Below, piece after piece: positions 1-64,000 of a stretch of 64,000 nucleotides of DNA (positions are counted from its first letter, which is position 1; each line of letters opens with the position of its first letter). This DNA comes from a virus. The notes beneath the pieces were generated by a model. That model saw only the letters and a program-made list of their open reading frames with translations. It made no database searches and had not been told where the DNA came from. Position numbers and translations under genes: made by a program. The stretch is taken from the IMG/VR virus record IMGVR_UViG_3300045988_164842, positions 1-64,000 of that record. One strand, 5' to 3'.

Positions 1-124
1 AAAGAGGTGGAAGCCTTTGATAGATTGCAGGACGGTTTTTTTCATGTGTTCTGCTTTTTATGTTCGTATTTGCATTATATCACATAATGAAAAAAAAAGC
101 AATAGGAAATACAAATATTTTTTT

Positions 125-151
125 ACCGTCCGTTTGGGCGGTATTTTTTTT
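125..151 (+). terminator. intrinsic terminator candidate
   Basis: Stem ACCGTC(125-130)/GGCGGT(137-142) with a 6-nt loop, followed by a T8 run (144-151). Confidence 0.6.
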
Positions 152-583
152 GCCTTTAACCTCGTAAAGTTTTTGTGTGTGGTGTATTTTTTTATTGCGG
201 TATGTGTATATTGTTGTGCTACCTTGTTGTACTTTTAGTGACGGTATTCATAAGAAAATTATGTCGCTTTTGAATACTTGTAGTGTGGCATTTTAAGAAA
301 GATGTTACGGCTAACCGACTTCAACCCCTTGAAATTGCGTGGCTCACAACTCTCTACAACAAGGTTAGTACAACAGGGGATTATAACAAGAGAATAAGAT
401 AACAATGGGGATACAACAACTTCTATAACGGCGGCGGCGAAAAGAACGAGAGCCTTTGGGTGACGGGGTGAGTAAACTGTTAAAGAGGAGGTTGTCAAAA
501 CCTACCCTCTTTAGCTCTCTTTTTTCTATTAAAGGCGAAATGACTGGGAGTAAGTGTAATCGTATATATAACAATGCGTAAAA

Positions 584-644
584 TTGTACAATTGTACGAT
601 TATGGTTTATAATACTTGCCTTTTAGTATGAAATGATATATAAT
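584..644 (+). promoter_or_regulatory. tandem sigma70-like promoters with palindromic operator upstream of 703..1206
   Basis: TTGTAC(584-589)-18 nt-TATAAT(608-613) and TTGCCT(616-621)-17 nt-TATAAT(639-644). A perfect 12-bp palindrome GTACAATTGTAC (586-597) overlaps the first -35. Confidence 0.5.
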
Positions 645-702
645 ATAGACAGCCAGAGGGGATAGTGAGGAATCCCCATTAAAACCTCACAGGAAGGAAA
701 GT

Positions 703-1206
703 ATGAGAAAAATTATATTCACAAAAGACCATATATATGGCGTTGACGTTGACGGATACGGATACTTCATATATATAGGAGCAGTCGCAAGTAGGGCGAC
801 TTTGGAAACAATCCCTACTATCGTCACAGATGATGACGACGATTATGCTGTCGTAATCGAAAAAATCACCCTTGACTTCCGAAAGGGTGAAGGTAAGATG
901 TGTGACATAGGCGTTGACTATCTTACCGCAGACCTTGAAGAACAGCTCGGCTTAGAGTTTGCCGGAGAAGAACTCTATGCGGAAATTGGCATAGATTTTA
1001 ACAAGTACCCAGGTTACGTTTCAGAAATTGCAGAGCTTAAGGAAAATGGATATTCGGAAGAAGATATCGACAAATATGTTGAGGAAGAATATTCAAACAT
1101 AGAACAAGAGTTTGACTTATTTGTTGCACTTCCGAATTTAAAGCGACAAATAATCGAACAAGCAAAAAAAAGAGGCATTCCGAGCGAAGCCTTGGAATTC
1201 CCGTAA
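703..1206 (+). CDS. hypothetical acidic protein (167 aa)
   Basis: ATG preceded by a GGAAGGAAAG RBS. Asp/Glu-rich, with no recognisable catalytic motif. Confidence 0.6.
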   Translation: MRKIIFTKDHIYGVDVDGYGYFIYIGAVASRATLETIPTIVTDDDDDYAVVIEKITLDFRKGEGKMCDIGVDYLTADLEEQLGLEFAGEELYAEIGIDFNKYPGYVSEIAELKENGYSEEDIDKYVEEEYSNIEQEFDLFVALPNLKRQIIEQAKKRGIPSEALEFP

Positions 1207-1378
1207 ATAGTTTATTTTTGCCTACAGTGAAGCGTTTTAGCTGTGGGCATAGTTTCCATGAAAAAAAGCCACGGCGTTTAATAGCGTGGCTGTAGAACGA
1301 AATAAACAGCATTGTGGTATGCATGAAAGGACTGATATGAAATGACTACAAAAACATACAACACTCCTGTCGGATTGC

Positions 1379-1407
1379 TTGACAAGCATAACTTAAAGTT
1401 GTAAAAT
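1379..1407 (+). promoter_or_regulatory. sigma70-like promoter for 1425..2342
   Basis: TTGACA(1379-1384)-17 nt-TAAAAT(1402-1407). Confidence 0.65.
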
Positions 1408-1424
1408 CGCATTGAGGTGATAAT

Positions 1425-2342
1425 ATGGAAAGCAAGTATAAGGTAATGGCGATAGAGAAAGCTGTAGTAAAAAGATTTCCGGAAGCAAGGAAACCACACT
1501 CTGTGGATTATGATGAAGCAAAAGATTTCATGTTTGAGTTCAAAGCTGATGGTGAAGCTTATACGTCTGCGGTAGTTCCTTACATATGTGATTGGAGAGA
1601 ATTCCGTCAGATTTACAACTTTGACCCAGACCTTGAAAATGAACTGGTTTCAAATTTTCAGAAAGACTTTGAATATCCTGTCGAATTTCTTTTCGGTCTA
1701 CCGTGCAATGTTTTTGTTCTGAAGACAAAAGAGAGTGAATTTATTATCAGAAGCGTTCCTGAGAAAAGACACTTTGCAATATTTGACTTACAGGCTCAAG
1801 CTGAATTTCTTATGGACGTAGAACAAGAAATGAAAACATTTTCTTATCGTAGTCTTGTAAAATCTGAAGGTGTTTCAAAGGAAACGTGGGATGGCTGTGG
1901 CGGTAACACTGACGGTGTGATTTTGAACTTCTTGTTGTTAAGCAAGGTCAAAAGAAATGCGTGCCGTACTGTATTTCCACTCGTAGTTTATCTTTCATAT
2001 GTAAACGCTGATATCAAGCCATATCAGCCCACTGCAAAACGTAAAGCTCCTGTAGGTGCAATATCGCAGATGATACAGGAAAACGCTGTCGGTTTACGTA
2101 TAGGCTCTGTTCTTCGTAAAACAAATCAGATAATAAAAGAGATTAACGAAGATGTTGAAGCGGAGAAACAATCGGGCGAAAAGAAACCACGTAAGAAAAT
2201 GATTGCCCATATCAGACGTGGACACCCACACCGTTATTGGTGCAATGACGAAGACGGTTCAAAGAAACTTGTGGTGCGTTGGGTTGAAACGACTGTGGTT
2301 AATGGCGACATAGAAACCGCAACAATACATGAAGTAAAGTGA
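1425..2342 (+). CDS. hypothetical protein; paralog of 34824..35867 (shared C-terminal basic motif)
   Basis: GAGGTGATAAT RBS. C-terminus HIRRGHPHRYWCNDEDGSKKLVVRWVETTVVNG aligns with MRKAHFHHYWVNDNIAGKKKLILKWLAPILVNG of 34824..35867. LVVYLSYVNADI also aligns with LVLYVSSVNAEI. Confidence 0.75.
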   Translation: MESKYKVMAIEKAVVKRFPEARKPHSVDYDEAKDFMFEFKADGEAYTSAVVPYICDWREFRQIYNFDPDLENELVSNFQKDFEYPVEFLFGLPCNVFVLKTKESEFIIRSVPEKRHFAIFDLQAQAEFLMDVEQEMKTFSYRSLVKSEGVSKETWDGCGGNTDGVILNFLLLSKVKRNACRTVFPLVVYLSYVNADIKPYQPTAKRKAPVGAISQMIQENAVGLRIGSVLRKTNQIIKEINEDVEAEKQSGEKKPRKKMIAHIRRGHPHRYWCNDEDGSKKLVVRWVETTVVNGDIETATIHEVK

Positions 2343-2383
2343 AAAAAATAAGGCGTGAGAATAACTCACGCCTTATTTTTATT
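2343..2383. terminator. bidirectional intrinsic terminator
   Basis: 10-bp stem AAGGCGTGAG(2350-2359)/CTCACGCCTT(2365-2374), with an A-run upstream and ATTTTTATT downstream. Confidence 0.8.
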
Positions 2384-2422
2384 ACCCCTCTGAGTGCGGA
2401 CATCTCGCCATACCCCCATCTC

Positions 2423-2599
2423 TTATCTGCTGTGGCTGACCTTTTCAGCAATTAAAATAACAACATTAAGCACAAAAAGAAGACTGAGTATTGCGTTGCT
2501 TGCGATAAGGTCATACATTCCTACAGCAAATGCTTTCAAAGCTGGCAATGTGTCTACAACAAAGCCTAAACCTTCGAAGGCATTTTTAATTAATTCCAT
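2423..2599 (-). CDS. small membrane protein (58 aa)
   Basis: Internal ATG of ORF 2423..2632 preceded by AGAGGTGATAAT. Begins MELIKNAF and has a hydrophobic C-terminal helix AILSLLFVLNVVILIA. Confidence 0.5.
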   Translation of the reverse strand: MELIKNAFEGLGFVVDTLPALKAFAVGMYDLIASNAILSLLFVLNVVILIAEKVSHSR

Positions 2600-2727
2600 A
2601 TTATCACCTCTTTTCTGTTCAGAAGTATACATAAATTATACCACTTTTTCTGACAGAAAGCAAGGAGTTTCCGAGGAAAACATTTCGACATGGTTCGACA
2701 AAATTCGACACAACAGGGGCAAAAAAA

Positions 2728-3282
2728 TTATTTCATGCTGTCAATAAAAGGCTTGAACTGCTGAAATACCTGACGTTCACGGGGGTCAGTAAGAAACTTT
2801 CTTCGCTCGTACAGGATTTCCATTCGCTCAGCTCTTATCCTTGCGGAAGTCATGCTGATATCACACACTTTTGCGATTTCTTCCGGTGTGTGCAAACCGA
2901 GTCCCCACAGCACACAGGCAGGAGCAAGAATACCAATTGCAAAGCGTTCAGCCTGATACTCCTGTTCCGCCGATGTCAGAGTAGGCATACCACTAAGCGT
3001 GTGACCAAGAACGATGTGACCAATTTCGTGAGCTATTGTGTAACGTGTCGTCTGTCTGGGTAAGTTGGGGCTTACAGCTATAATAGTCATACCGTTTTGG
3101 TGGATTGTTGCTCCGTAGCCTTTCAGTGAAACAATCTTTCGAGTTTTATCTGCAAAGACTTTAATGTCCATGCTGGTTGTTATGCTTTTTAAGTCAATCG
3201 GCAATTTTCCAATTTGATGGTCGATAAGGAACTGCCAGCTTGCATTTCTTACATCTTTGTAGATTCTGTAATTGTTCGTCAT
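2728..3282 (-). CDS. ImmA/IrrE-family zinc metallopeptidase
   Basis: HEXXH motif in IAHEIGHIVLGH. Start MTNNYRIYK is preceded by GGAGGTGATAAT. Sits next to XRE-type repressors. Confidence 0.8.
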   Translation of the reverse strand: MTNNYRIYKDVRNASWQFLIDHQIGKLPIDLKSITTSMDIKVFADKTRKIVSLKGYGATIHQNGMTIIAVSPNLPRQTTRYTIAHEIGHIVLGHTLSGMPTLTSAEQEYQAERFAIGILAPACVLWGLGLHTPEEIAKVCDISMTSARIRAERMEILYERRKFLTDPRERQVFQQFKPFIDSMK

Positions 3283-3441
3283 ATTATCACCTCCAAGCCC
3301 TATTTTACAGAGTTTGCAGGTGTTTGTCATTGCAAAATATATAGCAAAAATTATAGCAATATTATACTGTTTTACTTCCAGTAAAACGAAAAATATTTTC
3401 AAAATCACAGGTTTTTGTATCAAATAACACCTTTTGAGAAT

Positions 3442-3487
3442 AAAAAAATATACCACCATATCACAGTCAAGCGGTATAGTGGTATAT
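3442..3487 (-). terminator. intrinsic terminator after 3526..3906
   Basis: Arms ATATACCACCATA(3448-3460)/TATAGTGGTATAT(3475-3487) with one mismatch, followed on the minus strand by a T7 run (A-run 3442-3448 on +). Confidence 0.6.
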
Positions 3488-3525
3488 TAGAAAGTAACTA
3501 TTGAGGCAGGTTTCTTTCACTTTGA

Positions 3526-3906
3526 TTATGTCTGGCTATTTTCTTTTGTGCGTTTTTCTTTATTTGCGACTATCTTTTCAGCGAAGATAACAAAGCTCTC
3601 TCTGAATTTTGGTTCAGATTCAAGATAAGTTTGCATAAATAATTTCTCAAGTTCAGACAAACCGAATTCTTTTACAAGTATTTCGATGCCATTGGGGTTG
3701 CTTTCTCTTTCCAGTAGATAGTCTGTGGACACTCCGTAGAAATCTGCGAGTCTGCATAGAACATCTGTACTCACATCTCGTTCGCCATACTCATAAGAAA
3801 TATACGCTCTGGCATTAATTCCAACACCATCGGCTACCTGAGATTTTGTGAGATTCCTTGTTTCTCTTAATTCCTTTAAGCGATTTTTAAGCACATCTAA
3901 ACACAT
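3526..3906 (-). CDS. XRE-family HTH transcriptional regulator
   Basis: N-terminal HTH LKELRETRNLTKSQVADGVGINARAYISYEYGERDVSTDVLCRLADFYGVSTDYLL. First ATG is at 3906; the track start at 3936 is a TTG. Confidence 0.75.
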   Translation of the reverse strand: MCLDVLKNRLKELRETRNLTKSQVADGVGINARAYISYEYGERDVSTDVLCRLADFYGVSTDYLLERESNPNGIEILVKEFGLSELEKLFMQTYLESEPKFRESFVIFAEKIVANKEKRTKENSQT

Positions 3907-4012
3907 CTCTTTCTTTTGTGTTACATACAAATACAAATATTATCTTATTTGTAAATTCAAAATAAAAATACGCCATCATACTTCCTGAGAGATATGATGG
4001 CACTTCTTCTTG

Positions 4013-4555
4013 TTAATAATCTACATCGTCTGGTTGGTTCATGATGTCGTCAAGTTCTTCTTGTGTCAAGATTATGTCTGTAGGCTCTCCGTCTTTACGT
4101 CCGACTTTTCTGAAAGAAAAAGTTTTATTGCTTTCAATTTCTTTTGGTTTTTCTGGCTTGTCTTCGTCTGATTTTTCAGTCAAAACTTTGTCAAGACCTG
4201 TCAGACCGATGAGTTTTGAGAGAGCTTTCAGTAATGTGTTACGGAAATCCATTCTTTCTTTTTTATTCAGATTAAGGTAGCCATCAATAATAGCTTTATC
4301 TAAGTCATCATCTGACATAGCTGAAACGTTTTCTGACATCTTTTCGGTGTCTAAGCCAAAGAAGTAATCAATCGAAACGTTATAAAATTTAGCTAACGCA
4401 TACAATTGTTCGTAGTTAAGTTGATTTACTCCTGTTTCGTATCTATTATATGCTTGACGGGAACGTTGCACAACTTTAGCAACATCATCAGATGTATAGC
4501 CATGAGCATCTCTGATTTCTTTCAACCTTTTGGTGACAGTTTTTAATACGTCCAT
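4013..4555 (-). CDS. XRE-family repressor-like protein with acidic C-terminal extension
   Basis: Start MDVLKTVTKRLKEIRDAHGYTSDDVAKVV is preceded by AAAGGAGGTGAAAGAT. HTH_3-type N-terminus. Divergent from the early + strand operon. Confidence 0.75.
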   Translation of the reverse strand: MDVLKTVTKRLKEIRDAHGYTSDDVAKVVQRSRQAYNRYETGVNQLNYEQLYALAKFYNVSIDYFFGLDTEKMSENVSAMSDDDLDKAIIDGYLNLNKKERMDFRNTLLKALSKLIGLTGLDKVLTEKSDEDKPEKPKEIESNKTFSFRKVGRKDGEPTDIILTQEELDDIMNQPDDVDY

Positions 4556-4584
4556 ATCTTTCACCTCCTTTCTACTATTATAGT

Positions 4585-4713
4585 ATGCACGGAAAGTGAG
4601 CAAAAGTCAATAAGTTTACTCAGAAAACGTGCATAATGCACAAAAAAATGACGAATTTTCATGCAATTTTTAAACCAGAAAAGTATTGACAAACAGCGAA
4701 AAACGAGTATAAT
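4585..4713. promoter_or_regulatory. divergent switch region: operators plus near-consensus rightward promoter
   Basis: TTGACA(4686-4691)-16 nt-TATAAT(4708-4713). Palindrome GTGCATAATGCAC (4629-4641), plus ATGCAC half-site at 4585-4590 and ATGCAA at 4661-4666. Confidence 0.65.
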
Positions 4714-4851
4714 AATAACTGTAATCAGTGTTTCCTGTTCATCATGAGAATTGCTTTAAAAATCATGAGCAGAAAAGATAAAGAGAAACTCTATAGAAAA
4801 TTCTTTTCTTGATTAAAGACGGTATCTTGAAAATTGAAAAGGAGAGATAAT

Positions 4852-5598
4852 ATGGATTTACAAATTTTTGAAAATTCAGATTTCGGGAAAATCCGAGTTG
4901 TCGAAATTGACGGTGAAGCGTGGTTTGTACTCACAGACGTTTGCAAGACTTTAAACTTAACAAGTCCTCACAAAGTTGCAGATAGACTTGAAGAAGACGA
5001 AAAGGGTAGGAGTCAAATTCCTACCCTTGGCGGAACACAGGGAATGACAGTTGTTAATGAATCAGGGCTTTACGCTGTTATCCTTCGTTCTGATAAGCCA
5101 CAGGCTAAACCATTCAGGAAGTGGATTACTCCCGAGGTAATTCCGTCAATCCGTAAAACTGGCTCATACTCAGTTAATCAGACTGACAGCTACATGATTT
5201 CCGACCCTATCAAGCGTGCAGAGCGTTGGATAGAAGAAGAAAAGGTTCGTCAGGCGTTGGCTCTTAAGGTCGAAAGTCAGTCAAAGGAAATCAAAATCAT
5301 GCAGCCAAAAGCGGATTACTTTGATGACCTTGTTGACAGAAATCTTCTTACGGGTTTTCGTGAAACCGCAAAGGAACTCAAAGTTGGTGAAAGAAACTTC
5401 ATTAAGTTTTTACTCGACAACAAGTTTGTGTTCAGAGATGGTAACAAAAAGCTTATGCCATATGCCAATAAAAATGACGGACTGTTTGAAGTTAAGAAAG
5501 TCAAAAGCTCAAAGTCTTCATGGAGCGGTGTTCGCACTATGATAACTCCAAAAGGCAGAGAAACTTTCAGACTTCTTATGAAAAGGAGTAAGGCATGA
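4852..5598 (+). CDS. BRO-N domain / KilAC-type antirepressor-like protein
   Basis: Start MDLQIFENSDFGKIRVVEIDGEAWF follows GGAGAGATAAT. BRO-N signature NESGLYAVILRSDKPQAKPFRKWITPEVIPSIRK. C-terminal KPKADYFDDLVDRNLLTGFRETAKEL is KilAC-like. Confidence 0.8.
   Translation: MDLQIFENSDFGKIRVVEIDGEAWFVLTDVCKTLNLTSPHKVADRLEEDEKGRSQIPTLGGTQGMTVVNESGLYAVILRSDKPQAKPFRKWITPEVIPSIRKTGSYSVNQTDSYMISDPIKRAERWIEEEKVRQALALKVESQSKEIKIMQPKADYFDDLVDRNLLTGFRETAKELKVGERNFIKFLLDNKFVFRDGNKKLMPYANKNDGLFEVKKVKSSKSSWSGVRTMITPKGRETFRLLMKRSKA
5062..5117. repeat. 56-bp inverted repeat partner (pairs with 30199..30254)
   Basis: 55/56 identity to the reverse complement of 30199..30254, inside two BRO-N paralogs on opposite strands. 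Confidence 0.8.
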
Positions 5599-6668
5599 AG
5601 GTATTAAGCCTGTTTGACGGAATTTCTTGCGGAATGGTAGCTCTTGAACGCACAGGTATTCCTGTAGAAGTTTATGATGCCTTTGAAATTGACAAGTACG
5701 CAATATCAATTTCAAGTAAGAATTATCCCGAAATCAATCATCACGGCAATGTATTTGACGGTGATTTTACACAGTTTAAGGGCTATAACTTACTGCTTGG
5801 TGGTTCACCTTGCACATACTGGTCTATCGCAAAGAAAGGAAGAGAAATTACTTCTGATGGTGTTGGTGGAACACTTTTTATGGAGTATGTTCGTGCTTTG
5901 CGTGAAAGTGAGTGCAGGTATTTCCTTTACGAAAATAATAACAGTATACATCAAAACATAAAGGATTTTATCTCCAAGCAACTTGGTGTGAAACCTATAA
6001 TGATAAATTCAGCTCTTGTGTCAGCACAGCAAAGAAGACGTTGTTACTGGACGAATATCCCGAACATTACACAGCCCGATGATAAGGGCATTATGCTTGC
6101 GGATATTTTGGAAGACGGCTTGCCGTGGCAGGACAAAAGCTATTGTATGACTTCATCTTACAACGGTGCTGTGTTATATAACACTTTGGAGAGAAAACAG
6201 CGGACAATGGTTGCTGTTCCGATTTATGGAGCTGCACAAAGAGGAAGATACATTGCTACAGGTCAGACTGAACAGCGAATCGAAGTACGAAAAGATGAAA
6301 AATCCAACTGCTTGACAACTATACAGAAAGACTCTTTGGTCTGTAAACCGGTTCGTATAGGTACATTCGGCAACGGTGGACAAGGACAACGAATCTATTC
6401 TGTTCGTGGAAAGTCTATTACCTTAACTGCAAATGGTGGAGGTCGGGGAGGGAAAACAGGTTTGTATAAAATCGACTTGCCCGATGGTGACTATATTATT
6501 CGAAAGCTGACACCTGTGGAAGCTGAAAGATTGCAGACTTTACCTGATAACTATACGGCAGGAGTTTCTAACACTCAGAGGTATAAATGTATTGGGAACG
6601 GATGGACAGTTGATGTAATCGCCCATATCTTAAAAAAACTTAAAGGAGTAAGACATGAACGGAATTGA
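5595..6668 (+). CDS. DNA (cytosine-5)-methyltransferase
   Basis: Motif I LSLFDGISCG, motif IV GGSPCTYWS, motif VI FLYENN, motif VIII QQRRR, motif X GNGWTV. Confidence 0.9.
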   Translation: MKVLSLFDGISCGMVALERTGIPVEVYDAFEIDKYAISISSKNYPEINHHGNVFDGDFTQFKGYNLLLGGSPCTYWSIAKKGREITSDGVGGTLFMEYVRALRESECRYFLYENNNSIHQNIKDFISKQLGVKPIMINSALVSAQQRRRCYWTNIPNITQPDDKGIMLADILEDGLPWQDKSYCMTSSYNGAVLYNTLERKQRTMVAVPIYGAAQRGRYIATGQTEQRIEVRKDEKSNCLTTIQKDSLVCKPVRIGTFGNGGQGQRIYSVRGKSITLTANGGGRGGKTGLYKIDLPDGDYIIRKLTPVEAERLQTLPDNYTAGVSNTQRYKCIGNGWTVDVIAHILKKLKGVRHERN

Positions 6669-7386
6669 AATTTATAAAAACACTGAATTCGGCGAAGTGA
6701 GAACTTACATAGACGAAAACGGCGAAGTAATGTTCTGCGGGAAAGATGTAGCTACGGCTTTGGGTTATAAAGATACGAATTATGCTTTGAAACTTCATTG
6801 TAGAAAAGATGAAATTAAGAAACATCTTTTTGCTACTAATAGTGGAAAACAGGAGTTTAACTGCATATCCGAAAGAAATCTTTGTAGGCTGATAATTCAC
6901 AGTAAGCTCCCGTCTGCTGAAAGATTTGAAAAGTGGGTATTTGATGAAATACTTCCGAGCGTAAGACAGTCACCATACTACGAAGAGCTTCTTCAGATGT
7001 TCAAAGCTGAAAGGGAAAGAAATAATAAACTTGAACTTCTGTTTCTGGCTCAGAAACAAATGATAGCTGAAAAAGATAGCAGGATTGATTATCGTGACGT
7101 GATACTTGTTCATGAGAAACCTGTAAGTTTTTCAGAAATCGCAAAAGACTATGGCATTACAACTGTTTGGCTTAAAGATTTTCTTGCAGATAAGAACATT
7201 CTCTTTAGCAAAAAAGGCAAACAGTTCTTACGTCCACAATACGCTAATCAGGGTTATACGGTGACGGAAATTGAAGATGATGAAGTGAGTGTAAGATGGA
7301 CACAAAAAGGAAGATTGTTTCTTTACAGGTTTTTAAAAGAGAATTCCATTCTTCCAACAATCGAAAAGGAGGGATACCATGAATGA
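6655..7386 (+). CDS. BRO-N domain antirepressor-like protein
   Basis: N-terminus IEIYKNTEFGEVRTYIDENGEVMFCGKDVATALGY and SKLPSAERFEKWVFDEILPSVRQ. C-terminal part resembles the C-terminus of 7379..8185 (WTQKGRLFLY). Confidence 0.75.
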   Translation: MNGIEIYKNTEFGEVRTYIDENGEVMFCGKDVATALGYKDTNYALKLHCRKDEIKKHLFATNSGKQEFNCISERNLCRLIIHSKLPSAERFEKWVFDEILPSVRQSPYYEELLQMFKAERERNNKLELLFLAQKQMIAEKDSRIDYRDVILVHEKPVSFSEIAKDYGITTVWLKDFLADKNILFSKKGKQFLRPQYANQGYTVTEIEDDEVSVRWTQKGRLFLYRFLKENSILPTIEKEGYHE

Positions 7387-8185
7387 TATTCAAATTTTTG
7401 AAAATTCAGAGTTCGGAAAAATAAGAACTCTGAAAATTAATGGAGAACCGTGGTTTGTTGGAAAAGACATTGCAGAAAACCTCGGATATACAGAATCCGC
7501 AAAAGCAGTAAGAAAGTATGTTGACAGTGAAGATAAAGGGGTGTCCAAAATGGACACCCCCGGAGGAAAACAAGATATAATCATCATCAACGAAAGCGGT
7601 TTATACTCTCTCGTACTTTCAAGTAAGCTCCCAACAGCAAAGCAGTTCAAGCGTTGGGTTACTTCTGAGGTTCTTCCGTCAATCCGCAAGCACGGTGCTT
7701 ATATGTCAGAACAGGTTCTTGAAGAAGTCACGAAAAATCCAGACTTCATGATAGGACTGTTACAGAAGCTTAAAGCTGAGAAGAAAAAGAACGAAGAGCT
7801 TCAGACGGCTGTCATGGCACAATCCCGTCAGATATCAGAGATGAAACCAAAGGCGAGTTACTACGATATCGTTCTTAACTGCAAAGACCTTGTCAGCGTA
7901 ACTCAGATTGCGAAAGACTACGGCAAGTCTGCACAATGGCTGAACAACTTCCTTGCGGAAAAGAAAATTCAGTTTAAGAGAAATAAGAACTGGCTCTTAT
8001 ACCAGAAATACTCGGAAGCTGGATATGCGTCAACCAAAACGCAGATATTTAACGGACGTGATGGAGAAGTCCATACATCGGTACACACTTACTGGACACA
8101 AAAGGGACGACTTTTCTTGTACGGACTTTTGAAACAACATGGAGTTCTTCCGATAATTGAAAAAGAAAACCATGACGTACCTTGA
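7379..8185 (+). CDS. BRO-N / KilAC-type antirepressor-like protein
   Basis: IQIFENSEFGKIRTLKINGEPWFVGKDIA; NESGLYSLVLSSKLPTAKQFKRWVTSEVLPSIRKHG; C-terminal KPKASYYDIVLNCKDLVSVTQIAKDYG. Confidence 0.8.
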   Translation: MNDIQIFENSEFGKIRTLKINGEPWFVGKDIAENLGYTESAKAVRKYVDSEDKGVSKMDTPGGKQDIIIINESGLYSLVLSSKLPTAKQFKRWVTSEVLPSIRKHGAYMSEQVLEEVTKNPDFMIGLLQKLKAEKKKNEELQTAVMAQSRQISEMKPKASYYDIVLNCKDLVSVTQIAKDYGKSAQWLNNFLAEKKIQFKRNKNWLLYQKYSEAGYASTKTQIFNGRDGEVHTSVHTYWTQKGRLFLYGLLKQHGVLPIIEKENHDVP

Positions 8186-8199
8186 AAGGAGGTGAAAAC

Positions 8200-8436
8200 A
8201 TGATAGAGAGAGAAGAGCATGAATGTGAATTGACTATCTAAGCAGGCAATGATTTCGTTCAGTTCTCCATGGACGGCGACAATGCTGACATATTGAAAGT
8301 GTTAGCCTCTGTTGTTGATGTGGTCATCTGTGAAACAACAGAAGAAGGTAAAGAGATTGAAGCTCTCGAACGTCTATTCGCTGATGTGAAAGAAATGTTC
8401 AGAATAGAAGCGGAATTCAGAATGGAAAGGAGGTGA
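8200..8436 (+). CDS. paralog of 8441..8656 interrupted by an in-frame TAA (8239-8241): read-through candidate or pseudogene
   Basis: RBS and start GAAAGGAGGTGAAAACATGATAGA are identical to the next gene. MIEREEHECELTI*AGNDFVQFSMDGDNADILKVLAS aligns with MIEEHECVLKIEATEKSYNMHFEGTGEEILALLST. The downstream internal ATG at 8269 has no RBS. Confidence 0.5.
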
Positions 8437-8440
8437 AAAC

Positions 8441-8656
8441 ATGATAGAAGAGCATGAATGTGTTCTGAAAATTGAAGCCACTGAGAAGTCTTACAATATG
8501 CACTTCGAAGGAACTGGGGAAGAAATACTGGCTCTTTTGTCGACTTCTATTATTGAGGTTATCAACTGTCTTGCAGAATACAATGACAAAGAAAAGGTTT
8601 CAGATGTTATAAACTTGGCGGTAAAAAACATACTCAGGAGAGAAAGAAAGGCATGA
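8441..8656 (+). CDS. hypothetical small protein (71 aa), intact copy of the tandem pair
   Basis: GGAGGTGAAAAC RBS; paralog of 8200..8436. Confidence 0.7.
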   Translation: MIEEHECVLKIEATEKSYNMHFEGTGEEILALLSTSIIEVINCLAEYNDKEKVSDVINLAVKNILRRERKA

Positions 8657-8895
8657 TAACAATGTATAAAAATAGCCATTTTAATTTTGAAAAAGACACT
8701 TTCGTAAAAGAATACCTCGAACCGTGTCTTATCGCAATGGACATCGGTGTGAAGTCGGTAGAGTACACCACAAACGAATACGGCGATGAAACAGTCAAGG
8801 TTACATACAACAACGGCTTCAAACATGAAGTGAACGTAACCTGTGACAGTCTGGAAGCTCTGACAAAAGACGTTGTTGTTCGTATATGCGAATAA
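8653..8895 (+). CDS. hypothetical protein (80 aa)
   Basis: ATGA overlap with the upstream gene; no recognisable motif. Confidence 0.6.
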   Translation: MITMYKNSHFNFEKDTFVKEYLEPCLIAMDIGVKSVEYTTNEYGDETVKVTYNNGFKHEVNVTCDSLEALTKDVVVRICE

Positions 8896-9065
8896 AGATT
8901 GACGGCACGGATAAAGAAATCCGAAAGGAAATTGACCGCTATAGCAGGCGGAAAGATATTCAGGTTATGACGGTCAGTTATCCCTTTCTTAGGGATTACG
9001 AAAACGGAAAGTCCGGGCTGAGAACTTGTGTGATTACAGCAATACTGAAAGGAGATAATATGTAG
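8886..9065 (+). CDS. hypothetical protein (59 aa, below the ORF-track cutoff)
   Basis: ATG at 8886 overlaps the upstream stop. Hand translation: MRIKIDGTDKEIRKEIDRYSRRKDIQVMTVSYPFLRDYENGKSGLRTCVITAILKGDNM, TAG at 9063-9065. Confidence 0.5.
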   Translation: MRIKIDGTDKEIRKEIDRYSRRKDIQVMTVSYPFLRDYENGKSGLRTCVITAILKGDNM

Positions 9066-9304
9066 TGGCAAATATTTGTTTTGACTGTCAGAGAGCATTA
9101 CCATTAAGAGGTTGTCCGTGGGCAGACAAATTTGAACCAGTTGAAGGCTGGACGGCTACACCTGTGACAATAAAAACAAACATCACTCATAGAGATAGTT
9201 ACAACATTACAGCGTGTCCGCTTTTTTTACAGGACAAGCCAAAAACTGTAGAAATCAAAGAACCCGTAAAAAACACATATTCTTCAATTTACCTTAGACG
9301 GTGA
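9065..9304 (+). CDS. Cys-containing small protein (79 aa)
   Basis: GTG start overlapping the upstream TAG. Contains CFDCQ...GCPWADKFEPVEGWTA...ACPLF. Confidence 0.55.
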   Translation: MANICFDCQRALPLRGCPWADKFEPVEGWTATPVTIKTNITHRDSYNITACPLFLQDKPKTVEIKEPVKNTYSSIYLRR

Positions 9305-9311
9305 AAGATGT

Positions 9312-9452
9312 GTGGAGGAATACTCAAGTGCGGAGAAAGCAGCAAAAGCATTTGGAGTGTCATCATGGAGTATATACCGTATGTTAAAAACACCATTAGA
9401 AAAAGATGATTACATATTAAAGAAGGTTATAAGGTATGAAAAAAGTAAGTAA
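9312..9452 (+). CDS. small HTH protein candidate (46 aa)
   Basis: GTG start. Contains YSSAEKAAKAFGVSSWSIYRMLK, a typical helix-turn-helix. The RBS is weak, so the start is uncertain. Confidence 0.35.
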   Translation: MEEYSSAEKAAKAFGVSSWSIYRMLKTPLEKDDYILKKVIRYEKSK

Positions 9453-9714
9453 GATGGGAAGTCATATCGCTACTGTATGTGCCTATGTGGGTTTCTCAAC
9501 ACTGTTCTCTATGTCAGGGATAGCAGTGGCAAGACACTGGAACAGTGAAACCTTGGCGATATATATGCTGATATTCGGAACAATTTCAGTATGGGGCTTA
9601 TGGAGAAGCGTTCCGCTAAGAAAGATAGGCAGAAAATTCTTTTCGCCAGTAAAGGCAAAAGAGAAGAAATCGGTCAGATATAAATTCAGAATAAGAAGAA
9701 AGGAGAAAATTTAA
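9436..9714 (+). CDS. membrane protein (92 aa)
   Basis: Two hydrophobic segments (IATVCAYVGFSTLFSMSGIAV, LAIYMLIFGTISVWGLW) and a basic C-terminus. Confidence 0.6.
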   Translation: MKKVSKMGSHIATVCAYVGFSTLFSMSGIAVARHWNSETLAIYMLIFGTISVWGLWRSVPLRKIGRKFFSPVKAKEKKSVRYKFRIRRKEKI

Positions 9715-10451
9715 TGTTTGAAAAGCTGTACGAAGAAATTCAGGAAGATATAAAAAATGGCAATGTCGACAAGTATCTTTTTGAAAAGGTTCTTGATGGT
9801 AAATACATAGTGCTTACAGATGAATATGTTGTCACACTTATAATTCCAGAATATATCGCACCAAAGAAATTTCGCAAGGCAGTCGATGTGGACAACGTTT
9901 TCATGCGTACGTTTTATGTATGTTCTGACGGTAAAACATACATAAACAATATCAGCACGCCAGACACTAAGCCGGTGAAAGCTACGCTTGTAGATAAAGA
10001 GGAACTCTCGGTGTTTGGGAAGTGTCTTATGGCAGAAGAAGAAAATCTTGTCGCTATCAGGTACAAGGAAACTCAGAAGATACATCTCTGTGTTCTCAGT
10101 GCTACTTTGGGGACAGTTACAATCTATAGGACGGTTGCTGTAATCGAAGATAGACAAGCTAAGATGGAATCGAAGATAAATCTTTTACAGGTTTTATATC
10201 CGGAGTTGCCTGTAATCCGGATACCTAACGAGGGGATTGCGATAAACCCAAAGGTATATATCGCAGAATATGTAGATGATGAAAACGGCGTTCGTTTTTA
10301 CTCAAGAGAGGATTTCCGCTACCTGTATTTCAATGCGAACAAATCTTCTTTTGAAAATATGTCGGTGAACGAAAGACACTACATACTGGACAAGAAGTGT
10401 GCGGAACTCGACTGGAAAGAAGCAATTTTTGTAGAGAGTGAGGAACTGTAA
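9714..10451 (+). CDS. hypothetical protein (245 aa)
   Basis: AAAGGAGAAAAT RBS; TAATG coupling with neighbours. Confidence 0.65.
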   Translation: MFEKLYEEIQEDIKNGNVDKYLFEKVLDGKYIVLTDEYVVTLIIPEYIAPKKFRKAVDVDNVFMRTFYVCSDGKTYINNISTPDTKPVKATLVDKEELSVFGKCLMAEEENLVAIRYKETQKIHLCVLSATLGTVTIYRTVAVIEDRQAKMESKINLLQVLYPELPVIRIPNEGIAINPKVYIAEYVDDENGVRFYSREDFRYLYFNANKSSFENMSVNERHYILDKKCAELDWKEAIFVESEEL

Positions 10452-10747
10452 TGAGTATAATGTCAGAATATTACGATTACAATGACCCGAAAGGAACATT
10501 CTGTAAAGAGTGTGGCGACCGTATTGATGAGGAAGCAGATGGCTTATGTGAAGACTGTTTCAGTGAAGGAAAGAAGTATGACAAAAAAGAGGTATCAAAC
10601 TTCCTTGATTACTGGAACGGCTATGTACCAGACGACTTTTTTGAGGAAAAAGAAAGAGACTTTCTTGAAAAGTATTTCAACCTGATGGAAAAGGAATGGT
10701 ACAAGTACATCTCTGACGTTTACGATGATGAAAAAAAGGACTGCTGA
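10451..10747 (+). CDS. zinc-ribbon small acidic protein (98 aa)
   Basis: CKECGDRIDEEADGLCEDC; translationally coupled (TAATG). Confidence 0.6.
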   Translation: MSIMSEYYDYNDPKGTFCKECGDRIDEEADGLCEDCFSEGKKYDKKEVSNFLDYWNGYVPDDFFEEKERDFLEKYFNLMEKEWYKYISDVYDDEKKDC

Positions 10748-10750
10748 CGT

Positions 10751-11305
10751 ATGAACAAACATAAAAACTCCACAAACATCGGAAAGCACAACAAAGGTTC
10801 TGCAAACATAGGCTCAGACAACAAGGGAGTAGGCAACATAGGAAATATAAATATAGGCAGAGACAATATAGGTGCATTAAGCATTGGACTTTTAAATGTA
10901 GGTCTTTATAATCACGGCAAGATAAACGTTGGTTCTGGGAATTTTGGTATAGGCAATGTAGGCAGAAACAATATAGGCTTTTTTAACATCGGTATACAAA
11001 ATTTTGGTGTATTTAATACTAATGGGTTTCAGTTCGATGGCATAGATATAACTTCCGATAAAGAAATCAAAAACTTAAACAAGAAAATATTCACATTCAA
11101 TAAGCCAACTGACTGGACTTTTGAAAAGCTTATGGCTTCAATAGACTTTGATATGCTTTTCAACAAAATAGACAGTGGATATTCGGCAGTTAGTAAAAAG
11201 ACATTTAATGTTTTTAAATGCATTCCTAATTTTGATGAAGCTCTTTTGCACAAAATCTTGGCGGTGTGTGGTTATTATGATGATGATGGAACATTTTATT
11301 GGTGA
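10751..11305 (+). CDS. pentapeptide-repeat protein
   Basis: About 18 consecutive pentapeptides (NIGKH NKGSA NIGSD NKGVG NIGNI NIGRD NIGAL ... NFGVF). The C-terminal domain (FNKPTDWTFEKLMAS ... IPNFDEALLHKI) is shared with 36217..37017. Confidence 0.85.
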   Translation: MNKHKNSTNIGKHNKGSANIGSDNKGVGNIGNINIGRDNIGALSIGLLNVGLYNHGKINVGSGNFGIGNVGRNNIGFFNIGIQNFGVFNTNGFQFDGIDITSDKEIKNLNKKIFTFNKPTDWTFEKLMASIDFDMLFNKIDSGYSAVSKKTFNVFKCIPNFDEALLHKILAVCGYYDDDGTFYW

Positions 11306-11360
11306 AGTAAGCGTTAAGGTGCGACCTCCGCCAAATAAGTAAACCAAGAGGAGTGGTGAT

Positions 11361-12104
11361 ATGAATTACGAAGTCAAACAATTTTCAGAAATCGAAGCCA
11401 GTATGCGTAAAGCAAAGCTTGATATCAAAGAGCAGGCTTCTATGATACGAGCAATGGCTTGCACACCAGAAACTGTCAAAGATTGCAAAAAAGCAAGAGC
11501 TGACATGAGGAAGCAACTGGCACAATGGGAAAACTTACGCAAGCAAGTAAAAGAAAAAATCCTCAAACCCTATGAAGAGTTTGAACTGCTTTATAAAGAA
11601 TGTATTTCAAACCAGTATTATCATGCTGATAAGGTAATTCAAATGAGAATTTACGAAACAGAAAACTTTTTGAAAAACCAGAAAACAGATGAACTCAAAG
11701 AATACTTTGAAGAATATAAAGAATTTAAAAAGTTGGATTTTGTTTCTTACGAGGATTTAAGTATTAAAGTTACATTGTCTGAGAGCATGAAGAAATTGAA
11801 AGAAACTGTTTCCGAAAAGCTCGATAAGATTGCGGAAGATGTAAAGGTTATTCGTGAGCAGGAATACGCAGATGAAATTCTTGTAGAGTACAAACAGTGT
11901 TACGTTCTTTCACAAGCTATTGCGATAGTGACAGAACGTAAAAGGGCAATTGAAGAAATCTCAGAAAAACAAGAAAAAGATAATTATGTTTACGAGCCGG
12001 AAGTTGAAGAAAAATTTACATTAAGTTTTAGAGTTACGGCAAGTAAACTTAATTTAAAAAAACTAAAAGAATTTCTGGATAAAGGAGAATATGTATATGA
12101 GTGA
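11361..12104 (+). CDS. recombination-module protein (DUF1351-like by position and coiled-coil composition)
   Basis: Lys/Glu-rich, 247 aa, immediately upstream of and overlapping RecT. Family assignment is from memory of synteny only. Confidence 0.4.
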   Translation: MNYEVKQFSEIEASMRKAKLDIKEQASMIRAMACTPETVKDCKKARADMRKQLAQWENLRKQVKEKILKPYEEFELLYKECISNQYYHADKVIQMRIYETENFLKNQKTDELKEYFEEYKEFKKLDFVSYEDLSIKVTLSESMKKLKETVSEKLDKIAEDVKVIREQEYADEILVEYKQCYVLSQAIAIVTERKRAIEEISEKQEKDNYVYEPEVEEKFTLSFRVTASKLNLKKLKEFLDKGEYVYE

Positions 12105-12759
12105 ACCAAACGAATACACGATAACATATGAGCTGGATGGACAGGAAATTAAATTAACTTTTCCGATTGTTCAGAACTTTGTTGTTAGCGGTAACGGACA
12201 GATAACATTGCAGGAATATAAAGCATTTACGGAACTTTGCAAATGCAGAAAGCTTAACCCTTTCCTGAAAGAAGCGTACCTTATTAAGTTCGGAAATGCA
12301 CCTGCACAAATTGTTGTTGGTAAAGATGCTGTATTCAAAAAGGCATTGAGAAACCCAAACTACAATGGTCTGCGTAGTGGTATTATTGTAAAAACGAAAA
12401 ATGGTGAAATAATCGAGCGAAAGGGCTGTTTCTACGACATAGGAACAGAACAGCTTGTAGGCGGTTGGGCGGAAGTTTACAGAAAAGACATTGAGTATCC
12501 TACATACTGTAGCGTTGCTTTTTCAGAAGTCGCACAAACTAAAGCAGGTGGTTCTTTGAATAGTAACTGGGCTACAAAGGGTGCAACAATGGTCGAAAAA
12601 GTAGCTAAAGTCAGAGCATTGAGAGATACTTTTATGGAAGACCTCGGCGGAATGTATGAACCCGAAGAAGTCGGAAAACCAGAGTCAGAGCAGGAAGTTA
12701 TTCAGCAGGACGAACCTACAGAAACAGAAAACAAAGAAATTTCGATGAGTGATTTGTGA
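12097..12759 (+). CDS. recT: RecT-family single-strand annealing protein
   Basis: CKCRKLNPFLKEAYLIKFGNAPAQIVVGKD ... GGWAEVYRKD ... ATKGATMVEKVAKVRALRDTF. The second ATG is chosen for RBS spacing (the first ATG is at 12091). Confidence 0.8.
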   Translation: MSEPNEYTITYELDGQEIKLTFPIVQNFVVSGNGQITLQEYKAFTELCKCRKLNPFLKEAYLIKFGNAPAQIVVGKDAVFKKALRNPNYNGLRSGIIVKTKNGEIIERKGCFYDIGTEQLVGGWAEVYRKDIEYPTYCSVAFSEVAQTKAGGSLNSNWATKGATMVEKVAKVRALRDTFMEDLGGMYEPEEVGKPESEQEVIQQDEPTETENKEISMSDL

Positions 12760-13391
12760 TGGAATACAACGTTGTAGCTACAGGAAGTAGTGGCAATGCT
12801 GTAATCCTTGACAATAAAATCTTGATTGATTGTGGTGTCAGCTTCAAGCACCTTTCTTCTTATGTCAAAAATCTCGGCATAGTTCTACTGACACACATTC
12901 ATCAAGACCACTTTAAAAAGTCCACAATCGAACGCTTGGCAAAAGAAAGACCGATGTTACGATTTGCTTGCTGTGAATGGCTCGCAGAACCTTTAAAACA
13001 ATGCGGGGTAAAAAACATTGACATACTGGAAATCGGCAAGCTATATAACTACAAGCAGTTTGAAATCTCCCCTTTTAAGCTGTATCATGATGTAGAGAAT
13101 TGTGGGTATAGAATATTTATCAATGGTGAAAAAGCGTTATATGCCACAGATACAGCAACTTTAGATGGTATTTCAGCGAAAGATTATAGTTTATATCTGG
13201 TAGAAGCAAATTATCAGGCAGATGAAATCCATCAAAGGATTGCTGAAAAAATATCAGAACAAAAATATGTATATGAATATAGAGTTTTCAAAACTCATTT
13301 AAGTAAAGAAAATTGTGATAGGTGGCTGATGGAGAACAAAAACGAAAGCAGTGAAATAGTGTATCTTCATCAACACAAAGAAAGGAAATAA
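12759..13391 (+). CDS. metallo-beta-lactamase-fold hydrolase
   Basis: HXHXDH motif (LTHIHQDHF). ATG overlaps the RecT stop (GTGATGG). Confidence 0.75.
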   Translation: MEYNVVATGSSGNAVILDNKILIDCGVSFKHLSSYVKNLGIVLLTHIHQDHFKKSTIERLAKERPMLRFACCEWLAEPLKQCGVKNIDILEIGKLYNYKQFEISPFKLYHDVENCGYRIFINGEKALYATDTATLDGISAKDYSLYLVEANYQADEIHQRIAEKISEQKYVYEYRVFKTHLSKENCDRWLMENKNESSEIVYLHQHKERK

Positions 13392-13393
13392 TT

Positions 13394-13828
13394 ATGGCAT
13401 TCAACAAAGTTATTCTTATCGGCAGACTTACAACAGACCCCGAATTTTCGCAGTCTGCAAGCGGTGTTTCGGTTTGTAAGTTCAATATTGCGGTTGACAG
13501 AAGTACATCAAAGGGACAGGAAAAACAGACAGATTTTTTCCGTGTGTCTACTTTCCGTAAGACCGCAGAATTTGTAGGTAGATATTTCACTAAAGGCAAG
13601 CAGATTCTTGTGGAAGGTAAAATTCAGAACAACAATTACACGGACAAAAGTGGCGTTAAGCATTATTCCTGCGAGATTATCGCTGACAACGTAGGTTTTG
13701 TTGGGGGTAAAGAAGACAATAACACACCTGGCAATAACGGCTATCAGGCAATGCAGACACCACAGGCTCAGAACGCAGAGGCTTCCGCATTTGAAGAAAT
13801 ACTCAGTGACGGAGATGTCCCGTTTTAA
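13394..13828 (+). CDS. ssb: single-stranded DNA-binding protein
   Basis: MAFNKVILIGRLTTDPE OB-fold N-terminus, Gly/Gln/Asn-rich linker, acidic tail DGDVPF. Confidence 0.9.
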   Translation: MAFNKVILIGRLTTDPEFSQSASGVSVCKFNIAVDRSTSKGQEKQTDFFRVSTFRKTAEFVGRYFTKGKQILVEGKIQNNNYTDKSGVKHYSCEIIADNVGFVGGKEDNNTPGNNGYQAMQTPQAQNAEASAFEEILSDGDVPF

Positions 13829-13896
13829 GCTAAACAAGAAGTAAGAGAATAAGCAGGGCGAAAGCCCTGCAAATTATATAATAGGAGCAGGCTTGC

Positions 13897-14121
13897 ATGA
13901 CTATAAGAGAATTAATAAAAGAACTTGAAGCTATACCAGATGAGTTAAAAGATACAGTGGTGCTGAGAGCGCAGTACAACAGAAATAGGGATAGCCGTTA
14001 TGATGAAATTATAGGTGTTGGCTTTTGGGTAATAAACGTTGATTGTGGTTATTGGGGGCGTACTGTAGAGCCGAAGGATGTAAAGTATTCAGATGATGTT
14101 GAATTTGGCGTGATTTTATAA
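13897..14121 (+). CDS. hypothetical protein (74 aa)
   Basis: TAGGAGCAGG RBS; no motif. Confidence 0.55.
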   Translation: MTIRELIKELEAIPDELKDTVVLRAQYNRNRDSRYDEIIGVGFWVINVDCGYWGRTVEPKDVKYSDDVEFGVIL

Positions 14122-14133
14122 AGAGGTGATAGT

Positions 14134-14880
14134 ATGGCAGAATTTAAAATTATCCCAAACTACAAAAGAATAACCAGAGACCCTTACTTTTTTACAGGTA
14201 TTATTGATGAAGATGGAGGTGTCAGAATAGGAACCTTGAAGGATGTAGTTCCGGGTTATTATTTAACGGACATAAAGCTTGATAAGAACGAAGATGTTCT
14301 TGTAATCCCGGACAATGTAACAGCGATAACAACTACTATTTCAGGTCATTTTAAAAGAATAGTTTTCCCTAAAAATCTTAAAAGCTTGAAAATAGAAAAG
14401 CTTATTCCACCAATCAGCTATTGCTCGATGGATAAAAATCCTTTGACGTGTGAAATATACGATTTTAGGAAGTGCTATGAGGATTTTTACAAAATATTCA
14501 ACGAAGATGTTTTTTACAAGACGTCACCGTGGAGCGAAAATTTTCAGTTTTGTATCGTTCTTTTCTCAGATATATATGTGTTTTTTTTGAATAACGGTTT
14601 TACACCTATAGTGCAGGTCTTTTACCCTTTTAAAGATAATACATTTTACACAGAAGATAATGAGGTTTTTCCGTTTTCTCCGAAGTTTGAAAAGGAAGCC
14701 TCAGACTTGTTTTTCAGCAGACTTGACATAGACATCATTATCGGAATTATAAAACACTGTAGCAAACCGAGAGAATTAACTCTATATTTAATTGAATTCT
14801 TTCGTTCTACCGATAAACACGAACATCAAATCGAATTGATGAACCTACTGAAAAAACTACCTGGTGAAATCAGACCTTGA
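14134..14880 (+). CDS. hypothetical protein, tandem paralog A
   Basis: Shares VIPDNVTAI...FKRIVFPKNLKSLKIEK and the C-terminal KHEHQIELMNLLKKL with 14898..15596. Confidence 0.65.
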   Translation: MAEFKIIPNYKRITRDPYFFTGIIDEDGGVRIGTLKDVVPGYYLTDIKLDKNEDVLVIPDNVTAITTTISGHFKRIVFPKNLKSLKIEKLIPPISYCSMDKNPLTCEIYDFRKCYEDFYKIFNEDVFYKTSPWSENFQFCIVLFSDIYVFFLNNGFTPIVQVFYPFKDNTFYTEDNEVFPFSPKFEKEASDLFFSRLDIDIIIGIIKHCSKPRELTLYLIEFFRSTDKHEHQIELMNLLKKLPGEIRP

Positions 14881-14897
14881 ATTGTGAGGTGAAAACA

Positions 14898-15596
14898 ATG
14901 GCAAGATTTAAAACAGAGCAACGAGAAGATTTGCTTACGGGCGAAATTGATACATATTTGACGGAGGTTACAGTTGACGATAAACAAGAAACCGTTATAA
15001 TCCCAAAAGGAGTGAAATATGTAGACGCATTATTTCAAGGAGAATGTAGGAAAATCGTATTCCCGTCTACGTTAGAAAAGCTGGATTTCGAGAAAGATAT
15101 AAAAGTTTCTTCCAAGGATTTTTACTGTAGGATATTTGACTTTGCTAAAAAATCTAAAGTGTCTTTATTTGGTGTTGAAACAGTAAGAAGATTTTCCAAG
15201 GTGTTAAGACGTGGAGGTTTATCTCCTGTTTATATAAACCTCCGAAACTTATGTTTATTCTTTTACGGTATACATTCAGATTACGGTGGTGAATATGGTT
15301 ATTTAAAAATTCTATGGAATAAAGTCCAAGCCCTATATGTTAGGTGGGATATAAATGTTTTCATAGACTACACAAACCCTTATGCTCGTCCGATACTAGA
15401 AAACTTCTTTGATAATCTTACTCCATCTGATTTATGTGACCTGATAGAACCTACTGGATACATAAAAAAAGAAGGCAAAAAGCTTACGATGGAGAAGCTC
15501 ATCGAACTCACAAACGCTATTGGTAAATACGAACATCAGATTGCGTTAATGAATTTACTGAACAAAAATAAATCCGAAGCTGATTTGACTTTATAA
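14898..15596 (+). CDS. hypothetical protein, tandem paralog B
   Basis: Start MARFKTEQ follows GAGGTGAAAACA. Contains VIIPKGVKYVDALFQGECRKIVFPSTLEKLDFEK and KYEHQIALMNLLNKN. Confidence 0.65.
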   Translation: MARFKTEQREDLLTGEIDTYLTEVTVDDKQETVIIPKGVKYVDALFQGECRKIVFPSTLEKLDFEKDIKVSSKDFYCRIFDFAKKSKVSLFGVETVRRFSKVLRRGGLSPVYINLRNLCLFFYGIHSDYGGEYGYLKILWNKVQALYVRWDINVFIDYTNPYARPILENFFDNLTPSDLCDLIEPTGYIKKEGKKLTMEKLIELTNAIGKYEHQIALMNLLNKNKSEADLTL

Positions 15597-15608
15597 GGAG
15601 TGTGCAAT

Positions 15609-15944
15609 ATGACAAAACAAAAATATTGTGGTTACAGGTCTTACAGGCGATACAAAAAGAAAGGCTTGTGTGTACGGTGCGGAGAAAAAGCTTTGAGAGG
15701 ACAAGTTCTCTGTGCTTCCTGTAAGCGAAAATTCGCAAGAAGAAAGAAAGCGAAAAAGTACATTCCTGCACGAAGAACAAGAATAAGACAGAAAATTTGC
15801 TTTCAGTGCATGAAACCACTTGACAACGACCAGTGGAAAGTGTGTAATGCCTGCCATGAAAAGATGATTGAGTTGTCAAGAAAAGCGTCCGAAGCGAGAA
15901 AAGTAAAAGCTATGAAAGGAATAACCCATGAAATCACCATGTAA
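15609..15944 (+). CDS. basic Cys-rich (double zinc-ribbon) protein
   Basis: CVRCGEK...CASCKRK and CFQCMKP...CNACHEK. AAGGAG RBS 8 nt upstream of the ATG at 15609. Confidence 0.6.
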   Translation: MTKQKYCGYRSYRRYKKKGLCVRCGEKALRGQVLCASCKRKFARRKKAKKYIPARRTRIRQKICFQCMKPLDNDQWKVCNACHEKMIELSRKASEARKVKAMKGITHEITM

Positions 15945-16125
15945 AAACTGTCAGGTGAGGTGTACCGCCTGTCACTGTACTTGCGATAAATACAAGACTT
16001 TCAGAGAAAACAGAGACGCCTGTTTAAAGTACATGAGAAATACTGGCTACTACATACAAAAGGGAAGTCACATATCAACAATGTTCCGTACCCACAAAAA
16101 GAGGTGTAACAATGATTTCAATTGA
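15928..16125 (+). CDS. Cys-rich small protein (65 aa)
   Basis: CKNCQVRCTACHCTCDKY cluster; overlaps neighbours. Confidence 0.5.
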   Translation: MKSPCKNCQVRCTACHCTCDKYKTFRENRDACLKYMRNTGYYIQKGSHISTMFRTHKKRCNNDFN

Positions 16126-18073
16126 CAAAATACAGGAAGCAAAGGAAAGCTTAGGCGATGATAACGCACAACTGATAGCGGACATACTGAACGTAGAAAA
16201 TTACAGTGAAAGAGAAATGAAAGGCTGTTGCCCTTTTCATGCTGAGAAAACACCGTCTTTCATCTACAACAAGAAAAAATTCAGCTTTCACTGCTTTGGC
16301 TGTGGAGAAAACGTTGATATCATTACGGCTATGCAAAGCACCGGAAAGACTTTTAAAGAAGCAACAGAAGAACTCGAAAGACTTTCAGGAGTTGTAATAT
16401 CGGACGGAAAATCATCGAAAGATAAGGATTTCAAATATCCTGTAGCTGTACATACTGACAATAAAAATAAAGCATATGAGTATCTGAAGCTGAGAGGTAT
16501 CAGTAAAGAAACTGCTGATAGCGTAGCAGTGGAGCAGGACGAAAAAGGAAATCTTGTTTTTCAGTATTTCGACCTTGAAGATACTCTGACGAACGTCAAA
16601 TACCGTCCATCTCATAAAGTAGAAAAAGGTAGTGTTAAGACATGGTTTCAGAAAGACTGCGATAAAAAACACATTCTTTTCAATATGAATAGGATTAATC
16701 CTACTCAACCTCTACTTATAACCGAGGGAGAAATCGACTGCATGACAGCCATAGAATGTGGCTTTAAGAACGCCGTATCCGTACCTATGGGAGCAGGAAA
16801 CACTCAATGGATAGAAGAATGCTGGGAATGGCTTGAAAGGTTCGATACCATTATCATTTGTGCTGACAACGATAAAGCCGGGGAGAAAATGAAAGATGAG
16901 TGTGTTACAAGACTTGGAGCGTGGAGAACACAGATTGTTCAGCTTCCTGAAAAGACCGAAAGAATATTTGAAGATGGCACAGTGAAGATAGTAAAGATTT
17001 CAGACCTGAATGAAGTCCTCTACTTTTTCGGGAAAGACAAAGTAAAGGAATGCCTGACGAATACAAAGCTTCCTGAGATTAAAGGAGCTTACGATTACTC
17101 AGATGTAGAGGGAAAGAATGCAGAAACTGAGGAAGGTGTATATACAGGCTTGTATGCTTTAGACCATCTTATCAACAAACTTGCTTTCGGAACACTAACA
17201 ATAGTGACAGGTGAAGCAGGTTCGGGAAAATCTTCGTTTCTTAATGGCGTTATGGCAACAGCTATCGAAGACGGTATCAAAGTCTTTCAGTATAGCGGAG
17301 AATTGCTGAAAGAACACAACAAGGCGTGGATTACACCTATACTGGCAGGACAATTTTATCGAACAGAATTACACCTAAAGAATGACGTTATTGCCTATAC
17401 AACGCCTAAAGAAATCGAAAAGAAGATAGATGAATACTATAGGGGAATGAGATGGGGATATGACACATCTCATGGAAACAGCATTGATGATATACTGGAC
17501 GTTGCCACACAACTTGTACGGCGATACGGCGTAAAGCTTGTAACTATAGATAATCTCTCATGCATTGATATTAATGTCGGACGTTCGAGTAGTGAATTTC
17601 AAGAGCAGAAAAACATTACGAATAAACTGAGAGAGTTTGCAAAAGAGTTTAAAGTCGCAGTTATTTTTGTTGTCCACCCTCGAAAGAAACAAAATGGCTA
17701 CACTGGCGGTATTGAAAGAGATGATGTAGGTGGTAGCGGAGCTATTACAAATCTTGCCCACGTCACTATATCACTTCATAGAGTAACCCCAAAAGAAAAA
17801 AGCGGAATAATGAACCAAAAAGGTGATTACATTACTCCGCCTGTACCATATGATGTGACTTTCAAAGTGCTGAAACAGCGTAATAGCTCAACATATCAGC
17901 TGGTTTGTGGTGTCTATTATGATGTGCCTTCAAAGAGATTTTTCTCAAATTTAGCCGAACTCAGAAAACAGTATAGTTGGGACACGGCGGACTTGTCACA
18001 AAAAGAACTGCCATATCCGCACCCTGCATTTGAAAACTTTAGAGAGATAGAGGAAGAAATTTATGGAGCATAA
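16112..18073 (+). CDS. bifunctional DNA primase / DnaB-like replicative helicase
   Basis: CHC2 zinc finger CCPFHAEKTPSF...CFGCG, Toprim ITEGEIDCMT and CADNDKAG, Walker A GEAGSGKSS, Walker B-like LVTIDNLS. Confidence 0.9.
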   Translation: MISIDKIQEAKESLGDDNAQLIADILNVENYSEREMKGCCPFHAEKTPSFIYNKKKFSFHCFGCGENVDIITAMQSTGKTFKEATEELERLSGVVISDGKSSKDKDFKYPVAVHTDNKNKAYEYLKLRGISKETADSVAVEQDEKGNLVFQYFDLEDTLTNVKYRPSHKVEKGSVKTWFQKDCDKKHILFNMNRINPTQPLLITEGEIDCMTAIECGFKNAVSVPMGAGNTQWIEECWEWLERFDTIIICADNDKAGEKMKDECVTRLGAWRTQIVQLPEKTERIFEDGTVKIVKISDLNEVLYFFGKDKVKECLTNTKLPEIKGAYDYSDVEGKNAETEEGVYTGLYALDHLINKLAFGTLTIVTGEAGSGKSSFLNGVMATAIEDGIKVFQYSGELLKEHNKAWITPILAGQFYRTELHLKNDVIAYTTPKEIEKKIDEYYRGMRWGYDTSHGNSIDDILDVATQLVRRYGVKLVTIDNLSCIDINVGRSSSEFQEQKNITNKLREFAKEFKVAVIFVVHPRKKQNGYTGGIERDDVGGSGAITNLAHVTISLHRVTPKEKSGIMNQKGDYITPPVPYDVTFKVLKQRNSSTYQLVCGVYYDVPSKRFFSNLAELRKQYSWDTADLSQKELPYPHPAFENFREIEEEIYGA

Positions 18074-21000
18074 ATGGAATAATTATCATAAGCACACCGA
18101 GTTTTCAAACCTTGTTGTTCAAGACTGTGTAGTGAAGATTTCTGACTACATACAAAGAGCAAAGGAACTCGGACATGATACATATTTCACTACAGAACAT
18201 GGCTTCGGAGGTGATATATTTGAAGCAAAGACACTCTGTGACCAAGCAGGACTACATTGCAAATTTGCCGTGGAAGCGTATATTGTAAAAAACAACAAAG
18301 GAAAGGACGATAGGAATTATCACATAGTAGTGATACCTACTACTAATACCGCAAGAAAAAAACTTAACAAGATTATTTCGGAAGCAAATCTTTACGGATT
18401 TTACAAGAGAGCAAGAATTTCTCTTAGCGATATCCTTTCCCTTGACGAAGAAGATGTATACATAACAACAGCCTGTATAGCAGGAATATTAAGAGATATA
18501 GATGGTATGAATGACATTTTTCTTCCGCTTGTAAAGAAATTCGGCAATCACGTTTTACTGGAAGTACAGCCACATAATCACGCTGAACAAATCAGGATAA
18601 ACAAACTTGCATTATCTCTCTCGAAGCATTACGGGCTAAAAATTATCAGTGCTTGTGATAGTCACTATATCCGTCCGGAAGATGCCGAGGATAGAATACT
18701 GTATCTGAAATCAAAAGATGTTTACTACAAAGACAGCGATGAAAATAGCTTTACACTTGACTATCCTGATACAGAAACGCTCCTGCGAAGATATACGGAG
18801 CAAGGCGTTCTGACTGTTGAGCAGGCTATGGAAGCTATACAGAACACAAACATCTTTGACGAATGTGAAGATATCGAGATTTCTCTCGATATAAAAATGC
18901 CGAACATCTACAAAAATAAAAGCGTAGAAGAAAGAATTGGGATACTGAAAAACATTGTTTCAAAAGAGTTCGAGAAGATAATCCCGACTATCCCGGTTAA
19001 AAAACTTCCTGAATACATAAAAGAAATTCAGGAAGAAATGAAAGTAGTAGAAGATACGGCGGAAGTTCATAGCATGGATTATTTTCTCTTAAACTATGAG
19101 ATAGTTCACAAAGCAGTGAATGTGTATGGCGGTATTCTCACGAGAAGCGGTAGAGGAAGTTGTTCTTCTTTTTACCTAAATTACGTTCTTGGTATGACAC
19201 AGGTTGACAAAGTGGCAGAAAAAATCCCTTTGTACCCTGACCGTTTTATGAGTACAGCAAGACTTATTGAAAACAGAAGCTTACCCGACATTGACTATAA
19301 TGTTGTGAGCGATGAACCGTTTGTACAGGCTTCAAAAGATTTCATAGGTGAAAAAGGCGTATATCCGATGATTGCCTACGGAACTATCAAGGAAGACGGT
19401 GCTTTTAAAGCTTCCTGCAAAGCATTGGGAGTGCCGTATAATGCAGTAGAAGAAGTCGCGAAAGAGAAAGAAAAGTACAAGGATAAAGAACCGTGGAGGT
19501 CAGCAATCGAATTATCAGAAAAGCTTGTAAACACAATTGTCAGCAAATCTATTCATCCTTGTTCGTATCTGCTTTTTGATGGCGATATTGAAAGTGAAAT
19601 AGGCGTTATTCGCTGTAGCTCTGAAACATCAAAGGAAATACAGTATTCGGCTTTAATAACATCAGCAGAAGCGGACGCATATAAGTATTTAAAAAATGAC
19701 TACCTGAAAGTCGAAGTGTGGAAAATCATTTCAGAAGTCTTCAAAGAAATAGGTGAACCGATATACACCATAAATCAATTAAGAGAAAAGCTTGACGATA
19801 AGACGTGGCTTATGTATTCAGCAGGCTTGACGGCAACATTAAATCAGACTGACAGCAGTTTCGGAACTTCATTCGTAAAAAGGTACAAACCTAAATCAGT
19901 TGAAGAAATGGCAATGTTTGTAGCCTGTATACGTCCATCATTTAATTCATGGCGTGAAGATTTCATTCAGAGAAAACCTTTTTCTACTGGCGTTCCACAA
20001 ATGGACAAAGTTCTTTCGTCTACAAACCACTACATTCTTTTTCAGGAAAATCTTATGCAGTATTTTATATGGCTGAAACTCACACCTGCCGAAGCTATTA
20101 ACATCATTAAAAAGATTTCCAAAAAGAAAATTAAAGAAGATGATTTTAAAAAGCTTGAAGAAAGACTAAAAGAAAGCTGGATTGAAATCATCGGAAGCGA
20201 AAAGGGTTTTATGGAAAACTGGCAAATGATACAAAGTTGTATCTCCTATGGGTTTTGTTCCGCACATGGATTGTGTGTTGCTTACGATAGTCTGTATGGA
20301 GCATACCTGAAAAGCCATTATCCGTTACAATATTACACGGTCGCTTTCAATACTTACAAAAAAGACCTTGACAAAACTACGGCTCTTACGGCGGAATTAA
20401 AGCACTTTGGCATTAAAATCAATCCTATTTCTTACGGTCACTCAAAAGGTGGCTATACCTACGACCTCACAACTAATACGATATATAAAGGTGTAGAAAG
20501 CGTAAAGACTTTGAATGAGCAGGTCGCAAACGAACTGTACGAATTATCTCAGACCATGCACACGACAAGTTTTGTTTCTTTACTGCAAGCCATTAAAGAA
20601 AAAACATCTTTAAAGAAAAATCAAATAGAAGCACTTATTCAGATTGGTTTTCTCAAAGAGTTCGGCAATATCCCGACACTACTTAAAATCTTTGAATATA
20701 CACAAATACTCAAATACGGAACTGCAAAATCCATCAATAAAGACAAAGCAATAGAATACGGTTTTGAAAGTTACCAGATACAAGACTACGCCTCATGCCT
20801 TAACAAAGATGGGTCGGAAAGCAAATCATACAAATTTGATGATTCGGCAGATGATTTTTTGCACCATGTTGAACAAACACTAAAAAAAGAAAGCATACCA
20901 GACCTTGACGTTGTAGAAAAGATGAAACTACAAAAAGAATATCTCGGTTATATTTCATCAGGAACAGGGAAACCAGAAGACCGAACAAAACTTTTTATTA

Positions 21001-21254
21001 GTGACTTGAAGCCTTTAAAGAAAGTCGGAGGAAAGAAACCTTGGGGATATAAGGTTTCCACGATAAGTATAGGTTCAGGAAAAGAAGCGGAAGTCACTAT
21101 ATTGTCGAGAGTGTACAGCAGAAACCCGATTGAAAAAGGCGATGTTATTCTTACGAGCCGGGAGGGTATAAGCAAAAGAAATGGTTACTGGTATCTATAC
21201 TTATACGAGAAAGAAAGGACAATAGTAAATGAAAGAGTTAATTCCGAAAGATGA
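18063..21254 (+). CDS. dnaE: DNA polymerase III alpha-subunit-like (DnaE-type) replicase
   Basis: N-terminal PHP domain (NYHKHTEFSN, TTEHG, CDSHY); 1063 aa; adjacent to the primase-helicase. Confidence 0.85.
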   Translation: MEHKWNNYHKHTEFSNLVVQDCVVKISDYIQRAKELGHDTYFTTEHGFGGDIFEAKTLCDQAGLHCKFAVEAYIVKNNKGKDDRNYHIVVIPTTNTARKKLNKIISEANLYGFYKRARISLSDILSLDEEDVYITTACIAGILRDIDGMNDIFLPLVKKFGNHVLLEVQPHNHAEQIRINKLALSLSKHYGLKIISACDSHYIRPEDAEDRILYLKSKDVYYKDSDENSFTLDYPDTETLLRRYTEQGVLTVEQAMEAIQNTNIFDECEDIEISLDIKMPNIYKNKSVEERIGILKNIVSKEFEKIIPTIPVKKLPEYIKEIQEEMKVVEDTAEVHSMDYFLLNYEIVHKAVNVYGGILTRSGRGSCSSFYLNYVLGMTQVDKVAEKIPLYPDRFMSTARLIENRSLPDIDYNVVSDEPFVQASKDFIGEKGVYPMIAYGTIKEDGAFKASCKALGVPYNAVEEVAKEKEKYKDKEPWRSAIELSEKLVNTIVSKSIHPCSYLLFDGDIESEIGVIRCSSETSKEIQYSALITSAEADAYKYLKNDYLKVEVWKIISEVFKEIGEPIYTINQLREKLDDKTWLMYSAGLTATLNQTDSSFGTSFVKRYKPKSVEEMAMFVACIRPSFNSWREDFIQRKPFSTGVPQMDKVLSSTNHYILFQENLMQYFIWLKLTPAEAINIIKKISKKKIKEDDFKKLEERLKESWIEIIGSEKGFMENWQMIQSCISYGFCSAHGLCVAYDSLYGAYLKSHYPLQYYTVAFNTYKKDLDKTTALTAELKHFGIKINPISYGHSKGGYTYDLTTNTIYKGVESVKTLNEQVANELYELSQTMHTTSFVSLLQAIKEKTSLKKNQIEALIQIGFLKEFGNIPTLLKIFEYTQILKYGTAKSINKDKAIEYGFESYQIQDYASCLNKDGSESKSYKFDDSADDFLHHVEQTLKKESIPDLDVVEKMKLQKEYLGYISSGTGKPEDRTKLFISDLKPLKKVGGKKPWGYKVSTISIGSGKEAEVTILSRVYSRNPIEKGDVILTSREGISKRNGYWYLYLYEKERTIVNERVNSER

Positions 21255-21888
21255 ATATGGTATTTTCGCCGATAAGAAAGATGTGATAAGAGTAGACAGC
21301 TTATTTGTAGCAAAACTATTTGAAAAGAAACATAAACACGTTTTACGAGATATCGCTAAAATCATTGAGCCCAAATCTGGGCTTAGTGAAAATTTCATTA
21401 AAAACAACTTTACCGTAGACACATATAAAGATTCTACAGGTAGAAGTCTTCCATGCTACCAATTGACCCGTGACGGTTTTACCCTACTTGTTATGGGTTA
21501 CACAGGAACAAAAGCTATGCACTTTAAAGAAATGTATATTCAACGTTTCAACGAGATGGAAAACCTCATTCAGTCACTTATATCAGCAAGACAACAGTTT
21601 CCTTTACTTACAGACAACATTAAGCTTGCATATCCAGACACAAAACCGTATCACTATTCAAACGAGTGTGACATGATTAATCGCCTTGTTATCGGAATGA
21701 CTGCAAAGCAGTTTAGAGAAAAACATAACATACCAAAAGGTGAAAGCATACGACCGTATCTAACTGAGCAAGAAATAAGTATTATGGATAAGCTTCAAAA
21801 GGTTGATATAGGACTTCTTGTAATATTACCAGACTACAATAAGAGAAAAGAAAAGCTTAAAGAGTATATGGAAAGAATAATAAAATAG
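21229..21888 (+). CDS. Rha-family phage regulatory protein
   Basis: VDSLFVAKLFEKKHKHVLRDIAKII is the Rha N-terminal signature. Confidence 0.75.
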   Translation: MKELIPKDEYGIFADKKDVIRVDSLFVAKLFEKKHKHVLRDIAKIIEPKSGLSENFIKNNFTVDTYKDSTGRSLPCYQLTRDGFTLLVMGYTGTKAMHFKEMYIQRFNEMENLIQSLISARQQFPLLTDNIKLAYPDTKPYHYSNECDMINRLVIGMTAKQFREKHNIPKGESIRPYLTEQEISIMDKLQKVDIGLLVILPDYNKRKEKLKEYMERIIK

Positions 21889-21897
21889 CGAATTATC

Positions 21898-22230
21898 TTA
21901 CTCTGATATTTCAAGTAACCTATCTACAGACTTTTGAATATCCGTTTGTTGCCGATAAGCAAGGATTAATTGCTTTTCTTTATCAGATAAAAACATAACC
22001 TCATCTTCTATGCAAATTTCGTCTGTTCTACATAGAAGGTAATCGACAGACACATTTAAGTATTCTGCAATTGCATATAAGTTTTTCGACTTCATACCTT
22101 CTTGACTACTTGCTAATTGTGTAATTGCGTTTTTTCCAAGCCCACATTCTGTCTGTAAAGTTCCTATTGATATTCCTTTTATTTTCAAAATTTTTTTTAT
22201 ACGCAAAGCTACTTCTTGTGAATTATACAT
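21898..22230 (-). CDS. XRE-family HTH repressor-like protein
   Basis: Start MYNSQEVALRIKKILKIKGISIGTLQTECGLGKNAITQ follows AAAGGAGGTTTTT. Divergent from a consensus promoter. Confidence 0.75.
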   Translation of the reverse strand: MYNSQEVALRIKKILKIKGISIGTLQTECGLGKNAITQLASSQEGMKSKNLYAIAEYLNVSVDYLLCRTDEICIEDEVMFLSDKEKQLILAYRQQTDIQKSVDRLLEISE

Positions 22231-22273
22231 AAAAACCTCCTTTGAATTTTGTGATAAAGATAGAAATTCACTT

Positions 22274-22318
22274 TTAATCGGGAAATATATTGACTTTTCC
22301 CGATTAATCGGGTATAAT
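22274..22318 (+). promoter_or_regulatory. consensus promoter overlapped by palindromic operators
   Basis: TTGACT(22290-22295)-17 nt-TATAAT(22313-22318). Perfect 14-bp palindrome CCCGATTAATCGGG (22299-22312) fills the spacer. TTAATCGGGAAA (22274-22285) is the inverse of TTTCCCGATTAA (22296-22307). Confidence 0.75.
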
Positions 22319-22376
22319 ATAATTGTGGAAAGCAAAAAGATTCCACAGTATTTTGAAAAATTAATAAGGAGGCGGA

Positions 22377-22565
22377 ATGATGAGCAAAGGGAATCGGATT
22401 GCCACAGAAAAGAAGATTCAAGAGCTTAACGAAAGAATTAAGCAACTTGAAGAAAAACAAAAAAGTGACGAGAAAATCTCAGCCAAAGAGAAAATTCTTC
22501 TCGTCACGGCAATCTTGAATTTCTTTAAGATACTTTATGACATTGTCAAAGAGTTCTTAAATTAA
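22377..22565 (+). CDS. small coiled-coil/membrane protein (62 aa)
   Basis: GGAGG RBS. KIQELNERIKQLEEKQK followed by the hydrophobic ILLVTAILNFFKILY. Confidence 0.55.
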   Translation: MMSKGNRIATEKKIQELNERIKQLEEKQKSDEKISAKEKILLVTAILNFFKILYDIVKEFLN

Positions 22566-22581
22566 ATTCAAAACAGAGAGA

Positions 22582-22607
22582 GGGGGGAGAAATCCCCCAA
22601 TCTTTTC
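22582..22607 (+). terminator. intrinsic terminator candidate
   Basis: GGGGGA(22583-22588)/TCCCCC(22593-22598) hairpin, followed by AATCTTTTC. Confidence 0.45.
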
Positions 22608-22672
22608 AAATCTATTATATCATGCCGATATTCTTTTGTCAACGTCTTCAGAAAAAAAAGAGGTGAAAAATA

Positions 22673-22753
22673 ATGATTGACATAATTTTTAACGTCATAG
22701 AGCTTATACTCTGGGCATTGGTCATTGTGTGTATTCTTAAAAAGCGTAAATAA
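22673..22753 (+). CDS. 26-aa hydrophobic micro-protein
   Basis: AGAGGTGAAAAATA RBS. Hand translation: MIDIIFNVIELILWALVIVCILKKRK. Below the ORF-track cutoff. Confidence 0.4.
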   Translation: MIDIIFNVIELILWALVIVCILKKRK

Positions 22754-22765
22754 GAGGTGGTAATA

Positions 22766-22981
22766 ATGACTATCAATGACAGCATAAAGCATTGCAGGAC
22801 TTCAAGAGGTTTTACTCAAAAAGAAATCGCTGAAAAACTTGGCATTCCTCACACCTTTATTAGTCAGATTGAACAAGGAAATAGGCAGATACCGACCGAA
22901 AGATTTATTCAACTTGCGGATATTTTTGACTGTTCTCTCGATGAAGTTGTGGGAAGAAAGAGGAAGAACACGAATGAATGA
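22766..22981 (+). CDS. XRE/Cro-like HTH protein
   Basis: Start MTINDSIKHCRTSRGFTQKEIAEKLGIPHTFISQIEQGNRQIP follows AGAGGTGGTAATA. Confidence 0.75.
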   Translation: MTINDSIKHCRTSRGFTQKEIAEKLGIPHTFISQIEQGNRQIPTERFIQLADIFDCSLDEVVGRKRKNTNE

Positions 22982-23243
22982 CCTTCTTACTCGCATTTCA
23001 AATGAGTTATCTTACTCAAACATCTGTCGCAACATTGGTGTTGAGCGAATGGACTTACTGAGGATTAAGTTTCTGATAGAACAAAACGGAGCAGGAATAG
23101 ACTTTATCTTGAAGTCTTTAGAAGAAAGCGTGTACTCAGGCGTAAAATTCTACAACATTCATGACAAAGTAGAATTCATAAAAATCACAAAGACAACTAA
23201 AGACGGTTGTTTTAACTGTGTTTCAGGGATAAAATCAGCTTGA
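22974..23243 (+). CDS. hypothetical protein (89 aa)
   Basis: ATG at 22974 overlaps the upstream stop (ATGAATGA). The track ORF 22839.. extends upstream in the same frame but overlaps the HTH gene. Confidence 0.5.
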   Translation: MNDLLTRISNELSYSNICRNIGVERMDLLRIKFLIEQNGAGIDFILKSLEESVYSGVKFYNIHDKVEFIKITKTTKDGCFNCVSGIKSA

Positions 23244-23307
23244 CATTTCTGAAAAACTATGATACAATAAAGAAAATCAAATAAACCTTTACGGTTTGAA
23301 AGCCTTT

Positions 23308-23338
23308 AAAGCCACCAATGCAGGTGGCTTTATTTTTT
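23308..23338 (+). terminator. intrinsic terminator
   Basis: AAAGCCACC(23308-23316)/GGTGGCTTT(23323-23331), then ATTTTTT. Confidence 0.8.
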
Positions 23339-23344
23339 ATATAA

Positions 23345-23378
23345 GAAAAAAAGACCATAGATTTTACTCTATGGTCTT
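23345..23378 (-). terminator. intrinsic terminator for the converging minus-strand operon
   Basis: AGACCATAGA(23352-23361)/TCTATGGTCT(23368-23377), with a T-run on the minus strand (A7 at 23345-23351 on +). Confidence 0.75.
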
Positions 23379-23423
23379 AACTTTATTACAAGCGGAGCTT
23401 CTTATTCAGGTGTGCTACACACC

Positions 23424-24164
23424 TCACTTCATGAGCAGGCGGAACGTTTCTCTGCCTTTAACGGTAACGAAGGTCTGAATTCCACTCCATGTTGTCTTTG
23501 CACTTTTACTTTCCTTTACTTCAAACAAGCCGTTGTTCTTTTCAGCGTACGGCATGAGTTTTCCTTTCTTGTCACGGTAAAGATAACCGTTATTGAGCAG
23601 GAAATTGATAAACTTTCTTTCGCCCGTCCTAAGTTCTTTTGCGGTTTCACGGAATGAAGTAAGCGTATTGCGGTCAACAAGGTCGTCAAAGTAGTCAGCT
23701 TTCGGCTTCATAATCTGGTTTTCAGCTTCAAGGCGTTTGCGTTCAAGTCTTTCTTCCTTGAGTTTCTGAAATACCTGAATAGCTAAATCGGGGTTTTCAA
23801 GGAGTTCATCTGTAGCGTACATACCGTGTTTGCGGATTGACTTAATAGCTTCTCTTACAAACGCTCTGAAATGTCTTGCTTTATCAGTCTTTGAAAGCAT
23901 TGTGATTTCGTATATGCCATCTTCCGTGAAAAGCCTTGTATTGTATTGTTTGCCGTCAGTAGCCCTCATTTTGAGGGTAACTGAAAATTCAATATTTTTG
24001 AGGTATTCATTTCTTGAAATCAAGTTGTCAATAGCTTTCTGAGGATTGCTGTATCCAAGACAACTTCCAAGCTGTGTCGATGTCATGAGTATCTCGTTGT
24101 TATCACTTTCGTAAAAGTCACACTGGTTGCCGCAAAACATTTCTGATTTTACAATTTCGTACAT
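23424..24164 (-). CDS. BRO-N-like / KilAC antirepressor-like protein
   Basis: N-terminal LGSCLGYSNPQKAI...EDGIYEITMLSKTDKARHFRAFVREAIKSIRKHG. C-terminal KPKADYFDDLVDRNTLTSFRETAKEL...KGRETFRLLMK is nearly collinear with the C-terminus of 4852..5598. Confidence 0.8.
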   Translation of the reverse strand: MYEIVKSEMFCGNQCDFYESDNNEILMTSTQLGSCLGYSNPQKAIDNLISRNEYLKNIEFSVTLKMRATDGKQYNTRLFTEDGIYEITMLSKTDKARHFRAFVREAIKSIRKHGMYATDELLENPDLAIQVFQKLKEERLERKRLEAENQIMKPKADYFDDLVDRNTLTSFRETAKELRTGERKFINFLLNNGYLYRDKKGKLMPYAEKNNGLFEVKESKSAKTTWSGIQTFVTVKGRETFRLLMK

Positions 24165-24165
24165 A

Positions 24166-25215
24166 TTATCTTTCCTTTCCCATAACGCTTACATACTTTA
24201 CAAATTCTGATTTCAAAACATACTGCTGTTGTTCGAGAAAGTTAATAACTTTGCTTGCATTAACCTGAAACCATTCACCGAAAACCCTGCATTCATTAAA
24301 GTGTTTATGTACCATGTTTTCAATGTCAAAAGCGTTACTGCACACGATTGACTTATATACAAGGTCAAGTTTTGTACCTGCACCAGTTTCAAGAACGTGA
24401 AGTCTTTTTTCAACATTGTTTGAAACACCGACTTTAACTCTGTCGTTTTCAGGATTTCTAATGACATAGACAAACTGTCTGCTTCTGCTGTCCTGTGGTA
24501 ACACGCTTTCAACCACTCTTGCCTTAAACATATCCATGATGGCTTGCTTCATTTTTGCAAAACTGATAATAAACCTCGCTCTGTATTCTGTAGAGTATTT
24601 AAGCATTAACTGCATAGTAGCCATTTCGCCAAGGTCATATTCTTTGTAAGTCTGCCCGTTGCTTGCGAGGTAATCAACTTCCTTGAAATCGTTAATGATA
24701 AGCTGAATGTCACTGTCCAGATTTGGACAGTGGATTTTCTGAAGCTTGTCAAGTTCATCACGAATATCTCTAAGAATATGCCTATGGTCTTTACCTGTAA
24801 CTTCCGCAATTTTTCTTGATGTTGTTATCGGAATACCGTTTTTACTGAACACAAGCCCAGCTATATTGCCTTTGAATGTGATGGTTTCAAGCTTTGTTGT
24901 CATCTTACGGATTGACGGGAGAACTTCAGAAGTAACCCAACGCTTGAACTTTTTTGCATTGGACATCTTGCTTGAGAGGATTAAACTGTAAAGACCAGAC
25001 TCGTTGATTAATATCGCTTCTCGATTTTGACCTGACAGAACGATTCGTTCTGTCAGCTTATCTTCATCATCAACATGGTCTCTTATTGCCTTTGCTGTGT
25101 TTGTGTATTCAAGAATATCTGCAATATCTTTTCCGACAAACCACGGCTCTCCGTTGATTTCCATTGTTCTGATTGTTCCAAATTCCGCTTTTTCAAAAAT
25201 TCTGATTTCGTTCAT
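24166..25215 (-). CDS. BRO-N + Rha-like + T5orf172 (GIY-YIG-related) fusion protein
   Basis: Start MNEIRIFEKAEFGTIRTMEINGEPWFVGKDIA. Middle GIPITTSRKIAEVTGKDHRHILRDIR. C-terminal FVYVIRNPENDRVKVGVSNNVEKRLHVLETG...FGEWFQV. Confidence 0.8.
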   Translation of the reverse strand: MNEIRIFEKAEFGTIRTMEINGEPWFVGKDIADILEYTNTAKAIRDHVDDEDKLTERIVLSGQNREAILINESGLYSLILSSKMSNAKKFKRWVTSEVLPSIRKMTTKLETITFKGNIAGLVFSKNGIPITTSRKIAEVTGKDHRHILRDIRDELDKLQKIHCPNLDSDIQLIINDFKEVDYLASNGQTYKEYDLGEMATMQLMLKYSTEYRARFIISFAKMKQAIMDMFKARVVESVLPQDSRSRQFVYVIRNPENDRVKVGVSNNVEKRLHVLETGAGTKLDLVYKSIVCSNAFDIENMVHKHFNECRVFGEWFQVNASKVINFLEQQQYVLKSEFVKYVSVMGKER

Positions 25216-25231
25216 GTGTTGTCCCCTTTCA

Positions 25232-25435
25232 TTAACCGCCGATAAGTTCAAGTTCTTCAAGCCCTTTGTCATAGTAAGTATCTGCATAACCAACAGGCAT
25301 AGGTTCTGTGATAAAGTTTTCATATTCATCTTTGTAAATATCCTGCATATGTATTTTTGAGATTTTGCCCGACACCCAAAGACCAAAGATATATCCCATA
25401 AGATTTTGCCACTGAGTAAATGCTTTATTTTTCAT
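25232..25435 (-). CDS. hypothetical protein (67 aa)
   Basis: Tightly packed between the dUTPase and a BRO gene; no motif. Confidence 0.5.
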   Translation of the reverse strand: MKNKAFTQWQNLMGYIFGLWVSGKISKIHMQDIYKDEYENFITEPMPVGYADTYYDKGLEELELIGG

Positions 25436-25437
25436 AT

Positions 25438-25887
25438 TTAAAACCTCCCTGAGTGACCAAAGCCACCATCTTTTCTTTCTGATACGGACAATTCTTCTGT
25501 TGTTTCAAAGTCTGCTACAGCATATGGGACAATTACAAGTTGTGCAATTCGTTCTTTCGGTTCAACAAGCTGTGTTTTGTCGCTATCATTGTACAGTGCT
25601 ACCATGTATTCCCCTCTGTAGTCTTCATCGCAAACACCTACACAGTTGCTTGGACGTAACCCTCTTTTAGTAGCAAGTCCCGACCTTGCAAAAATCGCCC
25701 CGAATGTGTAATGTGGAAGTTCAATTGCAACGCCTGTGGGAATAACTTTGGTTTCATGCGGTTTGATTTCAAGAGTTTCATCTATGCAGGCGAACAAGTC
25801 ATATCCGGCAGACTTTGTTGTTGCTCTTTTCGGTATTATAGCATTCTCTCTAAGTTTTTTTATACTGACTTTCATTTTTTTCGACAC
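25438..25887 (-). CDS. dut: dUTP diphosphatase (trimeric dUTPase)
   Basis: AGYDL, ARSGLATK, GVCDEDYRGE and C-terminal RKDGGFGHSGRF motifs. Confidence 0.9.
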   Translation of the reverse strand: MSKKMKVSIKKLRENAIIPKRATTKSAGYDLFACIDETLEIKPHETKVIPTGVAIELPHYTFGAIFARSGLATKRGLRPSNCVGVCDEDYRGEYMVALYNDSDKTQLVEPKERIAQLVIVPYAVADFETTEELSVSERKDGGFGHSGRF

Positions 25888-25933
25888 CTTTCGCTATTGA
25901 CAACACATTCAATTTGTGATACTATAAGTTTGT

Positions 25934-26125
25934 TTAAGATATTTCTTTTTTAAGAAATCTTCGGCAATGACAATACCCCGATTTCATCTGACGAAACTCC
26001 AAGCATGGACACCTTGTTGTTTCGTTGCGTTCAGTCATACATGGGCAGTAACCGTCATTGTCTTTGACAGCTTGTGTTATCGTGTCATATTCATTGATAT
26101 TAGGATTTCTCTCAATTTTAATCAT
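25934..26125 (-). CDS. ferredoxin:thioredoxin-reductase catalytic-subunit-like Cys-rich protein
   Basis: CPC-x9-CPC-x10-CHC pattern (GYCPCMTERNETTRCPCLEFRQMKSGYCHCRRF). Overlaps the nrdG stop. Confidence 0.55.
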   Translation of the reverse strand: MIKIERNPNINEYDTITQAVKDNDGYCPCMTERNETTRCPCLEFRQMKSGYCHCRRFLKKEIS

Positions 26126-26600
26126 GGGTTTTCCTCCAAAACTTATACGTTATATCTTCTATATGGTCTGCGGTTATCTTGTAAAAATGCTGATTTGTTT
26201 CTCTACAAGCTAATCCTCCAAAAGTTTTGTTGTAGTGACCTACTTTGACATAATCCAGTAAAGACATAAGACTATCAGATGGGAATATATCACTTCCGCT
26301 ATACAAACAGAATTTCATATTGTTCTCGTGAGCTTTGACAGCAATCTTTTTCAATTCATCTTCATTCCAGTCTCCGCCCATCACACAAAGACAACTCGCC
26401 GTATCTTTGTACTGAGCGACAACATCATCAATAATATCCATCAAAAGTTCACTGTCATCATCATTCCAGAGGTAAGAACTGTGGCAACCCTCACACTTGT
26501 AAGGGCAACCACACACGGAAAAGACCAAAGTTATTTCATCAGGAACTTCCGCAAAAGTAATATTCCAGCCTTTATACCTTAAAGGTTTCTGTTCCGGCAT
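26118..26600 (-). CDS. nrdG: anaerobic ribonucleotide reductase activating protein (radical SAM)
   Basis: CGCPYKCEGCHSSYLW contains CX3CX2C. Overlaps the nrdD 3' end. Confidence 0.85.
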   Translation of the reverse strand: MPEQKPLRYKGWNITFAEVPDEITLVFSVCGCPYKCEGCHSSYLWNDDDSELLMDIIDDVVAQYKDTASCLCVMGGDWNEDELKKIAVKAHENNMKFCLYSGSDIFPSDSLMSLLDYVKVGHYNKTFGGLACRETNQHFYKITADHIEDITYKFWRKTHD

Positions 26601-28434
26601 AGTATCTGTTCCTTTCTTCTTCTTGCCTTGTTTCCGAGAACTTCGAGATTCTTTTTAAATACCCGATAATTCTTGTAAGGTAGTCAAGGTCATGACTTCC
26701 GCAAGCCTCGCAAGTACCTGTATATCGCTTGCTGATATGACCACATTCGTTGCAGATTGTATTTGGGACATTCACTGTTGCGTATGAACAACCTGTTTTT
26801 ATCATTACAAGCAAAAGTTTCTTGTACTGTTCGTAGCTCAAATGTTCATCGAGATTGATATGTACTGCACTTCCGCCGTCAAGATACTTTGTTACTCTTT
26901 CTCCGTGGAGCATAAGCTTATCAATCGGATTTGTGTGTGAGTCCTCTACAACATAAAAATACGAATTGTAACAATCTCTCGGTGCAAAATAACCATCTTC
27001 TTTATCCCATTTTGCAAACTTCACGCCGAGGTTTTCAGCAGGGACAAGCTCTGTGTTGAACATGGTTTCATCAGTTTTATCCTTGACGTTTTCAGTATGG
27101 ATAGGTTTCAGAATGCTTTCGATATACTCATAATACTTTTCGTTGAATGGGTCAATCTTTATTCCAAGATACTCAGCTCCCTCGACTAAGCCGTTAATAC
27201 CAACAGTCAGATACTGCTTTTCGGGAAGAATAAATTCAGCGTCATAAATACCAATAAGCCCTGCATTTTTTAGGTCAGAAAGAATGCTGTTGTAAGCTGT
27301 AAGATATTTATGAACCCTCTGAGTTACTTCCTGTACCTTATTTGAAATTGTTTTGTAGTCAGTTTTCTCTCCTGACTGACTACTTGCAATTTGGACAATG
27401 CGGTTAATGTTGAGAGTGATAACACATTTACTACCTGTACATACTCCTCCTGCACCTAAAGTATATGAGAAGTCATTGCTTTGAATAGCGTTTCTGAGCC
27501 TACAGCAACTTGCCAGACTATCAACACTGTCACTTGTGTAGGTGAAGAAAGAATGTCCCTCTGAGTACATTTCTGCCGTGAAGTCTGCCCATTCGCTATC
27601 GACAAAATCTTCTCCGTCGTTGAGTAGGTTCATAGTTTCGACAGGGAAAGTGAGTTCTTTTTTCAGTCTTTCTTTGTTAAACCACTTCATGAAAAGCTTC
27701 TGTAACCAGCTAACACTTGTCCAACAAGGCTTAGTACCATCAGGGAAAAAGAAGTTTTCAAAGATACCGTCAAAGTATGGTTTATCAAAATAAGCAATAT
27801 TCCAGAAAACAGACTGAAAGTTTCTGGCACTGGCAGGGGTATTGATACTATAGATAACTTGCTGGAACTTGTCTGTAATTACTTCTTTAATAGATTTGTG
27901 GATTACGCCATTAACAACAACCTTATCAGCATTTTTATAGTAGTCCTGACCATAGTCTTTGCGAATAAAGTAGTCAAGATATGTAAGAAACTCAGGTGTA
28001 GAAACAGCTCCTGCAAGCTGAGAAGATACAGCATATACAAGATTGATAAAACCACCACAAAAACTATCAAGGTTCTTTGGCGGTTTCGATACTCCGCCTA
28101 AAGTTTCAAGTCCGTGAATAAGGAACGGATACATAGTAATACTGGCACAATAAGGGTATAAAGGCTTTGTTTCGTCATGCTTGTAAATCAGGTGGTTTTC
28201 AAGATCTGATATGTAGTTAGTTGCTATATCTTCGCCGTAGATTTCTTTCAGCTTGTCATACATAAGCATACGAGAAATCATGATAGCATCTTTATTGAAC
28301 AATTCTCCGTGCAGTGTTGTAATGTTTTTAAAGCTGACGTTTGCGTTGGAGTCATATTTACTTCCTGTGCTTGCGTTGACAGCGGTCTTGTAGCTTTCTA
28401 TGAAGTCTTCATAGTGCCTGTATTCATCAAACAT
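26572..28434 (-). CDS. nrdD: anaerobic (class III) ribonucleoside-triphosphate reductase
   Basis: C-terminal Zn ribbon CNECGH...CEACGS, followed by the glycyl-radical motif TRIIGYL. 620 aa. Confidence 0.9.
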   Translation of the reverse strand: MFDEYRHYEDFIESYKTAVNASTGSKYDSNANVSFKNITTLHGELFNKDAIMISRMLMYDKLKEIYGEDIATNYISDLENHLIYKHDETKPLYPYCASITMYPFLIHGLETLGGVSKPPKNLDSFCGGFINLVYAVSSQLAGAVSTPEFLTYLDYFIRKDYGQDYYKNADKVVVNGVIHKSIKEVITDKFQQVIYSINTPASARNFQSVFWNIAYFDKPYFDGIFENFFFPDGTKPCWTSVSWLQKLFMKWFNKERLKKELTFPVETMNLLNDGEDFVDSEWADFTAEMYSEGHSFFTYTSDSVDSLASCCRLRNAIQSNDFSYTLGAGGVCTGSKCVITLNINRIVQIASSQSGEKTDYKTISNKVQEVTQRVHKYLTAYNSILSDLKNAGLIGIYDAEFILPEKQYLTVGINGLVEGAEYLGIKIDPFNEKYYEYIESILKPIHTENVKDKTDETMFNTELVPAENLGVKFAKWDKEDGYFAPRDCYNSYFYVVEDSHTNPIDKLMLHGERVTKYLDGGSAVHINLDEHLSYEQYKKLLLVMIKTGCSYATVNVPNTICNECGHISKRYTGTCEACGSHDLDYLTRIIGYLKRISKFSETRQEEERNRYYAGTETFKV

Positions 28435-28633
28435 TTTTTACTCCTTTCAGGTATTCGAGAGCTTCACCATAATTCAGTTTGTTTCCGTCAACTTCGAGAA
28501 CGGGAACGTGCTTAATACCTTCTGCGACCATAACATCTTTATTGGAGATAATCTCATAAGAGAGATTTTTCTGGTTAAGCTTTGTCTTCAGCACAGAGCA
28601 AAGAGGACAGTTCGTAGTGTAAAGTTTTATCAT
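28427..28633 (-). CDS. NrdH/glutaredoxin-like redoxin
   Basis: MIKLYTTNCPLCSVLKTKL carries a CPLC active site in a thioredoxin-fold context, followed by VPVLEVDG. Confidence 0.75.
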   Translation of the reverse strand: MIKLYTTNCPLCSVLKTKLNQKNLSYEIISNKDVMVAEGIKHVPVLEVDGNKLNYGEALEYLKGVKNV

Positions 28634-29562
28634 TCTTCATCATTCCTTTCAAGTTCTTTGAGTTTCGTCATATACCATTCAGCTTTCTTTATATCTTCTT
28701 CACCGTTCTTCTGCGTTGCTCTAAAACGATATTTGTAAGTGTTACAGCGACAGAAAGATTTAACAGCTTCAACGCCGAAGAGGGAAATCATTTCGTCAAT
28801 ACATTCATATTTCCCCTGATAATGCTGAGGGTGGTTGACATTATCTTTTACAGGTTGTGAGTTTGTTTCTTTATTGTCTGGCTTCTGAGAACAAACTTCC
28901 GAAATAATATCCTGAACTTTCTGAGAAAAAAGGTCTTCAAAAAAGCAAGGGAAGCTTTCATCGAATAAGGACAGTATCTTTGTGGATAAACGTTGCATAT
29001 CCGGGTGCGGTTTGCCTGTAACTCCAATGGCTCTTAATTTGAAAAAATTTCGCCAACTTCTGATATTCATTGTCATTACAAGCTTAGTAGCAGTAGCATT
29101 CGGCAGAACACCTCTTGCATCTTGAGCAGACATACCACTTCTCACAAATTTGAGGTATTGTTTTTCAGCGGTTGTAAGGAAATTTATATACTCATAGTAT
29201 GTGTCTTCATCTGCGGTATCAAGCCAGTATGGCTTAACAAAGGAGATTTCAGAACCAAATTTTTCTTTTGAGTAGTTGCAATATCTTTGGCTCTGCTGTG
29301 AGTAACTCGCTATCCTGTGTCGAACAAGCTCGTGAGAAACTGCACGGTCAGTCACAATTTCCACTGTTATGTTGACGTGTTCAAGAGGACTTTCATGTCC
29401 TGTTGCTATCATTCGCTTGATAAAATTTTCGCAATCTTCTCTTGTAGCAGAGAGCTGTGAGTTGTAGCAAACTCTATACGCTTGTTCAATTGTGTCAAGC
29501 ATTGAGACATAGCTTTCAGACGTAGGTGCGATAAGGTTTACGCTTGGTGAAATAAGCTGCAT
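28630..29562 (-). CDS. thyX: FAD-dependent thymidylate synthase ThyX fused to a DUF3310-like C-terminal domain
   Basis: ThyX motif RHRIASYSQQSQRY. C-terminal NHPQHYQGKYECIDEMISLFGVEAVKSFCRCNTYKYRFRATQKNGEEDIKKAEWYM matches the DUF3310 pattern as I recall it. Confidence 0.85.
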   Translation of the reverse strand: MQLISPSVNLIAPTSESYVSMLDTIEQAYRVCYNSQLSATREDCENFIKRMIATGHESPLEHVNITVEIVTDRAVSHELVRHRIASYSQQSQRYCNYSKEKFGSEISFVKPYWLDTADEDTYYEYINFLTTAEKQYLKFVRSGMSAQDARGVLPNATATKLVMTMNIRSWRNFFKLRAIGVTGKPHPDMQRLSTKILSLFDESFPCFFEDLFSQKVQDIISEVCSQKPDNKETNSQPVKDNVNHPQHYQGKYECIDEMISLFGVEAVKSFCRCNTYKYRFRATQKNGEEDIKKAEWYMTKLKELERNDEE

Positions 29563-29690
29563 ATCTCTACCCCTTTCATTTTCTTTATACTTATATTTTT
29601 CGCTTGAAGAAGGTTTATCAGATATACAAAGTGTGAACTTTTAGTAAATAAAAAAAGCACTACCCGATTTCTCAGATAGTGCTTATGTAG

Positions 29691-30467
29691 TTAAGCAGTT
29701 GCTTCATGTTCCATCAATGGAAGTATTCCGTCATTTTTCAGCATTTTGTAAATAAACAAACGCCCTTTTTGTGACCAGCAAAGAAATTCTCTAACATGAG
29801 GAACTCCACTAGTGTCAGTAACAAGATTTGTCTTGGTGCTTGCATAACCTTTATCAGAATACTTCTGGTATAAGAGCCAGATGTTTCCCTGACGGTACTG
29901 GATTTTCTTTTCACGAAGATAACGGTTAAGCCATATTGCTGACTTGCCGTAATCTTTTGCGATAACTGAAATCGGTACGAGGTCTTTGCAGTTAAGAACA
30001 AGGTCGTAGTAGCTTGCTTTCGGTTTCATGACTTCAATTTCTGCTGAAAGTTCTTTGTTTTTATTCTGTTCTGACTGGAGTGTTTGAAGCAGAGTGATGA
30101 GGTTCTCCGGTGTGCTGAGTGCCTGAGTAAGTGCCTGAGGTGTCATGTATGCACCGTGTTTACGAATTGACGGAATTACTTCGGAGGTAATCCATTTTCT
30201 GAATGGTTTAGCTTGTGGCTTATCAGAACGAAGGATAACAGCGTAAAGCCCTGACTCGTTGATTACCGTCATCTCTCTCTTCTGTCTACCTGATGTCAAT
30301 TTGACTGACATCAGCTCGTCTTTATCCAATCTGCTGGCAACCATTCTTGAATTGCCTATTTCAAGCACTTTACAGACATCAGCCAGAACCCACCATGGCT
30401 CATTGTTAATTTCCGTCACTCTGATTTTGCCGAAGGTTTCATTTTCAAAAATTCTGATTTCGTTCAT
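29691..30467 (-). CDS. BRO-N / KilAC antirepressor-like protein
   Basis: Start MNEIRIFENETFGKIRVTEINNEPWW. NESGLYAVILRSDKPQAKPFRKWITSEVIPSIRKHG. C-terminal KPKASYYDLVLNCKDLVPISVIAKDYG. Confidence 0.8.
   Translation of the reverse strand: MNEIRIFENETFGKIRVTEINNEPWWVLADVCKVLEIGNSRMVASRLDKDELMSVKLTSGRQKREMTVINESGLYAVILRSDKPQAKPFRKWITSEVIPSIRKHGAYMTPQALTQALSTPENLITLLQTLQSEQNKNKELSAEIEVMKPKASYYDLVLNCKDLVPISVIAKDYGKSAIWLNRYLREKKIQYRQGNIWLLYQKYSDKGYASTKTNLVTDTSGVPHVREFLCWSQKGRLFIYKMLKNDGILPLMEHEATA
30199..30254. repeat. 56-bp inverted repeat partner (pairs with 5062..5117)
   Basis: Reverse complement matches 5062..5117 at 55/56 positions. Confidence 0.8.
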
Positions 30468-30468
30468 G

Positions 30469-31230
30469 TTAAAAATCCTTTCTATACTTATTGCTTTTGC
30501 GTGTTGATTTTTTTCTGACCTGTACAAGCTTTCCTTTCTTAGGCATATTTTTAGCTGTGTTCGCCTTAATAGACATCTTCATCTTTTCAAAACTGACAAT
30601 GATTTTCGCCCAATACTCTTTAAAATATCCGGGTATTAGCCACATAGCAGCCATTTCGCCGAGTTCGTATTCCGAACACTTTTCATAGTCTTCATTAAGG
30701 TAGTAGCTTTTTCTGAAATCGTTTATTATAATCCGGAGGTCAAGACTATCGCAAGGTTCATTATACAAGTAGTTAATTTCCTCGTCGATAGCACAACAGA
30801 TTTCAAGGTTGCTTTTTCCTACGAGTTTCGCTATTGCTCTTGAAGTAGTTACAGGAATTCCATTTTTATTGAACACAAGATAGTCCACATTATCTTCATA
30901 GGTAAGCATTTCAGTTTCTTCATTGTTTGAGCGGAAGAACGGCAGAATTTCAGTGTCTATCCACTTCCTAAAGTACCCTACTTCAAAACATTGAGCATTC
31001 TTAATAATGGTGTCCACACCATGTTTGTTAATCGCAAATTCGCCTGATGACAAAGTGACTTTATCGACTTCGTCTATCATGTCTTTAGAAGGCGTAACTT
31101 TCATCATGTTAGCGACTTCCTTTTCATTAAACCAAGGTTCTCCATCAATCTTCGCAACTTTGAGTGAGCCGAAAAAGTCATTCCAGAAAACCGAAAAATC
31201 ATTGCTGACAATATTTGATACACTACGCAT
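30469..31230 (-). CDS. degenerate BRO-N + Rha-like protein
   Basis: FGSLKVAKIDGEPWFNEKEVANMM and GIPVTTSRAIAKLVGKSN. Start is placed at MRSVSN (AAAGGAAAG RBS); the alternative upstream ATG at 31293 lacks an RBS. Confidence 0.65.
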   Translation of the reverse strand: MRSVSNIVSNDFSVFWNDFFGSLKVAKIDGEPWFNEKEVANMMKVTPSKDMIDEVDKVTLSSGEFAINKHGVDTIIKNAQCFEVGYFRKWIDTEILPFFRSNNEETEMLTYEDNVDYLVFNKNGIPVTTSRAIAKLVGKSNLEICCAIDEEINYLYNEPCDSLDLRIIINDFRKSYYLNEDYEKCSEYELGEMAAMWLIPGYFKEYWAKIIVSFEKMKMSIKANTAKNMPKKGKLVQVRKKSTRKSNKYRKDF

Positions 31231-31302
31231 AGATTCTTTCCTTTCTTTAATAGTTAGCGGAGTTTTGTTTTCCGCTACTCGAATTATGTCCATCCGCTAT
31301 GA

Positions 31303-32406
31303 TTATTCATTTCTTAAGAATATTGGCATTAACACACCTGTGAAGCTTGGTCTTTCATCTGCCGTAAAAATAATTACATTACGGCAATCTTTGAATGATA
31401 ACGTTACCTTGTTCGTTTTCATGTGCTTAACAAAATCGAGAAGCGAATCTGCAGCCATACCGATTTTGATTTCACCACCCGAGATATCCGCTTCGATTTT
31501 CTTTTCACAAAGACCTTTTCCTGTTTCATAGCTGAACGTCATCACATTGTCCTCAATAGTACAAATAACCGGAACTTTACTTTCTGCTTTGAACAGTTTG
31601 GTGAGGTCAACGTATTCCTTAATATCATCTGATTTCACGGTTGAAATAATTTTAACTTCTGATGGAATCCATGCCTCATAGTTAGGGAAATTTCCTTCTA
31701 TTAACTTTGAAGACACCTTATAGTTATCACCTGTAAAACAAACCAACTCTCCTGCAAGAGATACTTTGCAAACTCCATCACCGAGAACATTCAGTAACTG
31801 CTTGAGTGCATTCGCCGGCACTATAAATCGACTATCAACCGCTTGCTGTACGGTTGTAGTTTCGAGAGCCATTCTGTATTCGCAACAAGAGATGATTGAA
31901 AACGTGTTGTTCTCAACTTCAAAGCATTCACCTGTGAGAATACTCTTCAAAGTATCAACTCTTATAGCAAAAAGAGTTGCTTCAAGCATATCTCTTAATT
32001 TCTTTTCTGAAATTTCAAGAACAGGCTTAAAGTTTTCGTAACACGGTTTCTCAATATCGGATACATCAACTGTTTTCATTCCGCAAGTTGTTTTACCGCC
32101 AGTAATAAGAACGTTACCCGTATCGTCAATTGTCAATTCGATAGTTGGTGATTTCAGCTTCTTGAGTATGCCCGTCAAGAGTTTTGCATCGAGATATACC
32201 ATATCAAATTTTTCCGAGTTAGGTATGGCAATTTGCATATCTGTTCCAATACAGTCGTCAAAAAGGTCTTTGCCAAAAATGTGAAGCATTTTGCCGTCTG
32301 ATTCAATGCCGAGAAAGCCATCACTGTTTTTCGATGGCTTGATTGCTGTCTTTGATACGATTGTTGCGATGTTTGCGAGTTCTTTTCTTTTGATTGTGAT
32401 TTTCAT
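31303..32406 (-). CDS. dnaN: DNA polymerase III beta sliding clamp
   Basis: 367 aa. The N-terminal MKITIKRKELANIATIVSKTA...L.I.G.D pattern is typical of DnaN. Sits in a replication context. Confidence 0.75.
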   Translation of the reverse strand: MKITIKRKELANIATIVSKTAIKPSKNSDGFLGIESDGKMLHIFGKDLFDDCIGTDMQIAIPNSEKFDMVYLDAKLLTGILKKLKSPTIELTIDDTGNVLITGGKTTCGMKTVDVSDIEKPCYENFKPVLEISEKKLRDMLEATLFAIRVDTLKSILTGECFEVENNTFSIISCCEYRMALETTTVQQAVDSRFIVPANALKQLLNVLGDGVCKVSLAGELVCFTGDNYKVSSKLIEGNFPNYEAWIPSEVKIISTVKSDDIKEYVDLTKLFKAESKVPVICTIEDNVMTFSYETGKGLCEKKIEADISGGEIKIGMAADSLLDFVKHMKTNKVTLSFKDCRNVIIFTADERPSFTGVLMPIFLRNE

Positions 32407-32485
32407 GATTTTGATTTCCTTTCAGTTCTTTATATTTATAAAGTATTCGTTTTTAACACAATTACGAGATAGACAAAATGTGAAT

Positions 32486-33394
32486 TTATTTTTTACTTTT
32501 TTGGACATTTGAAAGAGGTGAATTGAACATAGCTTCTTTCTTTTGGTTGTCGCTAATATGCGTATAAATCCTTGTTGTGTTCAGATTTTCATGTCCGAGA
32601 ATTTCACAAAGTGTGAGCAAGTCAACACCACCTTGGTACATCATTGTAGCGGCACTGTGTCTAAGTTTGTGTGTAGAAAGTCCTTTATCTTCAAGTCCTG
32701 CCGCCTTCAATGATTTCTTTACAAGCTCCTGTGTTGCCCTAACACTTATTCTTTCTTTCTTCTGAGAAACAAACAACGCTTCGTTTTCATCTTCCTTTAC
32801 ATAAAGGTATTCTTCCAGAGCTTTTATACAAGCCTTGTTGAGAAAGAGCAGGCGTTCTTTATTTCCTTTGCCGAGAATTTTCATAGTACATTCCGAGAAA
32901 TCGATGTCTGACACGTTGAGATTTACAAGCTCACTTACACGCAAACCACAATTAAGGAACAGTACGAGAATACAGTAATCTCTTTCCGGGTGACGACTAA
33001 AGTCACTGACATGATTAAGAATTTCCGTAGCTTCATCAAGCGTTGCATATTTTGGCAACGCTTTTTTTATCTTTGGTCGTTCAACAAATTCCGCAGGGTT
33101 TTTGTCAATAAGATGAAGCCTTTTCCTTGCGTATTCAAAGAACGATTTGAGAGCGGAAATAGCTCTTGCACGGGTGTTGGTACACACGTTGTTGTCTGCA
33201 AGATGATTAAGGTAATCGTAGATGTTTTCCGGTGTGACTTTCGCTACATCATCAAGAGTAACATTCTCTTTCAGAATGTATGAGAAAAACGATTCAGCTT
33301 CCCTTGTGTATATAAGAATTGTCTGAGGGGAATTTGCTTTGATGACTTTCAGGTATTCAGCGTATTCATTGATAATTTTTTCTTTGTATTCCAT
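32486..33394 (-). CDS. int: tyrosine recombinase / integrase (XerC/D-like)
   Basis: Catalytic region HKLRHSAATMMYQGGVDLLTLCEILGHENLNTTRIYTH, plus an upstream GLRVSEL box. Confidence 0.9.
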   Translation of the reverse strand: MEYKEKIINEYAEYLKVIKANSPQTILIYTREAESFFSYILKENVTLDDVAKVTPENIYDYLNHLADNNVCTNTRARAISALKSFFEYARKRLHLIDKNPAEFVERPKIKKALPKYATLDEATEILNHVSDFSRHPERDYCILVLFLNCGLRVSELVNLNVSDIDFSECTMKILGKGNKERLLFLNKACIKALEEYLYVKEDENEALFVSQKKERISVRATQELVKKSLKAAGLEDKGLSTHKLRHSAATMMYQGGVDLLTLCEILGHENLNTTRIYTHISDNQKKEAMFNSPLSNVQKSKK

Positions 33395-33410
33395 GATTTT
33401 CTCCTTTCGG

Positions 33411-33453
33411 CATAAACAAAAGTGATGTAGAATTTTGGCGTTTCTACATCACT
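33411..33453 (-). terminator. hairpin terminator candidate between the accessory operon and int
   Basis: 12-bp stem AGTGATGTAGAA(33421-33432)/TTCTACATCACT(33442-33453), followed on the minus strand by TTTGTTTAT. Confidence 0.55.
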
Positions 33454-33656
33454 GTTTTACATATTCAGTTATTTTTTACTGTCTGGTTTTGTCATTACAC
33501 CAAATCAAATTTTCACGCAATTAAATTTTTGTTTTGTAACTGCTTTGTAATTTGTTAGATTTTCTGCGTGTGATAGCTACAGATAATTAAGTTCGGATTT
33601 GGAAATAACTTGTTCCTGAGAACGAAAAGATTACAGGTGTAACCGATTTGTAATAA

Positions 33657-34808
33657 TTAAGTTATTTCAAGGTTATTTTCCTTTATAAAGTTTAAAATAC
33701 CGCTTTCAGTGTCTGTTGCATTAAATATAAGTGCTTGCGTAAGTATTTTTGATATTTGTCTTTTTCTTTCTTCAGCTTCTTGTTCTGGGCTTTTATCCCT
33801 AAGAATTTCCTCATCGCTCCTTATGCTGATTAGCATAGAGATGAATCGTGTCAGAACGACGTCTGCTTTTTCAGTTGTATCTAACTTTTCTGTAACTGAA
33901 ACATTTATAAGCCAATCTAAATCACCTTGTAAAACCTTTACACCTAATTTAAATTTCTGCAAAACCTGAAGAAGATATTGTGGAAGTTTTTCAGCGTTAA
34001 TTGACGTTTTGTATTTAGACAAAATCATCACCTTATCTCTTAAATTTATCCACTCTTTAAAAGGCTTCCAGAAAGTCGTGCAAGAAAAAAACACAGGTAC
34101 TTTTATGAGCTTAATTTTTGATTCGTCCATATAAAAATCATACTGAAAAGACATACAAGAAGAAAATAATTGGAGATACGCTTTCCTTACATGTATATTA
34201 TTAGGTATATCGTATTCAATATTTTTCTTTATAGCAAAATTAATTAAGCCAACAAACCACGATATCAATGACTTTGAAGAATTTATTAACTCACTTTTTT
34301 GAAGTTTTTCTGCTATATAAGAAATTTTCTCATAAGATATCTGAGTGAGATGTGTACAGAGAGATTTTGTTTCATCTTCTGTAAGTGAACAAGTGTAAGG
34401 GAAATTTGTTATATCTCCTTTAAGTCCGTCCTTGTATTTTAAGATTAGCAGAGATAATTCATCATCTTTTCCTATAGTCGATACAAAACTATATATTATT
34501 GGATACTTTACTCTTTCTTCTTTTTCAATTTCATTTTTGATATAACTCTCTACGGAGTTTACAAGGGGAACAGTTTTGTTAATCTCGTAAATTAAAGATT
34601 GGTAAGAATCTTCTATGGCTATATTCGTTATGAAGTTCTCTATAGATTTTTTTATGGAAATCAATTTCTTTTTTATATCAGAAACATTCATATTGTCATA
34701 CTTGAAATAAGGGAAAGCAGAGATTCTTTTCAAAATCCAATTCAATGTGTCGATATAGTTTTGAATAGCTTTTTTATATTCTGGGTTTTTAAATTTTATT
34801 TTATCCAC
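33657..34808 (-). CDS. hypothetical protein (383 aa), last gene of the HTH-led accessory operon
   Basis: AT-rich, Lys/Ile/Glu/Ser-rich sequence; predicted helical from composition only. No catalytic motif recognised. Confidence 0.7.
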   Translation of the reverse strand: MDKIKFKNPEYKKAIQNYIDTLNWILKRISAFPYFKYDNMNVSDIKKKLISIKKSIENFITNIAIEDSYQSLIYEINKTVPLVNSVESYIKNEIEKEERVKYPIIYSFVSTIGKDDELSLLILKYKDGLKGDITNFPYTCSLTEDETKSLCTHLTQISYEKISYIAEKLQKSELINSSKSLISWFVGLINFAIKKNIEYDIPNNIHVRKAYLQLFSSCMSFQYDFYMDESKIKLIKVPVFFSCTTFWKPFKEWINLRDKVMILSKYKTSINAEKLPQYLLQVLQKFKLGVKVLQGDLDWLINVSVTEKLDTTEKADVVLTRFISMLISIRSDEEILRDKSPEQEAEERKRQISKILTQALIFNATDTESGILNFIKENNLEIT

Positions 34809-34823
34809 GTTATCACCTCCCTT

Positions 34824-35867
34824 TTATTTCACATATCTTTCTTTTTCTTCGCCTTTATATCCGTTGACCAGTATTGGAGCAAGCCATTTCAATATGAGTT
34901 TTTTCTTCCCTGCGATATTGTCATTTACCCAATAATGATGGAAGTGTGCTTTTCTCATATGTGGTTTTCGGGTTTTGTTCTCTCCATCAACGTCATAAGA
35001 TTGATATTGAATTGCTTTGATTGTTCCTTGTAAATCATATCCTGTTTTTGTTCCAACGTACTTAACGATTTCTTTATCGTATTCCTTTTGATAATCGGGA
35101 ACAGTTTGGGAATAAGGTTTTTCTGTTATTTCAGCATTGACAGATGAGACATATAGAACTAAAGCAATTATATTTTCTATAAAACCAATGTATTCACGTC
35201 TTTTCTTTTCTGCTAATTCAAACGATTGTTCTTCAGAAAAACCGTAAATATCCTTACAAGCTTTATAAAAGTCTTTGACTTCTTCCTGAATGAAAGCGTC
35301 AAACAAAATATTTAAGTAAGAGTTTTCTGTATCTGTAACACTAACATTAACTACGATGGTTTCGTCAATGGTTTTCATTGAAAGATTTCCTAACTCGTAT
35401 TCAAAACACGCCTCTGTCTGATTTGTTTTTATACGAAATTTATAAAACGGGATAGTATCAAGTATTTCTGTTGGAATATTTGTTTCTTTCAATGAAAACC
35501 CTGAGCATATAAAATCAGCTATAGTTTTATCAAAAACAAACACCTGTGGGTACTGCTTTTTAAGTTCATATTCCGCTGAATGATTTTTTCTTATCCCAGC
35601 CTTTATTTCTCGAATGATTTTATAGTCTTCTTCATAATCCTCGAAGTTGTACCAGTAATCATTAGGGTAGAAAAAATTTTTCATAGCTCCGATTTTGTAT
35701 TTTTCGCAAAATGAATAATCATCAAAATGCCCAATATATCGTGCAATTTTAATCGGTTTCTTCCTGTCATCACACAAAATAAGATTGTATCCCGGAATGG
35801 CGTAATAAAAAGCTAAGTCCTCGTCATCAATCTGAACATATTCTCTTGGCTTATATTGAATATACAT
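34824..35867 (-). CDS. hypothetical protein (347 aa); paralog of 1425..2342, with an N-terminal domain shared with 35879..36175
   Basis: C-terminal RKPHMRKAHFHHYWVNDNIAGKKKLILKWLAPILVNG. N-terminal YIQYKPREY...GYNLILCDDRKKPI aligns with YVEWKPCRY...GYDLYLCDNNKKRI. Confidence 0.75.
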   Translation of the reverse strand: MYIQYKPREYVQIDDEDLAFYYAIPGYNLILCDDRKKPIKIARYIGHFDDYSFCEKYKIGAMKNFFYPNDYWYNFEDYEEDYKIIREIKAGIRKNHSAEYELKKQYPQVFVFDKTIADFICSGFSLKETNIPTEILDTIPFYKFRIKTNQTEACFEYELGNLSMKTIDETIVVNVSVTDTENSYLNILFDAFIQEEVKDFYKACKDIYGFSEEQSFELAEKKRREYIGFIENIIALVLYVSSVNAEITEKPYSQTVPDYQKEYDKEIVKYVGTKTGYDLQGTIKAIQYQSYDVDGENKTRKPHMRKAHFHHYWVNDNIAGKKKLILKWLAPILVNGYKGEEKERYVK

Positions 35868-35878
35868 TTTATCACCAC

Positions 35879-36175
35879 TTATTCTTGGATTTTTACCATA
35901 CGCTTATAGATACCTTTGTAGTAAAGTCCATCGCTTAATCCAGCAGAAGAACATAAGACGTCCGATGGAAAAGGGAAGCGAGGACAATCGCCTTGTATGA
36001 ATTTATAGACACCAATTCTTTTCTTATTGTTGTCACATAAGTATAAATCGTAACCAACTTCTAAAAGATTTGCGATATGTTCGTCTATGTATTCTTTTGC
36101 ATCTTGTTCATCCATGTCGTCGCTGCCACGAATTTTTTTGTATCTGCATGGCTTCCATTCTACATAATATGCCAT
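35879..36175 (-). CDS. hypothetical small protein (98 aa) homologous to the N-terminus of 34824..35867
   Basis: Start MAYYVEWKPCRY is preceded by AAAGGACGTGCTAAT. Confidence 0.6.
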   Translation of the reverse strand: MAYYVEWKPCRYKKIRGSDDMDEQDAKEYIDEHIANLLEVGYDLYLCDNNKKRIGVYKFIQGDCPRFPFPSDVLCSSAGLSDGLYYKGIYKRMVKIQE

Positions 36176-36216
36176 ATTAGCACGTCCTTTCTGTTTCATA
36201 TAAAAGCTCAACCTTA

Positions 36217-37017
36217 TCAGTCAACCTTTATCCCAGTTGTTCTGAAAAAGATTTCGCTATCAAAGTTCGGGAGACTTTTAATTTCCTCTTTATCGCATGG
36301 AGAGAGGTTGTTCCATTTGTTTTGTTTATCTTCGGATTCTATAAGAGTAATCATGATTTTTCTTGCTGGTGAAGACATCCAATCTTCATAAGTCCAATCC
36401 GACATTTTATCGAACATACGAATACATTCCTTTTTGTAGGACTTTTCATTGAAACAGCCATAAACGTATGCTCCTGAATTGCAATCACCATAATTATAGT
36501 TACCTGAATTGCAATCACCATAATTATAGTTACCTGAATTGTAGTAACCGTAATTACGAGTACCTGAGTTAAAGCTTCCGCAATTTTCTTCACCTGAATT
36601 GCAATCGCCATAATTATAAACTCCGTCATTATTGCTACCATAGTTATTCCAACCAAGATTATTATTTCCGTAATTGAAGTTACCCTCGTTGTCATTACCG
36701 TAATTATAGTTGCCTGAATTCAAAACTCCCGCATTGTCTTCCCCGGAATTCATTTCAGCAAGAAAATCTTCCATGTGATATACTTTAATCACTCTAAAAT
36801 CTTTAGCAGTGAAAAATTCGTTTTCAAAAGGAGTTCCTTTATCCGACATTTCTATTTCTCCAAGAGCCTCCAATTGAACAATAACACCGAAAGTGTAGGA
36901 ATAATCTAAAAGATTAACGCCTTTTTTCATAAACCTAAGCCCTTCTTTATCATGGATGACATCAGAGAGAGAAAAATTGCGAAATTCATCAGGTGTAAGA
37001 TGTATATATCCTTCCAT
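36217..37017 (-). CDS. pentapeptide-repeat protein
   Basis: About 20 pentapeptides (NSGNY NYGND NEGNF NYGNN NLGWN NYGSN NDGVY NYGDC NSGEE ...). C-terminal FDKMSDWTYEDWMSS...LPNFDSEIFFRTTGI is shared with 10751..11305. Confidence 0.85.
   Translation of the reverse strand: MEGYIHLTPDEFRNFSLSDVIHDKEGLRFMKKGVNLLDYSYTFGVIVQLEALGEIEMSDKGTPFENEFFTAKDFRVIKVYHMEDFLAEMNSGEDNAGVLNSGNYNYGNDNEGNFNYGNNNLGWNNYGSNNDGVYNYGDCNSGEENCGSFNSGTRNYGYYNSGNYNYGDCNSGNYNYGDCNSGAYVYGCFNEKSYKKECIRMFDKMSDWTYEDWMSSPARKIMITLIESEDKQNKWNNLSPCDKEEIKSLPNFDSEIFFRTTGIKVD
36473..36742. repeat. 30-bp periodic coding repeat array (two perfect copies)
   Basis: CCTGAATTGCAATCACCATAATTATAGTTA occurs at 36473-36502 and 36503-36532 (identical), followed by about seven diverged 30-bp units. 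Each unit encodes two pentapeptides. Confidence 0.85.
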
Positions 37018-37042
37018 TTTAATATTCCTTTCGTGTATAAAG

Positions 37043-37285
37043 TTATTTTGTATACCCTAAAAGCCACATTTCTGACTTGTCCAGTGCTACAGCCAGTAAT
37101 GTGAGCTTTTCTTTTTTAGGGCAACAGTAAGCGTGCCTATATCGTGATATATCAGATGTTGTTATCTTAGCTTCTACTCCTATTTCTTTAGCTACAACGT
37201 CACAAGCTTTCCTTAATTCCTGTGGAGTAATGCCTTTTTCGGAAATAGCTTGTTCTATTCGGAGTGCAAATACTTGTTTCTTCAT
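37043..37285 (-). CDS. small HTH regulator (80 aa), first gene of the accessory operon
   Basis: Start MKKQVFALRIEQAISEKGITPQELRKACDV follows GAGGTGATAACG. XRE-like helix-turn-helix. Confidence 0.65.
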   Translation of the reverse strand: MKKQVFALRIEQAISEKGITPQELRKACDVVAKEIGVEAKITTSDISRYRHAYCCPKKEKLTLLAVALDKSEMWLLGYTK

Positions 37286-37305
37286 CGTTATCACCTCAAA
37301 TAGTA

Positions 37306-37319
37306 TTTCAATCTTGAAA
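37306..37319. promoter_or_regulatory. palindromic operator candidate upstream of the HTH gene
   Basis: TTTCAATCTTGAAA is a 6+2+6 perfect palindrome. It lies between a TGaTATACT extended -10-like element (minus strand) and the RBS. Confidence 0.45.
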
Positions 37320-37353
37320 CCCTATTTTAGTATATCACAATACAGTTTTTTCG

Positions 37354-37494
37354 TCAAGGTTTTTTGTTATTCCATTCATCAAGTTTTCTGAAAAGCTCAT
37401 CAACTCTCTTTTTGTTTTTTAAGAAAAAGAACCAGCCGTCAATGTACTCAGTTACTATTTGAATAACAAGTAAAACAACTGCCAAGAATGCCAT
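37354..37494 (-). CDS. 46-aa membrane micro-protein
   Basis: AAAGGAGGTGAAAAAT RBS. Hand translation: MAFLAVVLLVIQIVTEYIDGWFFFLKNKKRVDELFRKLDEWNNKKP. Below the ORF-track cutoff. Confidence 0.5.
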   Translation of the reverse strand: MAFLAVVLLVIQIVTEYIDGWFFFLKNKKRVDELFRKLDEWNNKKP

Positions 37495-37520
37495 ATTTTT
37501 CACCTCCTTTCTTTTAGGAA

Positions 37521-37545
37521 GCCCCGTGTAGCCGATAGGTCAGCG
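37521..37545 (-). promoter_or_regulatory. conserved leader motif, copy C
   Basis: Minus strand reads GCTGACCTATCGGCTACACGGGGC, about 25 nt upstream of the ATG at 37494. Confidence 0.6.
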
Positions 37546-37550
37546 CAACA

Positions 37551-38981
37551 TCATATGGCTTTATCCGTTCTTAAACGCACAAACATCCTGTCAAATTCTG
37601 CGTTAATTTTTTTACGTTCTTCTCCCTCTGGTTTCACAGTAAATTCCGCATGACCGCAAAGATAATCAGATTGCATTCCGATATCCTCAAGCCTATCCTT
37701 GACATAGCAAGCAAACGCTCTTGCGAGCATTTCTTCATCAGAAGCCCAGTAACCATGTGCTTCCTTGCTGTAACTTCTATCAGCTTCTTGCGATTTTTTG
37801 AAGTAGTTTGACACATTGCGACCTTTATCATGTTTCATAGTATCGGTAACGTCATGTAGGTACTTTTTTATTCCTTTTACTTTCAGGTAGCGAGAGAGAG
37901 CATGAAACCATTCGTGAGCAAGAGAACCTGCACCTTTCATCTTTGTCAGGCTTATAACGTTTCTCTCAGGTTCGTAATGAGCAACTGAACCTGCACGTCC
38001 TCTTGAACCGTAAGCAATTGCTAACTGACCTCCAAGAGAAATCTGTTCAGGTGCGAAACCGATTGCGATAGCTAAATCTCTTAACGCGTCATATGACATA
38101 TCAAGATTTGCTTGCCTGTCTTGCTGAGTTTGCCAGTTGCCGAACTCACCGCCACGGAATTTAAACGTCTGCAATATTTCATCTGTAGTAACAGGTACGC
38201 CGTTTCTGTAGTTTATGCCTGTTCTGGTAATGTGTACTAACTGTGGTGGTACAGCTTTCTTTTTGCGAGGTTTCTTTTCAGCAACAGGCTTTTCAGTGTT
38301 CTTGACTGTTCGTAAGATGATTTCTTTTGCTGTTTCTTCGCTTTCTACGCCACAACAAATAGCCTTGCGAGTAGGTCTACTGATGATTACATAGCCGTAT
38401 CCTGTAAAAGCTTCTTTATCGAAAAGAGGTTTGTAAAAAGAAGCACCGTATATATCTTTAACCTTAACATACCCTTCCTCGATAGAGCAGTCAGAGCCTT
38501 TAACTATTCGATAATCCGCAAGTATTTTTTCATCTTCCGTGTAAAGGAATTTCTTTTCTTTGATGAAAACCTTTACAGCATGAAGGTCTGTTTCCACTGC
38601 CGATTCCACTTTGGAGAAATCATAGTGAAACCAACACTCTGTATACTGTGCCAAGTAAGTCGAAAGTTTTCCGAAATCTTCAAACTTTCGAACTTCATCT
38701 GTTGTCTTCTTAATAAAAACGGTTATGTCGTAGTATGTTTGCGGAGTTACGAAGGTTGGTCTTGTAGGGATTGCATCTCTTATCATTTTTATCTTCGCTA
38801 CAATCTCAATCGGAAGCCCATTGTCTTTCATTTTCTGATAATTCGGTTTCTTCCAGATATTATCCCTTATCACCAATTGCCTCTGTTCATCTGCTGTCCA
38901 ATCGCCTATATCTGCTGTTCCTTTTGAGAGCAAATCCTTTCTTGCTCCACCGATTTTCTGCCCAAAGTCTTTGATATCCAT
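37551..38981 (-). CDS. polyvalent-protein-like zincin metallopeptidase domain protein
   Basis: Start MDIKDFGQKIGGARKDL follows AAGGAGGAAAAAATA. HEXXH in SLAHEWFHALSRY, plus downstream GYWASDEEMLARAFACYV. Confidence 0.55.
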   Translation of the reverse strand: MDIKDFGQKIGGARKDLLSKGTADIGDWTADEQRQLVIRDNIWKKPNYQKMKDNGLPIEIVAKIKMIRDAIPTRPTFVTPQTYYDITVFIKKTTDEVRKFEDFGKLSTYLAQYTECWFHYDFSKVESAVETDLHAVKVFIKEKKFLYTEDEKILADYRIVKGSDCSIEEGYVKVKDIYGASFYKPLFDKEAFTGYGYVIISRPTRKAICCGVESEETAKEIILRTVKNTEKPVAEKKPRKKKAVPPQLVHITRTGINYRNGVPVTTDEILQTFKFRGGEFGNWQTQQDRQANLDMSYDALRDLAIAIGFAPEQISLGGQLAIAYGSRGRAGSVAHYEPERNVISLTKMKGAGSLAHEWFHALSRYLKVKGIKKYLHDVTDTMKHDKGRNVSNYFKKSQEADRSYSKEAHGYWASDEEMLARAFACYVKDRLEDIGMQSDYLCGHAEFTVKPEGEERKKINAEFDRMFVRLRTDKAI

Positions 38982-38994
38982 TATTTTTTCCTCC

Positions 38995-39981
38995 TTATTT
39001 CTTCTTAATAGTTGTGCTGTGTTCCTCGAATACCACACAGTCACCTTTCTTCATATACCAACATGAGCCGTTGTTCGCCATAGCACAAGCTGAACACGAA
39101 CCGGGACAGCGAAACGCTTTTGCAGGTATCATCGTCTGTTTGTTCTTAAATTCAATCCACGCTGTCGGCAAGTTGTGTGGATTGTCGCAAAGCCAATCAC
39201 CCCAGTTTGAAAAGAGGATAATAAGATTTGCAGGTTTCCTGTGATTTTCAAGCCAGTTGTTCACCAACTCATACTTCTTCGTAAAGCAAAGGAAGCGTGT
39301 TCCTTTTATCTTGCGAGCTACCTTTGCCATGCCGTCAAGGTAATCCATATCCGGAATATCGCCTGTGCTGTGCCATCTGAAAAAGTTGTAGGTGACAAGT
39401 CCGCTGTTTATCTGAGCTACAATGCTGTCAAAGTAGAATTGTGGATTTGCATAATAAGCTTTCAGATTTATCACTCTGTCCACCCTACGGTTTAGGTAGA
39501 CATAGTGACTACGACAAGCGTAGCATTCGTTCATGCAAGGAGCGTCATGCCTGCAAGTAGTTATAGGAGGCAAGTCAAGGGTTGGTATCACTCCGAACTT
39601 ACTGTTACTTACCGAAAGTTTTGGAGCTTCCATAAATAAACTATTAGCCGGAAAATTAACCTGAACGCTTTCACTAAAAGAACTCGCTGATACTTTTATG
39701 ATTGTTTCAGGTAAATCAACTTCTTCTACCGCCGTGTTCATAAAAGCCTCCGCTCCTATAATTTCCGCCCCTAAGAGTGTGACTTTCTTGAGGTTCGTGC
39801 AATCCTTGAATACTTCTGCTTCGATTATGCGAGTATTCAAAGGGATTACAACCTCCTCGATGTCTGTGTTCCCTGCAAATGCTCCACGCCTTATGACAAA
39901 CGTGGATTTCGGAATTTCCACAATTTCTTCGTTTCCTGTGTACGCCGTGAGGGTTCTGCCCTCGATTATAAAGTCTTTCAT
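38995..39981 (-). CDS. LRR (BspA/LRR_5-type) + GP88-like Cys-rich domain fusion
   Basis: N-terminal repeats (VVIPLNTRIIEAEVFKDCTNLKKVTLLGAEIIGAEAF). Then TCRHDAPCMNECYACRSHYVY (includes CX3CX2C spacing), FRWHSTGDI and the C-terminal CPGSCSACAMANNGSCW. Confidence 0.6.
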   Translation of the reverse strand: MKDFIIEGRTLTAYTGNEEIVEIPKSTFVIRRGAFAGNTDIEEVVIPLNTRIIEAEVFKDCTNLKKVTLLGAEIIGAEAFMNTAVEEVDLPETIIKVSASSFSESVQVNFPANSLFMEAPKLSVSNSKFGVIPTLDLPPITTCRHDAPCMNECYACRSHYVYLNRRVDRVINLKAYYANPQFYFDSIVAQINSGLVTYNFFRWHSTGDIPDMDYLDGMAKVARKIKGTRFLCFTKKYELVNNWLENHRKPANLIILFSNWGDWLCDNPHNLPTAWIEFKNKQTMIPAKAFRCPGSCSACAMANNGSCWYMKKGDCVVFEEHSTTIKKK

Positions 39982-39998
39982 TTTTTTATTTATCCTTT

Positions 39999-40517
39999 CT
40001 ATTTATATCTTCTCAAAGGTGTTAATCCTGCGTTTTCACACATCTGATACACTTCAGTATCGTCCATTATACGAGTAACACGAATTTCGCCTGCAATAAT
40101 CCATGTTCCGTACATATTTGGCGATGTTTTATAGCGATAGTAACCGCCGACCGGAATTTTTCTGAGATATGCATTACGCCTGATTACGACACCACACTTG
40201 TTCATTCCTGTAATATCTGCTTCCTCCTGATAAGAACGCTCGTTGTACTCAACTTCTGCCCATACACAGCAATCTTTCAGTGTTTTTATGCCATTATGCA
40301 CACTGTAGATATGCTGGACGTATGGAAGCTCTTCGTTGATGTGCCAGCCTGGTCTATAAGCAAGTTTCCCGAGCCGAGATTTTACTTTTCCGTCTGGTGT
40401 TCTTTCGCCCTCTTTGGCGGATAACCATACACCAACAGGGATTGTTTCAGTTGCCTCCACATAAAGAGGGTGTAAGTTTCCGTTTTTGTCCTGTCTGAAT
40501 AATTTGTAGCCTTTCAT
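39999..40517 (-). CDS. hypothetical protein (172 aa)
   Basis: GGAGTTATC RBS-like sequence. MKGYKLFRQDKNGNLHPLYV...RPGWHI; no function recognised. Confidence 0.65.
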   Translation of the reverse strand: MKGYKLFRQDKNGNLHPLYVEATETIPVGVWLSAKEGERTPDGKVKSRLGKLAYRPGWHINEELPYVQHIYSVHNGIKTLKDCCVWAEVEYNERSYQEEADITGMNKCGVVIRRNAYLRKIPVGGYYRYKTSPNMYGTWIIAGEIRVTRIMDDTEVYQMCENAGLTPLRRYK

Positions 40518-40545
40518 AGATAACTCCTTTCTGCGATAAAAAGTA

Positions 40546-40615
40546 AGAGCAACACTTTTATCGGCGTTGCTCTTTGTGCATAGAAAAGGACTAACGCTTT
40601 CGACGGCATTAGTCC
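40546..40615 (-). terminator. tandem intrinsic terminators
   Basis: GGACTAA(40588-40594)/TTAGTCC(40609-40615) and AAGAGCAAC(40546-40554)/GTTGCTCTT(40566-40574). Each is followed on the minus strand by a T-rich tract. Confidence 0.65.
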
Positions 40616-40640
40616 CTATTAAGTATTTAATTGTTTTGCC

Positions 40641-40892
40641 TTAGAATTCTACTACCTCTTCAAAATCTGGGTCGTTCGGGTCAAAGTCGATGACATTTTC
40701 TTCACGGTTGAAATTTACTGCAAGCTCCTCAACTGTGTCAAGGTCTTCAATGCCGCTGTAGTCGCCATTTTGGGCGACTTCGAGCGTCAGCGGTTCGTCA
40801 TACAAACCCTCGTAGAACATATAACCTTTGCCGCTTCCGTCAGCAAAGACTACGCAATTATAAGCGTTTGTTTTCACGAAATATCTTCTCAT
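40641..40892 (-). CDS. small acidic protein (83 aa)
   Basis: Start MRRYFVKTNAYNC follows AAAAGGAGAAAATA. Asp/Glu-rich C-terminus. Confidence 0.6.
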   Translation of the reverse strand: MRRYFVKTNAYNCVVFADGSGKGYMFYEGLYDEPLTLEVAQNGDYSGIEDLDTVEELAVNFNREENVIDFDPNDPDFEEVVEF

Positions 40893-40973
40893 TATTTTCT
40901 CCTTTTCTGCAAAACCTTGAATGAGGGGGCTTTGCATTCCCTCTTTTTCACATCTCTCCGTGCAGGCAATATA

Positions 40974-41564
40974 TTAACCAAAGCAGTCATCTATGAGACT
41001 GTCGAGAGCAACGCCGATATCACCCCAGCACACAGCCAGTTTGGGAAAACCCCAGGTTTGAGCTGTTTCACAAAACTTATCATAAAGTCGTTCTGTAGCG
41101 TACTCAATGAGGTCATCTCTTAAACGACTTCTGACCTCGTTAAGTACTTCATTATTGCTTTCGTCATCCTCGTCATCTTCACTGCCGTAACCCAGTTCCC
41201 TGCGAACTTCTTCGTCCGTGCTGTCGTATCCGTCCATCAGCTTGACATCAAAGAGTGCCTCTACGTCAGGCGTACAAACAAACGTCCAAGGGCTGTTTTC
41301 ATTTTTATTCCTTGGCAGATTTCCATCCTCGTCTACAAAGCAAACATGAACGCTTTCGTACAGCCTGTTGTCTACATACATTCCGTCCCAACTTACTTCT
41401 GGGTACAGAAGTTTCCTGATTATTTGAATTCCGTCAATCGGAATTTCTTCCTTTGTCGACAAGTCTATGACTTTATCTTTGTGAACCTCGTATTTGTTTC
41501 CGTCTGCATCAATACCGAGATTATTTTTTTGGTCGTATATAAAAATGTATTCAATATAGCTCAT
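40974..41564 (-). CDS. acidic hypothetical protein (196 aa)
   Basis: Start MSYIEYIFIYDQ follows AGAAAGGCGG. Contains the acidic tract GSEDDEDDESNNE. Confidence 0.6.
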   Translation of the reverse strand: MSYIEYIFIYDQKNNLGIDADGNKYEVHKDKVIDLSTKEEIPIDGIQIIRKLLYPEVSWDGMYVDNRLYESVHVCFVDEDGNLPRNKNENSPWTFVCTPDVEALFDVKLMDGYDSTDEEVRRELGYGSEDDEDDESNNEVLNEVRSRLRDDLIEYATERLYDKFCETAQTWGFPKLAVCWGDIGVALDSLIDDCFG

Positions 41565-41626
41565 AATTGAACCGCCTTTCTTTCTGGTTAAAATGTATGA
41601 GCGGATTTTGCGTCCGCTCACCGATG

Positions 41627-41655
41627 ATTATGTCAAAAGATATGTATTACGTCAA
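41627..41655 (-). promoter_or_regulatory. sigma70-like promoter for 40974..41564
   Basis: Minus strand TTGACG(41655-41650)-17 nt-CATAAT(41632-41627). Confidence 0.5.
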
Positions 41656-41664
41656 CAATCTCCG

Positions 41665-42024
41665 TCAGTCTTCCTGTAATGCCTCATAATCCGGGCAATC
41701 AATGTTGAAAACGAGAGCCATCATCGTCTCAGGGTACTCGTTTTCCCAGCAGTAAATGTAACAAGCTTTCTTAAACTGTGCTTGGTCTACAAATCTCATA
41801 AGAGCTGACAGTTCCGGTTTGCTTTCAAGCTCTTCTATAGCACCTTGTCTGGTTTTTGCTTCGACCCAGACTTCGATGTAAGCCATGTCTTCGCCGTAAG
41901 CACATACGCCATAAGGCATACGGTTAACATGGTAATCTCCATCGTTTGTCCACTCGACACAGTTGTCGTCTGAGTCGAAACATAAATCAACAACAATTTT
42001 TTCGTATTTTTCTGTATTGTTCAT
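41665..42024 (-). CDS. acidic hypothetical protein (119 aa)
   Basis: Start MNNTEKYEK follows AGAAGGAGAAAAT. Confidence 0.6.
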   Translation of the reverse strand: MNNTEKYEKIVVDLCFDSDDNCVEWTNDGDYHVNRMPYGVCAYGEDMAYIEVWVEAKTRQGAIEELESKPELSALMRFVDQAQFKKACYIYCWENEYPETMMALVFNIDCPDYEALQED

Positions 42025-42120
42025 ATTTTCTCCTTCTGCTTTTAACGTGGTCGCATCACATTTCACTATAGTTGCGGAGTTCTGACGTTCCGCCCGTATG
42101 AGTTATGTCAAGATTATATC

Positions 42121-42888
42121 TTAGAGCGTACACTCGTAGAGGAAACATTCCGTACTATAATGCTCTTTCAAGCGTTTCTGTACAGCTTCCGGGAAATAGT
42201 CCTCAAGCCAGTAAAGAAATGCCCAGAGGGTTTCCGCCTGTCTTCCGTAATAGTCCTCTGCAACGTCCGGATTTTCCTCACGGAAAGCTTCATACGCTTC
42301 CGTTGACTCCATTACGGAGTGATGGAACATAAACGGACTCACAAAGCCGTGTATTGTTCCGCTTGCGAGAGCCGAATTGAAGTCATCGTAGGTCACCTCC
42401 CACCACTCCAGTACGTCAGAGGCTTTGTAGGAAAGTTTTCCGTTTCTTTTCGCCTCGGCTGTCTGAGGGCTGTAAGGTCTACTGTAAACCCAGTTGTCCT
42501 CGTCCGCCTGCATATCAGCAATCGCATAATACGAGCCGATATAGCATTGAAATTCCCTGTAGCCGTACTCGTACCTGCTGTAGGGATAGATATCCATCAG
42601 CAGGCTTTTTCTGACACGTCCCTGTACGCCGAGACGCTTCCATTTCGAGAAAGCGAACTCTTCTGCTTCTTTTCTGTTTGTGGCGTTCAAGCGGATACGC
42701 CACTGGTGTGTTTCCGTTGCCGTGCCGTTCCAGTGGTGGCTTTCGATGTACACCTCGTATGCCGAAAGCTTTTCAAGATGTACCCTGTAAGGGCGGCGGA
42801 TTCTTACAGTTGTTTCTGTAGTTGTAGCGGTTGTTGCGGTAGTTGTTGTTTCTGTAGTTGTTGCTATTTTTTTCATAGTTTCCTCCAT
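42121..42888 (-). CDS. hypothetical protein (255 aa) with a Thr/Ala-rich N-terminus
   Basis: GGAGGAAACT RBS. Begins MKKIATTTETTTTATTATTTETT. Aromatic-rich body. Confidence 0.7.
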   Translation of the reverse strand: MEETMKKIATTTETTTTATTATTTETTVRIRRPYRVHLEKLSAYEVYIESHHWNGTATETHQWRIRLNATNRKEAEEFAFSKWKRLGVQGRVRKSLLMDIYPYSRYEYGYREFQCYIGSYYAIADMQADEDNWVYSRPYSPQTAEAKRNGKLSYKASDVLEWWEVTYDDFNSALASGTIHGFVSPFMFHHSVMESTEAYEAFREENPDVAEDYYGRQAETLWAFLYWLEDYFPEAVQKRLKEHYSTECFLYECTL

Positions 42889-42890
42889 TT

Positions 42891-42918
42891 TCTCCCCGTA
42901 ATGCCAGATAGGTCAGCC
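42891..42918 (-). promoter_or_regulatory. conserved leader motif, copy A
   Basis: Minus strand reads GGCTGACCTATCTGGCATTACGGGGAGA, immediately upstream of the RBS. Confidence 0.6.
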
Positions 42919-42927
42919 TTTTATTTT

Positions 42928-42959
42928 ATTCTATTGACTTTTTAGGTATTTGTCAATAG
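42928..42959 (-). promoter_or_regulatory. near-consensus promoter embedded in an inverted repeat
   Basis: Minus strand TTGACA(42956-42951)-17 nt-TAGAAT(42933-42928). Inverted repeat CTATTGAC(42931-42938)/GTCAATAG(42952-42959) covers both hexamers. Confidence 0.7.
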
Positions 42960-43035
42960 TTTCTGCGGAGTTTTGTTTTCCGCACTTATGAATTTTGTCC
43001 TATAAGAGCAAGCACTTTCGACGGTGCAAGCCCCT

Positions 43036-43066
43036 AAAAAAGCCAACTGAACAAAAACAGTTGGCT
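43036..43066 (-). terminator. intrinsic terminator
   Basis: AGCCAACTG(43041-43049)/CAGTTGGCT(43058-43066), with T6 on the minus strand (A-run 43036-43041 on +). Confidence 0.7.
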
Positions 43067-43210
43067 TAAAGTTTGCTATTCATTTTTTTCCTCTCTTTTT
43101 CTATCGGGCGGTTTAGGGAAAATCCCCGTTAAGAGATTTCCCTAAAAGCAATGTTGAGTATGCACGATATATACACGCATGTAGCAAGCGCACGCACGCA
43201 CGCGCACACG

Positions 43211-43237
43211 AAAAAAGGGTTCCGCCCTTGCGGGCGG
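43211..43237 (-). terminator. intrinsic terminator after 43254..44579
   Basis: CCGCCC(43222-43227)/GGGCGG(43232-43237), followed on the minus strand by AACCCTTTTTT. Confidence 0.75.
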
Positions 43238-43253
43238 TCGCCTGTTGTTTTTT

Positions 43254-44579
43254 TTACTGGAGCGACTCCGATTTAAAACGCTCAAAGCCGTGCTCTTTGT
43301 CTAAGACGTGGAACACCAACGCCTTAGTCAGGAACAGCCCCGCATTTTTTTTCAGTTTTACCTGAATGTCATTTGCGGTTGCCGTCGGCGTTTGAGTGCA
43401 TAAAGCCGTGATGACTTTGAACGCGCTCATATAAAGCACACGATTGAAGCCGTATGCCTTATAAAACGCCTCACTCTCTTTTTTGAGTTCCCTCGTAGAG
43501 AGTCCCGCATCCGGAACATTTTCCGCCCCTGAAAATGCCGCCGTATTTAATGCTTCAATGCGGGCGTCAATCGCATCAAGCATTTTATTGTATCCCTCAG
43601 GGGGCGTTGTTACATCGCCGAGGGAGACGATGTAATTTTTGGAAGTAACGGTACCTGAGATAATACCGTCCTTTTCTTTGTTCCATTTTGTTTTAAGGGC
43701 TGGAACTTGACCCCAACAACTGAGGAAACATTTCCCTTTTTCCTCAGTTGTTTCCGCCCCTGAAAACGCCTCTTTGATTTTCAAGGCTTTGAGGGCTTTT
43801 ATGTAGTCACTCATTTCCAATAAAAAGAGGAATACCTCCATTTTGTCGGCTGAGTGGTTACACTCAAGGGCGGTTTCCTGCACCTTTGCGAGTGTTGCCC
43901 CGAAAAGTTCAGGGTCAACGTCAACGCAAAGATACAGAAATTTTTTCTGTATAGCAGTCAGTGACGTAACTGCTGTTTTCTGTTTCCCTGCAAAATATGC
44001 AACGTATGCAGGAAAACGGGTTGAAATTGCCGAGTCTTTTACGTCATACGACGCAACAATTTCTTCAAGGCGTGGGAAATTGTCGTCCCATCCTTTTCCT
44101 ACGCCCGAAATTTCTGTTACGTCAGCCGGTTTTATTTCGGCTGACTTTTCCGTAACTGTAGGGGCTGCAACCGCCTGCTTTTCCTGCTCCGCTTCAAGCA
44201 GGAATTCATTGTATTCAGCCCCTACACTGAATACAACCTCTTTTCCTTCCAGCTTTGCAAAGCTGGAAAAGCTTGCAAGAGGGCGGAATATGTTGGACTG
44301 TTCCATTACATGGAATTTGTCCAACATTGAAGGCTTTCTTGCCGTAAAAGTCGGGTGTGTGAACCTGACTTCAACCCCCTCGCCTTCTTCCAATATTATA
44401 ACCCTTCCTTCGCCGTGAAGGGTTATAATATCCCCGTCGCCGTCTTCTATTCTGTCAGCGTTTCCCATGCTGACAGCCTTAGAGGCGGCTGTTACCACAG
44501 CGTCAAGGGCTGTATAAAATGCTCTTGTTTCTGCTGTAACAGTTGTGGCGGTTGTTTCTGTAGCTATTGCGTTTTTCAT
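43254..44579 (-). CDS. hypothetical protein (441 aa) with a Thr/Ala-rich N-terminus
   Basis: Start MKNAIATETTATTVTAETRAFY follows CGGAGGAAATT. The upstream extension to 44669 has no RBS. Confidence 0.7.
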   Translation of the reverse strand: MKNAIATETTATTVTAETRAFYTALDAVVTAASKAVSMGNADRIEDGDGDIITLHGEGRVIILEEGEGVEVRFTHPTFTARKPSMLDKFHVMEQSNIFRPLASFSSFAKLEGKEVVFSVGAEYNEFLLEAEQEKQAVAAPTVTEKSAEIKPADVTEISGVGKGWDDNFPRLEEIVASYDVKDSAISTRFPAYVAYFAGKQKTAVTSLTAIQKKFLYLCVDVDPELFGATLAKVQETALECNHSADKMEVFLFLLEMSDYIKALKALKIKEAFSGAETTEEKGKCFLSCWGQVPALKTKWNKEKDGIISGTVTSKNYIVSLGDVTTPPEGYNKMLDAIDARIEALNTAAFSGAENVPDAGLSTRELKKESEAFYKAYGFNRVLYMSAFKVITALCTQTPTATANDIQVKLKKNAGLFLTKALVFHVLDKEHGFERFKSESLQ

Positions 44580-44593
44580 AATTTCCTCCGATT

Positions 44594-44620
44594 TCTCCCC
44601 GTAATGCCGATAGGTCAGCT
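44594..44620 (-). promoter_or_regulatory. conserved leader motif, copy B
   Basis: Minus strand reads AGCTGACCTATCGGCATTACGGGGAGA, immediately upstream of the RBS. Confidence 0.6.
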
Positions 44621-46349
44621 TAAAATGTTCGTTATTTTTTAGGGATATTTCACCCTTAGCGCAACGCACCTATATAGATACGCTCCGTTAAGGAAGAAAT
44701 TAGAATACAACCAGCGTATTCTAAAGTCCCTTAACGCCGTGGAATTTTGTCAGCCCCACAGCAGAAAACAGAAACTTTTTTCGCCATATATTTAAATAGT
44801 CTCTATATAATCCGCCAACGTTGCTAAACTTCAAAGGGATTTTAGCAGTTTCTAACAGCAACAAAAATATTGCTGAAAATCCCCATCAACGCCGAAACAC
44901 GTCAACTTTTTATATAAATCTATTCATTTTTCAAGTTGCTTTATGGAATTTTCATCCAATAGTGAGTTTCACACTATAAATTAACATTCAAAATTAAGTG
45001 TTCCAAAAACGCCGTTTTAAATCGCTTTTTCAGAACGTTCCAAAAACGTTCTGACGATTTTTTGAATTATTAAATTATCTTTTCTATGCTTTTATTATAG
45101 CATAGAATTTTATGTTTGTCAACCCTTTTTGAAAAATTTTTTTGATTTTTTCAGGGCGTTTGACTCTCCCCATAGCCGCCCGGGTTTTTTGTTTTCCCTG
45201 ACTGTGGTTATAGTATACCACGCCCCCACCCTGATTTATACCACTTTAAAATAACATTCTATGAACTTTATATTAATATACAACACTTAGCCCGTAAAGT
45301 GTTAATTATCTATACAGTTGAACGGCTAACCGTTGAATAATACCATATTAATTGCTAATAAAAGTAAAAGCAAGGGTGTTCTTGTATTATATCAGAAATA
45401 ACAATAAATGTAATTGCTATTTTTTTTGTAATAGGAGGTGAACAAGTGTTAACATTTTCCCAGAGCTGGATTGTACTACTCTAACTAATACAGTTTATGA
45501 ACAATTTATGAATTAGTTAAGTTTCAACGATATTTACAATAATAGTAAAATAGATAACTTGTTAATATCTGTAAGACTTGCATAAGGAAAATAATAGAAA
45601 CAACGTGTAATACATATTACACGCGGTTTTAGGCGTATATGGGGCGTGTATTGAAATAACTGTAAAAATAAAGCAGCTTAGAGAACGATACAGGTATTCA
45701 AAAACTCATGTCTTATTTCTCAAATTGAAATCTCTACAAGTACTTCAAAATTTCCACAAATCAAATAAGATTTTTGAGATTATAAGAATAAAAAATCAGT
45801 CTGATACATTTAGGATTTAGGAGTAATCAGTATTGTAAAATGCGTAAAATAAATGATAACTCCGATGGCTTATGGGAAATATTGAATATATAATCTTGTT
45901 ATTATGTTGGCTCGTAAAGAGTAATGATTGCAGAGGTATTCAGGAAGTGAGATTAAGAACTATCAGTCTCAAAGGTCTTCCAGAATTGCAGGTAATATTT
46001 TTTTTAAAAAAATACAAATTGGACGTAACGAATTGCAGGAGACTAATAAAAGAGCAGGTCATATATTTCAAAAAATATCACACAAGAAAAGAAAGTAAGG
46101 ATTGCAGAAGTCTTTGGAGATTCAGTTCTTACAGGCTTATAAGCTGTGTGTTTGTGTTCTATCGGGAAGTTTTCTGTATCTTGTTTCTGCTTGGGATTTT
46201 TTCTTATGAAAAAATTTTTTCTTGCTTTTTCGGGAGGTTTGCAACATCGAGAGGTAAATTGTAAACTTTCTGTTAAGTATATTGACGTGATAAACCACGC
46301 ATTTACGGGCTTTGTGAGCATACAAAAAGTTCCTTAATAATTTGGAAAC

Positions 46350-46378
46350 TTGAGTTTTTGTCAGTTTTGTGATATAAT
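46350..46378 (+). promoter_or_regulatory. sigma70-like promoter with extended -10 for the helicase/sigma/RNAP operon
   Basis: TTGAGT(46350-46355)-17 nt-TATAAT(46373-46378), with TG at 46370-46371. Confidence 0.6.
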
Positions 46379-46574
46379 AAAAACAGACGAAGAGAAGAAG
46401 CTGACGGAATAGCAACAGAAGTTAGAGAGCTTCTTTTCTTACTTAATGGTTCGTAGGAGTAGAATATAAGGTATAGGTGTTTCCGGCACAAAAACCTCTA
46501 CAACCAACGTATCTATGGGCTTTATGAGCATTTTTTTTAAAAACCCTCAGTGTCACATTTGAAAGGAGCATAAA

Positions 46575-48053
46575 ATGACCTATATTTCGCAATTAAACTT
46601 CAAAAACAACATTGTTCCTCACAAACTCAATTTGCTTTATGCAGGTTGCGGAACAGGAAAGACAGAATGGGCAACAAGAAAAGTGTTTCAGGATTTCCCT
46701 GACATCAAACCTTGCGAAACACTTCTCGTTGTTCCTAAAACGTGGATTGCAAAACAACAGGCTGAGAAAAGGAATGTCTACAGGTATGTCAGCTCAGAAA
46801 GAGCGATGTCAGATGAAAATAAGAAATGGCGTGACTACTGGAATGGTGTTTCTGATGAAGTTGACAACGAGAATGTTGTCAATGTTTTGACTTATGCAAC
46901 CCTTATCAATATTCTTCGCAATCCAGAAAGCAACGGACGTTTACCTTTTGAGAGGATAAAGCTTGTAATCATTGACGAATGTCATTCTCTTTTTACTGAA
47001 ACTTACATGACTGATTTGAATGTTATGAATCTTTGGCTTAACATGGCTATCAAAACAACAGATACTTTATTTATCGGTATGAGTGCAACTCCTATGCTTA
47101 TAAAAGAGTATGCAGAAAAAGTAATTTGTAGTCCGGTAAATCAGGTCAACAAGGAAGTTATAATGAACTATACAGCAGAAAATCTTATTATAACCGACAA
47201 AGAAACCATCCCGTATATGCTTCATAGCGGTTTTCTTACAGGCAGAACGCTAATAATGTGCAATTCCCTTGAAGAATGTAAATGTCTTTCGTATGTTCTC
47301 AGTGACTCTGCTTATATTGTTAGTGAGTACAACAATGAATACGCACCAGACATGGCTGAGATTACAGATTATATTTTAAAGAACAACAGCATTCCTGATA
47401 CATTTAAAGGCAAGAAACTTAAAGTTCTTCTCTCTACGGCTGTCCTTAGAGAGGGGATTACTTTCAAAAAAGATTGTGGTATTGAAAATATAATCTGTAT
47501 GTCGGGTTGTGATGTAAACATTATTCAGATTGCTGGAAGATGCCGCTACAACATCAAAAATCTTATTGTCGTAAAGCCATTGACTATATCGTCTAATACA
47601 ATTGATTACGTCAAAAAGAAGGAAATGCAGTTCAGGGATTTTTGTAAAGGCAGGTACACAGATAATGGTTGGTTCGATGGTATAAAACACATTCTTTCTT
47701 TTAACGATATCAAGAAAATTCAGTATAAAACAAAGGAAGACTTCTTTTGTGGAGATACATATAACATACCAAAAAACAGCAAGGCATTATTAAAAAAATC
47801 AGTTGCTGAAAAATTAAATGCGTACATCGAAAGAAATTTAAAAGGGAAATTCGTAACAGAAAAAGAAAGAAAAGAAGCTGTCAAATTCATGTGTGAAAAC
47901 TCAATTCTTTCTGGCGACCCTGACAAAATAACACCACAAGCCTTTTATAAATTCATTGAAACAAATACCCCATACACCTTAGAACCAGAACGAAAAAGAG
48001 TTGATGGCAGATTAAAACGTGGTTGCTCTTTTCGCAAGAAAAGGAGTAAATAA
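46575..48053 (+). CDS. superfamily 2 (DEAD/DEAH-like) helicase
   Basis: Motif I AGCGTGKTEWA, motif II IIDECHSLF, motif III GMSATP, motif VI IQIAGRCRY. Confidence 0.8.
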   Translation: MTYISQLNFKNNIVPHKLNLLYAGCGTGKTEWATRKVFQDFPDIKPCETLLVVPKTWIAKQQAEKRNVYRYVSSERAMSDENKKWRDYWNGVSDEVDNENVVNVLTYATLINILRNPESNGRLPFERIKLVIIDECHSLFTETYMTDLNVMNLWLNMAIKTTDTLFIGMSATPMLIKEYAEKVICSPVNQVNKEVIMNYTAENLIITDKETIPYMLHSGFLTGRTLIMCNSLEECKCLSYVLSDSAYIVSEYNNEYAPDMAEITDYILKNNSIPDTFKGKKLKVLLSTAVLREGITFKKDCGIENIICMSGCDVNIIQIAGRCRYNIKNLIVVKPLTISSNTIDYVKKKEMQFRDFCKGRYTDNGWFDGIKHILSFNDIKKIQYKTKEDFFCGDTYNIPKNSKALLKKSVAEKLNAYIERNLKGKFVTEKERKEAVKFMCENSILSGDPDKITPQAFYKFIETNTPYTLEPERKRVDGRLKRGCSFRKKRSK

Positions 48054-48526
48054 TGACTGCGGTACGATTATTTCAGGAAAATGAAGGTCTTGTTCACTAT
48101 GTGCTCAATCACTACACACTGAAGCCTTTTTCTTATAAGCTCGGTTATACCTATGAAGACTGGACTTCCGTAGGACGTGAAGGGCTGTGGAAAGCTTCTA
48201 AAGAGTACGTGAGCAAAGATACGACATATGCATTCAGCACAATAGCTTGTAACCACATTCAGAACAACATACGGCAAGAACTAAGAAAGAAAAGAATTGC
48301 CTTGTGTCCTTTAGAAGAAAACATGATAATCCCAAAAGATAGCTTTGACGAAACACTCTTTTCAGTCAAAGAGATTGTAGGCGAAAAAGAGTACAATATT
48401 TTACTGGACTACTACGGTCATAAATACACTTTCGAGTATTTGAGTGAGAAATACGACATGACAAACGCTCAACTCAAAAAACTTTTGAACACACTTCCGA
48501 GAAAAATCAGAAAGGAGTTCTCTTGA
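48053..48526 (+). CDS. sigma-70 family RNA polymerase sigma factor (small, regions 2 and 4)
   Basis: Region 2 pattern ENEGLVHYVLNHY...EDWTSVGREGLWKASKEY...YAFSTIACNHIQNNIRQELRK. C-terminal HTH YLSEKYDMTNAQLKKLLNTLPRKIRK. Confidence 0.75.
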   Translation: MTAVRLFQENEGLVHYVLNHYTLKPFSYKLGYTYEDWTSVGREGLWKASKEYVSKDTTYAFSTIACNHIQNNIRQELRKKRIALCPLEENMIIPKDSFDETLFSVKEIVGEKEYNILLDYYGHKYTFEYLSEKYDMTNAQLKKLLNTLPRKIRKEFS

Positions 48527-51220
48527 ATGACTAATAGGAATATCATGGTCTACAAATTTGAAAGTCAGTTTCTCAAAGAGCATAACTATAAGCTCAATCT
48601 TTCCTTTGATGAAGCTGAGAGTTGCGGTCAGATTATCAAGATTGCCGATAATCAGTTTCTAAGAACTATCCGCAGGTTTACACTTCATACTATCAATTTT
48701 CAGAGAGTTGAAAGACTGTATCACGAAAGAGATATCTTATCCAAGAAAAATTGCGATGAAGAAAGAAGACTGACTGTTACAAGCCGTATTAATCGCAGTT
48801 TGTTTGTTCCTGAATACATGGAAGTCTCCATGACGACAAATTCTCAGTACAAAGAAATCATCAAAAAGAGAATTACTCTTAATGGCAAAGTGTATAGAAG
48901 ACTTTCATGTTCCGCAGGACAAGCAAGGAACGAAACTGTTATCTTTTGTTCTGAAGAAATTATTTCCGATGTGAAGAAAGCTATTGACAATGACAGAAAA
49001 CCTATTCCCGTTGCTCCGTCAAAGTACAACGCCTATTTTGGTTTAGCAGGTTCCGCAACTCAGATTGTCAGTGAGCCAAGGTTCATTGTGGTGAAAGACT
49101 TTGAGAACGAAACATCTTTTAAATGTCATTGGGTGGAAGAAGCAGGCGACAATGAAGACGATATTATTTCCGAAAAGGTGATAACCCAAAAGATGAATCG
49201 AACAGACGGCATGGGGCTTATATCTCCCAGGCTTGCTAAAAAGTGGGCGAAAGAATTAGACCTTGACTATGTTCCAAGTCAGTTCGGAATAAGACAAGCT
49301 TTTCTCAAAGGTATGTTATGCGTGTTCGATATTCACACTTTCTGTAAAGAAAAGAACCATGGTAACTACATGATAGAAACCGTATATGGCGAAAAGGTAG
49401 ACATACGAAATTACGATATTATCTTTTCTGAATCTCAGTTCAAGTTGTGGAATGCGTATGATAATGAAAAAGACTATGCGGATAAATGTCGGAAGAATAA
49501 GCTTTACTGGGGTGTTCCACAATACGCTCCGAAAGAGTGCAAGAACACGCTGAAAATGAATTATCAATTCCTGCAAACGCTTAATATCAAAGATGAAGAC
49601 ATTCCTCTCATATGTAATCAAACAGTTGAGTGGATAAGAGGGGTTTCATATGCGAACCCTGCATACATATTTCTGTTTTTCTTAGGGGCAAACATAACCG
49701 AGCAGAAAATAAAAACGTTTTTGCAGTACCAAGGAAACTGGTGGCTGAAAGCGTTAATAGCAAATCCAGACCTTATGGTTCAGGATAAATATATCCAAAG
49801 TCAGATTAAGAGGCTTATAAAGAAAAAAATCCATGACACATACATAGGCGAAATTTTTCTTGAAGGTAATTTCCAGATACTTGTGTCAGACCCTTATGCA
49901 TTCATGCAATCAGTGTGTGGTATTACACCTACTGGCTTACTGAAAGAAAATGAATACTACTCAAACTACTGGAATGAACGTGGCGTATCTCTTGTTGATG
50001 GTATGCGTTCCCCTCTCACATTTCGTTCTGAACACGTTTTAATGAATCTTATAAAGAATGATGAAACTGAAAAATGGTACAAACATTGCAAGACTGGCGT
50101 CATTCTGAACTGGCATGGTCATGATTGCGTAAACTTCGCAGGAAGCGACTTTGACCTTGACATTCTCGCAACCACCTGTAATGATGTTGTTCTCAGGTCT
50201 ACATACAAAAACGAGCTTCCTGTAGGGTATGATGTAAGCAAACCTGTAAAGATACTTCCTACGGAAGAAGACCTTATAAAAGCTGACTTCTTTTCTTTTG
50301 GTTCTATCATAGGCAGTATTACAAACAAGAGCAGTAACGCCTATGCATTGCTCGCAAATTTAGAAAGAAACCCTGAAAAGAATAAAGAACAGATTCAGAT
50401 TGTGTATAGCAGGCTTATTCAATGCTGTAAGGCTCAAGGAAAACAAATCGACAAAGCGAAAATAGGTCAAAAGGTTAAAGGTATCCCAAACATCTGGATA
50501 AAGTATATTCCACATGATGACAGGGATACTGATGAAATTACTCAACAAAAAGACCTTATAAATACTTGCTTACTTGACAAACCTCCTTATTTTTTTATTT
50601 ATCGTTATCCTGATTATTACACTAAGTATAGAAAATATATTAAAAATGCTGACGGATATTGCAAAAAGAAGTACCATGCAAGTTTGAATACGGTTTCTCA
50701 GAACCCTGATACAGCGGATAAGAAGAAATTCATTAATAGTTTTTACAAGAAAATGCCTGTGGTCGATAGCCCAAGTTCAATGAATAAGATTTGCCACTAT
50801 CTCGAAAACACTGTAATGGATATTCAGAGTGAAACCACCATTAATCCAGATATAAGCAAATATCTTAGAGATAATACCGTGTTTGTATCAAAGGAGAGGG
50901 AAGACGAAATAATTTCAGCCTTTGTTGTCTTTCTTAGCGAAATCAGTACAACTTTAGGAAACAAGCACTCTGATTCGGATATTGTAAAAGTGTTCCGTGA
51001 AATCTACAGAAACTATTGTATGTCTGATGTTGTGAATGTTCTTGTCGATAATTTTTACAACAGCAAAGCTTCAGTCTTGTGGATAGTTATCGGTAAAAAT
51101 CTTCTTCATAATCTTTGTGTTAATACAGTTGGAGAGGAAAATGTAATGATACCTTTTCCAGACGAACAAGGTGAAATCGAGTACATGAACAAAAGATACG
51201 GTTGGAGGGTCGTGGAATGA
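48527..51220 (+). CDS. YonO / RdRP-like single-subunit two-barrel RNA polymerase candidate
   Basis: SQFGIRQAFLKGMLCVFD (compare QIR..G.KG of the RdRP/YonO clade), IFSESQFKLW, GMRSPLTFRSEHV, and the three-Asp motif AGSDFDLD (compare NADFDGD / DbDGD). 897 aa. Start codon abuts the sigma stop. Confidence 0.6.
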   Translation: MTNRNIMVYKFESQFLKEHNYKLNLSFDEAESCGQIIKIADNQFLRTIRRFTLHTINFQRVERLYHERDILSKKNCDEERRLTVTSRINRSLFVPEYMEVSMTTNSQYKEIIKKRITLNGKVYRRLSCSAGQARNETVIFCSEEIISDVKKAIDNDRKPIPVAPSKYNAYFGLAGSATQIVSEPRFIVVKDFENETSFKCHWVEEAGDNEDDIISEKVITQKMNRTDGMGLISPRLAKKWAKELDLDYVPSQFGIRQAFLKGMLCVFDIHTFCKEKNHGNYMIETVYGEKVDIRNYDIIFSESQFKLWNAYDNEKDYADKCRKNKLYWGVPQYAPKECKNTLKMNYQFLQTLNIKDEDIPLICNQTVEWIRGVSYANPAYIFLFFLGANITEQKIKTFLQYQGNWWLKALIANPDLMVQDKYIQSQIKRLIKKKIHDTYIGEIFLEGNFQILVSDPYAFMQSVCGITPTGLLKENEYYSNYWNERGVSLVDGMRSPLTFRSEHVLMNLIKNDETEKWYKHCKTGVILNWHGHDCVNFAGSDFDLDILATTCNDVVLRSTYKNELPVGYDVSKPVKILPTEEDLIKADFFSFGSIIGSITNKSSNAYALLANLERNPEKNKEQIQIVYSRLIQCCKAQGKQIDKAKIGQKVKGIPNIWIKYIPHDDRDTDEITQQKDLINTCLLDKPPYFFIYRYPDYYTKYRKYIKNADGYCKKKYHASLNTVSQNPDTADKKKFINSFYKKMPVVDSPSSMNKICHYLENTVMDIQSETTINPDISKYLRDNTVFVSKEREDEIISAFVVFLSEISTTLGNKHSDSDIVKVFREIYRNYCMSDVVNVLVDNFYNSKASVLWIVIGKNLLHNLCVNTVGEENVMIPFPDEQGEIEYMNKRYGWRVVE

Positions 51221-51984
51221 TAGACTTTAAGTATGACGAATACGCATACGCTGAACATATAATCGAGAGTGGCTTTACTTCTCAGCTTTCAAACGAGTTA
51301 AGAATTGTCGCCACATACTATCGCAGGATTTTCGATTACAAGCAAGTCGAGGTTAAAGCAAAGCTTACAGACTTATGCCGTAAACATATCAATTCTTTTC
51401 ATGTCGGGAACTACTACAAAGCAATCAATAAAGCTATTTCTGTTGCTTTCAAGGACAACGCAAGACTCGTAAAGATAAGAGAGATTCCGATTTTTCAAAA
51501 AGAACTTGACTATATAAACCAACCTGATTTATCCACAAATGAAAAAAGAGTTCTGTTTACGTTGCTTGTAATGCATAAAATCAAAAAAGAAAGATACCGT
51601 CAAATCTACCAAAAGGAAAGTCAAAGCAATGTTTATTTTGCTAAGAACGGTCGCTTCACTGAAATCAAGAAACTTAGCAATATTCCGCAAAGTCTTGATA
51701 TCGACCTTGATGTGTTTTACTCTCTTACTTTGAAAGGTTATATCAATCCACTGTATAACGGAAATATTCAACTTCTTTTCCTTGACAAATGTATTTCTTC
51801 TGAAGCTCCTGTTGCTATGATTTCAGATTTCCGAAACCTCGGCTATAGGTTTGAAATTCTTACAGGCAACAACAAATACATTGTTTGTCAGCATTGCGGA
51901 ATACCTTGCTTGAAAAGGAATAATTCTGCTATCTACTGTTCTGAAAGCTGTTGCTTACAAGCGAAGCAAGGTCAATGTTGTTAA
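51217..51984 (+). CDS. hypothetical protein with a C-terminal zinc ribbon
   Basis: Start MIDFKYDEY follows GGAGGGTCGTGGA. C-terminal CQHCGIPC...YCSESCC. Confidence 0.6.
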   Translation: MIDFKYDEYAYAEHIIESGFTSQLSNELRIVATYYRRIFDYKQVEVKAKLTDLCRKHINSFHVGNYYKAINKAISVAFKDNARLVKIREIPIFQKELDYINQPDLSTNEKRVLFTLLVMHKIKKERYRQIYQKESQSNVYFAKNGRFTEIKKLSNIPQSLDIDLDVFYSLTLKGYINPLYNGNIQLLFLDKCISSEAPVAMISDFRNLGYRFEILTGNNKYIVCQHCGIPCLKRNNSAIYCSESCCLQAKQGQCC

Positions 51985-52117
51985 TTGTTTCTAAATTGTG
52001 AACAAATCCAGAAAACTGAAACTGCCTTATAATATCCTCTTTTCTGCTGTATTTAGACGATTATGTATTCAATACATATCTATGATAGACTAAAAATAGC
52101 AGGAAGTGGGTGTTAAA

Positions 52118-52396
52118 ATGGCTCAGTATGCGTGCATATATGGTGTTGGTGAATGCGTTGGTTGTGGTGAATGTTCGAGTAGCTTGAAATGCTCTGAATG
52201 TGGAAAGCCTATAACTAACGAAAGCCAACACCTTTGTTTTAATTGCTGGCAAAGTAATAAGATGAGGGATATGAGGTTTCTTGAAGATTTTGCAGATTAC
52301 TGTGATGTTGAATACACCTTACCTGAATGTGTGGAAGTCTTTCAGGATGAATTTGAAGAATTTTGTAGAGAGGGCTATCATGAAGGTGTTGAATGA
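52118..52396 (+). CDS. Cys-rich small acidic protein
   Basis: Start MAQYACIYGVGECVGCGEC...CSECGKP...CFNCW. Confidence 0.55.
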   Translation: MAQYACIYGVGECVGCGECSSSLKCSECGKPITNESQHLCFNCWQSNKMRDMRFLEDFADYCDVEYTLPECVEVFQDEFEEFCREGYHEGVE

Positions 52397-52501
52397 TTGG
52401 GGGTGTGGACTTGAGTGTTGTAAGTATGATACCCGGCGTTATGTCTGTGATATTGTTTGTCGCAGGGTGTATCTATTTGTTTAAAGATGAAGATTAACAA
52501 A

Positions 52502-52583
52502 GCTACCATGGTGAAATAGGAAGACACAGCGGACTTTAAGTTCGTTGAGGAAACTCATGTCGGTTCAAGTCCGACTGGTGGTT
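52502..52583 (+). tRNA. type II tRNA with anticodon UUA (reads UAA; ochre-suppressor type)
   Basis: Hand fold. Acceptor GCTACCA/TGGTGGT (2 G-U pairs). TG. D arm GTG-AAATAGGAAGA-CAC. Anticodon stem GCGGA/TTCGT. Loop C-T-TTA-A-G. Variable arm TGAG-GAAA-CTCA. T arm GTCGG-TTCAAGT-CCGAC. Discriminator T; no encoded CCA. Confidence 0.8.
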
Positions 52584-52611
52584 CTTAGATTTAAGAAAGG
52601 AAGTTCGTGTT

Positions 52612-52773
52612 ATGAGTGGAATATCGGTCAGCAAACTTCTTGCTGAAATCTACAATAAAAACCCAGAAAAATTTGAGATAACTCTTGTAAGAGATAAATA
52701 CGTCGTTGATGTTACGATGTTCTTGTCGAAGGAAGAATTATCTGAGATGCTGGATGAAAAATTTAAAGTGTAA
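52612..52773 (+). CDS. hypothetical small protein (53 aa)
   Basis: AAAGGAAGTTCGTGTT RBS. Hand translation begins MSGISVSKLLAEIYNKNPEKFEITLVRDKYVVDV. Below the ORF-track cutoff. Confidence 0.45.
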   Translation: MSGISVSKLLAEIYNKNPEKFEITLVRDKYVVDVTMFLSKEELSEMLDEKFKV

Positions 52774-52787
52774 AGGAAGTGTAATAA

Positions 52788-53102
52788 ATGACCCAGAAAG
52801 AATTTGTAGAAGCTGTTCAGGAAACACTCAAGAGAGAAAACTATAAAGTTTCTCAGGTTTCCTTAAACGCTCTTGTAAATGCAATAGGAGAAACAATAGT
52901 ACATTGTATCGCAAATGGAGAGAACGTTCGTATACCTTATGTAGGCAACTTCTCCGCCAAGAAAAGAAAAGGTTCAAAAACTGTCTGCCATTTTGGCGAA
53001 AACATTGGCAAGGTTTTTGAAGTTCCTGCAAAGATGAAGCCTAACTTTTCTCCGGCAAAAGCATACACAGATGTATGTAATGAAATGAAGTGTGAGGAAT
53101 AA
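52788..53102 (+). CDS. HU/IHF-family DNA-binding protein
   Basis: MTQKEFVEAVQETL...VSLNALVNAIGETIVHCIANGENVRIPYVGNFSAKKRKG...VPAKMKPNFSPAKAY follows the HU fold pattern. Confidence 0.75.
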   Translation: MTQKEFVEAVQETLKRENYKVSQVSLNALVNAIGETIVHCIANGENVRIPYVGNFSAKKRKGSKTVCHFGENIGKVFEVPAKMKPNFSPAKAYTDVCNEMKCEE

Positions 53103-54247
53103 TGGCTACTCAGGCGTTGATTGGTGGTAATCGAAAAAGAGTGGTATCGAGCAAGTGTAGTATGTGTGGAAAGTCTTATACAAACCAAGAAGATAATTTC
53201 CCGTATACTGCTTCTGTTCTTTACAAGCACAATAACTACCGTGCAACTATCTGCTACAATTGCCTTGCGAATGAATTGTATCCATACTACTTCAAAGAAT
53301 TTGGTAACGCAAATGAAACTATGCGTAGGATATGTATGCATATTGACGTTTATTATAGTGATACTATCGTAAACACATCGGCTGTAGCAAAGAAAAGCAA
53401 ACCTATAGAAAAAATAAAGGCTTACATCTCTCATGCAAACCTTGTTTCTTATAAAGGGAAAACTTTCGACACAACAATTGACGAAGAAGAGGGTTACACA
53501 TATGATAAAGATGATGTTCGTACATCTCTTACACTTGTAAACAAAAGAAAGATGGCAACTCAGATTACATCACTAACTTCTGAAAATGATAATCTCAAAG
53601 CTGAAATCACTTCCCTTAAAGATGAAGTTGACACTTTGAGAAAATCTGCCGAGTTGAAAAACCTTGATTCAGATGAAGCTCAGAACTTCAAGAATTGGGG
53701 TGAGGGGTTATCACCCTCGGATTATAAGGTTCTCAATGTTCAATACCAAGAGTGGATAGAGAAAAACATTGTGGAAGATAAAACAAGAGAAGTGCTTGTA
53801 AGGAAAATTTGTATCCTTTCTTTACTTAGCGATAAAGCTTTGAAAGAGGGTAATTTTAAAGAATACAACGATATTAATAAATGCTTTGTAGAAGCTTTAA
53901 AACTTGCTTGTCTTTCACCACAACAGATGGACGATATGAAAACAAGTGAGGGTGTGACTTACGGCACACTGATTAAAAGGTTTGAACAAGATGAACCGTT
54001 ACCTGAAATCTCTGATAAGTTCAAAGATGTGGACGGCATTGTGAGATATACCACTGTTTATTTTATCGGACATTTATGTGCTATGCTCGGAATAAAGAAC
54101 CGTTTCTCTGATGATTACCATAAAGAAATGGAAAAGTACAAAACCATGCTTGACGGTTTTGAGAATTCCACATCAGAGGAAGTTTTTGACTATTTATCTG
54201 AGAAGGGTTTTCCGACCGAGATAGGTGGTGAGGACAATTCTCAGTAA
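53102..54247 (+). CDS. putative terminase small subunit / packaging accessory protein
   Basis: Sits immediately upstream of and overlapping TerL. N-terminal Cys pairs (CSMCGK...CYNC) and a central coiled coil. Assignment is by synteny only. Confidence 0.35.
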   Translation: MATQALIGGNRKRVVSSKCSMCGKSYTNQEDNFPYTASVLYKHNNYRATICYNCLANELYPYYFKEFGNANETMRRICMHIDVYYSDTIVNTSAVAKKSKPIEKIKAYISHANLVSYKGKTFDTTIDEEEGYTYDKDDVRTSLTLVNKRKMATQITSLTSENDNLKAEITSLKDEVDTLRKSAELKNLDSDEAQNFKNWGEGLSPSDYKVLNVQYQEWIEKNIVEDKTREVLVRKICILSLLSDKALKEGNFKEYNDINKCFVEALKLACLSPQQMDDMKTSEGVTYGTLIKRFEQDEPLPEISDKFKDVDGIVRYTTVYFIGHLCAMLGIKNRFSDDYHKEMEKYKTMLDGFENSTSEEVFDYLSEKGFPTEIGGEDNSQ

Positions 54248-55964
54248 TCTCGATATTGTATATTTGAAATGCAAAAAAGGTCTCGGTAAATGGACGAAAT
54301 TCTACAGACATAACCCACATAGGCTTGCTTTAGAATACTTTGGTATGAAGTGGCTTACACCTATGCAGTGTATTCTAATTGACATTGTTCTGAAATTTCC
54401 GTATCTGATAATGATAGCTTCACGAGGCATGGGCAAGACAATTCTTCTTGCCGTATGTATCTGTATAAAAGCTGTTCTCTATCCGGGAATAAAAATTGTT
54501 ATATCGGCAGGTAAACGCCGACAGAGTCTTGAAATTATTTTGAAAATTCAGAGTTTCTGTATGGATAGTGAAAATCTCAGGCGTGAAATCGAAGATATAA
54601 AGGTTGGTCTTGCTGATGGTGGTATTGTATTCAAGAATGGTTCAAGTGTAACAATCGCTACTGCTTCTGAAAATGCTCGTGCAATAAGAGCGAACTGGAT
54701 TATTTATGATGAGTTTGTCAAGATACCAAAGATAATCATAGACACTGTTATAAGAAAATTCAAAGCCGGAGTTCGTGTACCTGTCTTTAAAACAAAACCT
54801 GAATATAAAAATTACCCAGATGAAGAAAACTGTGAAACTTATATTTCGTCTGCTACATATAAACATCATTGGGCGTGGTTAAAGTTCAAAGACTTTTTTA
54901 ATCTCATGGTTCAAGGAAAAGACTATGCGGTCTTAGGTTTTCCATGGCAATTTGCGGTTGCTCAGGGTTACTATCCTTTAAAGCAAGTTATAGACGAAAT
55001 GAATGAAGCAAGCTTTAATAGTGTTTCATGGTCTATGGAAATGGATAGTCTGTTCTATGGTGAAAGCGAAAACGCTTTCTTTTCATTCAACGAGTTCAGC
55101 AAGAATAGGGAAATCGTTTTGCCTGTATATCCAAAAGAATGTTATAAAGACCTAAGAGATAGTAAGTTTCGATATATCGAAAAGCAAGATGGTGAAATCC
55201 GCCTACTTGTAATGGACGTAGCTACGCAAGGTGGCGACAAAAACGACAACTCGGCTTATGTTCTGTATAGGCTTATCCCCGATGAGAACAACCAGTATAC
55301 CCGTTATATTTCCTATATAGAAGCTGTAAATGGAGGACACTCCCTTGACCAAGCTTTGAGGTTCAAATATCTTTACTATAATCTCGATGTTGACTATGTA
55401 GGTATTGATGCTTTAGGTGTCGGTACTGGTGTATTCGACAATCTCGTTATCGAAATCAGAGATGAAGAAAAGGATATTGTGTATCCTGCATGGAACACGG
55501 TTGATGATGATAAAATGTCAGGGCGTTGTAAGATTAATGACGCTCCCAAAATTATCTATTCAATCAAAGCAAGTCAAATATTTAATAGTGAATGTGCTGT
55601 TCGCCTTAAAGATGATTTGCGTAGAGGAAAAGTCAAATTGCTCATAGGAGAGGAATCAGGTTCTGAAGAACTTGAAAAGATAAAAGGATTTGAAGAACTT
55701 TCTATTGAAACACAAACTCTTTTCAGGCTTCCCTATATTCAGACAACCGCTCTGGTGAATGAAGCCGTCAATCTTTCTTATGAAGTTCAGAATAACAACA
55801 TCAAAGTAAAAGAGGCTTCGGGTATGAGGAAGGATAGATATTCTGCGTGTTCATACGGAAATCAACTTGCTTCTGAAATTGAAAAAAATTTATACTTACC
55901 AAACGAAGCAACAAGTCTTAGTTCGCTTATAAGAATGAGGACACCTGTGTACGAAAGGCGGTGA
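54225..55964 (+). CDS. terL: terminase large subunit
   Basis: Walker A ASRGMGKT, Walker B IIYDEF, C-terminal nuclease-like region. GTG start overlaps the upstream gene, so the start is uncertain. Confidence 0.8.
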   Translation: MVRTILSNLDIVYLKCKKGLGKWTKFYRHNPHRLALEYFGMKWLTPMQCILIDIVLKFPYLIMIASRGMGKTILLAVCICIKAVLYPGIKIVISAGKRRQSLEIILKIQSFCMDSENLRREIEDIKVGLADGGIVFKNGSSVTIATASENARAIRANWIIYDEFVKIPKIIIDTVIRKFKAGVRVPVFKTKPEYKNYPDEENCETYISSATYKHHWAWLKFKDFFNLMVQGKDYAVLGFPWQFAVAQGYYPLKQVIDEMNEASFNSVSWSMEMDSLFYGESENAFFSFNEFSKNREIVLPVYPKECYKDLRDSKFRYIEKQDGEIRLLVMDVATQGGDKNDNSAYVLYRLIPDENNQYTRYISYIEAVNGGHSLDQALRFKYLYYNLDVDYVGIDALGVGTGVFDNLVIEIRDEEKDIVYPAWNTVDDDKMSGRCKINDAPKIIYSIKASQIFNSECAVRLKDDLRRGKVKLLIGEESGSEELEKIKGFEELSIETQTLFRLPYIQTTALVNEAVNLSYEVQNNNIKVKEASGMRKDRYSACSYGNQLASEIEKNLYLPNEATSLSSLIRMRTPVYERR

Positions 55965-57460
55965 GATGTATAGCAAAGAAAATAAAAAAGAATAATGACG
56001 TAGACAACCTTGAAAATGGGTTGCCTTTTTCTGTTTATGAGAAACTGCAAAAGTTAAATATTCAGGACGCAAATAGCGGCTACACCCCTTTTGAACATCA
56101 TCGTTGCGGTTTCTTCCCTATGAAAAGAGATAAGCTTTTCAGATTACTGAAAAATCCATACGTCAATTTCAAGGCTCTTATTAATCTGAGCATTGATTTG
56201 TATTACGGAAATATCATGTATCGGCGGCTTTGTGACACTTTAGCTGATATGATGTTGTATTCATATACAATCGCACCTACAGGAAATGCTTATGAAAGAA
56301 CGCCTGCGAATATAGCAAAGTGGCAAAAGGCTTATGCTACAGTCACAAAGAAACTCGAAGCTATGAATATCCAGCACAATGCAAATACAATAGCAAGAGT
56401 GGTGGTTCGTGAGGGTTGTTATTATGGTGTAAGCATAAGTAGTAAAATAAGTAACTTTATGCTGTACAGGTTTCCACATGAGTATTGCAAGATAACTTCT
56501 TTCGAGGACGGTGTTCCTTTATACGCCTTAGATTTAACGTATTTTTCAGACAAAGAAATTCTGATTAATTCTATAGGTGGAGAACTTCTTGAAGCTTATA
56601 CAGCTTTCAAAACAAATCAAAGAGAGAGATGGTATGAAATCAGCTCAAAGATTTCTGTCTGTATACTTGCTGATAACAGCACCCTCAGACCTTTGCCATT
56701 GTTTTGTGGTATTTTCCCAGACCTTTATTATCTCGATGATTATAAAGACCTTGCGAAGAACAAGAGAGAGATTGACCTCTATAAGTTAATTTCTATGAAA
56801 ATTCCTCTTGACTCTAAAGGAAATCTTATACTGCAAAATAAGTTTCTTACAGATTGCTACGACCAGACGGCAAACCAACTTCCCTCACAGGTAGGGTTGT
56901 CTATGTCACCTTGCAGTATTGACACAGTAGATTTCGATTCCTCGAACTCTACGACTGAGGACGTTACAGACAAAGCTACGAGGGATTTATATAGTACCGC
57001 TGGTATATCCTCTTTTCTTTTTAATAATGAGAATGCGAGTAGTAGTGCGTTACTTCAAAGTGTGAAAAACATGATGTCTTTTGTCAGACCCATTATGAAG
57101 AATATTGAAAACTGGATTAATCGTTGTTTGAAACTGCAAGCAGGGGTAAACTTCAAGGTAGTCTTTCAGTATGTTTCTATCTATACAAGAGAAACATATA
57201 TTGCCGAACTAAGAAAAGATATGCAATATGGTTTACCTGTAAAGAGTGCTTTAGCTACATTGGAAGATATTCCGGCAACAGACCTGACAGGCATGATGTT
57301 TCTTGAAAATAACGTGCTTGACATTCGCAGTCAACTTACGCCACCTGCAACGTCAGCTACTACCACTGTTGATGATATACAATCAGGTCGCCCTGAAAGC
57401 GATATGCTGTCCGATAGTGGTGAGCAAACAAGAGAAAGCGAGAGTAATGCCGAAAGATGA
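55961..57460 (+). CDS. portal protein (by synteny)
   Basis: 499 aa, directly downstream of TerL with a GTGA overlap. Acidic C-terminus. Confidence 0.6.
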   Translation: MRCIAKKIKKNNDVDNLENGLPFSVYEKLQKLNIQDANSGYTPFEHHRCGFFPMKRDKLFRLLKNPYVNFKALINLSIDLYYGNIMYRRLCDTLADMMLYSYTIAPTGNAYERTPANIAKWQKAYATVTKKLEAMNIQHNANTIARVVVREGCYYGVSISSKISNFMLYRFPHEYCKITSFEDGVPLYALDLTYFSDKEILINSIGGELLEAYTAFKTNQRERWYEISSKISVCILADNSTLRPLPLFCGIFPDLYYLDDYKDLAKNKREIDLYKLISMKIPLDSKGNLILQNKFLTDCYDQTANQLPSQVGLSMSPCSIDTVDFDSSNSTTEDVTDKATRDLYSTAGISSFLFNNENASSSALLQSVKNMMSFVRPIMKNIENWINRCLKLQAGVNFKVVFQYVSIYTRETYIAELRKDMQYGLPVKSALATLEDIPATDLTGMMFLENNVLDIRSQLTPPATSATTTVDDIQSGRPESDMLSDSGEQTRESESNAER

Positions 57461-57663
57461 TAAAGGTAATATCTGAAGAACTCAACAAGAAGCTACAAGC
57501 TAAAGGCTTTGTTCCTCTTTGTGTAGAAAGGTATACAAACGGAAACGGATATGTATACCAGAACAATTCTGAAATTATTGACTTTTTAAAGTTTAACAAC
57601 TTTAAAGGTCAATTTTTTTTCTGCCAAAAACTCAAATTTGAGAAAGGTGGTGAGAAAGAATGA
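57457..57663 (+). CDS. hypothetical small protein (68 aa)
   Basis: ATGA couplings on both sides. Confidence 0.5.
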   Translation: MIKVISEELNKKLQAKGFVPLCVERYTNGNGYVYQNNSEIIDFLKFNNFKGQFFFCQKLKFEKGGEKE

Positions 57664-58838
57664 AAAAAGCGAACCTGAAATTTCAGGCCACCTTAACGCC
57701 TGTAAAAGCGATTAATCCTGAACTTACTTTGTGTGAGTGCTTGGTTCAGTCTATAGGAAAAAACAACAACTACACGAATTTCAGCTATGACAATGTACTC
57801 AAAGCGTTGCCTACGCTTGATGGTATTCCTGTCATCGGACACGTCATGCAGAAACCTGACGGTACGCCGTATGTTGGCGGACATGATGAAAGTGTTGTCG
57901 TAGATGATGATGGTAACGTCAACGTGCAGGCTGTAACCGTTCCATATGGTTTTGTATACCCTGAAACTTCTCAGATTGTAAAAATCGTAGAGAACGGTGA
58001 GGTTAAAAATTACGTCAAGTGTGATGTTGTTCTCTGGACTGGACGATATCCTGAAATTGTTGAAGCAGGCTACAATAACTCAATTGACTACTGGCAGAGT
58101 ATGGAGATTGAGTATTCAAATGCTGTTGATTTACAGGAAGATAAAAGATATCTGGATATTGTTGATTACTGGTATCAGGCTTTATGTCTTCTTGGAAAAT
58201 CAGATACAGCAGATTACAACACAGAGCCTTGCTTTCCGTCTGCGAGCGTAAAGGCTTATAGTCTTTTGACAGACGAAACCTTTAAGAAAGAATTTGAAAA
58301 ATTCAAGCAGATTGTTAGCAAGAGTTACAAGAAAGAACCAGAGGTGAAAAACATGAGCGATATAAATACACTTGTAGCAGAGCCGTCTACAGAAACAGAC
58401 ACAAACAAAGGCTATTCTGACCTCGAAAGTGTTTACAAAGCAAAAATTGAATTGCTTGAACAGCAGTACAAGGCACTTTCAAAGGAGTTTGAAACTTACA
58501 AATCAGAGTACACAACCCCGGATTCCGAAGTGCAGGAACTTAGAGATTACAAAGCAACAAAGGAATTTGAAGAACACAAGGCGGAAATGGAAGCTGTCTT
58601 TGCGGACTTTGAAGACCTTAAATGCTTTACAGAATTTAAAGCTCTCATGGCTGATTATTCGGCTTATGAAACGGCAGACGCACTCAGAAATGCTTGCTAT
58701 GTAATTAGGGGGAAGAACGCCCAGACGGTTACATATTCAAAGCAGGTACAGACGCAGAAAGTTCCTGTTTATGACAATCCGCCAAAGGACACTGACGATG
58801 ACCCTTACGGTGGAGAATTTAAGGAATATTTTGAGTAA
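57660..58838 (+). CDS. prohead protease / scaffold fusion candidate
   Basis: N-terminal LPTLDGIPVIGHV...YVGGHD resembles the prohead protease (S78/U35) pattern. The C-terminal half is a Glu/Lys-rich coiled coil. Confidence 0.45.
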   Translation: MKKANLKFQATLTPVKAINPELTLCECLVQSIGKNNNYTNFSYDNVLKALPTLDGIPVIGHVMQKPDGTPYVGGHDESVVVDDDGNVNVQAVTVPYGFVYPETSQIVKIVENGEVKNYVKCDVVLWTGRYPEIVEAGYNNSIDYWQSMEIEYSNAVDLQEDKRYLDIVDYWYQALCLLGKSDTADYNTEPCFPSASVKAYSLLTDETFKKEFEKFKQIVSKSYKKEPEVKNMSDINTLVAEPSTETDTNKGYSDLESVYKAKIELLEQQYKALSKEFETYKSEYTTPDSEVQELRDYKATKEFEEHKAEMEAVFADFEDLKCFTEFKALMADYSAYETADALRNACYVIRGKNAQTVTYSKQVQTQKVPVYDNPPKDTDDDPYGGEFKEYFE

Positions 58839-58850
58839 AGGAGAAGATAT

Positions 58851-59357
58851 ATGGCAAATAAGCACATTGTTTGTATAACTGACGCTATGTCAGGTACAGA
58901 TGTTCGTACGGATATTCAGTGTGGTAAGTATTTCTATAATGACCTTACATTCATGGATATTGACAATGGAAGATTTCTCAAGATTGATAAGCTTATAAAC
59001 AGAAATATGTACAAGCTTGTTCCTGCGGAAGATACAACGCCTATTGACCAGTTGGCTCTTGTTGCTTCACCTGAATTTCTTCCAGACCCACGTTATCAGT
59101 GTCTTGATGATTTCTACAACCCGGCAGGTGAAGCTATTCGTTTCTACAGACTGAAACCGCATGACAAATTCAGCCTTAGCAAACTCGGCTTTCTTACTAC
59201 ACCAAAGGTTGGCGATAAGGCGTTTCTCAGCAAAGGTTCTCCGTCAAGCCTTTCCACTGCAACGACAACATCAAGTGATACAACTGCAATCGGGGAAATC
59301 ATTGACGCATTCATTCTCGGCGGTATTCAGTTTTATACTGTCGAAGTCGGAAAGTGA
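58851..59357 (+). CDS. head-associated protein (decoration or accessory, by position)
   Basis: 168 aa, between the scaffold and capsid genes. Confidence 0.4.
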   Translation: MANKHIVCITDAMSGTDVRTDIQCGKYFYNDLTFMDIDNGRFLKIDKLINRNMYKLVPAEDTTPIDQLALVASPEFLPDPRYQCLDDFYNPAGEAIRFYRLKPHDKFSLSKLGFLTTPKVGDKAFLSKGSPSSLSTATTTSSDTTAIGEIIDAFILGGIQFYTVEVGK

Positions 59358-59368
59358 GAGGTGATAAT

Positions 59369-60394
59369 ATGACACCAGAAGAAAGAAGAAATAAAAAAGC
59401 GAACATTATTTCATACATAATGGACGTTATCCACGGAAAAGCAAAGAAGTACGGAAACGAAGATAAAAAGAAGCAGAATGAAATTATCCGCAAAAAGCTT
59501 ATCGAGTGTAATGACGGTGCAATTCCTCATTCTTTCCGTGACATAAATAAGAAAAGTCTTGCTTTTGAAATTATAGAAGAAGTTATCACTATAACTTCAA
59601 GAGAGGGTCTTTCTGAAAATGATTTTTACAACAACTACGTTGAAGAAAAGACTGTCGGATATGGTGATATCTGTTCATTTAAGATTAAAAGAGAGTGGGA
59701 CTACGTAATGGCGGAAGCTTCGAGAGGTCTTCGTGAAGTTCGTCGTCAGCGTATTAACATGGGGGAAACCCTGACACTCACTCCAAAAATCCATGAAATC
59801 ACTGTGTATGATGAATACATTCGTGTTCTTTCAGGTCAGACAACTATTTCCGAAATGATTGAAGCTGTAACTAAAGCAAAGAAGAATGCAATCTTTCAGG
59901 ACATTTACACAGCTTTTCTCGGCGTTGGTTCAAAAGACCTTGGTACAAGATTTGCCCCGGTAGCAGGTACATATTCAGAGGACGCACTGCTTGACCTTGT
60001 TACAGCAGTTCAGGCGGCTAATAACGGTGGAAATGTCGTTATCCTCGCAACGCTTAAGGGAGCAAGAAAAATTCGTGCTACAGACGGTTCTGAAACAGGC
60101 AAGCAGAACATTTACGACTACGGCTATGAACTTAAATGGAATGGTATCCCTGTTGAAATTATTCCGCAGAAGTTCAAAGCAGGTACGGATGAGTTTATCT
60201 TTGACGACAATATTATTTATGTCATGCCTCTTTTAGGCGAAAAACCTATCAAGGTTTGTCATTTTGGTAGCGATTATCTCCGTGTTGGCGAGCCTACCGA
60301 CAATCACGATATGACGATTGACACAACTCTTATTTCTTTGTGGAACATCGCTGTTTTGGTTGGTAGAGAATGGGGCGTTTATAAGATGACCTGA
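59369..60394 (+). CDS. major capsid protein (by synteny)
   Basis: Start MTPEERRNKK follows GAGGTGATAAT. 341 aa. Followed by a strong terminator, as is typical for highly expressed capsid genes. Confidence 0.6.
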   Translation: MTPEERRNKKANIISYIMDVIHGKAKKYGNEDKKKQNEIIRKKLIECNDGAIPHSFRDINKKSLAFEIIEEVITITSREGLSENDFYNNYVEEKTVGYGDICSFKIKREWDYVMAEASRGLREVRRQRINMGETLTLTPKIHEITVYDEYIRVLSGQTTISEMIEAVTKAKKNAIFQDIYTAFLGVGSKDLGTRFAPVAGTYSEDALLDLVTAVQAANNGGNVVILATLKGARKIRATDGSETGKQNIYDYGYELKWNGIPVEIIPQKFKAGTDEFIFDDNIIYVMPLLGEKPIKVCHFGSDYLRVGEPTDNHDMTIDTTLISLWNIAVLVGREWGVYKMT

Positions 60395-60408
60395 TAGGGT
60401 CTATATAC

Positions 60409-60439
60409 AGGGCATGGGCGACTATGCCCTTATTTTTTT
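60409..60439 (+). terminator. intrinsic terminator after the capsid gene
   Basis: AGGGCAT(60409-60415)/ATGCCCT(60424-60430), then TATTTTTTT. Confidence 0.8.
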
Positions 60440-60458
60440 AAGAAAGCGAGGGAGAAAT

Positions 60459-60947
60459 TTGGCTGTAAAAACAAAAAAGGAAACACCTGTAGAAGAAACA
60501 AAGAAAGAAAAGCCTGAGTTTGACCGCAATCAAGAAGTTGCCGTCATTAACGGATTTGACGGAAAGATTGTTTACACATCAAAAAACGGCATATATTCTT
60601 TTGAGATGAATAGTTTTGGTGACAAAGAATATATCCCTGTCAGTGAACTTATTGTCATGAAGAATACAGCTTCATCTTTTTTCAAGAACAACTGGCTTTT
60701 GTTTGAGGATAAAAAAGTAATTGACTATCTGGGCGTTTCAAAGTTCTATCAGGGGACTTTGAGTGTAGAAGAAATTGACGCTCTTTTCGATTTGCCAACT
60801 GATAAAATGGTAGAAACAATTGCTCATATGCCTGAATGTCAGAAACGAAATATCCGTTTTAGAGCGGTTCAGGTTGTTTCAAATGGTTCAATCGACAGCA
60901 ACAAAAAGATTTCAGCCATCAAAGGTGCTTTCGGAATAGGTGATTAA
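60459..60947 (+). CDS. hypothetical structural-module protein
   Basis: TTG start after GAGGGAG. The ATG at 60414 lies in the loop of the terminator hairpin and is disfavoured. Confidence 0.5.
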   Translation: MAVKTKKETPVEETKKEKPEFDRNQEVAVINGFDGKIVYTSKNGIYSFEMNSFGDKEYIPVSELIVMKNTASSFFKNNWLLFEDKKVIDYLGVSKFYQGTLSVEEIDALFDLPTDKMVETIAHMPECQKRNIRFRAVQVVSNGSIDSNKKISAIKGAFGIGD

Positions 60948-60948
60948 T

Positions 60949-61413
60949 ATGACTTCATACGAAGAAATCTTTCAAATGTTTTTGCGTAGAGTACAAGACC
61001 ATGAAATCTTGAAATACAATTCGGCTATCCGTGAAGACTTACTTGAAAATATGCTCATTTCAGCCTGTAGTGAAATCTCCATTTTGGCAGGTGATAAAGA
61101 TGGATTACCCGAGCTACAGCGAAATGACGATGGAAAAGAGTTTGCAAGCGACCTTAGTTATCAACTGAAAGATGTTATCGTTATGGGTATGGTTTATCTA
61201 TGGTGTGAACGCTGCCTTAACGATACGGATAACTTTGTAAATGTATTGTCTGTCAATGGCTTGTCACAGTATTCACCTGCGAATCTTCTCTCTCAGCTTT
61301 TATCTATACGAGATAACAGCAAATATAACTTTGAAGTCAGGGCTATTCAGTGTGGTAATCAACTCGTAGGTTTCGGAAATCTCAGACCGCCGAAATTAGA
61401 AAGGACGAGCTGA
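60949..61413 (+). CDS. head-tail connector/adaptor candidate
   Basis: Start MTSYEEIFQMF follows GGTGATTAAT. Assignment by position only. Confidence 0.4.
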   Translation: MTSYEEIFQMFLRRVQDHEILKYNSAIREDLLENMLISACSEISILAGDKDGLPELQRNDDGKEFASDLSYQLKDVIVMGMVYLWCERCLNDTDNFVNVLSVNGLSQYSPANLLSQLLSIRDNSKYNFEVRAIQCGNQLVGFGNLRPPKLERTS

Positions 61414-62363
61414 TGGACTGGACTATATACGAAAACCTTGTTTCTGTTTGCGGTTCTGACAAAAGAGAAAGAATTCTTAATCACTCTAAAGAGATTATCA
61501 GAAAAAGAGATTTGGAATTTGTAGGCTGTAAAGATGTTATCATAGGCGGTCAAAATCAAAAGCTTGTAATAAGCAATGGAACAAGTGACTCCGAAAAGAA
61601 AATCAAATCACTTCCCGATGAAACATTTTATCTTGGTGATTATGTTCAATTCCGTGAAGCTTTCTGGCTTGTAACATCTGTAAATTTAGACGATGAAGTT
61701 TTCCGTTCAGGAACTATGACACTCTGTAACTTTGAAATTAGGTGGCAAAGAAAATCTGATAACGAAATAATTTCACGATGGTGTGTAGCTGAAAGTTCTG
61801 AAAAAGCAAGTGTAGATACTCAAAAGGTTCTCCGGTCGGCGAACGAGGAATTTGTTATTAAAGTTCCTTGTGATGAGGAAACGTCACAAATAGACATTAA
61901 TAGGCTTCTGATGATTTGCTATAAAGGTGGTAAACAAAAGACGTATCGGGTTACAAACACAAATCCTATTGATAACGCTGTTCCATCTGAAAACAAAGGC
62001 TACATTGTATGGAATGTGCGTCAAACGGCTTATTCAGATGAAAAGGATAATTCCGAATTACTTATTGCTGACTATGATGAAACAAAACCTACAGAACCTG
62101 TAAGGATAACGTATTCCGGACTACCTGAGATTCGTATTGGTAACAGGGGGAAAACCTTTACCGCTGAAACCGATAAGCAAGTTACGTGGAGATATGTTTC
62201 ACTTCCTGCCGATACTATGAAAATCTCGGCAAAACAAGATGATAATAAGTATGTAGTAAAAGTTGACAATGATTTTTCTCTTATAGGCAAAACTATTAAA
62301 CTGGTATGTTCTGTAGACGGAACAGAGTCTGTTTTGCTTATAAGTATTATAGGGGGTGTGTAA
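61413..62363 (+). CDS. structural-module protein (316 aa)
   Basis: TGATG coupling; no motif. Confidence 0.55.
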   Translation: MDWTIYENLVSVCGSDKRERILNHSKEIIRKRDLEFVGCKDVIIGGQNQKLVISNGTSDSEKKIKSLPDETFYLGDYVQFREAFWLVTSVNLDDEVFRSGTMTLCNFEIRWQRKSDNEIISRWCVAESSEKASVDTQKVLRSANEEFVIKVPCDEETSQIDINRLLMICYKGGKQKTYRVTNTNPIDNAVPSENKGYIVWNVRQTAYSDEKDNSELLIADYDETKPTEPVRITYSGLPEIRIGNRGKTFTAETDKQVTWRYVSLPADTMKISAKQDDNKYVVKVDNDFSLIGKTIKLVCSVDGTESVLLISIIGGV

Positions 62364-62846
62364 ATGGCGAACTCAACGTGTATTTCCGAGTGGAAAAACA
62401 AAATACTTTCGGAGATTGAAAATGACGACCTGATTATTAAAGTTCTTGATGTTTCTGATGAAGAACTCGAAGGTGATTTGAGATATACGAGATTATTTCC
62501 ATACGACTTCATTCCCGAAGTAGAAGATGAAGTAAAAACCTTTATCACTGTTTCTATATCTGTTACACGAATTTCAGACGATGGTAAGTGGTGCTTTCCG
62601 AAAATTTTCATGAGAGTAATTGGTCATCAACGCCATATGCAACTCAAACTTCCTACAATCTCAAAAACCCGAATGGATTATCTTGCTGAATTACTCGACA
62701 AAAAATTCAACGGCAGACGTGACTTTGGTTATTCAGGACTTGTTCTCCAGTCGAATATTGAGGATAATCTCAATGACCGCTTCAAATATAGACAACTTAT
62801 CTTTGAAGCCACAGATTTAAATGATAGTGTGTGTGATACAACATGA
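62364..62846 (+). CDS. structural-module protein (160 aa)
   Basis: GGGGGTGTGTAA RBS; no motif. Confidence 0.55.
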   Translation: MANSTCISEWKNKILSEIENDDLIIKVLDVSDEELEGDLRYTRLFPYDFIPEVEDEVKTFITVSISVTRISDDGKWCFPKIFMRVIGHQRHMQLKLPTISKTRMDYLAELLDKKFNGRRDFGYSGLVLQSNIEDNLNDRFKYRQLIFEATDLNDSVCDTT

Positions 62847-63577
62847 GTTGCTATAATCACAATTTGTCAGCTATTTATTTTGGTGAAGACATTGAGATTA
62901 ATAACAAAATTTCAATTCATCAGCCGACATTAAGAGAGATTGCGTTGTTTGGTGAGGAAGATTATTTCTCTCTTGTGAATTTGCTTACTGCAACGCCATT
63001 TGACCTTATCGCTCAACTTGACGACATAGGTATTGACTTCACTGAAATATCTTGCTTTGATTTATTTTGTATTATCGCTTCATCTTTATCTGTAGAAAAA
63101 ACAAAAATATTGTTTGGTGATAATATTGACTTCACACGCATGAGGGTATGTAAGAACACGGCAGATGATGAGATTTGTCTTAGCGACCCTACAAAAAAAA
63201 TCATCATCAATCAGTACACACAAATACTGCTTGCAAACGCAATTAGGCAAGTGCATGGATTAAAAAAGAACCAATTTACAAGAGTAAAAGACGAATTCAC
63301 AAGAAAAGCAATGATACGCAATGCACGAGAGAAACTTATGATTCAAAAAATGAAGCCACAAGAAAGCGTGTTACAACCTTTAATCTCCTTTTGTGTGAAT
63401 GCAGGAGGCTTAGGTTGTGATTTTTTTTCTATTCAGCAAGTTCCTATAGGTGCTTTCATGGATAGCATAAAAAGGCTTCAAATAATTAAATCCATTGATA
63501 ATATGTTTAGTTATTCAGGTGCTGTAGATTTAAGCAAAGTAAAAACAAAAGACTTGGATTATTTAAGAATAATTTAA
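62843..63577 (+). CDS. structural-module protein (244 aa)
   Basis: ATGA coupling; no motif. Confidence 0.55.
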   Translation: MSCYNHNLSAIYFGEDIEINNKISIHQPTLREIALFGEEDYFSLVNLLTATPFDLIAQLDDIGIDFTEISCFDLFCIIASSLSVEKTKILFGDNIDFTRMRVCKNTADDEICLSDPTKKIIINQYTQILLANAIRQVHGLKKNQFTRVKDEFTRKAMIRNAREKLMIQKMKPQESVLQPLISFCVNAGGLGCDFFSIQQVPIGAFMDSIKRLQIIKSIDNMFSYSGAVDLSKVKTKDLDYLRII

Positions 63578-63593
63578 AAGAAAGGAAATTAAT

Positions 63594-64000
63594 ATGGCGA
63601 TGAAAACAGATATTAACAACCTCATCATCAAGAGTGTTGACCGTGGTTATGGTATTTACAGAGCAGACGGTTCTACCAACTGGTATCTTTCACAGATAAG
63701 TAACCTTGACATCAAAACTGAGGGAGAAAAAGTCACAAAGAATGACGCACAGGAAATACCTGTAGCCACTTTCTGGAAATCAAAAAATGTTACTGTTACT
63801 GGAAACACTTCTTTTTTCAGTCTTGACTTTACTGCGGCACAGTGGGGGACAAAAAAAAGACTTGCTACCTCCACTGATAAGATTGAAACGCCGTACAGCG
63901 AGGATTTTAAAACTGTAGCTTCTCAGACTACATATACTCTTAAACACACACCTTGTGGCGTAAAAGGTGCTGAAATAAAGAGTATTATGTCGATATCAAG
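63594..64000 (+). CDS. tail structural protein candidate (partial, runs off the window)
   Basis: AAAGGAAATTAAT RBS. Begins MAMKTDINNLIIKSVDRGYGIYRADGSTNWYL. Open to the window end. Confidence 0.5.
   Translation, partial: MAMKTDINNLIIKSVDRGYGIYRADGSTNWYLSQISNLDIKTEGEKVTKNDAQEIPVATFWKSKNVTVTGNTSFFSLDFTAAQWGTKKRLATSTDKIETPYSEDFKTVASQTTYTLKHTPCGVKGAEIKSIMSIS

What the first reader, a model, noticed from the sequence alone, without database searches (positions are those of the whole stretch)
52502..52583. Type II tRNA with anticodon UUA (ochre suppressor) just upstream of the packaging/structural module
The hand fold gives a regular cloverleaf with a long variable arm. The anticodon loop is C-U-UUA-A-G on a GCGGA/UUCGU stem. 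The 5' half of the anticodon arm (GCGGACU) matches bacterial tRNA-Tyr as I recall it, consistent with a G34-to-U change (GUA to UUA). The D arm resembles tRNA-Leu. Suppressor tRNAs in phages have mostly been discussed for TAG or TGA recoding. Here TAA is the most frequent stop codon among the genes in this window, so genome-wide recoding is not compatible. The tRNA would instead cause regulated or partial read-through (candidate target: 8239-8241). Other possibilities are countering a host translation-targeting defence, or being inactive: the discriminator is U and no CCA is encoded.
Basis: partly seen in the sequence, partly recalled or inferred. Interest (0 to 1): 0.8.

Follow-up and report, generated by a model that had tools for sequence, protein, structure and literature searches.

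The report
Leucine tRNA turned stop-codon reader
A gut phage carries a real tRNA gene whose anticodon reads the stop codon TAA; it evolved from the phage's own leucine tRNA by one anticodon change and has been kept folded by selection, even though the phage still uses TAA as its main stop signal.

Summary
ARAGORN and Rfam (43.4 bits against a threshold of 29) both call a long-variable-arm tRNA with anticodon UUA at 52502-52583, just upstream of the packaging and structural genes of an SPbeta-like, 88,193-bp circular human-gut phage.

A sister phage (about 76% DNA identity) carries a textbook tRNA-Leu(UAA) of the same length in the same slot. The window version differs at 12 of its 82 nt. The changes include A35U (the anticodon), A38G, C72U and A73U, and A73 is the main LeuRS identity element.

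The UUA form is found in all 19 assemblies of its clade, as five alleles. Six of their seven variable sites are stem changes that keep base pairing, and none lies in a loop (P about 4e-4 under a neutral model). It is therefore a selected, folded RNA and not a decaying pseudogene.

There is no TAA recoding: TAA ends 53 of 98 genes. It is private to this haplotype, because a sibling genome has the same tRNA with an intact gene.

The most likely function, which is inferred and not shown, is a deliberately weak ochre suppressor expressed with the late genes.

The parts
52502..52583 (+). Type II (long-variable-arm) tRNA gene with anticodon UUA, derived from tRNA-Leu(UAA); allele 'Sup1'
   Evidence: ARAGORN; Rfam 43.4 bits; orthologous tRNA-Leu(UAA) in L008/L009; five Sup alleles
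52536..52538 (+). Anticodon TTA (U34 U35 A36). U35 replaces the A35 of the Leu allele. The loop CUUUAAG is invariant in all five Sup alleles.
52540..52540 (+). G38 (A38 in the Leu allele). It destroys the A36-A37-A38 motif needed for i6A37 and can pair with C32.
   Evidence: PMC5699536
52582..52583 (+). U72 (giving G1.U72) and discriminator U73. The Leu allele has C72 and A73; allele Sup5 has U72 and G73.
   Evidence: A73 rules from PMC9976931 and PMC2377443
52118..52497 (+). Two small upstream ORFs (92-aa Cys-rich and 34-aa hydrophobic) on the same strand. The second ends at a TAA 4 nt before the tRNA. Both are conserved in the Leu-type relative.
52612..52773 (+). 53-aa ORF that opens the late module, immediately downstream of the tRNA. 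In relatives L008 and L032 a Tad2-like gene is inserted between the tRNA and this ORF.
48527..51220 (+). YonO-type single-subunit RNA polymerase (Pfam RdRP PF05183), 1.3 kb upstream. It is the presumed late-gene polymerase.
   Evidence: PMC5467207
8200..8436 (+). Small conserved gene (78 codons, strong RBS) interrupted at codon 14 by an in-frame TAA (8239-8241) where eight homologues have GAA (Glu). It is a tandem paralogue of 8441-8656. The TAA is private to this haplotype.
58851..59357 (+). Late gene p168. Its stop is TGA here and in all Sup-clade genomes, but TAA in three outgroups.
59369..60394 (+). YonB-like late gene, capsid-protein candidate by position only. Its stop is TGA followed by TAG here, but TAA in three outgroups.
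   Evidence: fold test failed

Best explanation
The feature is a phage tRNA-Leu(UAA) gene converted into an ochre-reading tRNA by an A35-to-U change in the anticodon, and then attenuated. SHOWN: it is a real type II tRNA gene. Its canonical Leu ancestor-like form occupies the same slot in a sister phage. The UUA form is present in every assembly of its clade. Its alleles vary only by changes that keep the cloverleaf paired. The genome is not recoded. INFERRED: it is transcribed at the head of the late operon by the YonO-like polymerase. It is then cut out by RNase P and RNase Z and given CCA by the host enzyme. It is charged only poorly, because A73, the main LeuRS determinant, has been replaced by U or G and the acceptor helix now carries G.U pairs; charging would be by LeuRS at a few per cent of normal efficiency, or by a U35-reading synthetase. 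It probably lacks i6A37 because A38 is now G. It would therefore insert an amino acid at UAA (and by wobble at UAG) at a low rate during late infection. That would give low-level read-through that a genome ending most genes in TAA can tolerate. What the read-through is for is unknown. Candidates are minor C-terminally extended virion proteins, buffering of ochre nonsense alleles such as the one at 8239, or interference with host termination.
For: Two independent tools call the tRNA with anticodon UUA. A sister phage has an 83-nt tRNA-Leu(UAA) in the same slot, with a fully Watson-Crick acceptor stem, A73 and loop CUUAAAA; the window allele differs from it at 12 of 82 nt. The tRNA is 85.5% identical between the two phages, against 74-78% for 17 kb of flanks. 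The UUA form is present in all 19 scanned loci of its clade plus the window, as five alleles. Among these alleles there are 7 variable sites: 6 in stems, all keeping a standard pair, 1 at the discriminator, and none in loops. Under the measured neutral spectrum P=3.8e-4 for at least 6 of 7 pair-keeping changes, and P=0.003 for all 6 stem hits keeping their pair. The tRNA's overall diversity of 8.5% equals that of the neighbouring coding genes. The LeuRS tertiary determinants A14, A15-U48, G18G19 and A20a are all retained, and only A73 is lost (PMC9976931). A73U and A73G lower leucylation 45- and 143-fold, and one acceptor G.U lowers it about 38-fold, in a bacterial system (PMC2377443). The A36A37A38 motif is required for i6A37, and loss of i6A weakens suppressors (PMC5699536). 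The position matches the start of the YonO-driven late operon in SPbeta, which also begins with a non-coding RNA (PMC5467207). Consistent but anecdotal: the only nonsense-interrupted conserved gene found is an ochre one, and two late genes switched TAA to TGA specifically in this clade.
Against: There are no expression, charging or read-through data. There is no overall avoidance of TAA: in 19 orthologue pairs, 3 went TGA/TAG to TAA and 2 went TAA to TGA, and TAA ends 53 of 98 genes. No gene was found that needs read-through. The losses of A73, of A38 and of the Watson-Crick 1-72 pair are also what inactivation of a harmful suppressor would look like. C32-G38 can pair, and the minimum-energy fold closes the anticodon loop to 3 nt, which could impair decoding. 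The discriminator differs between alleles (U or G), so the charging identity may not be under selection. The structure-preservation statistics rest on 7 sites, and some of these may have spread by recombination between alleles.
Confidence: 0.4

Rival explanations
1. It is a decoding-inactive, tRNA-shaped processing element. The cloverleaf is kept because RNase P and RNase Z cuts at this spot separate or stabilise the late-operon transcript. The anticodon change was tolerated only after charging was switched off by loss of A73 and the loop was disabled by G38, so no amino acid is inserted at stop codons.
For: Selection is visible on the fold but not demonstrably on the anticodon or on charging identity. 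The discriminator is U in four alleles and G in one. A73 is lost in all of them. TAA is not avoided. The equivalent slot in SPbeta holds a non-tRNA structured RNA, DUF3800-VIII, at the head of the late operon (PMC5467207), and other relatives hold assorted tRNAs there.
Against: The anticodon stem and loop are also conserved or pair-preserving, although RNase P and RNase Z need mainly the acceptor and T arms. The seven-base anticodon loop is invariant across the five alleles, though the statistical power is low. No processing-only tRNA of this kind has been shown in phages.
Confidence: 0.25
2. It is a neutral relic: a tRNA-Leu gene knocked out by mutations in the anticodon and the discriminator, on its way to being lost.
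For: It has lost its sense anticodon, A73 and A38, and has gained several G.U pairs. Rfam scores fall from 55.6 bits for the Leu allele to 39-47 bits for the Sup alleles. Use of the Leu codon TTA is lower than in the Leu-type sister (17.8% against 25.6%, p=0.005), although this is confounded by GC content.
Against: It is retained in every one of 19 assemblies across haplotypes that differ by 3-10%. All 6 stem substitutions keep pairing and no loop position has changed (P about 4e-4). There are no indels, and all alleles stay above the Rfam threshold.
Confidence: 0.1
3. It is an anti-defence device: a decoy, sponge or replacement substrate for a host system that attacks tRNAs or translation termination.
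For: The slot behaves as an accessory hot spot. In two lineages a Tad2-like (anti-Thoeris family) gene lies directly after the tRNA. The genome also carries an AcrVA2-like gene and a faint Apyc1-like match. Phage tRNAs with altered anticodon loops that evade anticodon nucleases are known (own knowledge, not checked here).
Against: No known defence system targets a UUA anticodon or would be relieved by ochre suppression. A replacement tRNA must keep its sense anticodon, and this one did not. Adjacency to Tad2 is absent in most alleles.
Confidence: 0.1
4. It is a dedicated rescuer of the TAA-interrupted gene at 8200-8436.
For: The gene has an intact RBS, and homology continues beyond the TAA. 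This is the only in-frame stop found in a conserved gene.
Against: The sibling genome ERZ28614874 scaffold_326 has the UUA tRNA together with the intact GAA codon, so the tRNA came first. Another haplotype lost the ATG of this gene. The gene has a tandem paralogue. It lies in the early region, whereas the tRNA lies at the head of the late module. The TAA is documented for one contig only.
Confidence: 0.03
5. Genome-wide reassignment of TAA to a sense codon.
For: Only the presence of a cognate tRNA.
Against: TAA terminates 53 of 98 genes, ORFs are long and densely packed under the standard code, and there is a single in-frame TAA. TAA recoding was not found in large phage surveys (PMC13037316).
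Confidence: 0.01

Closest known systems
Classical bacterial ochre suppressors (E. coli supC/supM from tRNA-Tyr, supB from tRNA-Gln, supG/supL from tRNA-Lys; own knowledge, reviewed in Eggertsson and Soll 1988)
   Same: A single anticodon base change creates UUA. They read UAA and, by wobble, UAG. They are tolerated only when weak.
   Different: Those are host mutants selected in the laboratory. They keep their acceptor identity and are not maintained in nature. This one is phage-borne, derived from tRNA-Leu at position 35, has additionally lost A73 and A38, and is present throughout a natural clade.
Leucine-inserting suppressors such as supP (leuX, anticodon CUA)
   Same: They work because LeuRS ignores the anticodon (PMC9976931), which is why an A35U tRNA-Leu would at first have been a competent suppressor.
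   Different: supP keeps A73 and the A37-A38 context and reads UAG. Here A73 and A38 are gone.
Suppressor tRNAs of stop-codon-recoded phages (crAss-like, Lak and others; anticodons CUA and UCA) (10.1101/2021.08.26.457843; PMC9523058)
   Same: They are phage-encoded, associated with late genes, and found in human-gut phages infecting standard-code hosts.
   Different: Those genomes carry many in-frame TAG or TGA codons and have stopped using that codon as a terminator. Here the codon is TAA, it is the main terminator, and there is only one private in-frame case.
Predicted tRNA-Sup-TTA of Klebsiella jumbo phage phiKp24 (PMC8386662), and the TAA-suppressor tallies in Borges et al.
   Same: A UUA-anticodon tRNA predicted in a standard-code phage, with no assigned role.
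   Different: Those are bare predictions. Here the origin, the series of alleles and the selection on the fold are documented.
Non-coding RNA at the head of the YonO-transcribed late operon of SPbeta (PMC5467207), here matched to Rfam DUF3800-VIII
   Same: A structured RNA just upstream of the first late gene, downstream of the YonO polymerase gene.
   Different: It is a different RNA family with no sequence relationship. The 53-aa ORF here has no detectable similarity to YonK, so the analogy is positional only.

Membership tests
tRNA (Rfam RF00005), type II / long variable arm | Full-length match to the covariance model above the gathering score | tested here: met
   43.4 bits against 29, model positions 1-71; the other alleles score 39-56 bits
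tRNA (Rfam RF00005), type II / long variable arm | Cloverleaf with four stems plus a paired variable arm; U8, A14, G18G19, U33, purine 37 and a TTCAAGT T-loop | tested here: met
   All 23 pairs are standard; the conserved bases are read directly from the sequence
Bacterial tRNA-Leu | Orthology to a canonical tRNA-Leu gene | tested here: met
   Same slot, same length and 85.5% identity to the tRNA-Leu(UAA) of L008/L009
Bacterial tRNA-Leu | Tertiary LeuRS determinants: U8-A14, A15-U48, G18G19, A20a | tested here: met
   All are present in the sequence; rules from PMC9976931
Bacterial tRNA-Leu | Discriminator A73 | tested here: not met
   U73 in four alleles and G73 in one
Bacterial tRNA-Leu | Leucine anticodon (A35) | tested here: not met
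   U35, anticodon UUA
Functional ochre suppressor tRNA | Anticodon UUA in a seven-base loop | tested here: met
Functional ochre suppressor tRNA | Favourable anticodon-loop context (A37-A38, no Watson-Crick 32-38 pair) | tested here: not met
   G38 can pair with C32, and the MFE fold closes the loop; the A36A37A38 motif is lost (PMC5699536)
Functional ochre suppressor tRNA | The tRNA is expressed, processed and aminoacylated | not testable with these tools
   Requires tRNA sequencing or charging assays
Functional ochre suppressor tRNA | Measurable UAA read-through | not testable with these tools
   Requires reporters or proteomics
Stop-codon-recoded phage (alternative genetic code) | Many conserved genes interrupted by the reassigned codon | tested here: not met
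   One in-frame TAA, private to this haplotype
Stop-codon-recoded phage (alternative genetic code) | The reassigned codon is abandoned as a terminator | tested here: not met
   TAA ends 53 of 98 genes
   The orthologue is tRNA-Leu(UAA), the change is at position 35, and A73 is absent
Phage attachment-site tRNA fragment | A partial tRNA 3' segment next to an integrase | tested here: not met
   The gene is full length, and the only tyrosine recombinase lies 19 kb away at 32486-33394

The most novel reading that the evidence does not exclude
This clade may be a snapshot of the first steps toward reassignment of TAA, which has never been seen in bacteria or their viruses. The proposed steps are these. 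A phage tRNA-Leu acquires the UUA anticodon. Its charging is throttled by loss of A73, so that ambiguous decoding is survivable. The two likely most abundant virion genes move from TAA to TGA. Finally, the first in-frame TAA appears in a dispensable gene. In this reading the tRNA is a selected, expressed, low-efficiency ochre suppressor produced from the leader of the late operon.
Probability: 0.12. Interest if true: 0.9.

Novelty: new variant of a known kind. Interest (0 to 1): 0.62.

Why it matters
Natural suppressor tRNAs in phages have been understood only in genomes that reassign TAG or TGA. UUA-anticodon tRNAs in standard-code phages have been listed by prediction tools and left unexplained. 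This case has a traceable origin (tRNA-Leu, A35U), a sister phage that still carries the canonical gene, and five alleles that show selection on the fold. It also shows repeated loss of the one base that LeuRS needs. Together these make a concrete, testable system for three questions. First, how can a virus live with a tRNA that reads its own main stop codon? Second, is weak ambiguous decoding selected for? Third, how do the first steps of codon reassignment proceed? The allele set (A73, U73 and G73; A38 and G38) is also a ready-made natural mutagenesis series for engineering tunable ochre suppressors in Firmicutes.

Tried and rejected
- Megablast of the region against INPHARED phages found no match. 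A distant blastn of the tRNA hit only tRNA-Leu genes of unrelated phages.
- Pattern scans for the tRNA in IMG/VR and in GTDB genomes found nothing, and the RNAP-based scan of GTDB genomes found no relative. The host therefore remains unidentified, and the clade is absent from those collections.
- BUCT082 and relatives at about 46% identity carry either no tRNA or sense tRNAs downstream of the RNAP gene.
- I tried a SNP-desert test within the species. It is uninformative, because the first set held only two haplotypes and the 1.3 kb upstream is also poor in SNPs.
- The shuffle control of the count of structure pairs cannot assess one-sided Watson-Crick/G.U changes, so I replaced it with an exact neutral calculation. 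An earlier simulation timed out.
- Two of my own scripts failed: one on file names and one on a structure string that was off by one. Both were redone.
- I tested read-through fusions by looking for adjacent in-frame genes after a TAA and scanning both halves against Pfam. No pair looks like the two halves of one family, and the number of in-frame neighbours is what chance gives.
- The first all-frames tblastn scan for in-frame stops was noise. It was redone with gene calls only.
- TAG scarcity as a link to UAG wobble reading is rejected, because the Leu-type relative is equally poor in TAG.
- Avoidance of TAA in the clade is not supported overall. Only two late genes switched.
- The 53-aa ORF shows no homology to YonK.
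- The AlphaFold model of the YonB-like protein was too poor (pLDDT 38) to test for a capsid fold, so no fold search was run. The PDB sequence search was empty.
- An attachment-site fragment and genome-wide recoding were both rejected (see the membership tests).
- The ORF-free stretch at 44.7-45.9 kb has no Rfam match and no notable repeats.

Full report
**1. The observation.**
ARAGORN finds a single tRNA in the window, at 52502-52584 on the + strand, and labels it tRNA-Stop with anticodon tta. Rfam's tRNA model matches 52502-52583 over its full length at 43.4 bits, against a gathering score of 29 and with E=6.7e-6 for the whole window.

The sequence gives:
- acceptor stem GCUACCA/UGGUGGU, with G1.U72 and U3.G70 wobbles;
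- a 3-bp D stem with the loop AAAUAGGAAGA;
- anticodon stem GCGGA/UUCGU;
- anticodon loop C-U-U-U-A-A-G, with the anticodon at 52536-52538;
- a 13-nt variable arm with a 3-bp stem;
- T arm GUCGG-UUCAAGU-CCGAC;
- discriminator U73, followed by CUU where CCA would be.

All 23 cloverleaf pairs are standard pairs. One caveat is that C32 and G38 can pair, and the minimum-energy fold extends the anticodon stem to 7 bp with a 3-nt loop.

**2. The genome.**
The gene 1.3 kb upstream encodes an 897-aa protein that hits Pfam RdRP (PF05183). It is 43% identical to a protein of Bacillus phage BUCT082 (Spbetavirus) and 27% identical to SPbeta YonO. Downstream lie an HU-like gene, then YonG-like, large terminase, portal, YonD-, YonB-, YomX-, YomW- and YomU-like genes. 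This is the SPbeta late module.

The window matches two human-gut metagenome contigs of 88,248 and 88,292 bp exactly over every stretch compared. The coordinates of four loci on these contigs show a circular genome of 88,193 bp. Each contig equals that length plus its assembly k-mer, 55 or 99.

This 82 kb contains no other tRNA. I found no release factor, aminoacyl-tRNA synthetase or tRNA-repair gene in the parts annotated. The host is unknown. Distant RNAP homologues lie in contigs labelled Oscillospiraceae and Bacilli.

**3. Origin of the tRNA.**
Homologues of the neighbouring YonG-like and RNAP proteins fall into three groups: a 97-100% group, one lineage at 79-82%, and everything else at 50% or less. 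The 79-82% lineage (L008 and L009, from two samples) is 74-78% identical in DNA over 17 kb. In exactly the same slot it carries an 83-nt tRNA that ARAGORN calls tRNA-Leu(UAA).

That allele is canonical. It has a fully Watson-Crick acceptor stem (GCUACCA/UGGUAGC), A73, the loop C-U-U-A-A-A-A and no encoded CCA. The window allele differs from it at 12 of 82 positions:

| Region | Change (Leu allele to window allele) |
|---|---|
| D loop | C20A, U21G |
| Anticodon stem | A27G with C43U (an A.C mismatch becomes G.U); C40U |
| Anticodon | A35U |
| Anticodon loop | A38G |
| Variable region | C44U |
| T loop | A59G |
| Acceptor stem | A70G, C72U |
| Discriminator | A73U |

The gene is thus a tRNA-Leu whose middle anticodon base changed. 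A14, A15-U48, G18G19 and A20a are the tertiary elements that E. coli LeuRS uses (PMC9976931), and all are present.

**4. Is it decaying or maintained?**
I collected the tRNA locus from 21 related loci. Nineteen loci, representing up to 19 assemblies from different studies, carry the UUA form; the window makes twenty. Two loci carry the Leu form. These sequences make six alleles:

| Allele | Loci | Differences from Sup1 |
|---|---|---|
| Sup1 | window and 10 loci | (reference) |
| Sup2 | 4 loci | C28U, U40C, C41U, A65G, G70A |
| Sup3 | 2 loci | A65G, G70A |
| Sup4 | 2 loci | A31G |
| Sup5 | 1 locus | G70A, U73G |
| Leu | 2 loci | the 12 changes in section 3 |

Among the five Sup alleles there are seven variable sites. 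Six are in stems, and every one converts a Watson-Crick pair to G.U or the reverse. One is the discriminator. None lies in any loop, and 99.3% of pair cells are standard pairs.

I measured the substitution spectrum in 17 kb of flanks. With it, a random substitution in a stem keeps the pair with probability 0.375. All six doing so has P=0.003, and at least six of seven substitutions being pair-keeping stem changes has P=3.8e-4. The tRNA's overall diversity (8.5% variable sites) is the same as that of the neighbouring coding genes, at 7.6-11%. It is therefore evolving at the normal rate, but only through structure-neutral changes.

The comparison between the Leu and Sup forms shows the same pattern. 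All five stem changes keep or restore pairing. All eight transitions are C-to-T or A-to-G, whereas the flanks are symmetric at 52:48 (P=0.005).

There are two caveats. The number of sites is small, and two of the variable states are shared with the Leu allele and could have spread by recombination. Even so, a gene in free decay is unlikely.

**5. What the changes should do.**
This section rests on established rules and was not tested here.
- LeuRS does not read the anticodon, so the A35U change alone should have produced a leucine-inserting ochre suppressor (PMC9976931).
- A73 is the crucial LeuRS determinant. In Aquifex aeolicus, A73U and A73G lower kcat/Km 45-fold and 143-fold, and a single G.U in the acceptor helix lowers it about 38-fold (PMC2377443). 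All Sup alleles have lost A73 and carry G1.U72.
- G73 is an antideterminant against LeuRS and TyrRS, and C2-G71, which is present here, is an antideterminant against SerRS in E. coli (PMC9976931). A clean switch to Ser or Tyr is therefore not expected.
- The new U35 is a determinant for GlnRS, LysRS and TyrRS. GlnRS also reads the 1-72 and 3-70 pairs and the discriminator (PMC9976931). Partial charging by such an enzyme is possible but untested.
- A38G removes the A36-A37-A38 motif required for i6A37. With A35 also gone, it removes the TrmL determinants (PMC5699536, PMC9976931). Loss of i6A lowers suppressor efficiency (PMC5699536).

Taken together, the body is still a LeuRS-type substrate that should be charged and should decode only weakly. 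Absence of an encoded CCA says nothing, since the canonical Leu allele lacks it too.

**6. No recoding, and the candidate target.**
Rough gene calls give TAA 49, TGA 35 and TAG 3 in the window, and TAA 53, TGA 40 and TAG 5 over 82 kb. The scarcity of TAG is shared by the Leu-type relative (TGA 14, TAA 8, TAG 1), so it is a trait of the group and is not linked to the UUA tRNA. In 19 orthologue pairs, three stops went from TGA or TAG in the relative to TAA here and two went the other way. There is no general flight from TAA.

- A 13-codon ORF with the RBS AGGAGGTGAAAACATG ends at this TAA, and the frame continues for 64 codons.
- The next gene is a tandem paralogue with the same RBS and N-terminus, and it has GAA at the aligned position.
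- Eight intact homologues, up to 96% identical, all have Glu there.
- I aligned 416 gene calls from related loci against the 82 kb by tblastn. This was the only in-frame stop in a conserved gene with strong homology on both sides. Coverage by relatives was roughly -8.6 to 16.6 kb and 44 to 73.5 kb in window coordinates.

It is not the reason the tRNA exists:
- The 96,334-bp genome ERZ28614874 scaffold_326 has the intact GAA gene (L026) and also the UUA tRNA (L032, allele Sup5).
- Another haplotype keeps GAA but has lost the ATG of this gene, which is now ATA.
- The truncated product is on record for the 88,292-bp contig only.

This is a dispensable gene that acquired an ochre mutation in a background that already carried the tRNA. 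That is compatible with buffering by a suppressor, and equally compatible with plain pseudogenisation.

**7. Expression context.**
All genes from the helicase at 46575 through the late module are on the + strand. The tRNA lies 4 nt after the stop of a 34-aa ORF and 28 nt before the 53-aa ORF that opens the late module. No convincing sigma-70 promoter or terminator flanks it.

[quoted passage not shown] In the SPbeta record that region holds an Rfam DUF3800-VIII RNA about 260 nt upstream of yonK, and it holds no tRNA. The leader of the late operon thus appears to be a slot for structured RNAs in this phage group. Other relatives carry Arg+Met or Ser+Ser+Thr tRNAs downstream of the polymerase gene. 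In two lineages a Tad2-like gene follows the tRNA directly. The analogy is positional only, because the 53-aa ORF has no detectable similarity to YonK.

**8. Two observations that fit active suppression but prove nothing.**
(a) The late genes p168 and YonB-like end in TAA in the Leu-type sister, in a 34%-identity outgroup and in BUCT082. They end in TGA in every genome of the UUA clade, with orthologous C-termini, and YonB here has the tandem stop TGA-TAG. By position, YonB is the capsid-protein candidate. I could not confirm the fold, because the model had pLDDT 38. Five other late genes keep TAA.

(b) TTA makes up 17.8% of Leu codons here against 25.6% in the sister, in orthologous genes (Fisher p=0.005). 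The higher GC content here could explain this.

**9. Verdict.**

The best-supported account is a domesticated, attenuated suppressor (0.40). The rivals are:
- a decoding-dead, tRNA-shaped processing element (0.25);
- a neutral relic (0.10);
- an anti-defence role (0.10).

Predicted UUA tRNAs in standard-code phages have been reported before without explanation (PMC8386662; 10.1101/2021.08.26.457843), and TAA recoding has not been seen in phage surveys (PMC13037316). This is therefore a new, unusually well-documented variant of a known kind, and its function is still open.

Noticed in passing
window 48527-51220, with 52788-63577: A YonO-type single-subunit RNA polymerase (Pfam RdRP) and a complete SPbeta-like late module sit in an 88,193-bp circular human-gut phage. 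That is much smaller than the Bacillus SPbeta-like phages listed (125-134 kb). About 1,000 homologues of the polymerase were found at E<=1e-30, mostly at 45-50% identity.
   Followed up: partly
L020 6589-8391 (about 200-2,000 bp upstream of window position 1) and window 32486-33394 (-): The genome has a Rep3-type replication initiator (PF01051) and a XerC/D-like tyrosine recombinase, and the assemblies are circular. The phage may persist as a plasmid (phage-plasmid) and not by integration. A TnpB (IS605 OrfB) plus resolvase pair lies next to the rep gene.
   Followed up: no
window 1425-2342; window 12756-13391; L008 7838-8104; L032 2224-2481: Several anti-defence-type genes are present: AcrVA2-like (PF26125), a metallo-beta-lactamase-fold protein with a faint Apyc1 (anti-Pycsar) match in relatives, and a Tad2-like (anti-Thoeris) gene inserted directly after the tRNA in two related lineages but absent here.
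   Followed up: partly
whole window; L008: TAG is a very rare terminator (3 of 87 gene calls in the window, 5 of 98 over 82 kb) and TGA is unusually common (about 40%) for a 37% GC genome. The Leu-type relative shows the same pattern, so it is a trait of the group.
   Followed up: partly
L041 (SPBc2, NC_001884.1) 10105-10170, about 260 nt upstream of yonK: An Rfam DUF3800-VIII RNA motif (47.5 bits against a threshold of 40.2) lies in the 1.7-kb unannotated gap between yonN and yonK of SPbeta. This is probably the 'unannotated non-coding RNA' at the start of the YonO late transcript reported by Forrest et al. 2017.
   Followed up: partly
L040 1644-1706: A RAGATH-18 RNA (71.3 bits) lies immediately after a TnpB/IS605 OrfB gene that has been inserted upstream of the tRNA locus in the 95-kb relative.
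   Followed up: no
window 4834-8185: Three tandem Bro-N/ANT (antirepressor-type) paralogues flank a C5 DNA methylase gene at 5595-6668. They are followed by a run of small tandem paralogous genes that share an identical RBS and N-terminus (8184-8207 is identical to 8425-8448).
   Followed up: partly
L024 9670-9924 and L025 658-912 (equivalent to window 8200-8436): In another haplotype the same small gene that carries the TAA here has lost its ATG (now ATA). The gene caller then used an upstream TTG. This is a second independent damaging change in the gene.
   Followed up: yes
window 10751-11305 and 36217-37017 (-): Pentapeptide-repeat proteins (PF01469) are encoded on both arms of the genome, and relatives carry further copies.
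   Followed up: no
window 16112-21254 and 31303-32406 (-): The phage encodes its own primase-helicase fusion, a DNA polymerase III alpha-type replicase (1,063 aa) and a beta sliding clamp, as well as RecT and SSB.
   Followed up: no
window 44670-45871: A 1.2-kb stretch has no ORF of 60 aa or more, at the point where transcription switches from the - strand to the + strand. It has no Rfam match and no notable repeats, and it is the most divergent part between haplotypes.
   Followed up: partly
window 57660-59357: The YonD-like gene ends in TAA and is in frame with the next gene (p168), four codons downstream. The same in-frame arrangement holds in L008 and BUCT082 but not in L010. It may be chance (a one-in-three probability in each genome), but it is the most obvious place to look for a read-through fusion.
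   Followed up: partly
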